A stretch of 64,000 nucleotides of DNA from the NCBI RefSeq assembly GCF_041886205.1, contig NZ_CP169029.1. One strand, written 5' to 3'. How positions within the stretch are numbered: the stretch's first letter is position 1; each line of letters starts with the position of its first letter. This DNA comes from Escherichia coli. Lineage in GTDB: Bacteria > Pseudomonadota > Gammaproteobacteria > Enterobacterales > Enterobacteriaceae. The notes under the pieces were generated by a model that saw only the letters and a program-made list of their open reading frames with translations, had not been told where the DNA came from and did not search any database. A program made the translations under genes and the position numbers. Of the stretch, positions 1 through 64,000 are shown piece by piece.

Positions 1-782
1 AGGCTGCGCCAGTATTTAGTGGCAATCTCTTTAAACGAGACTTTCGGGCCATCCTGCAAACCTTCGCGGTCGCCCTGTTCCAGTTTATCAACATGCTGCT
101 GGAACGCCGGAGTTTCTTCCAGCGCATGGCGCAGGTAAAGCCCGATAATCCCTAACGGCAGAGCAATAAAGAACGGAATACGCCAGCCCCAGTCGAGGAA
201 GTTCGCTTCGCCGACAATGGTCGAAATTAACACCACCACGCCCGCACCCAGCACAAACCCGGCAATAGAACCGAAGTCCAGCCAGCTGCCCATAAAGCCA
301 CGTTTACGGTCAGGGGAGTATTCCGCAACAAATATCGACGCCCCGGTATATTCACCGCCGACCGAGAAACCTTGTGCCATCTTACAGATCAACAGCAGAA
401 TCGGTGCCCAAATACCAATCGTGTCGTAGGACGGTATTAAGCCAATACAGAACGTACTGATCGACATAATCACAATAGTGATAGCGAGGATCTTCTGGCG
501 ACCATATTTATCGCCCAACATACCAAAGAAGAGTCCGCCAAGCGGTCGAATCAGAAAGGGAACGGAGAAAGTGGCAAGTGCAGCAACCATCTGCACGCTG
601 GGGTCAGCCCCCGGGAAAAAAACTTTACCTAATGCGTAAGCAACAAAACCATAAACACCAAAATCGAACCATTCCATTGCATTACCCAGTGATGCTGCGG
701 TAATGGCTTTACGCAGTTTACCGTCATCAATAATGGTGACATCACGAAGGGTAATCGGTTTTACTTTTTTCCTTTTCAGCAT
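1..782 (-). CDS. proP: Proline/glycine-betaine:H+ symporter ProP, N-terminal part (gene runs off the window start)
   Basis: Hand translation of the minus strand gives MLKRKKVKPITLRDVTIIDDGKLRKAITAASLGNAMEWFDFGVYGF..., which I recognise as the ProP N-terminus (MFS). ATG is at ~782; there is no stop inside the window. Confidence 0.85.
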   Translation of the reverse strand, partial: MLKRKKVKPITLRDVTIIDDGKLRKAITAASLGNAMEWFDFGVYGFVAYALGKVFFPGADPSVQMVAALATFSVPFLIRPLGGLFFGMLGDKYGRQKILAITIVIMSISTFCIGLIPSYDTIGIWAPILLLICKMAQGFSVGGEYTGASIFVAEYSPDRKRGFMGSWLDFGSIAGFVLGAGVVVLISTIVGEANFLDWGWRIPFFIALPLGIIGLYLRHALEETPAFQQHVDKLEQGDREGLQDGPKVSFKEIATKYWRS

Positions 783-1045
783 AGCTTTCCTCGCAGAGTT
801 GGCCCATTTCCGCAAACGCCAGAAAAATCAGCGCGACGGCCGCAAAAGGGGAGCGGGAATTGCAGGATGCAATCTCTGTAACAAGCGTAGCGGGTTTGCT
901 TACACCCTCCGGTTAAGGAATGTACAATCAAACCAGTTGACGCCTGAATTGGGCAGTTAATGACCTTTTTACCCTACCAGTGTTTAAATTTGCGATCAAC
1001 TTCACACATGGATTTCGTTTAGGACTCATTGATGTAACTGATTAT

Positions 1046-1924
1046 TTACGCCAAATTTACAGAGAAGATTTCCTCGACCATTGCCCCCACCAAACGCTGC
1101 GCTGAACAGAGTCGTGGCATCCCCAGCGCGACAGTTTGCCAACGTTGGGTCACTGACCAGCAAACGGGTTGTTTATCTGCCGTGGTCCACTTTCCCAGCC
1201 AACTTAAAAAATCAGCATGATCCCCGCCCGTCGGAACGGTCGAAGAGGCAAACCACTGATGGTAATAGTGACGCGTGGTCGGGGCCGCATTGATACTCTC
1301 TGCCAGATGTTGTGTCGCTTTCACGCGCAAATCACCCAGCAACAACGCCACCGCTTGCGGGCTTCCCAGACGACAGGCATCGCCAAATGCCCCCCAACGC
1401 AACTCTTCGAGAACGATAAAACAGCGCCCAGGCAACGACCAGGCGTTATACGCCCCAGCACGCCAGCGGGTAAAAATTTGCTCGCTCTGTTCACCCGCCT
1501 GCACCAGTAGGCCTCGTTGCGTTAATGCCTTTTCCTTCCAGCGACAACGGGCTGAAAACCACTCATACAAGGCGGCAATTTGCTGGGGGAGCTCCGGGAA
1601 AGCAGAGTGCTGGCGGTGATCCATTTTTTGCAGCAGCGCCAGATGCTGCGCGATCTGCGTCAGTGCCAGATGACCGGGATCCAGCATCGACGCCAGTTTT
1701 TCCACCAATGTCAGACGCAGGCTAAGCGGCGCATTTAACATGCCGCCGTTCGTCCATGTCTGAAGCTGCACGCGCGCAAGAAGTTCCTGCATCAGTCGTT
1801 CACGAAACTGCTGCTGATGGGCTTGTGGAAGGCGGGCATCATCGCCCTGCGCCAGATCCACTAAAAAGCGGGGATAAACCGACTCCAGCACGCGACCGGG
1901 GCCGTCAAGTAACGTCTTGGTCAA
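1046..1924 (-). CDS. yjcZ: YjcZ family protein (292 aa)
   Basis: 292-aa ORF, 4-nt overlap with downstream crfC; position between proP and crfC matches the E. coli yjcZ-crfC arrangement. Confidence 0.8.
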   Translation of the reverse strand: MTKTLLDGPGRVLESVYPRFLVDLAQGDDARLPQAHQQQFRERLMQELLARVQLQTWTNGGMLNAPLSLRLTLVEKLASMLDPGHLALTQIAQHLALLQKMDHRQHSAFPELPQQIAALYEWFSARCRWKEKALTQRGLLVQAGEQSEQIFTRWRAGAYNAWSLPGRCFIVLEELRWGAFGDACRLGSPQAVALLLGDLRVKATQHLAESINAAPTTRHYYHQWFASSTVPTGGDHADFLSWLGKWTTADKQPVCWSVTQRWQTVALGMPRLCSAQRLVGAMVEEIFSVNLA

Positions 1925-4149
1925 TATCGTTCTGCCGTGAAAAGTGTTTGAATATCATCGCGTAACAGCTGGGCGTCGGTGTAAATCCAGCCGTGAGTCA
2001 TCACAGTCTGCTGCAATTGCTGCTGCATCAGCCTGACCACCGATTCATTTTGTTGACGCAGAGCCAGACTTTCGCGTAAACGCGTCTGTAATTCCGTCAA
2101 ACATGAAGCGAACTCAGCGAAAAAAGTATTCATGCCTGCCGTAACAGATTCATCGACCTGCTCTGCCAGAACTTTAGCCATTTGTTGGCAATAAAGATCG
2201 ACTTCTGCGCTTAATGCTCGTTGCAACACACTGTAATCAACCGTTTCTGTCGGGGATTTCTCATTTCCCCGTCCCCAGTCAGGCTGATTCAACCAGCGCG
2301 AAAAAGTCTCACGCACAACGCCTAATCGCGTGCTCTGCTCGTCCGTTGCTTCCTGGCGCGAAATGACTTCACTGAACAGCTGGCGAGTGTTGAAGTGGGG
2401 AACTACGCCGTGAAAAACAGGAAAATGAAACCCAGGACGAAACCCTGACTCGCTCAATTCCATTTTGACTTGTTGCTCAATGGGGCGAATAACATCGGTT
2501 AACACCCGGCAAAGGGTGGATTCAAGCTCGGCAAAACGCAGCGTAAAGTCGCGACTGATGGTGTTCTGCGCCGTCTGTAACAGTGTCTCACAGCGGGTAC
2601 GAATCTCGCTTAACGGCTCCGAATCATCCTGAAACAAGGCGGCTAACTGCGCATTCAGCGCATCTTGTTGTTGACGCAGAAAGTGGTTGGCGGAGGTCAG
2701 GGCCAGCTCGATTTCATGTTTAATCTCGCCGCTCACCTGCGCCTGATTGAGTTGCAATAGCTGCAAACTTTCTTCGACCTGATGGATATTTTGCCGCAAT
2801 TGTTCACAAGCGACGTTTAACCCGTGCGCACGAAAATCCAGGTATTCCCGCGCCTGCTGCGCGTAATTCAACAGTTTATGCGCAGCAGATCGCAGAGCAT
2901 ACAACGAGGCGTTAGCGTAAGCGGCATGAAGCAACGCCTGAATTGGCTGGGCGAACAGCGAATCTTCCCACAACTGATCGGCAGCATGACGAATATGTTC
3001 GAGGTCCGCCAGATCGGCATGACGCCAGCGCCTGCCGAGCGCGGCATGGGCAAAATCTTCCACCCAGCGTTGTTGCTCTGGCGCGGGTAACTTACCGTTG
3101 TTGGCTAACTCATGGCGCGCCCGATTCGCCAGGTAGCCCCACATCGACGACACCGGAAATATCTGCTGTGGCGTAATACAGCCTTTCATCAGCGTCCCGG
3201 AAATCAGTGCCCGCACCTGGTCGGCGTCGTCACTGTTACGATCCTGTTGATCGAACTTATTGACCAGCACATACAGCGGCACCGATTGCCCCACCGCCAA
3301 AATCGCCTCACGGACCTCTTCATCGGAGATCGATTTCAGTTGCGTATAATCCAGCACCGCCAGTACCGCCGAGGCGCGTGCCAGCTGCTGGTTAAGCATT
3401 TTTTGCAGATGCGGTTGCCCGGCTTCATTTGGCCCGGGGGTATCCAGTAGCGTCAACTGACCGGGATAACTCTCCAGCCCCGCCAGATGGACAAACTCCA
3501 CTTCAATCACGGGAATATGCTCAATGACGGCGTAAGCAGAAAAAGGAAAATCGACGTCCAGCGCCTTCGCCAGTCGCACTAAATCATTCAAACTTTTCAG
3601 ACAATGAAAAATAGGCTGGGCACCCAGATAATATTTTTCGAAAGCGACGCCATTTTCGATCCGCTGCATAAGCGCACGCATATCTTTATCTATTTCCAGC
3701 ACATCGGTCAGATGCTTAATATCGCAATCACGCAGGCGCTGTTGTAATTGTTGAATTAAACGGTCGATTGGCGCGACATGTGAAAAATGCAGTACCGGTT
3801 CTTTTTGCCCGGGCGTATGGCGAATAAGCGTCGGCAGCGCAGTCATTGGGCGATTACGATTAGGCAGAACCTCCGTACCAACAATGGCATTAATGGTGGT
3901 TGATTTCCCTGCTTTCATGGTACCGACAATTGCAAGCACCATTTCCAGTCGGGAAATTTTACGCAACTCATTATTCAGCATCGCGTGACGTTCGGCGATA
4001 TTAGGCTGACTCCAGGGTAAAGCCAGTTGTGGCGCGTCGTCTCCGGGTACAGAGAGAGACATTTTTTCCAGTAACTGCAACTGTTGGCGAGAAAGCTGTA
4101 ACAGGCGTTCAGCCTCCTGACTTAACTCATACAGGGTCTGTGTGTACAT
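1921..4149 (-). CDS. crfC: Dynamin-like GTPase CrfC (YjdA), 742 aa
   Basis: 742-aa ORF with a GTPase P-loop (GTMKAGKSTT) and long coiled-coil-like C-terminal region; divergent from phnA. Confidence 0.85.
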   Translation of the reverse strand: MYTQTLYELSQEAERLLQLSRQQLQLLEKMSLSVPGDDAPQLALPWSQPNIAERHAMLNNELRKISRLEMVLAIVGTMKAGKSTTINAIVGTEVLPNRNRPMTALPTLIRHTPGQKEPVLHFSHVAPIDRLIQQLQQRLRDCDIKHLTDVLEIDKDMRALMQRIENGVAFEKYYLGAQPIFHCLKSLNDLVRLAKALDVDFPFSAYAVIEHIPVIEVEFVHLAGLESYPGQLTLLDTPGPNEAGQPHLQKMLNQQLARASAVLAVLDYTQLKSISDEEVREAILAVGQSVPLYVLVNKFDQQDRNSDDADQVRALISGTLMKGCITPQQIFPVSSMWGYLANRARHELANNGKLPAPEQQRWVEDFAHAALGRRWRHADLADLEHIRHAADQLWEDSLFAQPIQALLHAAYANASLYALRSAAHKLLNYAQQAREYLDFRAHGLNVACEQLRQNIHQVEESLQLLQLNQAQVSGEIKHEIELALTSANHFLRQQQDALNAQLAALFQDDSEPLSEIRTRCETLLQTAQNTISRDFTLRFAELESTLCRVLTDVIRPIEQQVKMELSESGFRPGFHFPVFHGVVPHFNTRQLFSEVISRQEATDEQSTRLGVVRETFSRWLNQPDWGRGNEKSPTETVDYSVLQRALSAEVDLYCQQMAKVLAEQVDESVTAGMNTFFAEFASCLTELQTRLRESLALRQQNESVVRLMQQQLQQTVMTHGWIYTDAQLLRDDIQTLFTAERY

Positions 4150-4472
4150 AGAAAATTCTTCCTTAAAGCAAATTTTGTTATTTTATTTAGCCAGATTGTT
4201 TTTGAGTTCTGTTTTCGGCTTTTATAATTACTGCAAGAAATAATTTTATATTTAGTGTGTTGTTTTTTATCAGAATAAATAACGTCTTCTGATACGTTTA
4301 AAACGTCAGAAAGATAAAAATATCATGTGAATTAAAAAAAGAACAAGTAGAGCATTAACATTATCTTAAATAATAAATAGAGGCAAAAAGATTATTTTCT
4401 TTTTGCGTTTCCTTTCAAATGAAAACGATCGTCGTCTAAAATCAGCAGTACCCCCGACAAACTCAGGGATTT

Positions 4473-4482
4473 TGTGTATAAT
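4473..4482 (+). promoter_or_regulatory. Candidate sigma70 extended -10 (TGTGTATAAT) upstream of phnA
   Basis: Near-consensus TGnTATAAT about 70 nt upstream of the phnA ATG, in an AT-rich divergent intergenic region. Confidence 0.35.
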
Positions 4483-4549
4483 TGCGGCCTTTTTCGGCAA
4501 TCTGCCGTTTTTTGGCGCTTTTGCCCTGCTGACTTTTGAGGAAATCCAC

Positions 4550-4885
4550 ATGTCATTACCACACTGCCCAAAATGCAACTCCGAATACACCTACGAAGAT
4601 AACGGCATGTACATCTGCCCGGAATGTGCCTACGAATGGAACGACGCAGAACCTGCACAGGAAAGCGACGAGCTGATCGTTAAAGATGCTAACGGCAATC
4701 TGCTGGCTGACGGCGACAGCGTTACCATCATTAAAGATCTGAAGGTGAAAGGTAGCTCTTCGATGCTGAAAATTGGCACCAAAGTGAAAAACATCCGCCT
4801 GGTTGAAGGCGACCATAACATCGATTGCAAAATCGACGGTTTTGGTCCGATGAAACTGAAATCTGAGTTTGTGAAAAAGAACTGA
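4550..4885 (+). CDS. phnA: Phosphonoacetate hydrolase-family zinc-ribbon protein PhnA (111 aa)
   Basis: [32 protein letters not shown]... with CxxC...CxxC zinc ribbon. The tracked ORF 4403-4885 is an upstream extension; the real start is taken as the internal ATG at 4550. Confidence 0.85.
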
Positions 4886-4899
4886 TTGTATTGTGATCG

Positions 4900-5080
<181 letters not shown>

Positions 5081-5142
5081 CCTCTCATCTGTATAAATTT
5101 CGAACTACACTTAACTGGCTTCTCTTAACTGAGGTCACCATC

Positions 5143-5586
5143 ATGCCGTTAAGTCCCTACCTCTCTTTTGCCGGTAACTGTTCCGACGCGATTGCCTATT
5201 ATCAACGTACGTTGGGCGCGGAACTGCTCTATAAAATCAGCTTCGGCGAAATGCCAAAATCAGCGCAGGACAGCGCCGAGAACTGCCCTTCCGGAATGCA
5301 ATTTCCCGATACCGCCATCGCTCATGCCAACGTGCGCATTGCCGGAAGCGACATCATGATGAGCGATGCCATGCCGTCAGGAAAAGCCAGCTACTCCGGC
5401 TTTACGCTGGTGCTCGATTCGCAACAGGTCGAAGAAGGAAAACGCTGGTTTGACAATCTTGCCGCTAACGGAAAAATCGAAATGGCCTGGCAGGAAACTT
5501 TCTGGGCGCATGGCTTTGGCAAAGTCACCGATAAATTTGGCGTACCGTGGATGATTAATGTCGTTAAACAACAACCAACGCAATAA
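5143..5586 (+). CDS. phnB: PhnB (glyoxalase/bleomycin-resistance fold), 147 aa
   Basis: 147-aa ORF between phnA and phnC; sequence matches remembered PhnB. Confidence 0.85.
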   Translation: MPLSPYLSFAGNCSDAIAYYQRTLGAELLYKISFGEMPKSAQDSAENCPSGMQFPDTAIAHANVRIAGSDIMMSDAMPSGKASYSGFTLVLDSQQVEEGKRWFDNLAANGKIEMAWQETFWAHGFGKVTDKFGVPWMINVVKQQPTQ

Positions 5587-5611
5587 CCCGCCGGGAGGCC
5601 CGCCCTCCCGC

Positions 5612-5660
5612 ACTGTCATCGAATTCCCGTTAACTCTTCATCTGTTAGTCACTTTTAATT
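5612..5660 (+). promoter_or_regulatory. Candidate Pho box / phnC promoter region
   Basis: CTGTCAT-type heptamers (CTGTCATCG ... CTGTTAGTCAC) 60-100 nt upstream of the phnC ATG; the phn operon is a known PhoB regulon member. Exact site boundaries not verified. Confidence 0.4.
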
Positions 5661-5718
5661 AACCAAATCGTCACAATAATCCGCCACGATGGAGCCACTT
5701 TTTTAGGGAGGCTGCATC

Positions 5719-6507
5719 ATGCAAACGATTATCCGTGTCGAGAAGCTCGCCAAAACCTTCAATCAGCATCAGGCGCTGCATGCGGTTGATCTGAACATTC
5801 ATCACGGTGAAATGGTGGCTCTGCTTGGGCCGTCGGGTTCCGGCAAATCCACCCTTTTACGTCACTTAAGCGGTTTGATTACCGGCGATAAATCCGCCGG
5901 CAGCCATATCGAGCTGCTGGGCCGCACAGTCCAGCGCGAAGGCCGTCTGGCGCGCGATATCCGCAAAAGCCGCGCCAACACCGGCTACATCTTCCAACAA
6001 TTCAACCTGGTGAACCGCCTGAGCGTACTGGAGAACGTGCTGATTGGCGCGCTCGGCAGCACGCCGTTCTGGCGCACCTGTTTTAGCTGGTTTACCCGCG
6101 AGCAGAAACAACGCGCGTTACAGGCGCTGACCCGCGTTGGCATGGTGCATTTTGCCCATCAACGCGTTTCCACCCTCTCCGGCGGACAGCAGCAGCGTGT
6201 GGCGATTGCCCGCGCGCTGATGCAGCAGGCGAAGGTGATTCTGGCCGATGAACCCATCGCCTCGCTGGACCCGGAATCCGCCCGCATCGTGATGGACACC
6301 CTGCGCGACATCAATCAGAACGACGGCATCACCGTGGTCGTCACGCTGCATCAGGTGGATTACGCCCTGCGCTACTGCGAACGCATCGTCGCCCTGCGCC
6401 AGGGGCACGTTTTCTACGACGGCAGCAGCCAACAGTTTGATAACGAACGTTTTGACCATCTCTACCGCAGCATTAATCGCATCGAAGAGAACGCGAAAGC
6501 TGCCTGA
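5719..6507 (+). CDS. phnC: Phosphonate ABC transporter ATP-binding protein
   Basis: Walker [13 protein letters not shown] signature LSGGQQQR, Walker B ILADEP. Confidence 0.9.
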
Positions 6508-6531
6508 CATCCCCATCATTGAGGAAAACGA

Positions 6532-7548
6532 ATGAACGCTAAGATAATTGCCTCGCTGGCCTTCACCAGCATGTTCAGCCTCAGCACCCTGTTAAGCCCG
6601 GCACACGCCGAAGAGCAGGAAAAGGCGCTGAATTTCGGCATTATTTCAACGGAATCACAGCAAAACCTGAAACCGCAATGGACGCCATTCTTACAGGATA
6701 TGGAGAAGAAGCTGGGCGTGAAGGTGAACGCCTTCTTTGCCCCAGACTACGCAGGCATTATCCAGGGAATGCGCTTCAATAAAGTGGATATCGCCTGGTA
6801 CGGCAACCTGTCGGCAATGGAAGCGGTGGATCGCGCCAACGGCCAGGTCTTCGCTCAGACCGTCGCGGCGGACGGATCGCCGGGTTACTGGAGCGTGTTG
6901 ATCGTCAACAAAGATAGTCCGATCAACAACCTGAACGATCTGCTGGCGAAGCGGAAAGATCTCACCTTCGGCAATGGCGATCCTAACTCCACCTCTGGCT
7001 TCCTCGTCCCCGGTTACTACGTCTTTGCCAAAAACAATATCTCCGCCAGCGACTTCAAGCGCACCGTCAACGCCGGGCATGAAACCAACGCGCTGGCCGT
7101 CGCCAACAAGCAGGTGGATGTTGCCACCAACAACACCGAAAACCTCGACAAGCTGAAAACCTCCGCGCCAGAGAAGCTGAAAGAACTGAAGGTGATCTGG
7201 AAGTCGCCGCTGATCCCAGGCGATCCGATCGTCTGGCGCAAGAATCTTTCCGAAACCACCAAAGACAAGATCTACGACTTCTTTATGAACTACGGCAAAA
7301 CGCCGGAAGAAAAAGCGGTGCTGGAACGCCTGGGCTGGGCGCCATTCCGCGCTTCCAGCGACCTGCAACTGGTGCCGATTCGCCAGCTCGCGCTGTTTAA
7401 AGAGATGCAGGGCGTGAAAAGCAATAAAGGACTGAATGAGCAGGACAAGCTGGCAAAAACCACCGAGATTCAGGCGCAGCTGGATGACCTGGACCGCCTG
7501 AACAACGCGCTAAGCGCGATGAGTTCGGTGAGTAAAGCGGTGCAGTAA
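6532..7548 (+). CDS. phnD: Phosphonate ABC transporter periplasmic binding protein
   Basis: 338 aa with N-terminal signal peptide (…LLSPAHA/EEQ); directly follows phnC. Confidence 0.9.
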   Translation: MNAKIIASLAFTSMFSLSTLLSPAHAEEQEKALNFGIISTESQQNLKPQWTPFLQDMEKKLGVKVNAFFAPDYAGIIQGMRFNKVDIAWYGNLSAMEAVDRANGQVFAQTVAADGSPGYWSVLIVNKDSPINNLNDLLAKRKDLTFGNGDPNSTSGFLVPGYYVFAKNNISASDFKRTVNAGHETNALAVANKQVDVATNNTENLDKLKTSAPEKLKELKVIWKSPLIPGDPIVWRKNLSETTKDKIYDFFMNYGKTPEEKAVLERLGWAPFRASSDLQLVPIRQLALFKEMQGVKSNKGLNEQDKLAKTTEIQAQLDDLDRLNNALSAMSSVSKAVQ

Positions 7549-7552
7549 ATCG

Positions 7553-7645
7553 TAGGTCGGATAAGACGCCCCGGCGTCGCATCCGACAATGTGCAGGCGT
7601 TGATGCCGGATGCGGTGCAAGCACCTTATCCGGCCTACAGACCGG
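7553..7645. repeat. REP/BIME element
   Basis: GTAGGTCGGATAAGACGC...GCATCCGACA and GCCGGATGCGG...CTTATCCGGCCTAC palindromes between phnD and phnE. Confidence 0.85.
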
Positions 7646-7653
7646 AGCCAAAC

Positions 7654-8433
7654 ATGCAAACCATCACCATCGCCCCACCCAAGCGCAGCTGGTTCTCGCT
7701 TCTGAGCTGGGCCGTTGTTCTCGCCGTGCTGGTCGTCTCGTGGCAGGGCGCGGAAATGGCCCCGCTCACGCTGATTAAAGACGGCGGCAACATGGCAACC
7801 TTCGCTGCCGACTTCTTCCCGCCCGATTTCAGCCAGTGGCAGGATTACCTCACCGAAATGGCCGTCACGCTGCAAATCGCCGTCTGGGGCACCGCGCTGG
7901 CGGTGGTTCTCTCCATCCCCTTTGGCCTGATGAGCGCCGAAAACCTGGTGCCGTGGTGGGTTTACCAGCCCGTTCGCCGCCTGATGGACGCCTGCCGCGC
8001 CATTAACGAAATGGTCTTCGCCATGCTGTTCGTGGTCGCCGTCGGTCTCGGACCGTTCGCTGGCGTGCTGGCGCTATTTATCCACACCACCGGCGTGCTC
8101 TCCAAGCTGCTTTCCGAAGCGGTAGAAGCAATTGAACCTGGCCCGGTGGAAGGCATTCGCGCCACCGGTGCCAACAAGCTCGAAGAGATCCTCTACGGCG
8201 TGCTGCCACAGGTGATGCCACTGCTGATCTCCTACTCCCTCTATCGCTTCGAATCCAACGTCCGCTCGGCGACCGTCGTCGGCATGGTCGGCGCAGGCGG
8301 GATCGGCGTCACCCTGTGGGAAGCGATTCGCGGTTTCCAGTTCCAACAAACCTGCGCCCTGATGGTGCTTATCATCGTCACGGTCAGCCTGCTGGATTTC
8401 CTCTCTCAACGGTTGCGTAAGCACTTTATCTGA
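7654..8433 (+). CDS. phnE: Phosphonate ABC transporter permease (intact frame, 259 aa)
   Basis: Start taken at [10 protein letters not shown], downstream of the REP. Multi-pass hydrophobic protein with a single uninterrupted reading frame. Confidence 0.85.
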
Positions 8434-8453
8434 TAAGCGAGGCATTGATATCT

Positions 8454-9179
8454 ATGCACTTGTCTACACATCCGACCAGCTACCCAACACGCTATCAAGA
8501 GATAGCCGCAAAACTTGAGCAGGAGCTTCGTCAACACTACCGCTGCGGCGACTATCTTCCCGCCGAGCAGCAACTGGCAGCGCGCTTTGAGGTGAATCGC
8601 CACACCCTGCGCCGCGCCATCGACCAACTGGTGGAAAAAGGCTGGGTACAGCGCCGTCAGGGCGTCGGCGTGCTGGTGCTGATGCGCCCGTTCGATTACC
8701 CGCTCAACGCCCAGGCGCGTTTTAGCCAGAATCTGCTGGATCAGGGCAGCCATCCCACCAGCGAAAAACTGCTTTCGGTATTGCGCCCCGCGTCCGGCCA
8801 CGTCGCTGACGCACTGGGGATTACCGAGGGGGAGAACGTCATCCACCTGCGCACCCTGCGTCGTGTCAACGGCGTCGCGCTCTGTTTAATCGACCACTAC
8901 TTCGCGGACCTCACCCTCTGGCCGACGCTGCAACGCTTCGACAGCGGCTCGCTGCACGATTTTCTGCGCGAGCAAACCGGAATTGCGCTGCGCCGCAGCC
9001 AGACGCGGATCAGCGCCCGCCGCGCCCAGGCCAAAGAGTGCCAGCGTCTTGAAATCCCGAATATGTCGCCGCTGCTGTGCGTGCGCACCCTTAACCACCG
9101 TGACGGTGAAAGCAGCCCGGCGGAGTACTCCGTCAGCCTGACGCGCGCCGACATGATTGAATTCACTATGGAGCACTGA
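8454..9179 (+). CDS. phnF: GntR-family transcriptional regulator PhnF
   Basis: N-terminal HTH region (YLPAEQQLAARFEVNRHTLRRAIDQL) plus UTRA-like C-terminus; start could be 8445 or 8454. Confidence 0.85.
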   Translation: MHLSTHPTSYPTRYQEIAAKLEQELRQHYRCGDYLPAEQQLAARFEVNRHTLRRAIDQLVEKGWVQRRQGVGVLVLMRPFDYPLNAQARFSQNLLDQGSHPTSEKLLSVLRPASGHVADALGITEGENVIHLRTLRRVNGVALCLIDHYFADLTLWPTLQRFDSGSLHDFLREQTGIALRRSQTRISARRAQAKECQRLEIPNMSPLLCVRTLNHRDGESSPAEYSVSLTRADMIEFTMEH

Positions 9180-9632
9180 ATGCACGCAGATACCGCGACC
9201 CGCCAGCACTGGATGTCCGTGCTGGCGCACAGCCAACCGGCTGAACTGGCAGCACGCCTGAACGCGCTAAACATCACCGCCGACTATGAGGTGATCCGCG
9301 CCGCTGAAACTGGCCTGGTACAGATTCAGGCGCGGATGGGCGGCACCGGCGAACGTTTTTTTGCCGGCGACGCCACGCTGACCCGCGCCGCCGTGCGCCT
9401 GACTGACGGCACGCTCGGCTACAGCTGGGTGCAGGGGCGTGATAAACAGCACGCCGAACGCTGCGCGCTGATTGACGCGCTGATGCAGCAATCTCGCCAC
9501 TTTCAAAACTTATCAGAAACCCTTATTGCCCCGCTGGACGCTGACCGTATGGCACGCATTGCCGCACGCCAGGCCGAAGTGAACGCCAGCCGGGTCGACT
9601 TCTTTACGATGGTTCGCGGAGACAACGCATGA
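9180..9632 (+). CDS. phnG: C-P lyase core complex subunit PhnG
   Basis: 150 aa; TGA/ATG overlap with phnF; operon position. Confidence 0.9.
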
Positions 9633-10213
9633 CCCTGGAAACCGCTTTTATGCTTCCCGTGCAGGATGCCCAGCACAGTTTTCGTCGCCTGTTAAAGGCC
9701 ATGAGCGAGCCGGGCGTGATTGTCGCCCTGCATCAGCTCAAACGCGGCTGGCAACCGCTGAATATCGCCACCACCAGCGTGCTGCTGACGCTGGCCGATA
9801 ACGACACGCCGGTGTGGCTTTCTACCCCATTAAATAACGATATCGTCAACCAGAGCCTGCGTTTTCATACCAACGCGCCGCTGGTCAGCCAGCCGGAACA
9901 GGCGACCTTCGCGGTGACGGATGAGGCGATTTCCAGCGAACAGCTCAACGCCCTTTCCACCGGCACCGCCGTTGCGCCGGAAGCGGGTGCGACGCTGATT
10001 TTACAGGTCGCCAGCCTGAGCGGCGGACGCATGTTGCGCCTTACTGGTGCGGGTATTGCCGAAGAACGAATGATCGCTCCGCAGCTGCCGGAGTGCATTC
10101 TGCACGAACTCACCGAGCGCCCGCATCCGTTCCCGCTCGGCATCGACCTGATCCTGACCTGTGGCGAGCGCCTGCTGGCTATTCCGCGAACCACTCATGT
10201 GGAGGTGTGCTGA
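9629..10213 (+). CDS. phnH: C-P lyase core complex subunit PhnH
   Basis: 194 aa; 4-nt overlap with phnG. Confidence 0.9.
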
Positions 10214-11277
10214 TGTACGTTGCCGTGAAAGGGGGCGAGAAGGCGATCGACGCCGCCCACGCCCTGCAAGAGAGCCGACGCCGAGGCGATACCGATTTGC
10301 CCGAACTGAGCGTCGCCCAGATTGAACAGCAGCTTAACCTCGCGGTAGATCGCGTGATGACCGAAGGCGGCATTGCCGACCGCGAACTGGCGGCGCTGGC
10401 GCTGAAACAGGCCAGCGGCGATAACGTTGAAGCGATTTTCCTGCTGCGCGCCTACCGCACCACGTTGGCGAAGCTGGCGGTAAGCGAGCCGCTCGACACC
10501 ACCGGGATGCGTCTCGAACGCCGTATCTCCGCCGTTTATAAAGACATTCCCGGCGGCCAGCTGCTTGGCCCAACCTACGACTACACCCATCGCCTGCTCG
10601 ATTTTACCCTGCTGGCAAACGGCGAAGCGCCGACGCTGACCACCGCCGACAGCGAACAGCAGCCGTCGCCGCACGTTTTCAGCCTGCTGGCGCGTCAGGG
10701 GCTGGCGAAGTTTGAAGAGGATAGCGGCGCACAGCCGGATGACATCACCCGCACGCCGCCGGTTTACCCCTGCTCACGCTCCTCCCGTTTGCAGCAGTTG
10801 ATGCGCGGCGACGAAGGCTATTTGCTGGCGCTGGCCTACTCCACCCAACGCGGTTACGGGCGCAATCACCCGTTCGCAGGCGAGATCCGCAGCGGCTATA
10901 TCGACGTGTCGATTGTGCCGGAAGAGCTGGGATTTGCGGTGAACGTCGGCGAACTGCTGATGACTGAGTGTGAAATGGTTAACGGTTTTATCGACCCGCC
11001 GGGTGAGCCGCCGCACTTCACGCGCGGCTACGGGCTGGTGTTCGGCATGAGCGAGCGCAAAGCGATGGCGATGGCGCTGGTCGACCGCGCTCTGCAAGCC
11101 CCGGAGTACGGCGAGCACGCGACAGGCCCGGCGCAGGATGAAGAGTTCGTGCTGGCACATGCCGACAACGTCGAAGCCGCAGGCTTTGTCTCACACCTCA
11201 AACTCCCCCACTACGTCGATTTCCAGGCCGAACTGGAGCTACTCAAACGTCTGCAACAGGAGCAGAACCATGGCTAA
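10213..11277 (+). CDS. phnI: C-P lyase core complex subunit PhnI (354 aa)
   Basis: Start taken at [16 protein letters not shown], overlapping the phnH stop; the tracked ORF 10093-11277 is a 5' over-extension. Confidence 0.85.
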   Translation: MYVAVKGGEKAIDAAHALQESRRRGDTDLPELSVAQIEQQLNLAVDRVMTEGGIADRELAALALKQASGDNVEAIFLLRAYRTTLAKLAVSEPLDTTGMRLERRISAVYKDIPGGQLLGPTYDYTHRLLDFTLLANGEAPTLTTADSEQQPSPHVFSLLARQGLAKFEEDSGAQPDDITRTPPVYPCSRSSRLQQLMRGDEGYLLALAYSTQRGYGRNHPFAGEIRSGYIDVSIVPEELGFAVNVGELLMTECEMVNGFIDPPGEPPHFTRGYGLVFGMSERKAMAMALVDRALQAPEYGEHATGPAQDEEFVLAHADNVEAAGFVSHLKLPHYVDFQAELELLKRLQQEQNHG

Positions 11278-12115
11278 TCTGAGCGGCTACAACTTTGCCT
11301 ACCTCGACGAGCAGACCAAACGCATGATCCGCCGCGCCATCTTAAAAGCGGTGGCGATCCCCGGTTATCAGGTGCCGTTTGGCGGGCGCGAGATGCCGAT
11401 GCCGTACGGCTGGGGAACCGGCGGCATTCAGCTTACCGCCAGCGTGATTGGCGAAAGCGACGTGCTGAAGGTGATTGACCAGGGCGCGGATGACACCACC
11501 AACGCCGTGTCGATTCGCAACTTCTTCAAGCGCGTGACCGGGGTAAACACCACGGAACGTACGGACGATGCGACGGTTATCCAGACGCGTCACCGCATCC
11601 CCGAAACGCCGCTGACCGAAGATCAGATAATTATCTTCCAGGTGCCAATCCCCGAGCCGCTGCGCTTTATCGAGCCGCGCGAAACGGAAACCCGCACCAT
11701 GCACGCGCTGGAAGAGTACGGCGTGATGCAGGTGAAACTGTATGAAGATATCGCCCGCTTCGGTCATATCGCCACCACCTACGCCTATCCGGTGAAGGTA
11801 AATGGGCGCTACGTGATGGACCCGTCGCCGATCCCGAAATTCGATAACCCAAAAATGGACATGATGCCCGCCCTGCAACTGTTCGGCGCGGGGCGCGAGA
11901 AGCGCATCTATGCGGTGCCGCCGTTTACCCGCGTGGAAAGTCTCGATTTCGACGATCACCCGTTCACCGTTCAGCAGTGGGATGAGCCATGCGCCATCTG
12001 CGGATCGACCCACAGCTATCTTGATGAAGTGGTGCTGGATGACGCCGGAAACCGCATGTTTGTCTGCTCCGATACCGATTATTGCCGCCAACAGAGCGAG
12101 GCAAAAAACCAATGA
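11270..12115 (+). CDS. phnJ: C-P lyase PhnJ (radical SAM-dependent C-P bond cleavage subunit)
   Basis: Start at MANLSGYNFAYLDEQTKRMIRRAILKAVAIPGYQVPF; C-terminal CxxCxxxxxC cysteine cluster (CAICGSTHSYLDEV). Confidence 0.85.
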   Translation: MANLSGYNFAYLDEQTKRMIRRAILKAVAIPGYQVPFGGREMPMPYGWGTGGIQLTASVIGESDVLKVIDQGADDTTNAVSIRNFFKRVTGVNTTERTDDATVIQTRHRIPETPLTEDQIIIFQVPIPEPLRFIEPRETETRTMHALEEYGVMQVKLYEDIARFGHIATTYAYPVKVNGRYVMDPSPIPKFDNPKMDMMPALQLFGAGREKRIYAVPPFTRVESLDFDDHPFTVQQWDEPCAICGSTHSYLDEVVLDDAGNRMFVCSDTDYCRQQSEAKNQ

Positions 12116-12870
12116 ATCAACCGTTACTTTCGGTCAATAACCTGACCCACCTTTACGCGCCGGGCAAAGGCTTTAGCGATGTCTCTTTTGATTTATGGCC
12201 GGGGGAAGTGCTGGGCATTGTCGGGGAATCCGGCTCCGGGAAGACCACGCTGCTGAAGTCGATCTCCGCGCGCCTGACGCCGCAGCAGGGGGAAATTCAC
12301 TACGAGAACCGTTCGCTGTATGCAATGAGCGAGGCCGACCGCCGTCGCCTGCTGCGTACCGAATGGGGCGTGGTGCATCAGCATCCACTCGACGGCCTGC
12401 GCCGCCAGGTGTCGGCAGGCGGCAATATCGGCGAGCGGCTGATGGCGACCGGGGCACGTCATTACGGCGATATTCGTGCCACCGCGCAGAAGTGGCTGGA
12501 AGAGGTGGAGATTCCCGCCAACCGGATCGACGACCTGCCGACCACCTTTTCCGGCGGTATGCAGCAGCGTTTGCAGATTGCCCGCAACCTGGTGACGCAT
12601 CCGAAGCTGGTGTTTATGGATGAACCGACCGGCGGGCTGGATGTGTCGGTGCAGGCCCGCCTGCTCGACCTGCTGCGCGGCCTGGTGGTGGAGCTGAACC
12701 TCGCGGTGGTGATTGTCACCCATGATTTAGGCGTCGCCCGCCTGCTGGCGGACCGTTTGCTGGTGATGAAGCAGGGGCAAGTGGTGGAGAGTGGGTTAAC
12801 CGACCGCGTGCTCGACGACCCGCATCATCCGTATACACAGCTGCTGGTGTCATCGGTTTTGCAGAATTGA
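12112..12870 (+). CDS. phnK: ABC-type ATPase PhnK (C-P lyase accessory)
   Basis: Walker [10 protein letters not shown], signature FSGGMQQR, Walker B VFMDEPT. Confidence 0.9.
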
Positions 12871-12871
12871 G

Positions 12872-12962
<91 letters not shown>

Positions 12963-12980
12963 CGAACCACGAGGCGAAAA

Positions 12981-13661
12981 ATGATTAACGTACAAAACGT
13001 CAGTAAAACCTTCATCCTGCACCAGCAAAACGGCGTGCGCCTGCCCGTCCTCAATCGCGCCTCGCTCACCGTCAACGCGGGCGAATGCGTGGTGCTCCAC
13101 GGCCATTCCGGCAGCGGCAAATCAACTCTGCTACGCTCGCTGTACGCCAACTATCTACCCGACGAAGGTCAAATCCAGATCAAACACGGTGACGAGTGGG
13201 TAGACCTGGTCACCGCGCCAGCGCGCAAAGTGGTGGAAATCCGCAAAACCACCGTCGGCTGGGTGAGCCAGTTTCTGCGCGTCATCCCGCGTATCTCAGC
13301 ACTGGAAGTGGTGATGCAGCCGCTGCTCGATACCGGCGTTCCGCGTGAAGCCTGCGCCGCTAAAGCCGCGCGTCTTCTCACCCGCCTGAACGTGCCGGAA
13401 CGCCTGTGGCACCTGGCACCATCGACATTTTCCGGTGGCGAACAGCAGCGCGTCAACATCGCCCGCGGCTTTATCGTCGACTACCCCATTCTGCTGCTTG
13501 ACGAACCTACCGCCTCGCTGGACGCCAAAAACAGCGCCGCGGTGGTGGAACTGATTCGCGAAGCCAAAACCCGTGGCGCAGCCATCGTAGGCATCTTCCA
13601 TGACGAAGCTGTACGTAATGACGTCGCCGACCGCCTGCACCCAATGGGAGCCTCTTCATGA
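12981..13661 (+). CDS. phnL: ABC-type ATPase PhnL (226 aa)
   Basis: Start taken at [11 protein letters not shown], downstream of the REP; Walker [10 protein letters not shown], signature FSGGEQQR, Walker B LLLDEPT. Confidence 0.85.
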
Positions 13662-14794
13662 TTATCAATAACGTTAAGCTGGTGCTGGAAAACGAGGTGG
13701 TAAGCGGTTCGCTGGAGGTGCAGAACGGCGAAATCCGCGCCTTTGCCGAAAGCCAGAGCCGCCTGCCGGAGGCGATGGACGGCGAAGGCGGCTGGCTGCT
13801 GCCGGGGCTGATTGAGCTGCATACCGATAATCTGGATAAATTCTTCACCCCGCGCCCGAAAGTTGACTGGCCTGCCCACTCGGCGATGAGCAGCCACGAC
13901 GCGCTGATGGTGGCGAGCGGCATCACCACCGTACTGGATGCCGTGGCAATTGGCGACGTGCGCGACGGCGGCGATCGGCTGGAGAATCTGGAGAAGATGA
14001 TCAACGCCATCGAAGAGACGCAGAAACGCGGCGTCAACCGCGCCGAGCACCGTCTGCATCTGCGCTGCGAACTGCCGCATCACACCACGCTGCCGCTGTT
14101 TGAAAAACTGGTGCAGCGCGAGCCGGTGACGCTGGTGTCGCTGATGGACCACTCGCCGGGCCAGCGCCAGTTCGCCAACCGCGAGAAGTATCGCGAATAT
14201 TATCAGGGCAAATACTCCCTCACTGATGCGCAGATGCAGCAGTACGAAGAAGAGCAACTGGCGCTCGCCGCACGCTGGTCGCAGCCGAATCGCGAATCCA
14301 TCGCCGCCCTGTGCCGCGCGCGAAAAATTGCGCTTGCCAGCCACGATGACGCCACCCACGCCCACGTTGCTGAATCTCACCAGCTTGGCAGCGTGATCGC
14401 CGAATTTCCCACCACGTTCGAAGCGGCGGAAGCCTCGCGCAAGCATGGCATGAACGTGCTGATGGGCGCGCCGAATATTGTGCGCGGCGGCTCGCACTCC
14501 GGCAACGTGGCGGCCAGTGAACTGGCGCAGCTTGGCCTGCTGGATATCCTCTCTTCCGACTACTACCCCGCCAGCCTGCTCGATGCGGCATTTCGCGTCG
14601 CCGATGACGAGAGCAACCGCTTTACGCTGCCGCAGGCGGTGAAGCTGGTGACTAAAAATCCAGCGCAGGCGCTTAATCTCCAGGATCGCGGGGTGATTGG
14701 CGAGGGCAAACGCGCCGACCTGGTGCTGGCGCATCGCAAGGACAATCATATTCATATCGACCACGTCTGGCGTCAGGGTAAAAGGGTGTTCTGA
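13658..14794 (+). CDS. phnM: PhnM, amidohydrolase-family C-P lyase pathway enzyme
   Basis: 378 aa; metal-dependent hydrolase-like HTD motif ([10 protein letters not shown]); 4-nt overlap with phnL. Confidence 0.9.
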
Positions 14795-15351
14795 TGATGG
14801 GAAAACTGATTTGGTTAATGGGGCCGTCCGGCTCCGGGAAAGACAGCCTGCTGGCGGAACTCCGCCTGCGGGAACAAACTCAGTTACTGGTGGCGCATCG
14901 CTACATCACGCGCGATGCCAGCGCCGGAAGTGAAAACCATATCGCCCTGAGCGAGCAGGAGTTTTTTACCCGCGCGGGGCAAAATCTGTTGGCCTTAAGC
15001 TGGCACGCTAACGGTCTGTATTATGGCGTCGGCGTCGAGATTGATCTCTGGCTGCACGCCGGATTCGACGTGCTGGTCAACGGCTCACGCGCCCATCTGC
15101 CGCAGGCGCGGGCGCGCTATCAATCGGCGCTGCTGCCCGTCTGTTTACAGGTTTCGCCGGAGATCCTCCGCCAGCGCCTGGAAAACCGTGGCCGTGAAAA
15201 CGCCAGTGAAATTAACGCCCGCCTGGCGCGCGCCGCCCGCTATACTCCACAGGATTGCCATACGCTCAACAATGACGGCAGCCTGCGCCAGTCGGTCGAC
15301 ACGCTGCTGACGCTGATCCATCAGAAGGAGAAACACCATGCCTGCTTGTGA
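14794..15351 (+). CDS. phnN: Ribose 1,5-bisphosphate phosphokinase PhnN
   Basis: 185 aa; P-loop GPSGSGKDS; operon position. Confidence 0.9.
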
Positions 15352-15772
15352 GCTTCGCCCGGCCACGCAGTACGACACCGACGCGGTTTACGCGCTGATT
15401 TGTGAGCTAAAACAGGCGGAGTTTGACCACCACGCGTTTCGCGTGGGTTTTAACGCCAATCTGCGCGACCCAAACATGCGCTACCATCTGGCGCTGCTTG
15501 ATGGCGAAGTTGTCGGCATGATCGGCCTGCATTTGCAGTTTCATCTGCATCATGTCAACTGGATCGGCGAAATTCAGGAGTTGGTGGTAATGCCGCAGGC
15601 GCGCGGTCTGAACGTCGGCAGTAAGTTACTGGCGTGGGCAGAAGAAGAAGCCCGCCAGGCCGGGGCCGAAATGACCGAACTTTCGACCAACGTGAAGCGC
15701 CACGACGCGCACCGTTTCTATCTGCGCGAAGGCTACGAGCAGAGCCACTTCCGCTTCACCAAGGCGCTGTAA
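15338..15772 (+). CDS. phnO: Aminoalkylphosphonate N-acetyltransferase PhnO (GNAT)
   Basis: 144 aa GNAT-like protein overlapping the phnN 3' end. Confidence 0.9.
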
Positions 15773-15773
15773 C

Positions 15774-16532
15774 ATGAGCCTGACCCTCACGCTCACCGGC
15801 ACCGGCGGCGCACAGGGCGTTCCGGCATGGGGCTGCGAGTGTGCGGCCTGCGCCAGAGCGCGGCGCTCGCCGCAGTATCGCCGCCAACCGTGCAGCGGCG
15901 TAGTGAAGTTTAACGACGCAATCACCCTGATCGACGCCGGGCTGCACGATCTCGCCGATCGTTGGTCGCCCGGATCGTTCCAGCAGTTTTTGCTGACGCA
16001 TTATCATATGGATCACGTCCAGGGGCTGTTTCCGCTGCGCTGGGGCGTTGGCGATCCGATCCCGGTTTACGGCCCGCCGGATGAACAGGGCTGCGACGAT
16101 CTGTTTAAACATCCGGGCCTGCTTGATTTCAGCCACACGGTGGAACCGTTTGTGGTGTTTGATTTGCAGGGGTTACAGGTCACGCCCCTGCCGCTCAACC
16201 ACTCAAAACTGACCTTCGGTTATCTGCTGGAAACGGCACACAGCCGGGTGGCGTGGCTGTCTGACACCGCAGGCTTGCCGGAAAAAACGCTGAAATTTTT
16301 ACGCAATAATCAGCCGCAGGTAATGGTGATGGATTGCAGTCACCCGCCGCGCGCGGATGCACCGCGTAATCACTGTGATTTAAATACCGTGCTTGCGCTG
16401 AATCAGGTTATCCGCTCGCCACGGGTGATTCTGACCCATATCAGCCACCAGTTTGATGCGTGGCTGATGGAAAACGCACTACCGTCAGGGTTTGAGGTGG
16501 GGTTTGATGGGATGGAGATTGGGGTGGCGTGA
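15774..16532 (+). CDS. phnP: Phosphodiesterase PhnP (metallo-beta-lactamase fold)
   Basis: 252 aa with HxHxDH motif ([10 protein letters not shown]). Confidence 0.9.
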
Positions 16533-16552
16533 TGAGAGGGAATGTGCGCGCT

Positions 16553-16660
16553 GGCCCCCTCACCCTAACCCTCTCCCCAGAGGGGCGAGGGGACCGATTG
16601 TGCTCGATATTGAATATTGCGCTCGTTTTCTCCCTCTCCCCATTGGGGTGAGGGGCGATG
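16553..16660. repeat. Two C-rich/G-rich imperfect palindromes in the convergent phnP-yjdP gap (possible bidirectional terminator or small repeat-family element)
   Basis: CCCTCACCCTAACCCTCTCCCCAGAGGGGCGAGGGGAC at ~16557-16594 and CTCCCTCTCCCCATTGGGGTGAGGGGCG at ~16630-16657; each can fold as a GC-rich hairpin. Confidence 0.5.
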
Positions 16661-16678
16661 CCTGCTCCATACCCAACC

Positions 16679-17008
16679 TCATCGCCCATACTCATCTTCC
16701 ATTCTCCGCTCTTCATCCTCCAGTTGCCGACGCTCCTGATCAAGCTGGCGCTGGCGATCGTCCAGCTGCCTGCGGCGATCTTCAAACTGGCGGCGGCGGT
16801 CGTCATATTGTCTGCGCCGATCGTCGCTCACTTCACGCTGCCAGCCGTCGTCGCGCGAATCTTCATAGTCTCGCCCACGGTCAGGGTTATAAGCGTCATT
16901 AATCGCCTGCTGAATATTGCCAATGGTGTCGTCGATAATATCGGCCTGGGCCGGAACGGTGGACAGCGTGAGCAGGGTGAATAAAAGAAATAGCGGAAAG
17001 CGTTTCAT
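16679..17008 (-). CDS. yjdP: Small secreted protein YjdP (109 aa)
   Basis: Signal peptide MKRFPLFLLFTLLTLSTVPAQA followed by a repetitive D/R/Q/E-rich region (RRQYDDRRRQFEDRRRQLDDRQRQLDQERRQLEDEERR). Confidence 0.8.
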   Translation of the reverse strand: MKRFPLFLLFTLLTLSTVPAQADIIDDTIGNIQQAINDAYNPDRGRDYEDSRDDGWQREVSDDRRRQYDDRRRQFEDRRRQLDDRQRQLDQERRQLEDEERRMEDEYGR

Positions 17009-17076
17009 TAGCCAACCTCAAAAAGAAACTCTATCCACATTAATCATTACTCATCCATGCAAGTAGTGGATGAATC

Positions 17077-17394
17077 TCAATTTCTCCGCTGCTCTATTGC
17101 CGTAATCGCCTCCACGCGTTGTTGATGACGACCGCCTTCGTACTGTGCGCCCAGCCACGCATCCACAATCATTTTTGCCAGTTCGAGGCCAACCACTCGT
17201 GAACCAAAAGCCAGTGCAACTTCACTGGCGTAATGCGGATAATCAGTGCGCTCTGACGACCTGGTTTCTTTATCAATCCCCTCACTCATTGACCATGAAT
17301 AAAAGGCTGGCACAGCAACACAGAATCCTGCGGTGCCAGCGACATGACCGCCCATTGCTCCGGTACGTTTTTTAATAAAAAACACCGGTTGCAT
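17077..17394 (-). pseudogene. rpiB: Remnant of ribose-5-phosphate isomerase B (rpiB): C-terminal half retained, internal in-frame deletion, non-RpiB N-terminus
   Basis: The 105-aa ORF contains SSERTDYPHYASEVALA fused directly to FGSRVVGLELAKMIVDAWLGAQYEGGRHQQRVEAITAIEQRRN. Both match remembered RpiB but with ~58 intervening residues missing, and the first ~36 residues do not resemble RpiB. Confidence 0.6.
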
Positions 17395-17634
17395 TGATTA
17401 ATTGTGCTCAGTATTTGCCGAAGTACAATATATATAATAAATATATAAAACACCTCATATTATTTACAGAGATAATAAATTCGCGTACTTTTCCCTCTTC
17501 AGCACAAATGCCTAATAAAATGGCGCGTTCAGCTCACACTTCCACTTATTAAAGTCGCAATTTCCCAATTATGATAACGCCAGCTTTAAATGACGTATTT
17601 TGCATGGATTACATATTTACGACATAAATGATAA

Positions 17635-19632
17635 ATGGAGATTTATATGAATAACTCTCGGTTATTCCGTTTGAGCAGGATTGTTATTGCGTTAACTGCC
17701 GCCAGCGGCATGATGGTAAATACCGCTAACGCGAAAGAGGAAGCGAAAGCCGCCACTCAATATACCCAACAGGTTAATCAGAATTACGCCAAATCATTAC
17801 CGTTTAGCGATCGTCAGGATTTTGACGATGCCCAGCGTGGATTTATCGCCCCGCTGCTGGATGAAGGTATTCTGCGTGATGCGAACGGTAAAGTTTACTA
17901 CCGCGCGGACGATTACAAATTTGATATTAATGCCGCAGCGCCGGAAACCGTAAACCCCAGCCTGTGGCGTCAGTCGCAAATCAACGGTATTTCTGGCCTG
18001 TTCAAAGTCACCGATAAAATGTATCAGGTGCGCGGCCAGGATATCTCTAACATTACGTTCGTTGAGGGCGAGAAAGGCATTATTGTTATTGACCCACTGG
18101 TGACGCCACCTGCCGCAAAAGCCGCACTTGACCTTTACTTCCAGCATCGTCCGCATAAACCGATTGTTGCCGTTATCTACACTCACAGCCACACTGACCA
18201 CTATGGTGGCGTGAAAGGTATTATCTCTGAAGCCGATGTTAAATCCGGCAAAGTTCAGGTGATTGCCCCTGCAGGCTTTATGGACGAAGCCATCAGCGAA
18301 AACGTGCTGGCGGGTAACATCATGAGCCGCCGTGCGCTCTACTCTTACGGTCTGTTACTGCCGCACAACGCGCAAGGCAACGTGGGTAATGGCCTTGGCG
18401 TGACGCTGGCAACGGGCGACCCGAGCATTATTGCACCGACTAAAACTATCGTCAGAACTGGCGAGAAGATGATTATTGACGGCCTGGAGTTTGACTTCCT
18501 GATGACCCCAGGTAGCGAAGCGCCAGCCGAAATGCACTTCTATATTCCGGCCCTGAAAGCCCTGTGTACCGCCGAGAACGCCACGCATACCCTACACAAC
18601 TTCTACACTCTGCGCGGCGCGAAAACCCGCGATACCAGCAAGTGGACCGAGTACCTGAACGAAACGCTGGATATGTGGGGTAACGACGCGGAAGTCCTGT
18701 TTATGCCGCACACCTGGCCGGTCTGGGGCAATAAGCATATCAATGATTATATTGGTAAATATCGCGATACTATCAAGTACATTCACGACCAGACCCTGCA
18801 CCTGGCGAACCAGGGCTACACCATGAATGAAATCAGCGACATGATTAAGCTGCCGCCTGCACTTGCCAATAACTGGGCCAGCCGTGGCTATTACGGTTCT
18901 GTCAGCCACAACGCCCGCGCGGTGTATAACTTCTATCTTGGCTATTACGACGGTAACCCGGCTAACCTGCATCCGTATGGTCAGGTGGAGATGGGTAAAC
19001 GTTACGTGCAGGCGCTGGGCGGTTCTGCCCGTGTCATCAACCTAGCGCAAGAAGCGAACAAGCAAGGTGATTACCGCTGGTCGGCAGAACTGCTGAAACA
19101 GGTGATTGCCGCCAACCCGGGTGACCAGGTCGCGAAGAATCTGCAAGCGAATAACTTTGAACAGCTGGGCTATCAGGCCGAATCCGCCACCTGGCGCGGT
19201 TTCTACCTGACCGGCGCGAAAGAGCTGCGCGAAGGGGTGCATAAGTTCAGCCACGGCACCACCGGTTCCCCGGACACCATTCGCGGGATGTCGGTCGAAA
19301 TGCTGTTCGACTTTATGTCCGTTCGCCTCGATAGCGCGAAAGCCGCGGGTAAAAATATCAGCCTGAACTTCAATATGAGCAATGGCGATAACCTCAACCT
19401 GACGCTGAACGATAGCGTGCTTAACTACCGTAAAACACTGCAATCCCAAGCTGACGCCTCTTTCTACATCAGCCGTGAAGATCTGCACGCCGTGCTAACC
19501 GGGCAAGCCAAAATGGCGGATCTGGTAAAAGCGAAGAAAGCCAAAATTATTGGCAATGGCGCGAAACTGGAAGAAATTATCGCCTGTCTGGATAATTTCG
19601 ATTTGTGGGTGAATATCGTAACCCCAAATTAA
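17635..19632 (+). CDS. yjcS: YjcS, alkyl/aryl-sulfatase-like metallo-beta-lactamase-fold hydrolase with signal peptide
   Basis: 665-aa ORF; HSHTDHYGG metal-binding motif; N-terminal signal peptide. True start may be the internal MNNSRLF at 17647. Confidence 0.85.
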
Positions 19633-19640
19633 TGTCACTC

Positions 19641-19680
19641 GCTTTTGGGGGCGCTGAAGCCCCCAAAAGCATTTATTTTA
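19641..19680 (+). terminator. Rho-independent terminator after yjcS
   Basis: GCTTTTGGGGG-loop-CCCCCAAAAGC hairpin followed by a T-rich tract. Confidence 0.7.
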
Positions 19681-19840
19681 AAAATATATACAGCCAATTA
19701 ATAAATAAAATATATAAGTTATGAATGCGGTGGCTGAATAAAGCTATTTTTATTCATCGAGAAAATAGCCATACTGACGCCTTCAATGGATATTGATATT
19801 CACTACAGATATTGTTCGCAGCAGACAGGATGTATTTAAT

Positions 19841-20116
19841 ATGCCAACAGTTCTCTCTCGCATGGCGATGCAACTCAAAAAAACAGCCTGGATAATTCCC
19901 GTCTTCATGGTTTCGGGATGCTCATTATCTCCGGCAATCCCGGTGATCGGTGCTTATTATCCCAGCTGGTTTTTCTGCGCCATTGCCAGCCTTATTTTGA
20001 TGCTCATCACGAGGCGAGTTATTCAGCGGGCAAATATCAATCTGGCATTTGTCGGAATTATTTATACCGCCCTTTTTGCTCTCTACGCCATGCTGTTCTG
20101 GCTGGCATTTTTCTAA
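19841..20116 (+). CDS. ytcA: Small lipoprotein YtcA (91 aa)
   Basis: Start at MPTVLSRMAMQLKKTAWIIPVFMVSGCSLSP (lipobox VSGC); immediately upstream of mdtN. Confidence 0.75.
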   Translation: MPTVLSRMAMQLKKTAWIIPVFMVSGCSLSPAIPVIGAYYPSWFFCAIASLILMLITRRVIQRANINLAFVGIIYTALFALYAMLFWLAFF

Positions 20117-20134
20117 TCTATTTGAGACGCGCTC

Positions 20135-21166
20135 ATGGAAAGTACGCCGAAAAAAGCTCCTCGCAGTAAATTCCCTGCTCTGTTAGTGGTTGCGTTGGCG
20201 CTGGTTGCCCTTGTTTTCGTTATCTGGCGCGTAGACAGTGCGCCATCAACTAATGACGCTTACGCGTCAGCAGATACCATTGATGTGGTGCCGGAAGTCA
20301 GCGGTCGCATTGTAGAACTGGCGGTCACCGACAACCAGGCGGTGAAACAGGGCGATTTGCTGTTCCGCATCGACCCGCGCCCGTACGAAGCCAACCTGGC
20401 GAAAGCCGAAGCCTCCCTCGCGGCGCTGGATAAGCAAATTATGCTCACCCAGCGTAGCGTTGACGCCCAACAGTTTGGTGCCGACTCGGTTAATGCCACG
20501 GTAGAAAAAGCCCGTGCCGCCGCTAAACAGGCCACAGATACATTACGCCGCACCGAGCCATTACTGAAAGAAGGTTTTGTCTCAGCGGAAGACGTTGACC
20601 GTGCGAGGACCGCGCAGCGCGCTGCAGAAGCCGATCTTAATGCCGTATTGTTACAGGCGCAGTCAGCCGCCAGCGCCGTCAGCGGCGTCGATGCGCTGGT
20701 GGCGCAACGTGCGGCGGTCGAAGCGGATATTGCCCTGACCAAACTTCATCTGGAAATGGCGACCGTACGCGCGCCGTTTGATGGCCGGATCATTTCCCTC
20801 AAAACCTCCGTCGGGCAATTTGCTTCTGCCATGCGCCCTATTTTTACCCTAATCGACACTCGTCACTGGTACGTGATCGCCAACTTCCGCGAAACCGATC
20901 TGAAAAATATTCGCTCAGGTACACCCGCAACGATTCGCCTGATGAGTGACAGCGGCAAAACCTTCGAGGGTAAAGTGGATTCGATTGGCTACGGCGTGCT
21001 ACCGGATGATGGCGGCCTGGTGCTGGGCGGCCTGCCGAAAGTTTCTCGTTCTATTAACTGGGTCCGCGTTGCCCAGCGTTTTCCGGTCAAAATCATGGTC
21101 AATAAACCTGACCCGGAAATGTTCCGCATCGGCGCTTCGGCAGTCGCTAATCTTGAGCCGCAATAA
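20135..21166 (+). CDS. mdtN: Multidrug efflux membrane-fusion protein MdtN (EmrA-like)
   Basis: 343 aa; N-terminal membrane anchor plus coiled-coil/HlyD-like region; precedes mdtO. Confidence 0.85.
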   Translation: MESTPKKAPRSKFPALLVVALALVALVFVIWRVDSAPSTNDAYASADTIDVVPEVSGRIVELAVTDNQAVKQGDLLFRIDPRPYEANLAKAEASLAALDKQIMLTQRSVDAQQFGADSVNATVEKARAAAKQATDTLRRTEPLLKEGFVSAEDVDRARTAQRAAEADLNAVLLQAQSAASAVSGVDALVAQRAAVEADIALTKLHLEMATVRAPFDGRIISLKTSVGQFASAMRPIFTLIDTRHWYVIANFRETDLKNIRSGTPATIRLMSDSGKTFEGKVDSIGYGVLPDDGGLVLGGLPKVSRSINWVRVAQRFPVKIMVNKPDPEMFRIGASAVANLEPQ

Positions 21167-23217
21167 TGAGCGCGCTCAACTCCCTGCCATTACCGGTGGT
21201 CAGGCTGCTGGCGTTCTTTCATGAAGAGTTAAGCGAGCGGCGACCAGGTCGCGTGCCGCAGACCGTGCAACTCTGGGTAGGCTGCCTGCTGGTGATTCTG
21301 ATCTCGATGACTTTTGAGATCCCTTTTGTGGCGTTATCGCTGGCAGTGCTGTTTTACGGTATTCAGTCGAACGCGTTTTACACCAAATTTGTCGCGATCT
21401 TGTTTGTGGTTGCCACGGTGCTGGAGATCGGCAGCCTGTTTTTGATCTACAAATGGTCATACGGCGAACCGTTGATCCGATTGATCATCGCCGGGCCGAT
21501 CCTGATGGGCTGCATGTTTTTGATGCGCACCCATCGCTTGGGGCTGGTCTTTTTCGCCGTCGCCATTGTCGCTATTTACGGGCAAACCTTCCCCGCCATG
21601 CTCGACTATCCGGAAGTGGTCGTGCGCTTAACGCTGTGGTGTATCGTTGTTGGCCTCTATCCAACCTTGCTGATGACGTTAATCGGCGTGCTGTGGTTTC
21701 CCAGTCGTGCCATTTCGCAAATGCATCAGGCGCTTAATGATCGGCTTGATGATGCCATTAGTCACCTGACAGACAGCCTCGCACCGCTACCCGAAACGCG
21801 GATTGAAAGAGAGGCGCTGGCGCTGCAAAAACTCAATGTCTTTTGCCTCGCGGACGATGCCAACTGGCGAACTCAGAGCGCATGGTGGCAAAGCTGTGTG
21901 GCAACGGTAACCTACATTTACTCGACGCTGAATCGCTACGATCCCACCTCTTTTGCGGATTCTCAGGCAATTATTGAATTCCGACAAAAATTAGCCTCAG
22001 AAATCAACAAGCTGCAGCATGCCGTTGCTGAAGGTCAGTGCTGGCAAAGCGACTGGCGGATCAGTGAAAGTGAAGCGATGGCGGCACGGGAATGTAACCT
22101 GGAGAATATCTGCCAGACGTTGTTACAACTGGGTCAGATGGACCCGAATACGCCGCCAACGCCCGCAGCCAAACCGCCATCAATGGCCGCCGATGCTTTT
22201 ACCAATCCAGACTATATGCGCTACGCGGTAAAAACGCTGCTCGCCTGTTTGATCTGTTACACCTTTTACAGCGGCGTGGACTGGGAAGGCATTCACACCT
22301 GTATGCTGACATGCGTGATCGTCGCTAACCCAAATGTCGGTTCGTCGTACCAGAAGATGGTGCTGCGTTTTGGCGGGGCCTTTTGCGGCGCGATTCTGGC
22401 GCTGTTATTCACGCTACTGGTCATGCCTTGGCTGGACAATATTGTCGAATTGCTGTTTGTGCTGGCACCGATTTTCCTGTTGGGCGCATGGATTGCCACC
22501 AGCTCTGAACGCTCTTCTTATATCGGCACACAGATGGTGGTCACCTTCGCGCTCGCCACGCTCGAAAACGTTTTTGGCCCAGTGTACGACCTGGTGGAAA
22601 TTCGCGATCGCGCCCTGGGTATCATCATTGGTACCGTGGTGTCCGCGGTGATTTACACCTTTGTCTGGCCTGAAAGTGAAGCGCGCACACTGCCGCAAAA
22701 ACTGGCTGGCACGCTGGGTATGTTAAGTAAAGTAATGCGGATCCCACGCCAGCAGGAAGTCACGGCTCTGCGCACTTATCTGCAAATTCGTATCGGTCTG
22801 CATGCGGCGTTTAATGCCTGTGAAGAGATGTGCCAACGCGTGGCGCTGGAGCGTCAACTGGACAGCGAAGAACGCGCCTTACTGATTGAACGTTCGCAAA
22901 CGGTTATTCGTCAGGGCCGCGATATTCTTCACGCCTGGGATGCCACCTGGAACTCGGCGCAGGCGCTGGATAACGCACTACAGCCGGACAGAGCAGGTCA
23001 GTTTGCCGACGCCCTGGAGAAATACGCTGCCGGTCTGGCAACCGCACTCAGCCGTTCTCCTCAAATAACGCTTGAAGAGACACCCGCCTCGCAGGCCATC
23101 CTGCCCACCTTATTAAAACAGGAGCAACACGTCTGCCAGCTTTTCGCCCGCTTGCCAGACTGGACAGCCCCGGCATTAACGCCCGCCACGGAACAGGCAC
23201 AAGGAGCCACGCAATGA
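21166..23217 (+). CDS. mdtO: Multidrug efflux inner-membrane protein MdtO
   Basis: 683-aa polytopic membrane protein; start overlaps the mdtN stop. Confidence 0.85.
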   Translation: MSALNSLPLPVVRLLAFFHEELSERRPGRVPQTVQLWVGCLLVILISMTFEIPFVALSLAVLFYGIQSNAFYTKFVAILFVVATVLEIGSLFLIYKWSYGEPLIRLIIAGPILMGCMFLMRTHRLGLVFFAVAIVAIYGQTFPAMLDYPEVVVRLTLWCIVVGLYPTLLMTLIGVLWFPSRAISQMHQALNDRLDDAISHLTDSLAPLPETRIEREALALQKLNVFCLADDANWRTQSAWWQSCVATVTYIYSTLNRYDPTSFADSQAIIEFRQKLASEINKLQHAVAEGQCWQSDWRISESEAMAARECNLENICQTLLQLGQMDPNTPPTPAAKPPSMAADAFTNPDYMRYAVKTLLACLICYTFYSGVDWEGIHTCMLTCVIVANPNVGSSYQKMVLRFGGAFCGAILALLFTLLVMPWLDNIVELLFVLAPIFLLGAWIATSSERSSYIGTQMVVTFALATLENVFGPVYDLVEIRDRALGIIIGTVVSAVIYTFVWPESEARTLPQKLAGTLGMLSKVMRIPRQQEVTALRTYLQIRIGLHAAFNACEEMCQRVALERQLDSEERALLIERSQTVIRQGRDILHAWDATWNSAQALDNALQPDRAGQFADALEKYAAGLATALSRSPQITLEETPASQAILPTLLKQEQHVCQLFARLPDWTAPALTPATEQAQGATQ

Positions 23218-24680
23218 TCAATCGTCAACTTTCACGTCTGCTGTTGTGCAGCATTCTCGGCAGCACGACGCTGATTTCCGGCTGTGCCTTGGTACGTAAG
23301 GATTCTGCACCTCATCAACAGCTCAAACCGGAACAAATCAAACTGGCCGACGATATTCATCTTGCCAGCTCCGGCTGGCCGCAGGCGCAGTGGTGGAAAC
23401 AACTCAATGACCCGCAGCTGGATGCGCTGATCCAACGGACGCTAAGTGGTTCACACACCCTCGCCGAAGCGAAACTGCGGGAAGAAAAAGCGCAGTCCCA
23501 GGCCGATTTGTTAGATGCCGGTTCACAATTACAGGTCGCAGCGTTAGGGATGCTCAACCGCCAACGCGTCTCGGCGAACGGCTTTTTAAGCCCTTATGCG
23601 ATGGATGCGCCAGCACTGGGTATGGACGGGCCGTACTATACGGAAGCCACAGTAGGTTTGTTTGCCGGACTGGATCTTGATTTGTGGGGTGTGCATCGCT
23701 CAGCGGTTGCCGCCGCCATTGGCGCGCATAATGCCGCGCTGGCAGAAACCGCAGCAGTAGAGCTATCGCTGACCACGGGCGTAGCGCAGCTTTATTACAG
23801 TATGCAGGCCAGCTATCAGATGCTCGATCTGTTAGAACAAACTCGCGATGTGATTGATTACGCGGTGAAAGCGCACCAAAGTAAAGTGGCGCACGGTCTG
23901 GAAGCGCAAGTGCCTTTCCACGGCGCGCGGGCACAGATTCTGGCGGTCGATAAACAAATTGCTGCCGTTAAAGGGCAAATCACCGAAACGCGAGAATCTC
24001 TGCGTGCATTGATTGGCGCGGGAGCCAGCGATATGCCGGAGATCAAACCGGTGGCATTACCGCAAGTACAGACCGGCATTCCGGCGACGCTCTCTTATGA
24101 GTTGCTCGCCAGACGCCCGGATCTGCAAGCCATGCGCTGGTATGTTCAGGCGTCATTAGATCAGGTGGATTCCGCGCGGGCGTTGTTCTACCCGAGCTTT
24201 GATATCAAAGCGTTTTTCGGCCTTGATGCCATCCACCTGGATACCTTATTCAAAAAAACCAGTCGCCAGTTCAACTTCATCCCGGGTCTGAAATTGCCGC
24301 TGTTTGACGGTGGACGGTTGAATGCCAATCTCGAAGGCACTCGCGCCGCCAGCAACATGATGATTGAACGTTACAACCAGTCAGTACTGAACGCGGTGCG
24401 CGACGTTGCCGTCAACGGCACGCGTCTGCAAACGCTCAACGACGAGCGAGAGATGCAGGCTGAACGCGTGGAAGCAACGCGCTTCACCCAGCGCGCTGCC
24501 GAGGCCGCCTATCAGCGCGGCTTAACCAGCCGCTTACAGGCCACTGAAGCCCGGTTGCCAGTACTTGCCGAAGAGATGTCATTACTGATGCTGGACAGCC
24601 GCCGGGTGATCCAAAGCATTCAGTTGATGAAATCGCTGGGCGGCGGGTATCAGGCGGCTCCCGTCGTCGAGAAAAAATAA
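23214..24680 (+). CDS. mdtP: Outer-membrane efflux channel MdtP (TolC-family lipoprotein)
   Basis: 488 aa; lipobox LISGCA; 4-nt overlap with mdtO. Confidence 0.85.
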   Translation: MINRQLSRLLLCSILGSTTLISGCALVRKDSAPHQQLKPEQIKLADDIHLASSGWPQAQWWKQLNDPQLDALIQRTLSGSHTLAEAKLREEKAQSQADLLDAGSQLQVAALGMLNRQRVSANGFLSPYAMDAPALGMDGPYYTEATVGLFAGLDLDLWGVHRSAVAAAIGAHNAALAETAAVELSLTTGVAQLYYSMQASYQMLDLLEQTRDVIDYAVKAHQSKVAHGLEAQVPFHGARAQILAVDKQIAAVKGQITETRESLRALIGAGASDMPEIKPVALPQVQTGIPATLSYELLARRPDLQAMRWYVQASLDQVDSARALFYPSFDIKAFFGLDAIHLDTLFKKTSRQFNFIPGLKLPLFDGGRLNANLEGTRAASNMMIERYNQSVLNAVRDVAVNGTRLQTLNDEREMQAERVEATRFTQRAAEAAYQRGLTSRLQATEARLPVLAEEMSLLMLDSRRVIQSIQLMKSLGGGYQAAPVVEKK

Positions 24681-24877
24681 AATGTCTGCCGCGTGATGGC
24701 TGTCACGCGGTATTTCGTTTCGTCACGTCAAAACTGACGACAGCCTGTTTTTCGTCAGAGTTTTGAATAAATAGTGCCCGTAATATCAGGGAATGACCCC
24801 AAATAAAATGTGGCATAAAAGATGCATACTGTAGTCGAGAGCGCGTATGCGTGATTTGATTAACTGGAGCGAGACCG

Positions 24878-27025
24878 ATGAAAAAAGTCGTCACGGTTTG
24901 CCCCTATTGCGCATCAGGTTGCAAAATCAACCTGGTCGTCGATAACGGCAAAATCGTCCGGGCGGAGGCAGCGCAGGGGAAAACCAACCAGGGTACCCTG
25001 TGTCTGAAGGGTTATTATGGCTGGGATTTCATTAACGATACCCAGATCCTGACCCCGCGCCTGAAAACCCCCATGATCCGTCGCCAGCGTGGCGGCAAAC
25101 TCGAACCTGTTTCCTGGGATGAGGCACTGAATTACGTTGCCGAGCGCCTGAGCGCCATCAAAGAGAAGTACGGTCCGGATGCCATCCAGACGACCGGCTC
25201 CTCGCGTGGTACGGGTAACGAAACCAACTATGTAATGCAAAAATTTGCGCGCGCCGTTATTGGTACCAATAACGTTGACTGCTGCGCTCGTGTCTGACAC
25301 GGCCCATCGGTTGCAGGTCTGCACCAATCGGTCGGTAATGGCGCAATGAGCAATGCTATTAACGAAATTGATAATACCGATTTAGTGTTCGTTTTCGGGT
25401 ACAACCCGGCGGATTCCCACCCAATCGTAGCGAATCACGTAATTAACGCTAAACGTAACGGGGCGAAAATTATCGTCTGCGATCCGCGCAAAATTGAAAC
25501 CGCGCGCATTGCTGACATGCACATTGCACTGAAAAACGGCTCGAACATCGCGCTGTTGAATGCGATGGGCCATGTCATTATTGAAGAAAATTTGTACGAC
25601 AAAGCATTCGTCGCTTCCCGTACAGAAGGCTTTGAAGAGTATCGTAAAATCGTTGAAGGCTACACGCCGGAGTCGGTTGAAGATATCACCGGCGTCAGCG
25701 CCAGTGAGATTCGTCAGGCGGCACGGATGTATGCCCAGGCGAAAAGCGCCGCCATCCTGTGGGGCATGGGTGTAACCCAGTTCTACCAGGGCGTGGAAAC
25801 CGTGCGTTCTCTGACCAGCCTCGCGATGCTGACCGGTAACCTCGGTAAGCCACATGCGGGTGTTAACCCGGTTCGTGGTCAGAACAACGTACAGGGTGCC
25901 TGCGATATGGGCGCGCTGCCGGATACGTATCCGGGATACCAGTACGTGAAAGATCCGGCTAACCGCGAGAAATTCGCCAAAGCCTGGGGCGTGGAAAGCC
26001 TGCCAGCGCATACCGGCTATCGCATCAGCGAGCTACCGCACCGCGCAGCGCATGGCGAAGTGCGTGCCGCGTACATTATGGGCGAAGATCCGCTGCAAAC
26101 TGACGCGGAGCTGTCGGCAGTACGTAAAGCCTTTGAAGATCTGGAACTGGTTATCGTTCAGGACATCTTTATGACCAAAACCGCGTCGGCGGCGGATGTT
26201 ATTTTACCGTCAACGTCGTGGGGCGAGCATGAAGGCGTGTTTACTGCGGCTGACCGTGGCTTCCAGCGTTTCTTCAAGGCGGTTGAACCGAAATGGGATC
26301 TGAAAACGGACTGGCAAATCATCAGTGAAATCGCCACCCGTATGGGTTATCCGATGCACTACAACAACACCCAGGAGATCTGGGATGAGTTGCGTCATCT
26401 GTGCCCGGATTTCTACGGTGCGACTTACGAGAAAATGGGCGAACTGGGCTTCATTCAGTGGCCTTGCCGCGATACTTCAGATGCCGATCAGGGGACTTCT
26501 TATCTGTTTAAAGAGAAGTTTGATACCCCGAACGGTCTGGCGCAGTTCTTCACCTGCGACTGGGTAGCGCCAATCGACAAACTCACCGACGAGTACCCGA
26601 TGGTACTGTCAACGGTGCGTGAAGTTGGTCACTACTCTTGCCGTTCGATGACCGGTAACTGTGCGGCACTGGCGGCGCTGGCTGATGAACCTGGCTACGC
26701 ACAAATCAATACCGAAGACGCCAAACGTCTGGGTATTGAAGATGAGGCATTGGTTTGGGTGCACTCGCGTAAAGGCAAAATTATCACCCGTGCGCAGGTC
26801 AGCGATCGTCCGAACAAAGGGGCGATTTACATGACCTACCAGTGGTGGATTGGTGCCTGTAACGAGCTGGTTACCGAAAACTTAAGCCCGATTACGAAAA
26901 CGCCGGAGTACAAATACTGCGCCGTTCGCGTCGAGCCGATCGCCGATCAGCGCGCCGCCGAGCAGTACGTGATTGACGAGTACAACAAGTTGAAAACTCG
27001 CCTGCGCGAAGCGGCACTGGCGTAA
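24878..27025 (+). CDS. fdhF: Formate dehydrogenase H (selenocysteine-containing); in-frame UGA at 25295-25297 read as Sec
   Basis: The tracked ORFs 24878-25297 and 25346-27025 are in the same frame (offset 468 nt). The first ends ...CCARV-TGA, followed by HGPSVAGLHQSVGNGAMSNAINEI. N-terminal 4Fe-4S motif CPYCASGC and a molybdopterin oxidoreductase body. Confidence 0.9.
25298..25340 (+). promoter_or_regulatory. SECIS stem-loop directing selenocysteine insertion in fdhF
   Basis: CACGGCCCATCGGTTGCAGGTCTGCACCAATCGGTCGGTAATGGCG immediately 3' of the UGA; matches the fdhF SECIS as I remember it. Confidence 0.8.
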
Positions 27026-27039
27026 TACAGTCCTTTCTA

Positions 27040-27067
27040 CAGCCTCCTTTCGGAGGCTGTTTTTTTA
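27040..27067 (+). terminator. Rho-independent terminator after fdhF
   Basis: CAGCCTCC-TTTC-GGAGGCTG hairpin followed by TTTTTTT. Confidence 0.8.
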
Positions 27068-27118
27068 TCCATTCGAACTCTTTATACTGGTTACTCCCTA
27101 CCCAATCGTATTATCAAA

Positions 27119-27808
27119 ATGAAAAAAATTATCGCATTGATGTTGTTTTTGACATTCTTTGCCCACGCCAACGACTCCGAGCCTGGCAGCCAGTATTTAA
27201 AGGCAGCAGAGGCCGGGGACCGACGCGCACAATATTTTCTTGCCGACAGCTGGTTTAGCTCCGGCGATTTGAGCAAAGCCGAATATTGGGCACAGAAAGC
27301 CGCCGACAGCGGTGATGCTGATGCCTGCGCGCTGTTGGCGCAGATCAAAATCACCAATCCGGTCAGTCTGGACTATCCACAAGCAAAAGTTCTTGCAGAG
27401 AAAGCGGCGCAAGCGGGCAGTAAAGAAGGTGAAGTAACGCTGGCGCATATTCTGGTAAATACTCAAGCGGGTAAACCGGATTATCCAAAGGCGATTTCGC
27501 TGTTAGAAAACGCCTCGGAAGATCTGGAGAACGACTCTGCCGTCGATGCCCAAATGCTGCTTGGTTTGATTTACGCCAACGGCGTGGGCATTAAGGCCGA
27601 CGATGACAAGGCAACCTGGTATTTCAAACGCAGCTCTGCAATTTCCCGAACCGGTTATTCCGAGTACTGGGCGGGAATGATGTTCTTAAACGGTGAAGAA
27701 GGTTTTATCGAGAAGAACAAGCAAAAGGCGCTGCACTGGTTGAACCTGAGCTGTATGGAAGGGTTTGATACCGGGTGTGAAGAGTTTGAAAAATTAACCA
27801 ACGGTTAA
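27119..27808 (+). CDS. yjcO: Sel1/TPR-like repeat protein YjcO with signal peptide
   Basis: 229 aa; signal peptide MKKIIALMLFLTFFAHA; repeated Sel1-like AxxWxxKAAxxG units. Confidence 0.85.
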   Translation: MKKIIALMLFLTFFAHANDSEPGSQYLKAAEAGDRRAQYFLADSWFSSGDLSKAEYWAQKAADSGDADACALLAQIKITNPVSLDYPQAKVLAEKAAQAGSKEGEVTLAHILVNTQAGKPDYPKAISLLENASEDLENDSAVDAQMLLGLIYANGVGIKADDDKATWYFKRSSAISRTGYSEYWAGMMFLNGEEGFIEKNKQKALHWLNLSCMEGFDTGCEEFEKLTNG

Positions 27809-27810
27809 GA

Positions 27811-27880
27811 TAGGCCTGATAAGACGCGTTAAGCGTCGCATCAGGCATTCACACATTGCCGGGTGGATATCCCCGGCAAT
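27811..27880. repeat. REP element plus palindrome at the convergent yjcO/gltP 3' ends
   Basis: AGGCCTGATAAGACGCG...GCATCAGGC REP unit followed by the CCGGGTGGATATCCCCGG palindrome. Confidence 0.7.
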
Positions 27881-27886
27881 CTTCAA

Positions 27887-29200
27887 TTATTGATCCGCAG
27901 TTTTATCAAATTTGCCCAGCACTTCACGCTCATAAGCCAGCGCCTTTTTGCGGTCAAATTTGTGTTCCCACTTGGCAATCACCAGCACCGCCAGCGCATT
28001 ACCCACCACGTTCAGCGCAGTACGCGCCATGTCGAGGATACGGTCAACACCAGCAATAAACGCCAGACCTTCCAGCGGAATACCTACGCTACCCAGCGTT
28101 GCCAGCAACACCACAAACGACACGCCCGGCACGCCAGCAATCCCTTTCGAGGTCACCATCAGCGTCAGCACCAGAATGATTTCCTGCCAGATGGACAGGT
28201 CAATGCCATACAGCTGAGCGATGAAAATAGCGGCAATACTTTGATACAGCGTCGAACCATCAAGGTTAAAAGAGTAACCGGTCGGCACCACGAAGCTGGT
28301 GATCGACGCCGGTGCTCCGTAGGCTTCCATCTTCTCAATAATTCGCGGCAGTACGCTTTCAGAGCTGGCAGTGGAGTACGCCAGAATCAGCTCATCTTTC
28401 AGAATACGAATCAGGATCCAGACGCTTAACCCGCACAGGCGCGCCACAATTCCCAGCACTACCAGCGCGAAGAACAGAATGGCGAAATGCACCAGCAACA
28501 CCAGTTTCGCCAGTGGCCACAGAGAAGAGAAACCAAAGTTAGCCACCGTCACCGCAATCAGCGCAAACACACCCACCGGCGCATAACGCATCACCATGTG
28601 CGTCACTTTAAACATGGTTTCAGAGATGGAGCGGAACACGGTCACCAGCGGTTCACGATGCGTCGCGGGCAGGGAGGAAAGCCCCAGACCAAACAGCACC
28701 GAGAAGAAGATGATCGGCAGCATTTCGCCTTTCGCCATCGACGCCACAATGTTCGTCGGCACCAGCGACAAAATCGTGCCCATAATGCCGTGGGAACTGC
28801 TTTGTACCGCTTCCGTAGTGCTCTGATATTTCGAGATATCGACGGTCGCCAGCTGCGACATATCCACCCCGGCACCGGGCTGGAAGACGTTAGCCAGAGT
28901 GATCCCCAAAATGATGGCGACGGTGGTGATCACCTCGAAGTAGATAATGGTTTTCGCGCCAATACGCCCGAGCTGTTTGGCATCACCCACACCCGCGATA
29001 CCCACCACCAGCGTGGAGATCACAATCGGCACAACAATCATTTTGATCAGATGGATGAAGATATCACCCGCCGGAGAGAGCAAATTGACGACCAGCCAGT
29101 CGCGGCTGTCGCTATGGTAGTGCAGATAGCTTCCCAGGAGAATGCCCAGCACCATAGCAAACAGAATCTGCCAGGCCAGGCTGAATTTTATATTTTTCAT
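27887..29200 (-). CDS. gltP: Glutamate/aspartate:proton symporter GltP
   Basis: 437-aa polytopic membrane protein; start MKNIKFSLAWQILFAMVLGILLG matches remembered GltP (DAACS family). Confidence 0.9.
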   Translation of the reverse strand: MKNIKFSLAWQILFAMVLGILLGSYLHYHSDSRDWLVVNLLSPAGDIFIHLIKMIVVPIVISTLVVGIAGVGDAKQLGRIGAKTIIYFEVITTVAIILGITLANVFQPGAGVDMSQLATVDISKYQSTTEAVQSSSHGIMGTILSLVPTNIVASMAKGEMLPIIFFSVLFGLGLSSLPATHREPLVTVFRSISETMFKVTHMVMRYAPVGVFALIAVTVANFGFSSLWPLAKLVLLVHFAILFFALVVLGIVARLCGLSVWILIRILKDELILAYSTASSESVLPRIIEKMEAYGAPASITSFVVPTGYSFNLDGSTLYQSIAAIFIAQLYGIDLSIWQEIILVLTLMVTSKGIAGVPGVSFVVLLATLGSVGIPLEGLAFIAGVDRILDMARTALNVVGNALAVLVIAKWEHKFDRKKALAYEREVLGKFDKTADQ

Positions 29201-29541
29201 CAGAATAACTTCCTCAATGGAGCGCCGTTCCCCGTTCAGAAACGCGAGAACGTGACATACTGCCAGGGCATGAATTGTGTTGCGTTGGTTTGTAGATTTT
29301 TTTAACGCTTATGATCAGTATCATTTGCGCGGTATGTTGCGCAACCCTTTAACAACAGAGCTTTTCGCTGCATTAATGCATAATAACGCGAGTTTATGGC
29401 AGGATTAATGAATAACCATTTGTTATGGAAAGATTTTTATTTGTTTAATCTGCAATAATACTGATTAGTGATTATTTTTGGCATATGTTCATTCGATTAT
29501 TTTTTATGCAGCTCAATAACATAATCTTCATCACCAGATGA

Positions 29542-30138
29542 TTAATCCGATCTCCGCTGCAACAGTTTCGCCATATTAATCGACTCGACCAGCTGTGTCC
29601 GGTTGATCCGGGGTGAGTTGAGATCCATCACTTTTTGCCATAGTTCGATGGCTTGCGCGTAATTCGCCTGCATAAACGCATCGGAAGCCAGCAGCATCAG
29701 AGCAGTGATTTCGTTAGAGTCCAGCGCGAGGGCTTTGTCGATCATTGCGCGAGTCTGGGCGGTCATATGCTGGCTGGCCTGGTAATAAAGCACCGTCGCC
29801 AGCGCCGCATACAGTTCAGCGTTCTCACCACGTAGTTGCAACGCCTGACGGTACGCCAGCAACGAATTGCTGTAATCGTTTTGCCACAGATAGTACTCGC
29901 CCAGTAACGCCCACTGTTCGCTGTTTTGTGGATTAGCGCGGATTTTATCCTGCAATGCCTGAAGCTGCGCTTCCGGGGTTTGCTGGCTGGCAAACTGATG
30001 TAGCGGATCGCGCTGACGCTGATACTCCGCACGTACCGCCTGCCATTTTGGGCTTAACAGATAACTGCCGACACAGAGAAATACCATCAAAATCGTGAGT
30101 GTTGTCAGCATTTTCACCGGTATTTTGGGCTGTTTCAT
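29542..30138 (-). CDS. nrfG: NrfG, TPR-repeat formate-dependent nitrite reductase assembly protein
   Basis: Start taken at [11 protein letters not shown], overlapping the nrfF stop (tracked ORF is 5'-extended); TPR-like repeats. Confidence 0.85.
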
Positions 30139-30518
30139 CGCTTCGCCCTCACTCGCCAGAGGATCAGTGCCATCAGCAGTAACAACACCACTGGCAGCGC
30201 CCACAACACCAGCGTCTGACCCGTTAACGGTGGGTTATAGCGAACAAAATCTCCGTAGCGTTCGGTCATCCAGCCAATGATTTCGACTTCGTTCTTCCCC
30301 TCCGCCACCATGCTGTAAACCTGATGGCGCATACTGACCGCCACCGGCGCGTTGGATTCCAGTAAGTTCTGATTCTGGCACTGCGGACAACGTAACTGGC
30401 TGGCAATATTTAACGCCTGTTGCTGTTGTTGCGGATTGGCGAATTGCCAGGTGTCTACGACCTGAGCGCGCGCAAAACAGGTAAATAACAGCAGTAGCGT
30501 GAGAAGCCCTTTATTCAT
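30135..30518 (-). CDS. nrfF: NrfF (CcmH-like heme lyase subunit)
   Basis: 127 aa; signal peptide and CcmH-type LRCPQCQNQ motif. Confidence 0.85.
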
Positions 30519-32193
30519 CGCGCTTCTTCCCCCGCCATCCGCTTAACAATGCGCCCGCAATCATCAACAATCCTCCCCCCCAAATCCAGCGCACACCGCT
30601 TTGTACATACAAACGAACAGCGTAACGATCCGCTCCGGTTTTTTCACCCATGACCACATACCAGTCATGGATGCCGTTCCAGCGAATTGACGGTTCCATC
30701 ATTTGCTGACGGCGTGCTTCATAAAAACGCCGCTCCGGCGTTAATTCACCAATGCGTTGCTGATGGTCAAACAGCGCCACTATCGCTTTTTCGCTGGTGT
30801 AATTGCCTTTGGCTTGCAGATCGAGGCGCTCAAAACGGAAGGTGTATCCTGCCAGCGTCACCGGCTGACCCGGCTGTAAATTCAGGCTGATTTCCTGACG
30901 GCTGACGCTGGAAACCACGACCCCAGCGGCAAATAACAGCACGCCCGCATGAGCTACCAGCGCCGGAAGCTGCGCGCGTTTGCCAGAGACAAACGTCGCC
31001 AGCACAATCACCACCAGCATCAACAGACCAAACGGTAACGTCGCGCGGTTAAAATAAGGTGCGCCAACGGAGAGGCGTCCCCAGCCCAGCAGGCCGTAAA
31101 TCATCGGATAAAGCGTTCCCACCAGCACGATCAGTAGCACTGCGCAAAACAGCAACAGCGTAGCGAGGATTAACATTTCCCGCGATAACCCCGAAAAACG
31201 CACCGCCGGGCCACCGTCCCGCGCTCGCCAGCCATACAGAGCCAGAGACGCAAGGCTAATCAGTGCAAACAGGCTGAACAACGGCACGGCGCGGACGTTA
31301 TCCAGCGCGAACGCATGAACCGAAACCAGAATGCCAGAACGGACAATTAAGGTGCCCAGCAGCGACAGCATCAGAGTAACTATCGCCAGCAGCAGCGACC
31401 AGTGGCGGAAAATCCCCCGCTGACGTGTCAGAGATAAACTGTGCAGCAGCGCAGTGGCAGAAAGCCAGGGTAATAAAGAGGCGTTTTCCACCGGATCCCA
31501 GAACCACCAGCCGCCCCAGCCCAGTTCGCAATAGGCCCACCAGGAACCGAGGATGATCCCCGCCGTTAATGCACTCCAACCAGGTAACGCCCAGCACCAG
31601 CAAATTCGGGCGCAGGCACCATCAAACTCGCCGCGCAGTAGACTCGCCAGCGCCACGCTCGCCGCTACCATCAAACCGCCATAGCCAAGGTAAAGCAGCG
31701 GTGGATGAAAGATAAGACCGGGATGTTGCAGCATCGGATTGAGATCGCGGCCTTCGATTGCTGGTGGAAATATCCGCACGAAGGGATCGGACCACAGCAC
31801 TACAAACAGTAGCAGTGCGGCGAGCATGAGAGATAAAACGGCTAGCGTCAGCGGAAATAGCGGATCGGTTTGCTGCCGATAATGCCAGGCAAACAGCGCG
31901 CTCCAGGCGGAAAGCAGCAGCACCCAAAGCAGCAGCGAACCTTCATGACCGCCCCACACCGCCGCCAGTTTGAGTTCCCACGACAGCAGGCTGTAGCTAT
32001 GTTGCGCGACATAAATGACCGAGAAATCGCTGATGAGAAAACAATACGTCAGTACGCCAAAGGCGAGCAGCAGGAGCGCGAACTGCGCCAGAATGCCGAT
32101 GCAAGTGAGTCGCATCATGGCAGGCCAGCGCAACCGCACTCCCGCAAAGGCCGTCAACGGGGTCAACACGTTGACCCCGAGACTTAATAACAA
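30511..32193 (-). CDS. nrfE: NrfE (CcmF-like heme lyase)
   Basis: ~560-aa polytopic membrane protein in the nrf operon; exact start codon uncertain. Confidence 0.85.
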   Translation of the reverse strand: MLLSLGVNVLTPLTAFAGVRLRWPAMMRLTCIGILAQFALLLLAFGVLTYCFLISDFSVIYVAQHSYSLLSWELKLAAVWGGHEGSLLLWVLLLSAWSALFAWHYRQQTDPLFPLTLAVLSLMLAALLLFVVLWSDPFVRIFPPAIEGRDLNPMLQHPGLIFHPPLLYLGYGGLMVAASVALASLLRGEFDGACARICWCWALPGWSALTAGIILGSWWAYCELGWGGWWFWDPVENASLLPWLSATALLHSLSLTRQRGIFRHWSLLLAIVTLMLSLLGTLIVRSGILVSVHAFALDNVRAVPLFSLFALISLASLALYGWRARDGGPAVRFSGLSREMLILATLLLFCAVLLIVLVGTLYPMIYGLLGWGRLSVGAPYFNRATLPFGLLMLVVIVLATFVSGKRAQLPALVAHAGVLLFAAGVVVSSVSRQEISLNLQPGQPVTLAGYTFRFERLDLQAKGNYTSEKAIVALFDHQQRIGELTPERRFYEARRQQMMEPSIRWNGIHDWYVVMGEKTGADRYAVRLYVQSGVRWIWGGGLLMIAGALLSGWRGKKRDE

Positions 32194-32248
32194 CGCCAGA
32201 AAACCGACTTCAGGAAGGAATACGTCCAGAAACCACCTCTTTTCTGGC

Positions 32249-46623: not shown

Positions 46624-48210
46624 TTATTGCCCGCGCGTTAACTCCCGCGCGGGTAATTGCTCCATCCATTGCATAAACACCTGCGGCGGCATCGCCTTCG
46701 CAAAGAACCATCCCTGGCAATAGCGCACGCCGCGTTTGCGCAGCCAGTTAACCTGCTCCTCAGTTTCGACGCCTTCAGCGATCGTTTTTAACCCCAGGCT
46801 GTGCGCCAGCTCGATGATGTGTTCCGCAATCAAATGACTGGTTTTGTGGGTGGTCAGCGTTTCAACAAACGATTTGTCGATTTTCAAAATATCGACATTC
46901 AATGATTTAAGGTTATGCAAGTTAGAGTAGCCAATACCAAAATCATCAATTGCCACTTCGTAACCGGCCTGGCGGAAAGCCAGAATAATCGGCGTCATTT
47001 TGTCAACATCAAGAAATGCATGTTCAGTCACTTCAAATTTAATTTGCTGCGGACGCACCGCGTATTGCTCTGTTTTCTGATTGATTCGCGCTATCAACCG
47101 TGACGTATGAAAATCGGAGGCCGACAGGTTAATAGAAACATAGCGATCTGCATGTGTTGCCAGGTAATCGCCCAGATCGCGGAAGACATTATCAATAACA
47201 TAATCAGTTATCTGTTCTATCATCCCCTCCTTTTCTGCCAGCGGAATAAACTCTGCCGGATTCATTATTTGCCCCTGCTCACCAGGCCAACGTAACAACG
47301 CTTCAGCGCCGATACATTTTTCTGTTTTGATATCGATTATTGGCTGGTAATAAAGACAAAGTTGATGTTTTTCGAGGGCGCGTTGCAATTTACGTTTGGG
47401 AGATAAATAGTTTTGTCGAATACGTAGCCAGAGTAATAGCAGAACAAGACTCCCCAAAATACCGGCAGGCAACGCAAAAATAAGATGATTATAAAAATGG
47501 GTTATAAGACGTTGATATGAAGTCGCAACAATGGCTGCAATTGGGCGTTTTGTCGAATAAACTGTCGCATATAAATAGCCATTTCTTTGTACGGTTAAAT
47601 CCTTCAAATGAATCAGCGGAGAAAACGTTGCTGCCGAGGCCTCTTTGCTTAACGAGAAAAAGGTTTTCGTCACCGTATCATACACACCCCATTGCAATGT
47701 CGGGTCATCAGACATCACTTCACTCCAGAAGAGAGGGTTGATAACCGCCACATAATTTCCCCGCTGCATATAGGTCATTTTATAGCCAGAGAAAAAAGGC
47801 GTATCGCGGTAATAATAGATAGAAACGTTAGGTTCACGCTTATAATCGGCCGGTGCAATCGTATAGCCGTTTACAGGCGCTATCAGCGATGAGCATAAAA
47901 AATGGTTATCACGGGCATAGATCAATTCATTAATATAAAGATAGCCACGAATAATATTCAACATTCGCTTTTGATGGGCTGGAGTGCAAACTTGCCCCTG
48001 ATAGCGTTCAGCTGCATCGCTCACTAAATCTGCCTGGCGAATGACCAGCTCGGATTTATCCAGTGCCAGTTGAGCAAAGGTTCGGAGCTGATTATTCACT
48101 TCTGATTTTGCCCAAAGGAAGGCAATCCATAGCGAAAGAATGATGGGAAAGAGAACTAAAAAGATAATGCCCGGCAACGCCAGTAATTGGTGTCGTGCAC
48201 GATGACTCAT
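46624..48210 (-). CDS. pdeC: c-di-GMP phosphodiesterase PdeC (YjcC), CSS-motif sensor plus EAL domain
   Basis: Start taken at [17 protein letters not shown]; two TM segments flanking a periplasmic domain; C-terminal EAL domain ([10 protein letters not shown]). Confidence 0.85.
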
Positions 48211-48639
48211 TGCTATCAATTTCCTGCCTGTTTATACCCGGCCATTGCAAGGTGAAAACCCTGGGTACCGACGTCTTTAGATAAATCTTACGGTATAAAT
48301 AGCACTTTTGCCTGATTTGAAATTGATACCTTTCTAATCGTCACCTGGATGAAAATAATTCATTGATATTCAAAATTAATTTCCTACAGGAATGCAGAGG
48401 CGGCGGGAAGATATGCCCTTAATGCCACTGAAAAACCACATAATCTGTACAGCAATAAAAGTCACGGCCTAATATGGCTAACAAACAATCAATTGTGATA
48501 TAGTTCACAAAATTAATGAAACAAACAGAGTGTTTCATTTTTGTGTTCTGCAAGCCCCGCGATAGCCAGAGTGTACCACGCCTCCCGTGAACAACGCCGC
48601 GCTGTCCAGGGCATCGGCTCTTTTCAGAGGAATTGTTTG

Positions 48640-48921
48640 ATGGCTACCCTCACCACTGGCGTGGTTCTTCTTCGCTGGCAACTTCTTAGTGCCGTAATGA
48701 TGTTTCTGGCCAGCACACTCAACATCCGTTTTCGTCGGTCTGATTATGTCGGGCTTGCGGTGATCAGCAGCGGTCTGGGCGTTGTTTCCGCCTGTTGGTT
48801 CGCAATGGGGTTGCTTGGCATCACAATGGCGGACATCACCGCTATCTGGCACAACATCGAGTCGGTGATGATAGAAGAGATGAATCAGACACCGCCACAA
48901 TGGCCAATGATTTTGACCTGA
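48640..48921 (+). CDS. yjcB: Small membrane protein YjcB (93 aa)
   Basis: Start at MATLTTGVVLLRWQLLSAVMMFLAS; hydrophobic. Confidence 0.7.
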   Translation: MATLTTGVVLLRWQLLSAVMMFLASTLNIRFRRSDYVGLAVISSGLGVVSACWFAMGLLGITMADITAIWHNIESVMIEEMNQTPPQWPMILT

Positions 48922-49019
48922 TACGTAGAAGCCTCCATAACGGAGGCTTCTTTTTTATGGCTGGCAGATGCTTTAATCATCCACCTTAAAACAATATAAC
49001 CTATTGTTTTAATGACAAA

Positions 49020-49556
49020 TCAGAACGGAATGTCATCATCAAAGTCCATCGGCGGCTCGTTAGACGGCGCTGCCGGAGCGGACTGCTGCGGGCGAGACTG
49101 CGCGCCGCCGCTGAACTGATTGCCACCCTGCGGCTGCTGAGGCTGACCCCAACCGCCCTGCGGCTGACCACCACCGATATTGCCACCTGCCGGAGCGCCA
49201 CCACCCTGACGACCACCCAGCATCTGCATGGTGCCGCCAACGTTCACCACGACTTCTGTGGTGTAGCGATCCTGACCGGATTGATCGGTCCATTTACGGG
49301 TACGCAGCTGACCTTCGATATAAACCTGAGAACCTTTACGCAGATATTCGCTCGCCACTTCTGCCAGTTTGCCGAACAGCACAACGCGGTGCCATTCAGT
49401 CTGTTCTTTCATCTCGCCGGTCGCTTTATCACGCCAGGATTCGGAAGTAGCCAGCGTAATGTTGGCAACTGCGCCACCATTTGGCATGTAGCGTACTTCC
49501 GGGTCCTGACCCAGATTACCAACGAGAATAACCTTGTTTACGCCTCTGCTGGCCAT
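49020..49556 (-). CDS. ssb: Single-stranded DNA-binding protein
   Basis: Start at [44 protein letters not shown]; Gly/Gln-rich tail ending DFDDDIPF. Confidence 0.95.
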
Positions 49557-49705
49557 GTTCGTGTCTCCTGAAAAAAATCGTTCTGAATAAGTGTAAACGC
49601 GCGATTGTACCATTACCAATAGCGCTTTTACTATGTTGTGACCTCGGTTCCGGGAAACAAACCTGGCCAGACATTGTTACACAACACTCCGGGTAATGCA
49701 TTCCA

Positions 49706-49725
49706 ATACTGTATATTCATTCAGG
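49706..49725. promoter_or_regulatory. LexA (SOS) box shared by divergent ssb and uvrA
   Basis: ATACTGTATATTCATTCAGG fits the CTGT-N8-ACAG SOS-box pattern ~85 nt upstream of uvrA. Confidence 0.8.
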
Positions 49726-49809
49726 TCAATTTGTGTCATAATTAACCGTTTGTGATCGCCGGTAGCACCATGCCACCGGGCAAAAAAGCGTTTAATCCGG
49801 GAAAGGTGA

Positions 49810-52632
49810 ATGGATAAGATCGAAGTTCGGGGCGCCCGCACCCATAATCTCAAAAACATCAACCTCGTTATCCCCCGCGACAAGCTCATTGTCGTGACCG
49901 GGCTTTCGGGTTCTGGCAAATCCTCGCTCGCTTTCGACACCTTATATGCCGAAGGGCAGCGCCGTTACGTTGAATCCCTTTCCGCCTACGCGCGGCAGTT
50001 TCTGTCACTGATGGAAAAGCCGGACGTCGATCATATTGAGGGGCTTTCTCCTGCCATCTCAATTGAGCAGAAATCGACGTCTCATAACCCGCGTTCTACG
50101 GTGGGGACAATCACCGAAATCCACGACTATTTGCGTTTGTTGTTCGCCCGCGTCGGCGAACCGCGCTGTCCGGACCACGACGTCCCGCTGGCGGCGCAAA
50201 CCGTCAGCCAGATGGTGGATAACGTGCTGTCGCAGCCGGAAGGCAAGCGTCTGATGCTGCTCGCGCCAATCATTAAAGAGCGCAAAGGCGAACACACCAA
50301 AACGCTGGAGAACCTGGCAAGCCAGGGTTACATCCGTGCTCGTATTGATGGCGAAGTCTGCGATCTTTCCGATCCGCCGAAACTGGAACTGCAAAAGAAA
50401 CATACCATTGAAGTGGTGGTTGATCGCTTCAAGGTGCGTGACGATCTTACCCAACGTCTGGCCGAGTCGTTTGAAACCGCGCTAGAGCTTTCCGGTGGTA
50501 CCGCGGTAGTGGCGGATATGGACGACCCGAAAGCGGAAGAGCTGCTGTTCTCCGCCAACTTCGCCTGCCCAATTTGCGGTTACAGTATGCGCGAGCTGGA
50601 GCCGCGACTGTTTTCGTTTAACAACCCGGCGGGGGCCTGCCCGACCTGCGACGGCCTTGGCGTACAGCAATATTTCGATCCTGACCGCGTGATCCAGAAT
50701 CCGGAACTGTCGCTGGCAGGTGGTGCGATCCGTGGCTGGGATCGCCGCAACTTCTATTATTTCCAGATGCTGAAATCACTGGCAGATCACTATAAGTTCG
50801 ACGTCGAAGCGCCGTGGGGCAGCTTGAGCGCGAACGTGCATAAAGTGGTGTTGTACGGTTCTGGCAAAGAAAACATTGAATTCAAATACATGAACGATCG
50901 TGGCGATACCTCCATCCGTCGTCATCCGTTCGAAGGCGTGCTGCACAATATGGAGCGCCGTTATAAAGAGACAGAATCCAGTGCGGTACGTGAAGAATTA
51001 GCCAAGTTTATCAGCAATCGCCCATGCGCCAGCTGCGAAGGAACGCGTCTGCGTCGGGAAGCGCGCCACGTGTATGTCGAGAATACGCCGCTGCCCGCCA
51101 TCTCCGACATGAGCATCGGTCATGCGATGGAATTCTTCAACAATCTCAAACTCGCAGGTCAGCGGGCGAAGATTGCGGAAAAAATTCTTAAAGAGATCGG
51201 CGATCGTTTGAAATTCCTCGTTAACGTCGGCCTGAATTACCTGACGCTTTCCCGCTCGGCAGAAACGCTTTCCGGCGGTGAAGCCCAGCGTATCCGTCTG
51301 GCGAGCCAGATTGGTGCGGGCCTGGTTGGCGTTATGTACGTGCTGGACGAGCCATCTATCGGCCTGCACCAGCGCGATAACGAGCGCCTGTTGGGTACGC
51401 TTATCCATCTGCGCGATCTCGGTAATACCGTGATTGTGGTGGAGCACGACGAAGACGCGATTCGCGCCGCTGACCATGTGATCGACATTGGCCCGGGCGC
51501 AGGTGTTCACGGCGGTGAAGTGGTCGCGGAAGGTCCACTGGAAGCAATTATGGCGGTGCCGGAGTCGTTAACCGGACAGTACATGAGCGGTAAACGCAAG
51601 ATTGAAGTGCCGAAGAAACGCGTTCCGGCGAATCCGGAAAAAGTGCTGAAGCTGACAGGCGCACGCGGTAATAACCTGAAAGACGTGACGCTGACGCTGC
51701 CAGTCGGTCTGTTTACCTGCATCACAGGGGTTTCAGGTTCCGGTAAATCGACGCTGATTAACGACACACTGTTCCCGATTGCCCAACGCCAGTTGAATGG
51801 GGCGACCATCGCCGAACCGGCACCGTATCGCGATATTCAGGGACTGGAGCATTTCGACAAAGTGATCGATATCGACCAAAGCCCGATTGGTCGTACTCCG
51901 CGTTCTAACCCGGCGACCTATACCGGCGTGTTTACGCCTGTGCGCGAACTGTTTGCGGGCGTACCGGAATCCCGTGCGCGCGGCTATACGCCGGGACGTT
52001 TCAGCTTTAACGTTCGTGGCGGACGCTGCGAGGCCTGTCAGGGCGATGGCGTGATCAAAGTGGAGATGCACTTCCTGCCGGATATCTACGTGCCGTGCGA
52101 CCAGTGCAAAGGTAAACGCTATAACCGTGAAACGCTGGAGATTAAGTACAAAGGCAAAACCATCCACGAAGTGCTGGATATGACCATCGAAGAGGCGCGT
52201 GAGTTCTTTGATGCCGTACCTGCACTGGCGCGTAAGCTGCAAACGTTGATGGACGTTGGCCTGACGTACATTCGACTGGGGCAGTCCGCAACCACCCTTT
52301 CAGGCGGTGAAGCCCAGCGCGTGAAGCTGGCGCGTGAACTGTCAAAACGCGGCACCGGGCAGACGCTGTATATTCTCGACGAGCCGACCACCGGTCTGCA
52401 CTTCGCCGATATTCAGCAACTGCTCGACGTACTGCATAAACTGCGCGATCAGGGCAACACCATTGTGGTGATTGAGCACAATCTCGACGTGATCAAAACC
52501 GCTGACTGGATTGTCGACCTGGGACCAGAAGGCGGCAGTGGTGGCGGCGAGATCCTCGTCTCCGGTACGCCAGAAACCGTCGCGGAGTGCGAAGCATCAC
52601 ACACGGCACGCTTCCTTAAGCCGATGCTGTAA
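49810..52632 (+). CDS. uvrA: Excinuclease ABC subunit A
   Basis: 940 aa; two ABC ATPase modules (Walker [10 protein letters not shown] and GVSGSGKST) and zinc-finger cysteine pairs. Confidence 0.95.
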
Positions 52633-52666
52633 TCGTTAAGGCCGCTTTCTGAGCGGCCTTTTCCTT

Positions 52667-53023
52667 TCAGAGTTGCACCAGCAATTTACGTTTTTCTTCC
52701 GGCAGTAAATTCACCGCCTGCTGATAAGACGCATCCACCAGATAATAGATTTGCGAATCTGGCAGCGAACCGTCGAGATACACGGTGCTCCAGTGCGCTT
52801 TATTCAGATGGCGGCTTGGACGCACATCGCTGTGCTGCTGACGTAGCAGCTCCGCCAGCTCCGGGCTGGTTTTCAGCGAAACAGCTGGGCGATTTTCTAC
52901 TTCTTTCACCATCGCAAACAGTACATCTTCCACTTTGATCTGCGTCGCTTTCCAGTCGTTATGCACGCTCTGTTCTGCGCCTGGTTTTGCCATGCAATAT
53001 TGTAGCAACTCCGAAATGGTCAT
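52667..53023 (-). CDS. yjbR: MmcQ/YjbR-family protein
   Basis: 118-aa ORF; position after uvrA matches E. coli yjbR. Confidence 0.8.
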   Translation of the reverse strand: MTISELLQYCMAKPGAEQSVHNDWKATQIKVEDVLFAMVKEVENRPAVSLKTSPELAELLRQQHSDVRPSRHLNKAHWSTVYLDGSLPDSQIYYLVDASYQQAVNLLPEEKRKLLVQL

Positions 53024-53026
53024 TTT

Positions 53027-53443
53027 TTACTCCCCTTGTAGTGTCGCGATGATGCGACGCGATCCGCCGTGGATGCGATGTTCCCCCAGCCAAATGCCTT
53101 GCCAGGTGCCGGTCTGAATACGCCCTTTATGCACCGGCAATACAAGCGATGTTCCCAGCATTGAGGATTTGATATGAGAAGGCATATCGTCTGCTCCCTC
53201 ATAGTCATGCTCATAATTTCCGTTGTCGGGAACGGTGCGGAGGAAAAAACGCTCCATGTCGTGGCGTACGGTGGGATCGCAGTTCTCATTAAGTGTCAGA
53301 GAGGCGGAGGTATGTTGCAGCAACAGATGCAGTAAGCCGATGTTAACGCGCGGCATATCAGCCAGCTGATTCAGAATTTCATCCGTTACCAGATGAAACC
53401 CACGAGATTTGGCGCTAAGCGTGAGCGTCTTTTGATACCACAT
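53027..53443 (-). CDS. yjbQ: UPF0047/YjbQ-family protein
   Basis: 138-aa ORF; position. Confidence 0.8.
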
Positions 53444-53553
53444 GTGCTGCTCCTTGATAAAACTCTCTTAATCAGTTTGCAGCAAGACAGCGAAAGGATA
53501 AAGGTGTGATTAAAAAAACAGCATTCGGGAGAGCATCACGCTCTCCCGCTCTG

Positions 53554-54546
<993 letters not shown>

Positions 54547-54668
54547 TTAATGAACTTAATGATACAGCATTACAAAAACAATCGAAGTTTATAAAGATGA
54601 TTTCTGATTGACCAGCCCCCTACCCTACAATGGTGATTAATTTTATTACTCGCGATGGAGATGATGAT

Positions 54669-54872
54669 ATGAATATATCATATGTGAATAGCAACAAAAC
54701 GACATCTTTACCTGTTGAGCTAGATGCACTAAATAATAAAGATATCTCTTATGCCAAAGATTTCTTTTTATACATAGAAACACAGTTAAAAATTGCAAAA
54801 GATTTTTTAGACCTGGAGAAGAAGTATCAAGTTCTATTGCAAGTAAAGTTTTTCACGCATTTATTGATTTAG
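54669..54872 (+). CDS. yjbS: Small AT-rich ORF, probably yjbS
   Basis: 67 aa from MNISYVNSNKTT; low GC; in the aphA-tyrB gap. Expression unverified. Confidence 0.45.
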   Translation: MNISYVNSNKTTSLPVELDALNNKDISYAKDFFLYIETQLKIAKDFLDLEKKYQVLLQVKFFTHLLI

Positions 54873-55373
54873 TTAACAAAATCAGGGGTAAGAAAGACTT
54901 TATGTATATTTGCACGCTTTGCTGTTTTGCCGAGGAGGTTAAAGGTGATTATTCTCATTACAGGACCTTTTTATTTGATATTGGTAATCAATATAAGGTT
55001 AAACTTACACAAAGCGGAAAAAAGAGTTCTCTTTAACATTAGAATTTAACGATACTATAATTGAATCTCAGAAAGTCACAGGCAATAAGGCAAAGCATAT
55101 TCTTGAGGATATAGAAATATTCTATCGTAACAAACCCGATACTTATTATTAAATTTAATAATGGTTAGATGTGCAGAAATTATTACTCCACCCAAAAAAA
55201 CAGGATAAGGAATTCCAGATAATTGGGATAAACTTAACAATAAAAGAACTAACAACGTTTATTATCTCTCACGTAGAACGATGGCATCAAAAAAATCATC
55301 TATAAAGAAAGAGTGAAAGCGACGACAGTTTAATTTCACTGCAGGCTGGGTAGCTCCAGCCTGCTTTCCTGCA

Positions 55374-56567
55374 TTACATCACCGCAGCAAACGCCTTTGC
55401 CACACGTTGTACATTTGCCGTATTTAACCCGGCGACACACATGCGACCGCTGGCGATGAGATAGACACCAAATTCTTCACGTAGTCGGTCAACCTGAGCG
55501 GCACTTAAACCGGTATAACTGAACATGCCGCGCTGATTAAGCAGATAATCGAAATTGCGTTCTGGCATCTCTGTGCTTAATACCTTCACCAATTCCTGAC
55601 GCATTGCCAGAATGCGAGTACGCATCTCTTCTACTTCCGCCAGCCAGCTGGCTTTCAATGCCTCGTCATTCAGCACTGCAGCCACCACCTGCGCACCAAA
55701 ATTCGGCGGGCTGGAGTAGTTGCGGCGAACTGTTGCTTTCAATTGCCCCAGTACGCGGCCAGCGGCTTCGGCATCTTCACACATAACAGAAAGTCCGCCG
55801 ACGCGCTCGCCGTAAAGGGAGAAAATTTTCGAGAACGAATTGCTCACCAGAGCGGGTAATCCAGCGCTGGCAATGGCGCGAATAGCGTAGGCATCCTCTT
55901 CCATACCGGCACCAAATCCTTGATAGGCAATATCGAGGAATGGAATAAGCTCGCGGGCTTTGAGAATTTCAATCACCGCATCCCACTGATCATTAGTGAG
56001 ATCGGCACCCGTTGGGTTGTGGCAACATGGATGCAGCAACACAATACTGCGGGCAGGTAATGTTTTCAGCGTCGCCAACAGGTCATTAAAGCGCACGCCG
56101 TTAGTCGCTTCGTCATACCAGGGGTAAGTACTCACTTCGAATCCAGCCCCGGCGAATATTGCTACGTGGTTTTCCCAGGTAGGATCGCTGACCCAGACGC
56201 CTGATTCCGGGAAGTAGCGTTTCAGGAAATCCGCGCCCACTTTCAATGCCCCGGAGCCGCCAAGGGTTTGAATGGTTGCTACGCGCTGTTGTTTCAGTAC
56301 CGGATGGTCCGCACCAAACAGCAGCGGCGCAATGGCATGGCGATAGCTGTTAAGCCCTTCCATCGGTAAATAAAGCGAAGCGCCATGAGGCTGCGCATTC
56401 AGGCGCGCTTCCGCCTCCGCCACGGCTTGCAGTTGTGGAATAATTCCGTCTTCGTTGTAGTACAGACCGATACTTAAATTCACTTTGTCGCTGCGAGGGT
56501 CTTCTTTAAAACGCTCCATAAGCGTAAGAATCGGGTCGCCAGCGTAGGCGTCAACTTTTTGAAACAC
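55374..56567 (-). CDS. tyrB: Aromatic-amino-acid aminotransferase TyrB (GTG start)
   Basis: 397 aa from (V/M)[24 protein letters not shown]; PLP-lysine region SFSKIF; hairpin terminator just after the stop. Confidence 0.9.
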
Positions 56568-56757
56568 GCGATGGTTCTCCAGGTTTACGGGCAGGTGGTT
56601 AAAACACAATAAACCGGAAGAAGGCGAAGATCGAGTGGATGTTCAGGAGCGAACGGCAATTAGCAACAGAGTGAGACTCATGACAAACGTACATCCGCCA
56701 GAGGCACGACCTTTATAAGAGCATGAAAGAACATCAACTTATTGAATTTTTAGGATT

Positions 56758-56800
56758 TTATTGGCCGGATAAGGCATTCACGCCGCATCCGGCACAGACA
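56758..56800. repeat. REP element
   Basis: TTGGCCGGATAAGGCATTCACGCCGCATCCGGCA between tyrB and alr. Confidence 0.8.
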
Positions 56801-56819
56801 ATCAAATATTACAGAACGA

Positions 56820-57899
56820 TTAATCCACGTATTTCATCGCGACCCTTGAAGTCAGGCGCGTAATAAGTTCGTAAGCGCTTACTTTCGTCATTTCAGCGAT
56901 ACGTTCTACGGGCAAACCTTCGCCCCATAAAATGACCGGATCCCCGGCTTTGTCCTGCGCCTGTGGACCTAAGTCTACGCAGATCATATCCATCGCCACG
57001 CGCCCGACAATCGGTACTTCGCGACCGTTCACCAGCACTGGCGTACCGGACGGCGCGGCGCGCGGATAACCATCGCCATAGCCCATCGCGACTACGCCAA
57101 GACGGGTATCACGTTCGCTTACCCAGGTTCCACCATAACCAACAGGCTCTCCGGCTTTATGCTCACGCACGGCAATCAGGCTGGAGGTTAGTGACATCAC
57201 TGGCTGACAGCCAAAATCGGCACCGGTGGAGCGATCTTCCAGCGGCGAGACGCCATAAAGAATGATGCCCGGGCGCACCCAGTCAAAATGCGACTGTGGC
57301 CACAGCAGAATGCCACCCGACGCGGCAATGGAACGTTGACCAGGTTTGCCTTCGCAAAAGGTATTAAAGATAGCGAGTTGTTTCTCGGTTGCGCCACATT
57401 TTGGTTCATCCGCGCGCGCAAAATGGCTGACGATATTCACCGGCTGACGAACGTTTTTGCACTGGGTCAGGCGATGATAAAACGCCTCAGCCTGTTCCGG
57501 CCTTACGCCCAGACGGTGCATACCGGTATCGAGTTTCATCCAGACGGTAACCGGCTCGTCCAGGCTAGCCTCTTCCAGCGCAGCCAGCTGTTCTTCGTTA
57601 TGCACGGCGGTATGAAAATGTTGCGCAGAAATCGTCGGCAGATCTCTGGCATCAAAAAAGCCTTCGAGTAACAGTACAGGTTTGGTGATTCCCCCCGTAC
57701 GCAGTCGCAGAGCTTCTTCGAGACGGGCTACGCCAAAGGCGTCAGCATCGGGGAGCGTTCGCGCGGTCTCAAGAAGACCGTGACCATAAGCGTTCGCTTT
57801 CACCACCGCAACCATTTTACTGGCAGGGGCCAGTTCACGAAGACGTTGCAGGTTGTGTCGCAGAGCGCGGCGGTTAATCACAACAGTTGCCGCTTGCAT
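56820..57899 (-). CDS. alr: Alanine racemase (biosynthetic)
   Basis: 359 aa; PLP-lysine motif [10 protein letters not shown]. Confidence 0.95.
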
Positions 57900-57951
57900 T
57901 TGTGTTCCTTGATAAGTGTTTGCTTTAATTACCTAATTCATAAAATAATTA

Positions 57952-59367
57952 TTATTCGTCGTCGTACTGCGGCCCCGCATAGTTGTCGAAGCGCGACCAT
58001 TGACCGTTAAAGGTCAGGCGTACCGTCCCGATTGGGCCGTTACGTTGTTTACCGATAATAATTTCCGCGATGCCTTTTAAATCACTGTTTTCGTGATACA
58101 CCTCATCACGATAGATAAACATGATCAAGTCCGCATCCTGCTCGATAGAGCCAGATTCACGCAGGTCGGAGTTGACCGGGCGTTTGTCGGCACGTTGTTC
58201 CAGAGAACGGTTCAACTGGGACAGCGCCACCACCGGCACGTTCAGTTCTTTCGCCAGTGCTTTCAGCGAGCGAGAGATTTCTGCAATTTCCAGCGTACGG
58301 TTATCGGAAAGCGCCGGTACGCGCATCAGTTGCAGGTAGTCGATCATGATAAGCCCGATGCCGCCGTGTTCACGGGCAATACGGCGTGCGCGGGAACGCA
58401 CTTCCGTTGGCGTCAGGCCGGAGGAGTCATCGATATAGATATTGCGTTTTTCGAGCAAAATACCCATGGTGCCGGAAATGCGCGCCCAGTCTTCGTCATC
58501 GAGCTGCCCGGTACGGATTTTAGTCTGGTCAACGCGCGACAGCGACGCCAGAGAACGCATCATGATCTGTTCTGATGGCATCTCCAGCGAGAAGATAAGT
58601 ACCGGTTTATCCTGCAACATCGCCGCGTTTTCGACGAGGTTCATCGCAAATGTTGTTTTACCCATCGACGGACGCGCGGCGACGATGATCAAATCCGACG
58701 GCTGCAAGCCAGCGGTTTTTTTGTTGAGATCGTCATAACCGGTGTTTACCCCGGTAACGCCATCGTGTGGCTGCTGAAACAACTGCTCAATACGCGCCAC
58801 GGTTGCGTCGAGCACATCGGCGATGTTCTTCGGCCCTTCGTCTTTGTTCGCACGACTTTCGGCAATTTTAAAGACGCGGGATTCAGCCAGATCCAGCAGA
58901 TCTTCGCTGGTACGCCCCTGCGGATCAAAACCAGCTTCGGCAATCTCATTCGCAACCGAGATCATCTCACGGACAACGGCACGTTCACGCACGATGTCCG
59001 CATAGGCACTGATGTTAGCCGCACTTGGCGTATTTTTTGACAGCTCTGCCAGATAAGCAAAACCACCGACGCTATCGAGTTGCCCCTGGCGTTCCAGCGA
59101 TTCCGCAAGAGTAATCAGATCGATAGGGCTACCGCTTTCCTGCAAACGCGCCATTTCAGTAAAGATATGACGGTGTGGGCGGGTGTAAAAATCGTCTGCT
59201 ACCACACGCTCGGCTACATCATCCCAGCGTTCGTTATCTAGCATTAAACCGCCCAACACCGACTGCTCCGCTTCGATCGAGTGCGGAGGCACTTTCAGCC
59301 CGGCAACTTGTGGATCGCGTTCGCGGGGTTCAGCCTGCTGTTTGTTGAAGGGTTTATTTCCTGCCAT
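57952..59367 (-). CDS. dnaB: Replicative DNA helicase DnaB
   Basis: 471 aa; Walker A ARPSMGKTT; 4 nt-scale spacing to upstream qorA region. Confidence 0.95.
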   Translation of the reverse strand: MAGNKPFNKQQAEPRERDPQVAGLKVPPHSIEAEQSVLGGLMLDNERWDDVAERVVADDFYTRPHRHIFTEMARLQESGSPIDLITLAESLERQGQLDSVGGFAYLAELSKNTPSAANISAYADIVRERAVVREMISVANEIAEAGFDPQGRTSEDLLDLAESRVFKIAESRANKDEGPKNIADVLDATVARIEQLFQQPHDGVTGVNTGYDDLNKKTAGLQPSDLIIVAARPSMGKTTFAMNLVENAAMLQDKPVLIFSLEMPSEQIMMRSLASLSRVDQTKIRTGQLDDEDWARISGTMGILLEKRNIYIDDSSGLTPTEVRSRARRIAREHGGIGLIMIDYLQLMRVPALSDNRTLEIAEISRSLKALAKELNVPVVALSQLNRSLEQRADKRPVNSDLRESGSIEQDADLIMFIYRDEVYHENSDLKGIAEIIIGKQRNGPIGTVRLTFNGQWSRFDNYAGPQYDDE

Positions 59368-59449
59368 AGTGAATGGAGTTACCGAGATAAAGAATGGGTC
59401 GAAACTTTACCATATGAAGCAGACCCTGACGATACGTTCTGGAGGACAC

Positions 59450-60433
59450 ATGGCAACACGAATTGAATTTCACAAGCACGGTGGCCCGGAAGTACTTCAA
59501 GCCGTAGAGTTCACTCCTGCCGATCCGGCGGAGAATGAAATCCAGGTCGAAAATAAAGCCATCGGCATCAATTTTATCGACACATATATCCGCAGCGGCC
59601 TTTACCCGCCGCCATCGCTACCCAGCGGATTAGGCACCGAAGCAGCAGGCATCGTGAGTAAAGTCGGCAGTGGTGTAAAGCATATTAAGGCAGGCGATCG
59701 TGTAGTCTATGCGCAGTCGGCGTTAGGCGCTTACAGCTCTGTGCATAACATTATTGCGGATAAAGCGGCGATTCTGCCTGCGGCAATTTCTTTTGAGCAA
59801 GCTGCGGCATCCTTCCTGAAAGGCTTAACGGTTTATTATCTGCTGCGCAAAACCTATGAAATTAAACCCGATGAGCAGTTCCTGTTCCACGCAGCAGCTG
59901 GCGGCGTTGGCTTGATTGCCTGCCAGTGGGCAAAAGCCCTGGGCGCGAAACTTATCGGCACCGTAGGAACCGCGCAAAAAGCGCAGAGCGCGCTAAAAGC
60001 GGGCGCGTGGCAGGTTATTAACTATCGTGAAGAGAATCTGGTCGAGCGGTTAAAAGAGATCACCGGCGGTAAGAAAGTGCGCGTGGTGTACGATTCCGTG
60101 GGCAGAGACACCTGGGAACGGTCGCTGGATTGCCTGCAACGCCGCGGCTTAATGGTGAGTTTTGGCAACTCATCAGGTGCGGTTACCGGTGTGAACTTAG
60201 GCATTCTCAATCAGAAAGGCTCGTTGTATGTGACACGCCCTTCCCTGCAAGGCTATATCACCACGCGGGAGGAATTAACCGAGGCCAGTAATGAACTGTT
60301 CTCTTTGATTGCCAGCGGTGTGATTAAGGTCGATGTCGCCGAGCAGCAGAAATATCCGCTGAAGGATGCGCAGCGTGCGCATGAAATTCTGGAAAGCCGG
60401 GCAACGCAAGGTTCCAGCCTGTTGATTCCATAA
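59450..60433 (+). CDS. qorA: NADPH:quinone oxidoreductase (zeta-crystallin-like MDR)
   Basis: 327 aa from MATRIEFHKHGGPEVLQAVEF; Rossmann motif AAAGGVG. Confidence 0.9.
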   Translation: MATRIEFHKHGGPEVLQAVEFTPADPAENEIQVENKAIGINFIDTYIRSGLYPPPSLPSGLGTEAAGIVSKVGSGVKHIKAGDRVVYAQSALGAYSSVHNIIADKAAILPAAISFEQAAASFLKGLTVYYLLRKTYEIKPDEQFLFHAAAGGVGLIACQWAKALGAKLIGTVGTAQKAQSALKAGAWQVINYREENLVERLKEITGGKKVRVVYDSVGRDTWERSLDCLQRRGLMVSFGNSSGAVTGVNLGILNQKGSLYVTRPSLQGYITTREELTEASNELFSLIASGVIKVDVAEQQKYPLKDAQRAHEILESRATQGSSLLIP

Positions 60434-60598
60434 AAGAAATAGGGCTTCCACCTGGGAAGCCCTTTCTTTTTATAGTTCGGCTGTATGTAGGGTACAGCAC
60501 GATGAATCTGTTAGAGGCGCAATAGTGACAGATTTGATTATCAATTCCTATTTTGTTCTAAGGATAAAACCTTAGGTTGTGATCATCCGCACAATCCC

Positions 60599-60841
60599 TT
60601 AGTAACGCCAGCGGTCATAACGCTGATATTTCGGCACTTTTGGTGCTTTAATCGCCTTAATAACCCACACCACCGCAATCGCCAGTAGTAACCACGGCAG
60701 CAACTTAATCATCAATGCCAGCATACCGCCGAGGAACATAATGGCCGTCGCCACAACCAGCGCGGCGATAATGCCCAGCAACGAAACGCCGGTGACCATC
60801 AGCATGACAAAAAAGCCAATCACAAAAAGTAGTTCCAGCAT
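60599..60841 (-). CDS. pspG: Phage-shock protein G
   Basis: 80-aa hydrophobic protein from MLELLFVIGFFVMLMVTGV; the tracked ORF is 5'-extended. Confidence 0.8.
   Translation of the reverse strand: MLELLFVIGFFVMLMVTGVSLLGIIAALVVATAIMFLGGMLALMIKLLPWLLLAIAVVWVIKAIKAPKVPKYQRYDRWRY

Positions 60842-64000: not shown

Follow-up and report, generated by a model that had tools for sequence, protein, structure and literature searches.

Intact two-unit phnE at a known 8-bp slippage site in a natural Escherichia coli isolate, and the repeat numbers found across the species

Introduction

The phosphonate transporter gene phnE of Escherichia coli raises the question of whether an 8-bp tandem repeat lying inside its coding sequence is a switch, by which the permease is turned on and off, or a stretch of ordinary codons at which a unit is occasionally gained and lost. 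The cryptic K-12 allele and its 8-bp repeat were reportedly described by Makino in 1991, and the title of a 2004 paper by Iqbal is said to report that the phnE switch is reversible. Deletion of one GCTGGCGT at ORF position 407–414 restores transport in K-12 (PMC6469041), and this deletion was ascribed to high-frequency slippage between direct repeats (PMC4759930). The phnE revertants of K-12 can grow on phosphonates (PMC3463581). Phase variation of the gene has been given as "2 or 3 copies" (bioRxiv 10.1101/2019.12.23.887760), and a functional phnE has been reported in most isolates (PMC6469041).

Here, the site is analysed in a 64,000-nucleotide stretch of E. coli DNA (the window), in K-12 and in the complete genomes of the species. 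A preliminary description of the window had presented its phnE as a functional, phase-ON gene with two units of the form GCTGGCGY that remains switchable.

Results

On direct reading, positions 8059–8066 of the window are GCTGGCGT and positions 8067–8074 are GCTGGCGC, i.e., a tandem pair of 8-bp units on the plus strand that differ in the last base. The pair lies within the phnE open reading frame, which starts on the same strand with the ATG at 7654, ends with the TGA at 8433 (780 nt, 259 codons plus the stop) and contains no internal stop codon. The two units occupy nucleotides 406–421 of this frame, i.e., codons 136–141, which encode Ala-Gly-Val-Leu-Ala-Leu (AGVLAL). With two units the first stop is reached at codon 260, and the gene is in frame only with 2, 5, 8 or 11 units. 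Both statements that the preliminary description had made about the window itself, namely that two GCTGGCGY units stand in frame at 8059–8074 and that phnE is uninterrupted over 259 codons, are borne out by this reading.

The product is a permease of the phosphonate ABC transporter type. It matches the NCBIfam equivalog TIGR01097 with 311.5 bits (curated cut-off 216.7), residues 16–258 corresponding to positions 8–251 of the 252-position model, and its residues 88–258 match Pfam PF00528 (BPD_transp_1) with 91.8 bits. Next to phnE lie the genes for the ATPase (phnC) and the binding protein (phnD) of the transporter, and the C-P lyase operon (phnF–phnP) is intact. A pair of REP-like palindromes is found in the phnD–phnE intergenic region (7553–7645). 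The K-12 record places the start of phnE 51 nt farther upstream, within a REP-like element of this gap; the ATG at 7654, which is the choice of PGAP, looks more plausible than that start. Two minus-strand reading frames over the repeat (7962–8177 and 8074–8445) were set aside as mechanical ORFs opposite a G+C-rich gene.

At the same site, K-12 MG1655 holds three units, GCTGGCGT GCTGGCGT GCTGGCGC. The alignment of K-12 phnE (b4583, annotated as a pseudogene) with the window gene contains a single 8-bp gap, which falls exactly at the repeat, and over phnC–phnP no indel other than this unit separates the window from K-12. The K-12 translation is normal to residue 140, continues through 49 aberrant codons and ends at a stop at codon 190, so that the frameshift costs PhnE a 19-residue segment plus its C-terminal half. 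Removal of one unit from K-12 phnE in silico gives a protein that equals the window PhnE at every residue, and all 13 of the nucleotide differences between the two genes are synonymous. The earlier claim that K-12 is cryptic through an extra 8-bp unit is thus upheld by the unit count (three in K-12, two in the window), by the pseudogene annotation and by the loss of frame at the repeat itself; K-12 does not share the two-unit sequence, and its frameshift does not lie elsewhere.

A per-gene comparison with K-12 showed that all 14 phn genes of the window, which lie on the plus strand, match K-12 in length, begin and end with proper codons and are free of internal stops. Upstream of phnE, phnC (5719–6507) encodes an intact ATP-binding subunit of 262 aa (NF007438, 608 bits), and phnD (6532–7548) encodes an intact periplasmic binding protein of 338 aa (TIGR03431, 376 bits), which is identical to the K-12 protein. 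Downstream, phnF (8454–9179), which encodes an intact GntR-type regulator of 241 aa, shows 100% nucleotide identity to K-12. The genes of the C-P lyase pathway, phnG, phnH, phnI, phnJ, phnK, phnL, phnM, phnN, phnO and phnP (9180–16532), align to K-12 without gaps at 99.85–100% nucleotide identity, and their products have the K-12 lengths of 150, 194, 354, 281, 252, 226, 378, 185, 144 and 252 aa, respectively. Amino-acid differences from K-12 number four in PhnC and one in PhnM. In the phnC promoter region, a Pho-box-like sequence, CTGTTAGTCACTTTTAATTAAC, was read at 5642–5663 on the plus strand; in the phnC promoter of K-12 this sequence presumably serves as the Pho box, and it is a putative Pho box here. 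The region upstream of phnC is the same in the window and in K-12, with zero differences over 5565–5844.

A Phn+ genotype is well supported by these comparisons, because the 14 phn genes are full length, the promoter region is as in K-12 and the predicted PhnE equals the protein of a K-12 revertant. Against the Phn+ prediction, a silent defect elsewhere may escape a reading of the sequence, e.g., among the four amino-acid changes in PhnC and the one in PhnM. Going by its genotype, the strain resembles about four fifths of sequenced E. coli in being equipped for the uptake and use of phosphonates (as well as orthophosphate, by way of PhnCDE). For annotation, the phnE of the window should not be labelled a pseudogene, which is useful to those who work with K-12 as the reference.

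The origin of the two-unit allele can be followed in the distribution of SNPs. Relative to K-12, the window diverges by about 2% over 5322–8139 (about 60 SNPs in 2.8 kb), whereas only three SNPs are found over the 9 kb of 8140–17214; outside those tracts, it is about 1% divergent. The change in divergence inside phnE is sharp, and a recombination junction is therefore placed there, the SNP map giving an interval of 8140–8216, which lies within phnE on the downstream side of the repeat, 65 to about 140 bp away from it. Strain PD007 retains the divergent haplotype farther downstream than the window does. A derivation of the ON state of the window by slippage from a K-12-like three-unit ancestor was considered in view of the near-identity of phnF–phnP, and is unsupported, as the repeat sits in the tract of about 2% divergence. 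The repeat thus belongs to a non-K-12 tract, and the two-unit state is therefore taken to have arrived through descent or recombination, as part of a different haplotype, and not by recent slippage. Over positions 4000–24000, the window is 100% identical to the natural isolates wlxctx60 and 6EVA; its strain is thus distinct from both K-12 and E. coli B.

A mosaic like that at phnE is also seen farther along the window, where further near-K-12 tracts (46001–50000 and 52001–59681, with 0–2 differences per 2 kb) alternate with stretches of 1–3% divergence, e.g., 50001–52000 with 55 differences. Three structural differences were also observed. The yjdM–yjdN gap (4897–5079) contains a 100-bp REP-containing (BIME-like) tandem in 2 copies, against 5.8 copies in K-12 (11806–12385 of the K-12 locus), and the length of this intergenic region steps by about 100 bp across other strains (257, 457, 557 and 657–659 bp). 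At about 17215–17422, the D-allose operon and rpiB (K-12 4306822–4313662, about 6.8 kb) are missing and about 200 bp of unrelated sequence stand in their place. In the gltP–yjcO intergenic region (about 27811–27849), K-12 has about 525 bp extra.

The number of units across the species was surveyed in 5,426 complete E. coli genomes, which were queried with short sequences made of the flanks and 1, 2, 3 or 4 units. The query length was chosen such that one 8-bp gap drops a match to a lower identity band, and the record spans were checked in the listed rows. The counts refer to 5,394 records, of which about 13 hold part of the region only, and they are good to about that number. Two units were found in about 4,368 records, as given by the 80–90% band of the four-unit query, with which the other queries are consistent. 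Three units were found in about 1,000 records, 999 being counted both at 99% identity or more to the K-12 query and in the one-gap band. Four units are present in 12 records, which are 100% full-length matches and agree with the 12 records in the two-gap band. Direct reading gave seven units in one record (strain OkiPb01713, array at 1261–1316 of the retrieved locus) and ten units in another (strain 2013C-4974, array at 1261–1340 of the retrieved locus). A one-unit phnE allele had no full-length match among the 5,394 E. coli records. The alleles of 3, 4, 7 and 10 units are perfect additions of GCTGGCGT at the same site, all annotated as frameshifted by PGAP, and about 19% of complete E. coli genomes carry an out-of-frame phnE.

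Two units are the usual, wild-type condition in the species. The cryptic K-12 allele is itself common in nature, because 16 of 22 three-unit rows, taken as evenly spaced samples of the ranking, come from people, animals, food or culture collections and are not laboratory K-12 derivatives. Such a common three-unit allele fits with a functional phnE in most isolates. The four-unit alleles lie on the K-12-like haplotype, in isolates of human, chicken, pig-farm and wastewater origin, e.g., VR50 (1261–1292) and SW071611. The 7- and 10-unit alleles share a third flanking haplotype.

The haplotypes on which these alleles lie bear on how often the site switches in nature. On the K-12-like 144-bp haplotype, 999 three-unit records were found, vs. 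one on the haplotype of the window; the latter is strain 35, a bovine isolate, and the two-unit records of the same haplotype number 384. A further 1,525 records combine the K-12-like local haplotype with two units; one of them, a sequenced MG1655 derivative, is taken to be a revertant. Three units are thus carried by about 39% of the K-12-like haplotype vs. about 0.04% of all others (about 1 in 2,800 genomes). Gain from two units looks rare in nature, because three-unit alleles are nearly confined to one haplotype, and the pattern is what a single old gain passed on by descent would produce, rather than frequent switching. An array that already has three units seems more labile, and four-unit derivatives are found in about eight non-clonal genomes. 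Strain SEC470 is a mosaic with a window-like phnC–phnD and a K-12-like three-unit phnE, showing that recombination can therefore move the OFF allele between backgrounds. In another three-unit strain, 2013C-4991, a deletion has fused phnI to phnK with the loss of phnJ (7223–8509 of the retrieved locus), which looks like secondary decay of the operon, with an OFF state heading for permanent loss.

Statistically, a repeat of only two units does not stand out from chance. Tandems of 8 + 8 bp with at most one mismatch occur at 21 loci in the window, vs. 18.2 ± 4.2 in first-order Markov simulations, and the exact period-8 self-match at the phnE repeat covers 7 nt only. The significance of the repeat comes only from comparison with other genomes. 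The uniqueness of the 16-mer in the window was discarded as a measure of significance; it uses the wrong null, and the null of any 8 + 8 tandem gives chance level. The likeness of the unit to Chi (GCTGGTGG), which extends to 6 of 8 positions, was likewise given no weight, as GCTGGCG occurs 82 times in the window.

The peptide encoded at the site was traced with the pattern G-P-F-A-G-V-L-A-L-x-x-H-T, in any codons and in one genome per species, which returned at least 120 loci. The matches come from at least 120 species of several phyla (Burkholderiales, Rhodocyclales, cyanobacteria, Chloroflexi and others), and the AGVLAL-containing peptide is therefore regarded as a conserved PhnE motif. Among the 120 genes listed, the two "units" agree with each other at 2 to 7 of 8 positions; self-identity reaches 7/8 in five genes and is at most 6/8 in the other 115, and the E. 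coli 16-mer occurs in one. The commonest string among these listed genes is GCCGGCGT GCTGGCGC, which a single synonymous substitution would turn into the E. coli 16-mer. Two related enterobacterial genera were recovered, and there the self-agreement is 5/8 (Leclercia) and 6/8 (Pseudocitrobacter), the repeat being degraded by synonymous changes. Judged from these codons, the repeat is best read as a by-product of the G+C-rich AGVLAL codons, made more exact in E. coli by the use of GCT for alanine. No sign that the tract is maintained beyond its coding needs was seen in the 120 listed species genes, in the two related genera or in the chance test on the window.

Discussion

The phnE of the window is very probably the intact wild-type gene of a natural E. 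coli isolate, with a complete phnCDEFGHIJKLMNOP operon around it and an 8-bp slippage site inside it. In codons 136–141 (GCT GGC GTG CTG GCG CTA), GCTGGCG forms a direct repeat at an 8-nt offset with one base between the copies, and during replication the nascent strand could mispair between the two copies. Such mispairing would add or remove one 8-bp unit, shift the frame and truncate the permease before the ATPase-coupling loop. The +1-unit (three-unit) allele, predicted to be transport-defective, is carried by K-12 and by roughly one in five sequenced E. coli, and the loss of a unit from this allele yields exactly the protein encoded in the window. We infer slippage as the mechanism from the literature, and the window strain may still be switching at a useful rate. 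The switch at the phnE repeat was already known, reportedly from Makino (1991) and Iqbal (2004), and the window holds its majority state.

The interpretation given in the preliminary description is supported. That the locus remains switchable holds in principle, one genome of the window haplotype having gained a third unit, and is weak in practice, such a gain being seen in about 1 of 2,800 genomes outside the K-12-like haplotype. "Phase-ON" is acceptable as shorthand and somewhat generous for a repeat that is at chance level, reads as a codon by-product and rarely switches in nature. The gene is better described as a wild-type phnE that is intact and contains a known slippage hotspot, where OFF alleles arise rarely.

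Slightly less than an even chance is given to the reading that no evolved switch exists, i.e., that the two units are the ancestral coding of a conserved peptide, that the three-unit allele is a revertible, lineage-specific pseudogenising duplication, and that "phase-ON" over-reads the site. The conservation of the PhnE motif in representatives of at least 120 species from several phyla agrees with this reading, as do the self-similarity of the units, which ranges from 2 to 7 of 8 and is degraded in Leclercia and Pseudocitrobacter, and the chance-level repeat in the window. The three-unit share of about 39% on the K-12-like haplotype and about 0.04% elsewhere points to descent from one event, and one three-unit strain went on to lose phnJ. 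However, perfect-unit alleles of 4, 7 and 10 copies occur on two haplotypes, an independent gain occurred on the haplotype of the window, and the literature is said to announce reversibility in a title (Iqbal, 2004). Unit loss in K-12 is moreover frequent and has been selected repeatedly in the laboratory (PMC6469041; PMC4759930). Jointly, this evidence argues for a true slippage hotspot once three or more units are present. The reading without an evolved switch and that of an intact wild-type gene at a slippage site differ in emphasis, the mechanism being the same.

The stronger proposal, that the octanucleotide tract of phnE is a naturally operating, species-wide contingency locus rather than a K-12 laboratory curiosity, is considered unlikely; OFF alleles would then perhaps be selected in some niches, and the window would represent the ON side of a balanced polymorphism. 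If it were true, OFF alleles may gain because PhnCDE imports toxic phosphonates, e.g., fosfomycin. In a preprint, fosfomycin is reported to select for the inactivation of phn genes (bioRxiv 10.1101/2019.12.23.887760), and such selection is a possible reason for the persistence of OFF alleles. Far less probable still, and close to negligible, is that unit number differs between genomes only through errors of sequencing or assembly. Tandem repeats can mis-assemble, and the 7- and 10-unit alleles are each found in one assembly only. However, three units are present in about 1,000 independent complete assemblies and two units in about 4,368, the K-12 state was confirmed by both Sanger and genome sequencing (PMC6469041; PMC4759930), arrays of 16–24 bp are far below the length of a sequencing read, and the four-unit state recurs in 12 assemblies, among them clonal sets that different projects produced.

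For the window, described as an intact wild-type phnE at a slippage site, there is little consequence beyond genotype and annotation. For the species, the natural K-12-type allele, the longer alleles and their clade structure bear on the choice between an adaptive switch and a revertible pseudogene. A literature search for published surveys of how many units phnE carries in natural isolates found none, although the absence of such a survey is not thereby shown. What is added to the known switch is a modest extra, i.e., a spectrum of 2, 3, 4, 7 and 10 units (with about 19% of genomes out of frame) and its clade structure, which were not found described in the literature searched.

Comparison with known systems

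The window PhnE belongs with the PhnE/PtxC ABC permeases (TIGR01097; PF00528), being full length, above the cut-off and encoded immediately downstream of phnC and phnD, and no difference from this family was found. The closest known system is the phnE switch of K-12, in which phn(EcoK0) is cryptic and phn(EcoK+) and phn(EcoB) are functional. The window shares with it the gene, the site and the unit GCTGGCGT, and represents the two-unit functional state, with nothing different at the switch itself. What sets the window apart from the K-12 system is its origin in a natural isolate lineage and the non-K-12 haplotype on which the 5′ two-thirds of phnE and phnCD lie.

The wider comparison is with the simple-sequence-repeat (SSR) contingency loci of Neisseria, Haemophilus and Campylobacter. 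Like these loci, phnE has an intragenic tandem repeat whose unit is not divisible by three, the gain or loss of a unit toggles the frame, and strains are polymorphic (2, 3, 4, 7 and 10 units). However, the contingency loci have long, hypermutable tracts, whereas the usual ON state of phnE is two imperfect units with an exact match of 7 nt, which is far shorter. In further contrast to the contingency loci, the phnE repeat reads as a by-product of codons and has lost its conservation in both of the related genera recovered, and the OFF alleles of phnE are structured by clade instead of being scattered.

Follow-up and report, generated by a model that had tools for sequence, protein, structure and literature searches.

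The D-allose regulon of Escherichia coli K-12 (rpiB/alsI, alsR/rpiR, and alsBACEK) lies between yjdP and yjcS, and the E. coli chromosome analyzed here raises the question of what has become of it at that site. In the window, by which we mean the whole 64-kb stretch of DNA that was analyzed, yjdP and yjcS are separated by 638 bp, versus 7,270 bp in the K-12-type reference (L002, strain MC1061), where the interval encodes rpiB, alsR, alsB, alsA, alsC, alsE, and alsK. Compared with K-12, a net 6,631 bp has been lost. A preliminary description of this DNA had reported that the als locus is missing and that only a truncated rpiB remains in ~630 bp, and both statements hold. A tblastn search with all six K-12 als proteins found no als gene in the 64-kb window; the only matches reflect generic ABC-ATPase similarity to the phn genes. 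None of alsR, alsB, alsA, alsC, alsE, or alsK is therefore found beside the rpiB sequence. The gene list given in the preliminary description, which named rpiR in addition to alsRBACEK, counts one gene twice, rpiR being another name for alsR; the L002 annotation has only alsR.

We are confident that the interval is best read as a remnant of the D-allose locus left by two deletions, in an old allele of single origin. According to this explanation, window 17009–17422 would be what is left of rpiB and alsR-B-A-C-E-K. One deletion (referred to as first) would have taken 150 bp out of rpiB, between 10-bp direct repeats that are nearly the same. The other would have taken ~6.56 kb, starting at rpiB codon ~29 and spanning alsR, alsB, alsA, alsC, and alsE and almost all of alsK. 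The features of the site are collected in the table below.

Features of the yjdP–yjcS site in the window (positions counted from the first nucleotide of the window)
Feature	Position	Strand	Remarks
phnM-N-O-P	phnP 15774–16532	+	Gene left of yjdP
Two REP-like palindromes	16540–16660		Between phnP and yjdP
yjdP, intact	16679–17008	−	Left conserved flank; tblastn 100% to K-12 YjdP over 109 aa
Chimeric 105-codon ORF	17077–17394	−	ORF listing and RefSeq annotation
rpiB 3′ remnant, codons 105–149 and stop	17077–17214	−	Inside the 100%-identical block
Junction 1, microhomology CAAAAGCCAG	17205–17214		150-bp in-frame internal rpiB deletion
rpiB middle remnant, codons ~29–54	17205–17284	−	~90% (90.5% by blastn) to K-12; strongly diverged
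Junction 2	17279–17292		rpiB codon ~29 joined to last alsK codons; from comparison with K-12, SCPM-O-B-8794, and E. whittamii
alsK stop (TGA 17296–17298) and downstream hairpin remnant	17293–17344	+	Local alignment to L002 19602–19653
78-bp spacer specific to the scar allele	17345–17422		Holds an A/T-rich hairpin at ~17356–17393
yjcS upstream region and yjcS	17423–19632	+	Right flank common to every state of the site
yjcS	17647–19632 (RefSeq start)	+	First in-frame ATG at 17635

Alignment to the K-12 region maps the breakpoints, splitting the interval into five pieces with two junctions. On the left, window 16400–17214 corresponds to L002 12001–12815 in an 815-bp block of 100% identity that runs through yjdP, a gene annotated by RefSeq in the near-identical strain 504239, and covers rpiB codons 105–149. 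This 3′ remnant shows 0/138 nt differences from K-12 rpiB. A second blastn alignment pairs window 17205–17278 with L002 12965–13038 (rpiB codons ~31–54). To the right of the scar, homology restarts at 17423 against the K-12 type (L002 from 19655, 95.8% identical) and at 17427 against the O157 and MOD1-EC7003 types. The rpiB alignment is thus interrupted by an internal gap and lacks codons, and no full-length, gapless match exists in the interval. The preliminary description was right that internal RpiB residues are missing; their number was given as ~58, whereas blastn and base-by-base comparison both put the gap at 150 bp, or 50 codons. A scan for Rfam families (E ≤ 1) found none in 16400–17800. 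Separately, we judge a 15-nt direct repeat (16597–16611 and 17401–17415, 87% identical) to be a probable chance match.

The two junctions differ in how sharply they can be drawn. At junction 1 the two K-12 blastn alignments overlap by 10 bp, and K-12 rpiB contains imperfect 10-bp repeats at the corresponding positions, CAAAAGCCAG and CAACAGCCAG, which lie 150 bp apart and share six perfect bases, AGCCAG. Such an arrangement is typical of a short-repeat deletion, and we infer that it arose by slippage or by short-homology illegitimate recombination. One of the two terminator-like hairpins detected in a scan of 16900–17700 falls at this junction (17229–17210), and is judged to be an incidental by-product of the deletion rather than a functional feature. 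Junction 2 marks a loss of ~6.56 kb relative to K-12 that begins at rpiB codon ~29 and reaches the end of alsK. Eight bases here (17285–17292) have no assignable origin, and the breakpoint can be placed only roughly because divergence blurs its position. Collinear comparisons of this diverged sequence reveal no clear microhomology, so the microhomology that the preliminary description proposed to look for at the junctions is present at the first and not evident at the second.

Beyond junction 2 lies a short remnant of the alsK 3′ flank. It aligns to its L002 counterpart with 77% identity and a score of 44, compared with 23.4 ± 2.2 (maximum 29) for shuffled sequences. Because this score is far above the shuffles and the fragment sits in the expected order, the match is not a chance one. 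The hairpin remnant still forms a fold of −19.1 kcal/mol (z = −3.7) and differs from K-12 by one compensatory T:A to C:G change. The adjoining 78-bp spacer contains a hairpin of its own, which folds at −13.1 kcal/mol (z = −3.1). Among 5,426 complete E. coli genomes the spacer is confined to 1,573 scar genomes, with one copy in each, and it is absent from the als+ alleles of K-12, UTI89, LWY24, SCPM-O-B-8794, and E. whittamii, although the last two retain 9–13 nt of its left end. A blind search of the als, lyxose-cluster, and outgroup loci for a source gave scores of 14–17, which do not exceed those of shuffles (14.4 ± 1.5). The right 33 bp bear a weak likeness to the O157-type spacer upstream of yjcS, matched by 30 of 2,000 shuffles in a position-restricted test; we regard this as a hint, not evidence, of a hybrid als/lyxose origin. 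From the left-end traces together with this weak likeness, the spacer looks ancestral and may have been shortened later in als+ lineages. If it were instead an insertion, the history of the allele would be more complex.

These fragments bear on whether the site is a deletion scar or was never occupied, alternatives that the preliminary description had left side by side. At the orthologous site, both rpiB pieces (3′ and middle) and the alsK stop and hairpin keep the order and orientation that they have in the parental locus. An unoccupied site could hold no rpiB or alsK fragments; the ancestral alternative is therefore rejected for this allele, and the deletion scar stands. The broader proposal, that the site is ancestral and that K-12 gained als-rpiB later by insertion, draws on relatives with an empty state: in Kluyvera georgiana, Kluyvera genomosp. 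3, and Salmonella enterica subsp. arizonae, the genes run phnP-(yjdP)-yjcS with no trace of rpiB, which may be a deeper ancestral condition. We nonetheless consider it extremely unlikely as an account of the window, where two in-frame rpiB pieces and the alsK stop and hairpin follow one another in parental order, with identities of 100% and 90.5% that exclude chance similarity. A Pluralibacter genome also argues against it: there, a 5′-truncated rpiB lies next to yjdP, so the rpiB–yjdP linkage predates Escherichia.

Of the known systems, the K-12 regulon occupies the same site with the same flanks; its rpiB 3′ end is identical in the window, and its rpiB middle and alsK 3′ flank are still recognizable there. 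In contrast, the six als genes and rpiB codons 1–28 and 54–104 are all gone from the window, and K-12 lacks the 78-bp spacer of the scar. A second alternative sugar-utilization cassette, the D-lyxose/D-mannose isomerase cluster of the O157:H7 type, uses the same yjdP–yjcS interval, with a right boundary within 4 bp (17423–17427). This cluster is typical of O157:H7, O55:H7, and O145 strains. It contains unrelated genes over ~9.4 kb (a hybrid histidine kinase, a sugar ABC transporter, D-lyxose/D-mannose isomerase, an aldolase, a kinase, and a response regulator) and no rpiB fragment. Relatives were collected by a YjcS search of genome contigs, a set that does not include a representative E. coli, E. 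albertii, E. fergusonii, E. marmotae, or E. ruysiae. Within it, E. whittamii and SCPM-O-B-8794 are als+, Escherichia sp. E1V33 and a Citrobacter carry the lyxose cluster at the site, and Escherichia sp. MOD1-EC7003 has the entire phn-yjdP-cassette stretch deleted. The Pluralibacter genome resembles the scar in having a 5′-truncated rpiB beside yjdP and no als genes. Its breakpoint is different, however: residues 64–149 are kept without an internal deletion, and an autotransporter gene and then part of the lyxose cluster follow. The Pluralibacter truncation was an independent event.

The 105-codon ORF that spans the debris is named an ‘RpiB/LacA/LacB family sugar-phosphate isomerase’ by RefSeq (WP_001183282.1) and is annotated by PGAP as a CDS, not a pseudogene. 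The same isomerase annotation appears in every scar record inspected (the matches listed and the loci examined, out of 1,569 scar genomes). Its reading frame starts in non-coding spacer, runs antisense through the alsK terminator hairpin, and continues through two in-frame rpiB pieces. Codons 1–17 correspond to the 78-bp spacer, codons 17–34 to the antisense of the hairpin, codons 38–62 to RpiB residues 29–53, and codons 63–105 to RpiB residues 107–149. The N-terminus is thus unrelated to RpiB, as first described, but it is not foreign coding sequence, since it derives from the antisense strand of the alsK stop and hairpin (17293–17344) and from the spacer (17345–17422).

Domain searches detect only part of the RpiB domain in this ORF. 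Against Pfam PF02502 it matches model positions 102–138 of 138 (E = 6e-9), with a second match at 27–49 that is weak and non-significant, and against the NCBIfam profile it matches positions 103–143 only. Its scores fall below the curated cut-offs of both TIGR01120 (77 bits versus 138.65) and TIGR00689 (61.7 versus 88.3). Neither a whole-domain match (~138–145 positions) nor a score at the level of RpiB/LacA/LacB family membership is therefore obtained. Aligned to E. coli RpiB (PDB 1NN4/2VVR), the ORF covers two separate stretches, and the middle is absent. RpiB residues 54–104 are missing altogether, and residues 1–28 are replaced by unrelated sequence. The lost 54–104 segment includes the K-12 RpiB stretch 63–70 (ILICGTGV, with C66 and T68) as well as H99 and N100, and D9 and H10 lie within the lost residues 1–28. 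The ORF accordingly retains none of this active-site stretch. From the E. coli RpiB structures we take C66, T68, H99, N100, D9, and H10 to have catalytic roles.

Might the ORF still encode a shortened isomerase, or a new small protein under selection? It is open at 105 codons in 10 of 10 scar loci (seven by translation and three, L073–L075, by their annotation alone); PGAP treats it as a CDS, and four protein variants were seen. Even so, we regard a functional product as very improbable. About half of the RpiB domain has been lost, including the stretch with C66, T68, H99, and N100, and the ORF scores below the NCBIfam cut-offs. The 13 variable sites among five distinct haplotypes comprise nine nonsynonymous and four synonymous changes, near the neutral 3:1 although the counts are small, and one of them is a G87C substitution in the conserved GGRH motif of the ORF from enteroaggregative strain EAEC 042. 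Signals for expression point the same way: no Shine-Dalgarno-like motif precedes the ATG (the upstream sequence is CACAATTAATCA), a promoter scan of 16900–17700 found no sigma-70-like promoter, and the native rpiB promoter region is deleted. A strict pseudogene could already have picked up a stop codon, although with only ~13 segregating sites a frame that is still open is not unexpected. Judging from its sequence, we consider the 105-codon ORF to be a pseudogene remnant, an accidental reading frame across debris, and we regard its RefSeq isomerase label as an over-annotation. Such labels can mislead metabolic reconstructions and pan-genome counts, and a pseudogene flag is warranted.

To place the allele within the species, we surveyed 5,426 complete E. 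coli genomes and counted as scar genomes those aligning to a junction-spanning query at ≥80% coverage. The arrangement is widespread, occurring in 1,569 genomes (28.9%). The als operon is present in 3,404 (62.7%) and the lyxose-type cluster in 411 (7.6%), leaving, by difference, ~42 (0.8%) in other states. The three main counts add up to 5,384 of the 5,426, so that the states effectively exclude one another. All three end on the right within window 17423–17427, and different gene sets thus replace one another between the same flanks. The rpiB fragment has 4,982 matching places in 4,979 genomes, and so the scar genomes carry no second rpiB. As to the possibility raised in the preliminary description, that an als operon might lie beside an intact rpiB elsewhere in the genome, none is present in the 64-kb window, and scar genomes in general lack a second rpiB copy. 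As judged from anchor strains, scar lineages include 042 (phylogroup D), O103, O111:H11, O22:H8, and O166:H15. That the arrangement reflects an assembly or mis-join artefact is vanishingly unlikely, given the same sequence in 1,569 independent complete genomes, one of them 100% identical to the window over 1,401 bp. The yjdP–yjcS interval provides a clean three-state marker (als, scar, or lyxose) in a highly recombining, highly polymorphic region, and may serve studies on the persistence of old presence/absence alleles.

The scar allele itself appears, from sequence comparison, to have a single origin. We aligned seven scar haplotypes, from the window and from strains 504239, AST20, LH85-a, M6, 2003-3014, and EAEC 042. 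They share 97.6–100% identity over 661 bp and are collinear across both junctions without an internal indel. Three further loci (L073–L075), which lie outside this alignment, have the same 318-nt annotated ORF. Each of the scar matches listed is a single blast piece, and apparently all 1,569 scar genomes have the same junctions. The collinearity at both junctions and the single-piece matches argue that the deletions, probably two and in either order, happened once; every sampled scar has both junctions.

Divergence within the scar suggests that the allele is old. The rpiB middle piece differs from every intact rpiB sampled at 9–11 of 80 nt, compared with 3/80 between E. coli alleles of intact rpiB over the same 80 nt and 6–8/80 between E. 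coli and SCPM-O-B-8794. Among the als+ matches listed, drawn from ~3,410 als+ genomes, its best identity is 92.8%. The contrast with the 3′ piece (0/138) is significant (Fisher's exact p = 9e-5). Overall, the scar-private segments are 10–23% different from every sampled als+ allele, and we infer on this basis that the deletion is old and not specific to this strain. The opposite view, that the deletion is recent and private to the strain's own lineage, having arisen from a K-12-like als locus, would account for the left flank, whose identity to K-12 is 100% as far as the junction, rpiB 3′ remnant included. It is highly improbable, however, as both junctions are apparently common to 1,569 genomes, including the phylogroup D 042, O103, O111:H11, and O22:H8 lineages; the private segments are 10–23% diverged from K-12; and the scar keeps 78 bp that are missing from every sampled als+ allele.

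Recombination in the flanks may reconcile an old allele with a K-12-like surrounding. Left of the scar, the window has three mismatches to K-12 in 8.7 kb; on the right, divergence from K-12 is ~1.7% over at least 4.8 kb. In comparisons of the window with other E. coli, identity is 94–97% for phnO–phnP and, with some strains, 87–92% for the 5′ half of yjcS. The neighborhood is unusually polymorphic, as would be expected for an allele moving by homologous recombination in its flanks. Under the explanation that we favor, the allele would have arisen once, long ago, outside this strain, and would spread between backgrounds by such exchange, to become one of three mutually exclusive states of the site: the als operon, the scar, or the D-lyxose/sugar-ABC/two-component cluster. 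Left of junction 1, free recombination with als+ alleles would keep the sequence homogenized. The pieces between the junctions travel only with the scar, and hence would record a long separate history plus pseudogene decay.

A more far-reaching version of this history is conceivable, though we hold it to be rather unlikely. Here the scar would be a null allele that predates the split of E. coli from E. whittamii/SCPM-O-B-8794, or one introgressed from an unsampled Escherichia, and it would be kept at ~29% by niche-dependent (balancing) selection, not by drift, alongside two sugar-catabolism cassettes. Several observations fit an old or introgressed allele: scar segments differ from E. coli als+ alleles at 9–11 nt per 80, versus 6–8 for the SCPM lineage; the spacer is kept in the scar, with 9–13 nt left in E. 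whittamii and SCPM; and the flanks are unusually polymorphic, including the yjcS 5′ half at 87–92%.

The metabolic consequence of the allele can be read from a published strain. EAEC 042 is missing the als locus and did not use D-allose in Biolog assays (Chaudhuri et al. 2010, PMC2808357), and its scar, by our comparison, is the one in the window: the junctions agree, and identity is 97.6% over 661 bp. According to that report, 042 shows a ‘complete absence’ of the operon, rpiB included; this is slightly inaccurate, as the strain retains two rpiB fragments and the alsK flank. The suggestion in the preliminary description that both the allose pathway and RpiB have been lost is borne out by the absence of als genes, by the removal of RpiB residues 1–28 and 54–104, and by the failure of 042, with the same scar, on D-allose. 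Since the remnants are unable to make an isomerase, transporter, kinase, epimerase, or regulator, no growth on D-allose is predicted; this strain should neither grow on D-allose nor have an RpiB back-up for RpiA. The allele predicts the same for approximately three in ten E. coli.

Both the presence/absence polymorphism and the phenotype were already known, as als or alsK absence has been reported in PMC2808357 and PMC5992433. Neither of these papers gives an account of the junctions, the single origin, the age of the allele, or the three-state site, and these points are refinements of an ordinary finding. The current understanding of E. coli biology is unchanged by what is a common, ordinary deletion allele. 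The previously reported absence of alsK from 21 of 63 genomes (PMC5992433) fits the frequencies found here. In a pan-genome study of a mastitis model, the presence of the accessory genes rpiB/alsB was statistically linked to fitness (PMC11390585).

The yjdP-yjcS interval of Escherichia exists in further states. In the third, a ∼9.4-kb cluster encoding a hybrid histidine kinase, a sugar ABC transporter, a D-lyxose/D-mannose isomerase, an aldolase, a kinase, and a response regulator stands in place of als, as in an O157:H7 strain (L003) and at locus L004. This cluster is found in 411 of the 5,426 complete E. coli genomes searched, among them O157:H7, O55:H7, O145 and others, and its right edge is no more than 4 bp away from that of als and the scar. 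The fourth state occurs in Escherichia sp. MOD1-EC7003 (L011), which has lost yjdP, the cassette and most of the phn operon; here what comes after yjdN is a piece of phnO joined directly to the yjcS upstream region, and the fusion point is a shared CGAAGTG motif.

A Pluralibacter metagenome-assembled genome (L031) carries, in order, yjdP, a 5′-truncated rpiB (residues 64–149, 88% identical), an autotransporter-like ORF of 1,478 aa, and a partial lyxose cluster. The truncated gene beside yjdP thus represents an independent rpiB truncation in another genus, and the arrangement suggests that als-type and lyxose-type cassettes may once have been side by side.

In every scar genome inspected, PGAP enters the rpiB debris as an intact CDS named ‘RpiB/LacA/LacB family sugar-phosphate isomerase’ (RefSeq proteins WP_001183282.1, WP_001182929.1, WP_001183287.1, and WP_001183290.1). 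The ORF scores below the NCBIfam cut-offs, and the isomerase label is systematic over-annotation. Inside this chimeric ORF, junction 1, the 150-bp in-frame deletion, created a terminator-like site by placing an older rpiB hairpin (GCCAGTG...CACTGGC) immediately before a T-run; we take this site to be an incidental consequence of the deletion.

By E. coli standards, the sequences on either side of the scar are unusually variable. When both flanks were compared with loci L005–L010 (scar-bearing E. coli at L005–L008, UTI89 at L009), phnO-phnP of other strains was 94–97% identical to the window, and the 5′ half of yjcS only 87–92% in some strains (e.g., 87% in LWY24 and 91.7% in M6). Neighbouring genes have also decayed: phnO is frameshifted in an O157:H7 strain and phnE in K-12. 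Since alsC of UTI89 contains an internal stop, a strain can carry the als operon and still lack a functional allose pathway.

A 100-bp tandem REP/BIME-like array separates yjdM from yjdN; the window has 1.8 copies of it, vs 5.8 in K-12. A direct repeat of 15 nt (ATTGTGCTCGATATT and ATTGTGCTCAGTATT) has one copy between the REP-like units past phnP and the other inside the 78-bp scar-private spacer; it may reflect chance or a shared protein-binding motif.

Coordinates of the features discussed
Feature	Sequence	Position	Strand
REP/BIME-like array	window	4900-5079	
REP/BIME-like array	K-12 (L002)	93-672	
15-nt direct repeat	window	16597-16611, 17401-17415	
Flanks compared	window	15400-16530, 17430-18900	
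rpiB debris (chimeric ORF)	window	17077-17394	-
Terminator-like site	window	17210-17229	-
Interval held by lyxose cluster in other strains	window	17009-17427	
Lyxose cluster	O157:H7 (L003)	11540-21048	
phnO frameshift	O157:H7 (L003)	9938-10373	
phnE frameshift	K-12 (L002)	3247-4034	
alsC internal stop	UTI89 (L009)	13040-14020	
phnO-yjcS fusion	MOD1-EC7003 (L011)	8500-10000	
yjdP to lyxose cluster	Pluralibacter (L031)	555-9700

Follow-up and report, generated by a model that had tools for sequence, protein, structure and literature searches.

The window, a 64-kb stretch of DNA, is E. coli K-12-like. The convergent genes phnP and yjdP are separated in it by a gap of 146 bp (16533-16678; Table 1), corresponding to NC_000913.3 4,314,198-4,314,343, an interval for which the RefSeq annotation contains no feature. 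An initial annotation had reported two related palindromes in this gap, and both quoted sequences were found, CCCTCTCCCCAGAGGGGCGAGGGG at 16569-16592 (palindrome 1) and CCCTCTCCCCATTGGGGTGAGGGG at 16632-16655 (palindrome 2). The two palindromes form a direct repeat with 88% identity. Their spacing, originally given as ~75 bp, was measured as 63 bp start-to-start, with a 39-bp gap between them; a distance of 74 nt fits instead a pair of outer complementary arms, at 16556-16568 and 16643-16655, which are 92% complementary. A degenerate pattern for the pair gave 2 matches in the 64-kb window, versus 0.01 expected from shuffles.

The palindromes had also been described as distinct from the REP elements elsewhere in the window, and this was borne out. 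A search with the REP consensus, allowing up to 3 mismatches, returned five matches in the window and none at 16533-16678, and membership of the REP/BIME families was rejected for lack of a consensus match in the gap. Two of the REP elements (4947-4982 and 5047-5082) lie on the same strand, 100 bp apart, and are probably one BIME-like cluster.

Examination of the gap revealed a third block, CCCCTCACCC, at 16556-16565, upstream of palindrome 1, which the initial annotation had overlooked. Its sequence is complementary, too, to the G-blocks of both palindromes, forming inverted repeats with them. With this addition the left element is no simple palindrome but a C-C-G unit of three blocks, and the three-block layout is the defining feature of the BoxC family. 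BoxC is a GC-rich non-coding repeat, dispersed between the genes of E. coli and other enterobacteria, among which Enterobacter asburiae is rich in it. The same repeat family carries four names: BoxC, PIT, TMECO (PMC4666352) and HPGQ, with the classes HPG1 and HPG2 (PMC5100583). BoxC goes back to Bachellier, Gilson and Hofnung in the 1990s and the PIT elements to Hoyne, Maher et al. (2000, 2002), and the motif was equated with both by Holder et al. in 2015 (PMC4666352).

A regular-expression search with the TMECO consensus, 5'-CCCTCNCCC N3-6 GGGNGAGGG N3 GGGNGAGGG-3', matched the left element (copy 1) on the minus strand at 16557-16591. The core of copy 1, read on the minus strand from 16556-16591, is CCCTCGCCCC-TCT-GGGGAGAGGG-TTA-GGGTGAGGGG. 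Both its sequence and its coordinates are those of TMECO #22 (MG1655 4,314,285-4,314,320; type A, one mismatch; PMC4666352, Table 1 and supplement), for which that supplement lists distances of 88 nt to yjdP and 23 nt to phnP, and it is HPG1 #51 of Kaplan et al. 2016 (midpoint 4,314,309; PMC5100583). The identical 36-mer occurs in three more K-12 TMECO copies (#9, #16 and #19; four in all), and 23 strict-motif copies have been published for K-12 (PMC4666352).

Among the readings offered by the initial annotation was a copy of a small dispersed repeat family, to be checked by a genome-wide search for further copies. That search was run, and the reading proved correct. The 146-nt gap served as a blastn query on 5426 complete genomes of E. 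coli, of which 5413 gave matches, with a median of 13 BoxC-like places per genome (range 1 to 24; 14 in K-12 strains), and all BoxC loci fetched were intergenic. A permissive E-value scan of 16300-17100 against Rfam returned only chance-level miRNA and snoRNA matches (E > 2), and no bacterial family. In the blastn search the total came to ~63,000 BoxC-like places, of which 25 lie on plasmid records (e.g. NZ_CP074792.1, a 154,743-bp record, 1629-1664); Holder et al. reported no association of the element with plasmids (PMC4666352).

Table 1. Features of the phnP-yjdP region and REP elements of the window (window coordinates)
Feature	Position	Strand	Description
REP element	4947-4982		canonical
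REP element	5047-5082		canonical
REP element	7552-7587		canonical
REP element	12924-12959		canonical
phnP	15774-16532	+	convergent with yjdP
Copy 1 3' tail	16540-16555	-	GAATGTGCGCGCTGGC on + strand, ..GCCAGCGCGCACATTC on element strand; 7 nt past phnP stop
Copy 1 core	16556-16591	-	intact, type A, consensus match; TMECO #22, PIT element, HPG1 #51
9-bp direct repeat GAGGGGCGA, left copy	16580-16588	+	deletion endpoint in O157-type strains
Copy 1 5' flank	16592-16605	-	GACCGATTGTGCTC on + strand; type-A flank GYRCWCRRTCGGTC conserved
AT-rich spacer	16606-16619		14 nt, GATATTGAATATTG
Copy 2 5' flank	16620-16631	+	CGCTCGTTTTCT; type-B flank GCGCTGGTTTTCT
Copy 2 core, collapsed	16632-16655	+	CCCTCTCCCC-ATT-GGGGTGAGGGG; hairpin only
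9-bp direct repeat GAGGGGCGA, right copy	16650-16658	+	other endpoint of 70-bp deletion
Copy 2 tail, degenerate	16656-16668	+	CGATGCCTGCTCC; 10 nt before yjdP stop; weakly conserved
yjdP	16679-17008	-	convergent with phnP
REP element	38303-38338		canonical

To define the anatomy of the units, 18 BoxC units, taken from the five K-12 doublet loci in the literature and from several further copies, were aligned in one orientation. Conservation reaches past the 36-nt core, into a 5' flank and a GCGCGCAC-type tail. The unit spans ~60 nt, and runs from a short 5' flank through a C-block and a loop to a G-block, then through a 3-nt loop to a second G-block and on into a GCGCGCAC-like tail; a length of 56 bp has been given for BoxC (PMC2267715). 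The 3-nt loop is TTA in type A and CCG in type B. Type-A cores are preceded by the flank GYRCWCRRTCGGTC (K-12 loci L012-L016, plus L003, L004 and L028), and type-B cores by GCRC..GTTTTCT (L003, L005, L012, L015 and L028), while the tail motif ..CAGCGCGCAC.. follows the third G-block in most of the 18 units. Apart from 7 nt on the phnP side, the 14-nt spacer and 10 nt on the yjdP side, the gap consists of two BoxC units. The spacer between the conserved 5' flanks varies in length and sequence from doublet to doublet.

The right element of the window (copy 2) did not match the three-block consensus in the regular-expression search. In strain EC21Z-151, the gap is 158 bp long, and its right element is a full type-B unit, CCCTCGCCCCATTGGGGAGAGGGCCGGGGTGAGGGG, which matches the consensus. 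The K-12 form is what remains of the EC21Z-151 allele once 12 nt (AGAGGGCCGGGG) are removed, and its junction has GGGG microhomology. Judged from this sequence comparison, copy 2 is a type-B BoxC, in which G-blocks 2 and 3 have been fused by a 12-nt deletion, leaving a plain hairpin. Copy 2 is intact at this locus in a minority of strains. The site was counted as a single TMECO, and is not among the five K-12 doublets (PMC4666352). Loss of the three-block layout in copy 2 accounts for its being a single TMECO in Holder et al. instead of a sixth doublet, and for the right element being uncatalogued. What is new here is the identification of palindrome 2 as a decayed type-B partner, giving six K-12 doublet sites compared with the five published.

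To survey variation at the locus, alleles were counted by junction-specific megablast against the 5426 genomes, and gaps were extracted from fetched representatives. At least seven length alleles were found (158, 146, 95, 76, 42, 34 and 27 bp). The K-12 type of 146 bp, in 3018 genomes, lacks 12 nt of the intact form at GGGG. The intact 158-bp allele, the long reference form, is present in about 110 genomes (at most 359), an approximate count, as the 37-nt intact type-B probe gave 359 matches, 110 of them at an identity of at least 99%, and the lower-identity ones probably represent other type-B loci. An allele of 95 bp in 99 genomes lacks 63 nt of the intact form and has 0 other differences from it; its junction has GAGGG microhomology, and the flanking PhnP and YjdP proteins carry the same accessions as those beside the intact allele. 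The 76-bp allele of O157:H7 and relatives (353 genomes) is the K-12 type minus 70 nt, with the deletion junction inside the 9-bp repeat GAGGGGCGA (Table 1).

Two of the shorter alleles retain opposite ends of the long form. The 42-bp allele, which is rare, preserves the left end alone, and the 34-bp allele (638 genomes) the right end alone. Their local alignment scores against the long form are 71 and 49-51, respectively, compared with a shuffled maximum of 21-26, and the two have nothing in common with each other (local alignment score 7). As one keeps only the left end and the other only the right end, with nothing shared, the long doublet is ancestral to both. In one genome with the 42-bp allele (L007, E. 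coli Z1323CEC0016, 413-742), yjdP is annotated as a pseudogene with an internal stop. The 27-bp allele of B2 strains such as ST131 and ATCC 25922 (1010 genomes) does not fit a single deletion cleanly, since this model leaves 12-16 mismatches; its similarity to the long form's left end is weak, at 12 collinear nt (p about 0.01). The 27-bp allele was likely derived by deletion, with less certainty than the other alleles.

Most of the alleles are thus linked by single deletions between short repeated G/C blocks, with some junction microhomologies being short (3-5 nt). In ~30% of E. coli genomes, those with the 27- or 34-bp allele, neither hairpin is present and nearly the whole element is gone. 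The K-12 form is retained unchanged in 56% of genomes, a share that speaks against extreme instability of the locus over short timescales.

Inverted pairs of type A and type B are present at five other K-12 sites. The A'-spacer-B composite also occurs at lldD-trmL in K-12, and at an unrelated strain-specific locus with 80% identity over 115 nt. The doublet between hrpB and mrcB (K-12, L012; alleles L039, L040 and L041) is equally polymorphic. An O111 allele lacks 64 nt of the K-12 form, lying between 9-nt repeats (GGGAGAGGG), and shows 0 other differences from it, so that one perfect hairpin is left; the shortest alleles (93-bp) keep only a GACC..AGCA flank remnant. Holder et al. described, in general terms, a 'palindrome effect' and a category of 'TMECO mutated or missing' (PMC4666352), and the deletions at phnP-yjdP and hrpB-mrcB are instances of these.

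Outgroup loci were collected from GTDB representative genomes, using YjdP as the anchor. This search returned no E. albertii or E. fergusonii locus, and the closest outgroups with the convergent phnP/yjdP pair were Citrobacter and Trabulsiella. Their phnP/yjdP loci keep the gene pair and contain no BoxC-like motif there; in Trabulsiella and C. amalonaticus the phnP and yjdP stop codons overlap (CGTTAATCC). Since the element is missing in the outgroups and present in Escherichia, it entered the gap in the Escherichia lineage, before the examined lineages diverged. The gap of Citrobacter koseri (L038, about 1790-1850) holds a REP-like palindrome, GTAGGCCGGATAAGGCGCAATGCGCCGCCATCCGGC, which is not BoxC; the same gap has been colonised by different repeat families in different genera. 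In six Citrobacter spp. loci (L019, L020, L022, L025, L031 and L033) the yjdP-phnP gap is about 600 bp, versus 0-80 bp in others.

In Escherichia sp. E1V33 (L028, 1828-3071), a BoxC doublet adjoins yjdP. Its type-A copy lies next to yjdP, swapped relative to K-12, and the spacer, longer at 87 nt, contains a duplicated flank. The phnP gene of this strain is reduced to a 3' remnant of ~20 nt abutting the doublet, followed by phnO and a yjdN-like gene, and most of the phn operon is gone. In E. whittamii (L017) and E. coli SCPM-O-B-8794 (L021), the 3' end of a yjdN (phnB)-like gene (..VPWMINVVKQQ) directly follows yjdP (1828-2150), and the whole phnC-phnP operon is absent together with the BoxC pair. 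Neither a target-site duplication nor a clean empty site was seen at phnP-yjdP or hrpB-mrcB, and the outgroup sites were too diverged for element boundaries to be defined. At both loci the shortest alleles keep end remnants, which marks them as deletions, not pre-insertion states.

The initial annotation had also offered an R-loop or structure-prone site as a reading, and had proposed prediction of folding energies, which was carried out with ViennaRNA and gave stable stems on both strands. The minus strand of copy 1 folded (hairpins only) with -12.9 kcal/mol as DNA and -32.5 kcal/mol as RNA, and copy 2 formed a DNA hairpin of -8.7 kcal/mol (z -3.45). The RNA stems were predicted at -23 and -21.7 kcal/mol on the plus strand and at -32.5 and -19.4 kcal/mol on the minus strand, and the whole gap as RNA at about -64 kcal/mol (z about -3) on either strand. 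As RNA, the elements would give the phnP and yjdP transcripts stable stem-loops in their 3' untranslated regions, and one may speculate that the stems slow 3' exonucleases, by analogy with REP elements.

Published experiments bear on the structure of the DNA. A G-rich oligonucleotide near-identical to copy 1 folded in vitro into an intrastrand triplex that was stable, as shown by CD and NMR (Tm 70-82 °C; PMC4666352); judged from the control oligo, the published type-A mismatch oligonucleotide differs from copy 1 by one loop base. Ion-dependent G-quadruplex versus hairpin forms were seen by CD (PMC5100583), and PIT elements block DNA polymerase in vitro, according to the summary in PMC4666352. 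In the presence of the complement only the duplex formed, and in-vivo DMS footprinting showed no protection and no stable triplex in cells (PMC4666352). The description as structure-prone is therefore upheld by the triplex and G-quadruplex formed in vitro by near-identical oligonucleotides, but does not extend to a stable triplex in vivo.

Two functional readings depend on these structures. The stems could be a bidirectional terminator, as the initial annotation had proposed, or a protective 3'-end hairpin for the converging phnP and yjdP transcripts. The site between convergent genes, the stable RNA stems on both strands and the folding of the whole gap all fit such a role, and a terminator role was suggested for HPG1, with 6 of 16 copies lying between convergent genes (PMC5100583). 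Of the features of an intrinsic terminator, however, the gap has the GC-rich stem-loop and not the U-rich tract 3' of the stem: no U-run follows any stem on either strand, and a promoter/terminator scan of both strands of 16533-16678 returned nothing, a terminator-like site included. In vivo, PIT elements had no promoter or terminator activity in reporter assays, and no effect on RNA polymerase or conjugation, within what PMC4666352 summarises from Hoyne, Maher et al. The 3'-end mapping supplements of Adams et al. 2021 (PMC7815308) contain no phnP or yjdP entry. Neither hairpin is present in the ~30% of genomes with the two shortest alleles, and related genera, some with overlapping stop codons, lack the element. 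Taken together, the terminator proposal was not supported, and we regard such a role as improbable. The other reading is a regulatory DNA switch, in which the G-rich strand would alternate among duplex, hairpin, triplex and G-quadruplex forms, modulating local transcription or replication. It can draw on the published triplex and G-quadruplex forms, and on the G-blocks GGGAGAGGGTTAGGGTGAGGG, which fit a four-run G3 motif. Formation of the duplex alone with the complement, the lack of DMS protection in vivo, the lack of any consistent orientation or gene association (PMC4666352) and the free loss of the element at phnP-yjdP argue against it, and make a switch very improbable.

The remaining alternatives concern where the element came from. 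The BoxC doublet may be a non-autonomous MITE- or REPIN-like unit, moved in trans by a putative, possibly lost, hairpin-recognising transposase. Such a unit would fit a strictly intergenic, multi-copy family with conserved unit ends, recurring as inverted doublets of type A and type B, with the same composite at an unrelated strain-specific locus. Other genera lack the element at the orthologous site, the number of places ranges from 1 to 24 per strain, and the inverted units qualify as terminal inverted repeats, with outer arms that are 92% complementary. Against this, no target-site duplication or clean empty site was seen at either locus examined, and Holder et al. saw no connection with mobile elements (PMC4666352). 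We consider a mobile origin of this kind unlikely, and note that it concerns origin and is compatible with decay by deletion. To our knowledge, no transposase goes with BoxC. At the other extreme, the palindromes could be chance GC-rich sequences, unrelated to each other or to anything else. Each arm is short, and nothing else favours this reading. It was rejected, with a likelihood that is practically nil, given two matches where 0.01 are expected per window, thousands of related copies in E. coli genomes, and an exact match to the catalogued, published family.

We consider it highly probable that the feature is a head-to-head BoxC doublet in the course of erosion, and most likely a selfish or neutral structured repeat rather than a terminator. 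The doublet was present before the examined E. coli lineages diverged, and has since been eroded repeatedly by single deletions, whose endpoints fall in short direct repeats that come from its own G/C blocks. The microhomology at the junctions suggests that the deletions may have arisen by slipped-strand or microhomology-mediated events, and hairpin or other non-B folding of transient single-stranded DNA probably favours them. The G-rich strand of copy 1 presumably lies on the lagging-strand template of the right replichore, where it could fold during replication. The deletion junctions and the allele relationships are established, and we infer the mechanism and the role of structure. A bolder version holds that the inverted A+B doublet, and not the single 36-nt motif, is the functional unit of the family, a REPIN-like non-autonomous mobile element, which colonised the formerly abutting phnP and yjdP stops in an Escherichia ancestor and acts as a self-erasing deletion hotspot. 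This version is tentative and rather doubtful; if true, the seven or more natural length alleles would be a ready series for studying structure-driven deletion and any effect on convergent transcription.

The initial annotation had placed the palindromes near a breakpoint-prone als/rpiB locus. In EHEC, the island OI167 replaces the allose (als) locus between yjcS and yjdP (PMC10128022), and the replacement does reach up to yjdP. Its boundary lies on the 5' side of yjdP (window about 17077 onward), away from the BoxC pair. Since this is the far side of yjdP, a connection of the repeats with the edge of the als/OI167 replacement was rejected. In the O157-type strain E. coli ERL03-1416 (L002, 1175-1456), a hybrid sensor histidine kinase adjoins yjdP, instead of rpiB.

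The feature is already known, having been published under four names with its exact copy tabulated twice, and the only additions here are the decayed type-B partner and a locus-level allelic series showing decay of the repeats. The identification keeps the site from being annotated as a terminator, and the allelic series offers concrete, locus-level support for the association with local genomic instability that the literature claims for these repeats. As a discovery its importance is small, and the role and spread of the family are a minor question.

Comparison with known systems places the left element firmly in the BoxC/PIT/TMECO/HPGQ family, with which it shares the 36-nt sequence, the coordinates, type A with one mismatch, the flanks, the intergenic site and the inverse pairing with a type-B copy; the right element differs in being uncatalogued and in having lost the three-block layout. 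Like REP, BIME and REPIN elements, BoxC units are short GC-rich imperfect intergenic palindromes, often in inverted pairs and often at the 3' ends of genes, but the two groups have no sequence similarity, and only BoxC has the three-block architecture. We know of no RAYT-type transposase for BoxC, and of no binding by gyrase, IHF or Pol I. With Rho-independent terminators the pair shares a GC-rich stem-loop just past the stop codons, between convergent genes, whereas the BoxC stems lack a U-tract, and also the A-tract/U-tract pair needed for bidirectional action. In contrast to H-DNA, triplex and G4 fragile sequences, BoxC is short (36 nt), interrupted and not a long homopurine tract, and its structure is seen in vitro only. 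With these sequences it shares purine/pyrimidine-skewed mirror or inverted blocks and the formation of non-B structures in vitro, as well as local sequence variability (PMC4666352), which appears here as deletion junctions inside the repeated blocks.

Follow-up and report, generated by a model that had tools for sequence, protein, structure and literature searches.

Results

A single reading frame with an internal UGA

The window analysed here, a stretch of 64,000 nucleotides of Escherichia coli DNA, carries on its plus strand a single frame of 716 codons with just two stops, a TGA at codon 140 and the terminal TAA (Table 1). A mechanical ORF finder lists this frame as two plus-strand ORFs, one of 139 aa at 24878..25297 and the other of 559 aa at 25346..27025, each with an ATG start. 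Both lie in one frame, as their distances from 24878 are divisible by 3, and the 16 codons that separate the TGA from the second ATG (25298–25345) are open. The first-pass annotation had described two ORFs in one frame that are split by a UGA, and this proved exact: the 716-codon frame has one internal stop.

Table 1. Features at the fdhF locus, in window coordinates.
Feature	Position	Strand	Remarks
Sigma-54-type −24/−12 promoter-like element TGGCATAAAAGATGCA	24811..24826	+	51 nt upstream of the fdhF start codon
Shine–Dalgarno-like GGAG	24866..24869	+	8 nt before the ATG at 24878; read from sequence
fdhF CDS	24878..27025	+	715 aa + stop; formate dehydrogenase H, molybdopterin/[4Fe-4S] selenoprotein
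fdhF-type SECIS, full extent (RF01988)	25290..25344	+	Outer helix 25290–25294/25340–25344, lower stem ~25297–25307/25327–25336, apical hairpin
UGA codon 140, selenocysteine codon	25295..25297	+	Next base C (UGA-C); aligned with X140 of the crystallised protein
Apical 17-nt SelB-binding hairpin GGUUGCAGGUCUGCACC	25309..25325	+	Sequence and spacing read directly; SelB binding from the literature
Intrinsic terminator-like hairpin ACAGCCUCC-UUUC-GGAGGCUGU + U-run	27039..27067	+	14 nt past the stop codon

The translated frame was 100% identical over 715 residues to the PDB chains named 'formate dehydrogenase H' (1AA6, 1FDI, 1FDO, 2IV2, and 7Z0T), and the sole position that did not match was the non-standard residue X140 of these chains, which lies opposite the UGA. 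With Cys put in place of Sec at the UGA, the product also scored 1095.7 bits over residues 6–685 against NCBIfam TIGR01591 (formate dehydrogenase subunit alpha), for which the curated equivalog cutoff is 666.25. The N-terminal [4Fe-4S] cysteines C8, C11, C15, and C42 are all there, as are the active-site positions UGA140, H141, and R333. The gene had been named fdhF on first reading, and the identity to the solved structures together with the TIGR01591 score confirms that name. In the nearest genomes, RefSeq annotates one 2148-nt CDS, fdhF (WP_001300547.1), whose limits are exactly 24878–27025. The prediction that naive annotation would split the gene is therefore accurate for the mechanical ORF list, whereas RefSeq reports a single CDS.

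Taken literally, the mechanical ORF list, in which the second ORF has its own ATG at 25346, would make fdhF either a pseudogene created by a nonsense mutation or two independently translated genes of 139 and 559 aa. However, the 16 codons that lead from the TGA to this ATG encode HGPSVAGLHQSVGNGA, which is identical to residues 141–156 of crystallised formate dehydrogenase H, and because these inter-ORF codons give residues of the solved structure, the two ORFs correspond to one polypeptide. In addition, we did not find a Shine–Dalgarno-like sequence ahead of the ATG at 25346, which argues against a separately translated second gene.

A SECIS element directly follows the UGA

The Rfam covariance model SECIS_2 (RF01988) matched the sequence around the UGA over its full length (positions 1–55 of 55, at 25290–25344) with a score of 87.1 bits, relative to a gathering score of 70, and an E-value of 1.8e-17 for the entire window. 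There was no other SECIS match in the 64 kb. The fdhF SECIS sequence equals the RF01988 consensus at every upper-case position. We also considered membership in SECIS_3 (RF01989) and rejected it, as the same spot reached only 35.8 bits with this model and the gathering score is 63. The stem-loop that had been noticed right after the UGA as matching the fdhF SECIS is thus recovered by a curated model, and a curated SECIS match in this position is a further argument against a pseudogene or two genes.

According to a review (PMC8659212), the fdhF SECIS comprises ~ 40 nt, and its upper 17-nt stem-loop (nucleotides 15–31, counted like the residues below from the U of the UGA) is located 11 nt from the UGA. 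The same review describes U17 as bulged and G23 and U24 as essential. The hairpin in the window fits this layout, in agreement with the expectation that its fold would compare well with that of the fdhF SECIS. It is in-frame and directly 3′ of the UGA, the spacer between the UGA and the apical hairpin is 11 nt long (25298–25308), the bulged U17 is found at 25311, and the GGUC loop (25316–25319) contains G23 at 25317 and U24 at 25318.

The minimum free energy (MFE) fold of 25295–25340 consisted of a stem formed by GGU, a bulged U, and GCA, with the loop GGUC and then the lower stem, at −14.9 kcal/mol. This energy was no better than that of shuffled sequence (z = −1.33, with 22 of 200 shuffles as stable or more stable; not significant), and we therefore dropped stability as evidence. 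The case that the element is more than a chance hairpin is instead made by the covariance-model score, the protein identity before and after the UGA, and the conservation and covariation across species described below.

Termination is weak at a UGA whose next base is C. Together with the unexceptional free energy of the hairpin, this could be taken to suggest that the UGA is decoded mainly by selenocysteine-independent read-through, in which a near-cognate Trp or Cys tRNA would read a leaky UGA-C and the hairpin would be a by-product of the amino-acid sequence. The identical protein, however, was crystallised with a non-standard residue 140.

Genomic setting and selenocysteine machinery

fdhF was found in 5419 of 5426 complete E. 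coli genomes, in which it is annotated as a single CDS. Many complete E. coli genomes matched the DNA at the locus (2.4 kb), including the stretch with the TGA, at 100% identity, which is difficult to reconcile with a nonsense mutation or with two genes. The neighbourhood is the usual E. coli one, with mdtN-O-P upstream and yjcO, gltP, and nrfA-G downstream. The genome nearest to the window was that of E. coli strain wlxctx60 (NZ_AP045833.1), to which BLAST aligned window positions 1–13999 and 14000–38999 at 100.0% identity (~ 1–2 mismatches each) and positions 39000–63515 at 99.9%.

Within the 64-kb window, we detected no tRNA and no sel gene. NZ_AP045833.1 contains selB (4279888–4281732), selA (4281729–4283120), and selD (2363238–2364281), none of them flagged as a pseudogene, and a tRNA-Sec gene (4350170–4350264) that ARAGORN classified as tRNA-SeC with the anticodon UCA. 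Among the 5426 complete E. coli genomes, selAB were present in 5425, selD in 5425, and selC in 5424. The first-pass annotation had proposed to confirm that selAB, selC, and selD are present in the genome. They were found in the nearest genome, which has all four, and in at least 5424 of the 5426 E. coli genomes; for the source genome itself, we infer with very high confidence from these near-identical and other E. coli genomes that the machinery is encoded. A complete Sec machinery core in E. coli is also a point against Sec-independent read-through.

Sequence signals were also observed on either side of the gene. The promoter-like element TGGCATAAAAGATGCA was the window's sole match to TGGCAYNNNNNWTGCW, although 0.45 matches are expected by chance per 64-kb window and the match alone is therefore weak. 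The dependence of fdhF on sigma-54 and FhlA is established, and together with the single consensus match it weakly suggests TGGCATAAAAGATGCA as a candidate promoter. Downstream of the gene, the terminator scan identified a strong terminator-like stem of 9 pairs, 6 of them G-C, with the tail TTTTTTATCC. The flanking signals would be consistent with a self-contained, monocistronic fdhF driven by FhlA and sigma-54.

Synonymous sites within the SECIS are constrained

For a first set of relatives (set 1), one genome per bacterial species was scanned for TGA-N11-GGTTGCAGGTCTGCACC. The exact 17-mer at 11-nt spacing was found in at least 120 stretches, and the titled matches among those listed were all from Enterobacterales (Citrobacter, Enterobacter, Salmonella, Klebsiella, Kluyvera, Serratia, Budvicia, Arsenophonus, and others). 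The TGA was required by the search pattern, both here and in the second set described below, and its presence in the matches is therefore not independent evidence of conservation. Among the set 1 matches listed, however, the frame was open on either side of a single TGA in 115 of the 116 usable copies (...VDCCARV*HGPSVAGL...), a pattern at odds with a pseudogene or with two genes. The crystallised single chain, the presence of fdhF in nearly all complete E. coli genomes (5419 of 5426), the open-frame TGA copies in Enterobacterales, and the SECIS match together exclude both of these readings, to which we assign a very low probability.

Set 1 is informative outside the apical hairpin only, as the hairpin itself was fixed by the bait. 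Four-fold sites within the SECIS were nearly frozen, with an entropy of 0 at 25303, 0.17 at 25330, 0.25 at 25333, and 0 at 25342, whereas neighbouring four-fold sites were saturated (1.47 at 25288, 1.43 at 25306, and 1.72 at 25345). The mean four-fold entropy was 0.45 in the SECIS (n = 8) versus 1.25 in the flanks (n = 42; one-sided Mann–Whitney p = 3e-4). The protein sequence cannot account for such low entropy at four-fold sites, which indicates that the RNA itself is under selection and contradicts the idea that the hairpin is a by-product of the encoded amino acids. In the lower stem as well as in the outer 5-bp helix (25290–25294/25340–25344), synonymous sites were under strong purifying selection across Enterobacterales. 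When pairs were counted over the 35 distinct sequences of set 1, 93% of cells were paired and there were no two-sided changes; shuffles of this set were uninformative because the bait had fixed the hairpin.

The apical stem covaries

A second set (set 2) was collected from metagenome contigs using the upstream coding motif GAYTGYTGYGCNCGNGTNTGACAYGGNCC (DCCARV-UGA-HGP), which left the hairpin free. It contained 117 usable copies with 38 distinct 55-mers, of which two with indels were set aside, leaving 36 rows. In these 36 distinct homologues, the GGUC loop, the top three pairs (GCA/UGC), and U25311 were all invariant. The pair 25309–25325 was present as GC in 26 rows, as UA in seven, and as CG in one, and was unpaired in two. 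For the pair 25312–25323, we observed UA in 27 rows, AU in eight, and CG in one, and no row was unpaired. The apical stem thus had 17 doubly changed cells over two pairs. None of 500 shuffles reached the observed covariation score, and covariation in slid controls was far below that observed. Some of the covarying changes in the apical stem alter the protein (HQ to LK or RA) while the pairing is kept, which would not be expected of a hairpin that merely follows from the amino-acid sequence.

Synonymous-site constraint and covariation thereby exclude Sec-independent read-through as the main route past the UGA, and the probability that we leave to it is very low. We conclude, with little short of certainty, that 24878–27025 is E. 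coli fdhF, one gene in which the UGA is recoded as selenocysteine by means of the downstream SECIS.

The same set bears on which U is bulged. In the register drawn by Rfam and by the MFE fold, U25311 pairs with A25323 and U25312 is bulged; this candidate was disfavoured, as 8 of the 36 rows were unpaired at that pair compared with 0 of 36 in the published register. Covariation in the aligned sequences therefore favours the published register, in which U25311 (U17) would be bulged and U25312 paired with A25323.

No two-sided compensatory changes were detected in the lower stem in either set, in which we observed only invariance and one-sided changes compatible with wobble pairing. Two pairs drawn by Rfam, 25297–25336 and 25306–25328, were often unpaired in relatives and probably do not reflect real constraints. 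The lower stem is thus supported indirectly, by the invariance, the wobble-compatible changes, and the depressed synonymous variation.

Discussion

fdhF is the founding example of bacterial selenocysteine recoding. The UGA and SECIS described here are already known and fully described, and nothing in them departs from the K-12 reference. The locus had been called a well-known recoding event in the first-pass annotation, and this was borne out: it is a textbook fdhF, the same as that of K-12 in protein and in SECIS. The value of the result is practical only, in that flagging the UGA/SECIS pair prevents misannotation. Gene callers and ORF scans that are blind to the pair split or pseudogenise fdhF, whereas the RefSeq pipeline copes and returns a single CDS.

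Formate dehydrogenase H is the subunit of the formate hydrogenlyase complex that oxidises formate. In the proposed mechanism of its synthesis, tRNA(Sec) would be charged with serine by SerRS, and SelA would then convert Ser-tRNA(Sec) to Sec-tRNA(Sec) with selenophosphate supplied by SelD. SelB-GTP would bind Sec-tRNA(Sec), with its anticodon UCA, and would also bind the SECIS at its apical loop and bulged U. As the ribosome arrives at the UGA, the tethered SelB complex would bring Sec to the A site in competition with RF2. The whole gene would in this way be translated into one polypeptide of 715 residues with Sec140 at the UGA (25295–25297), where Sec140 would be a ligand to the molybdenum of the bis-MGD cofactor. 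For the window, we infer SelB binding, Sec insertion, and catalysis from established work on the identical sequence in K-12. SelB binding and Sec insertion have been experimentally established for this exact sequence in K-12 (e.g. PMC4513850), and UGA–SECIS recoding amounted to 30–40% in vivo (Kotini et al, PMC4513850).

The strong constraint on synonymous sites also covers regions beyond the minimal hairpin, which is the one slightly non-textbook feature of the element. The upper hairpin and its spacing were reportedly sufficient in reporter studies. It is conceivable, although we consider it somewhat less probable than the opposite, that the lower stem and outer helix also play a part in vivo, such as in recoding efficiency, in the timing of hairpin unwinding, or in competition with RF2; it is the conservation of synonymous sites that suggests this. 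An in vivo role of the lower stem, if true, would add detail to a known system without making it a new one.

Compared with Rfam RF01988, the element is a full-length match above the gathering score, and the bulge register and two of the lower-stem pairs depart from the model in relatives. It is similar to RF01989 (SECIS_3) and to the SECIS elements of the other E. coli selenoprotein genes, fdnG and fdoG, in that the gene encodes a molybdopterin formate dehydrogenase and has a hairpin directly 3′ of its in-frame UGA, and the SelB-dependent principle is common to them; the window element nevertheless scores below the SECIS_3 gathering score and is not a member of that family. Neither fdnG nor fdoG is present in the window. 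Relative to fdhF of E. coli K-12 (b4079; PDB 1AA6/1FDO/2IV2), the protein is identical throughout its 715 residues, the UGA corresponds to residue 140, the neighbourhood is the same (mdtNOP upstream and yjcO-gltP-nrf downstream), and there is no functional difference. The strain background of the window differs from K-12, as its nearest genome is NZ_AP045833.1, and the prophage on the dusA side is a different one.

Natural variation of the fdhF hairpin and paired loci

The apical hairpin of the fdhF SECIS (25309-25325) varies among metagenome contigs that were collected by the coding motif upstream of the element, with the hairpin left free (L129-L248). Pairing was compensated in all three of the variants UGUAGCAGGUCUGCUCA, UGUAACAGGUCUGCUCA and CGUCGCAGGUCUGCGCG. 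In a further variant, GGUUGCAGGUCUGCAGC, the bases equivalent to pair 25310-25324 form a G-G mismatch, and a C-G pair may be gained one step lower. The GGUC loop and the bulged U were constant throughout these variants.

Among the matches listed in the species-genome pattern scan, several Enterobacterales species had two separate loci per genome with a TGA and an fdhF-type SECIS (L027/L028, L043/L044, L055/L056, L058/L059, L076/L077 and L085/L086). The two-locus genomes were those of Pluralibacter gergoviae, Cedecea neteri, Klebsiella oxytoca, Kluyvera genomosp. 3, Tenebrionibacter intestinalis and Enterobacter sp. JUb54. Each pair of loci represents two selenoprotein fdhF paralogues in one genome. 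One of the two Cedecea neteri copies, L043, loses its frame ~ 100 codons past the UGA.

Genomic surroundings of fdhF

TCGTCA/TGACGA motifs are repeated within 24687-24760 (for example at 24720-24745). They precede the sigma-54-like -24/-12 site by ~ 65-110 nt, a position that plausibly fits a candidate FhlA upstream activating sequence. Over the fdhF region, strain EcPF16 (NZ_CP054224.1) shows 100% identity to the window. The nrfE gene, which lies downstream of fdhF, is annotated as frameshifted in this strain (11924-13641 of L001, its fdhF-containing stretch) and is intact in NZ_AP045833.1. In the latter genome, the nearest to the window, a P4-like satellite island with genes for an integrase, psu, ogr/delta, sid and a primase-helicase lies directly after the tRNA-Sec gene selC; selC and the island together span 4350170-4360052 (15171-25053 of the selC locus L005). 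This arrangement is a classic case of selC serving as an integration site.

Phage genes at dusA and other elements

The integrase and the DinI-like gene near dusA, within window 60975-64000, are ~ 98% identical to those of the lambdoid phages mEp460 and SKA5. Similarity between the window and the otherwise near-identical NZ_AP045833.1 ends at window position 63515, beside these phage-like genes, which indicates that the source strain carries a prophage integrated at dusA whose interior is unlike that of NZ_AP045833.1.

Coordinate mapping to NZ_AP045833.1 places the match to sraL, an Hfq-binding sRNA, at the 3′ end of soxR. The four naRNA4 matches are extragenic palindromes of the REP/BIME type; two of them are in tandem, ~ 100 nt apart.

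Features located in the window
Feature	Position	Strand	Remark
mdtP stop	24680		
Terminator-like hairpin	24687-24712		Between mdtP stop and sigma-54-like element; terminator scan
naRNA4	4903-4979	+	Rfam RF02564
naRNA4	5003-5079	+	Rfam RF02564
naRNA4	7555-7635	-	Rfam RF02564
naRNA4	38306-38377	-	Rfam RF02564
sraL sRNA	45615-45755	+	Full-length RF01408 match, 153.3 bits
dusA	60975-62012	-	
Tyrosine integrase	62101-63198	+	Adjoins dusA
DinI-like gene	63260-63508	+	Near dusA, after integrase
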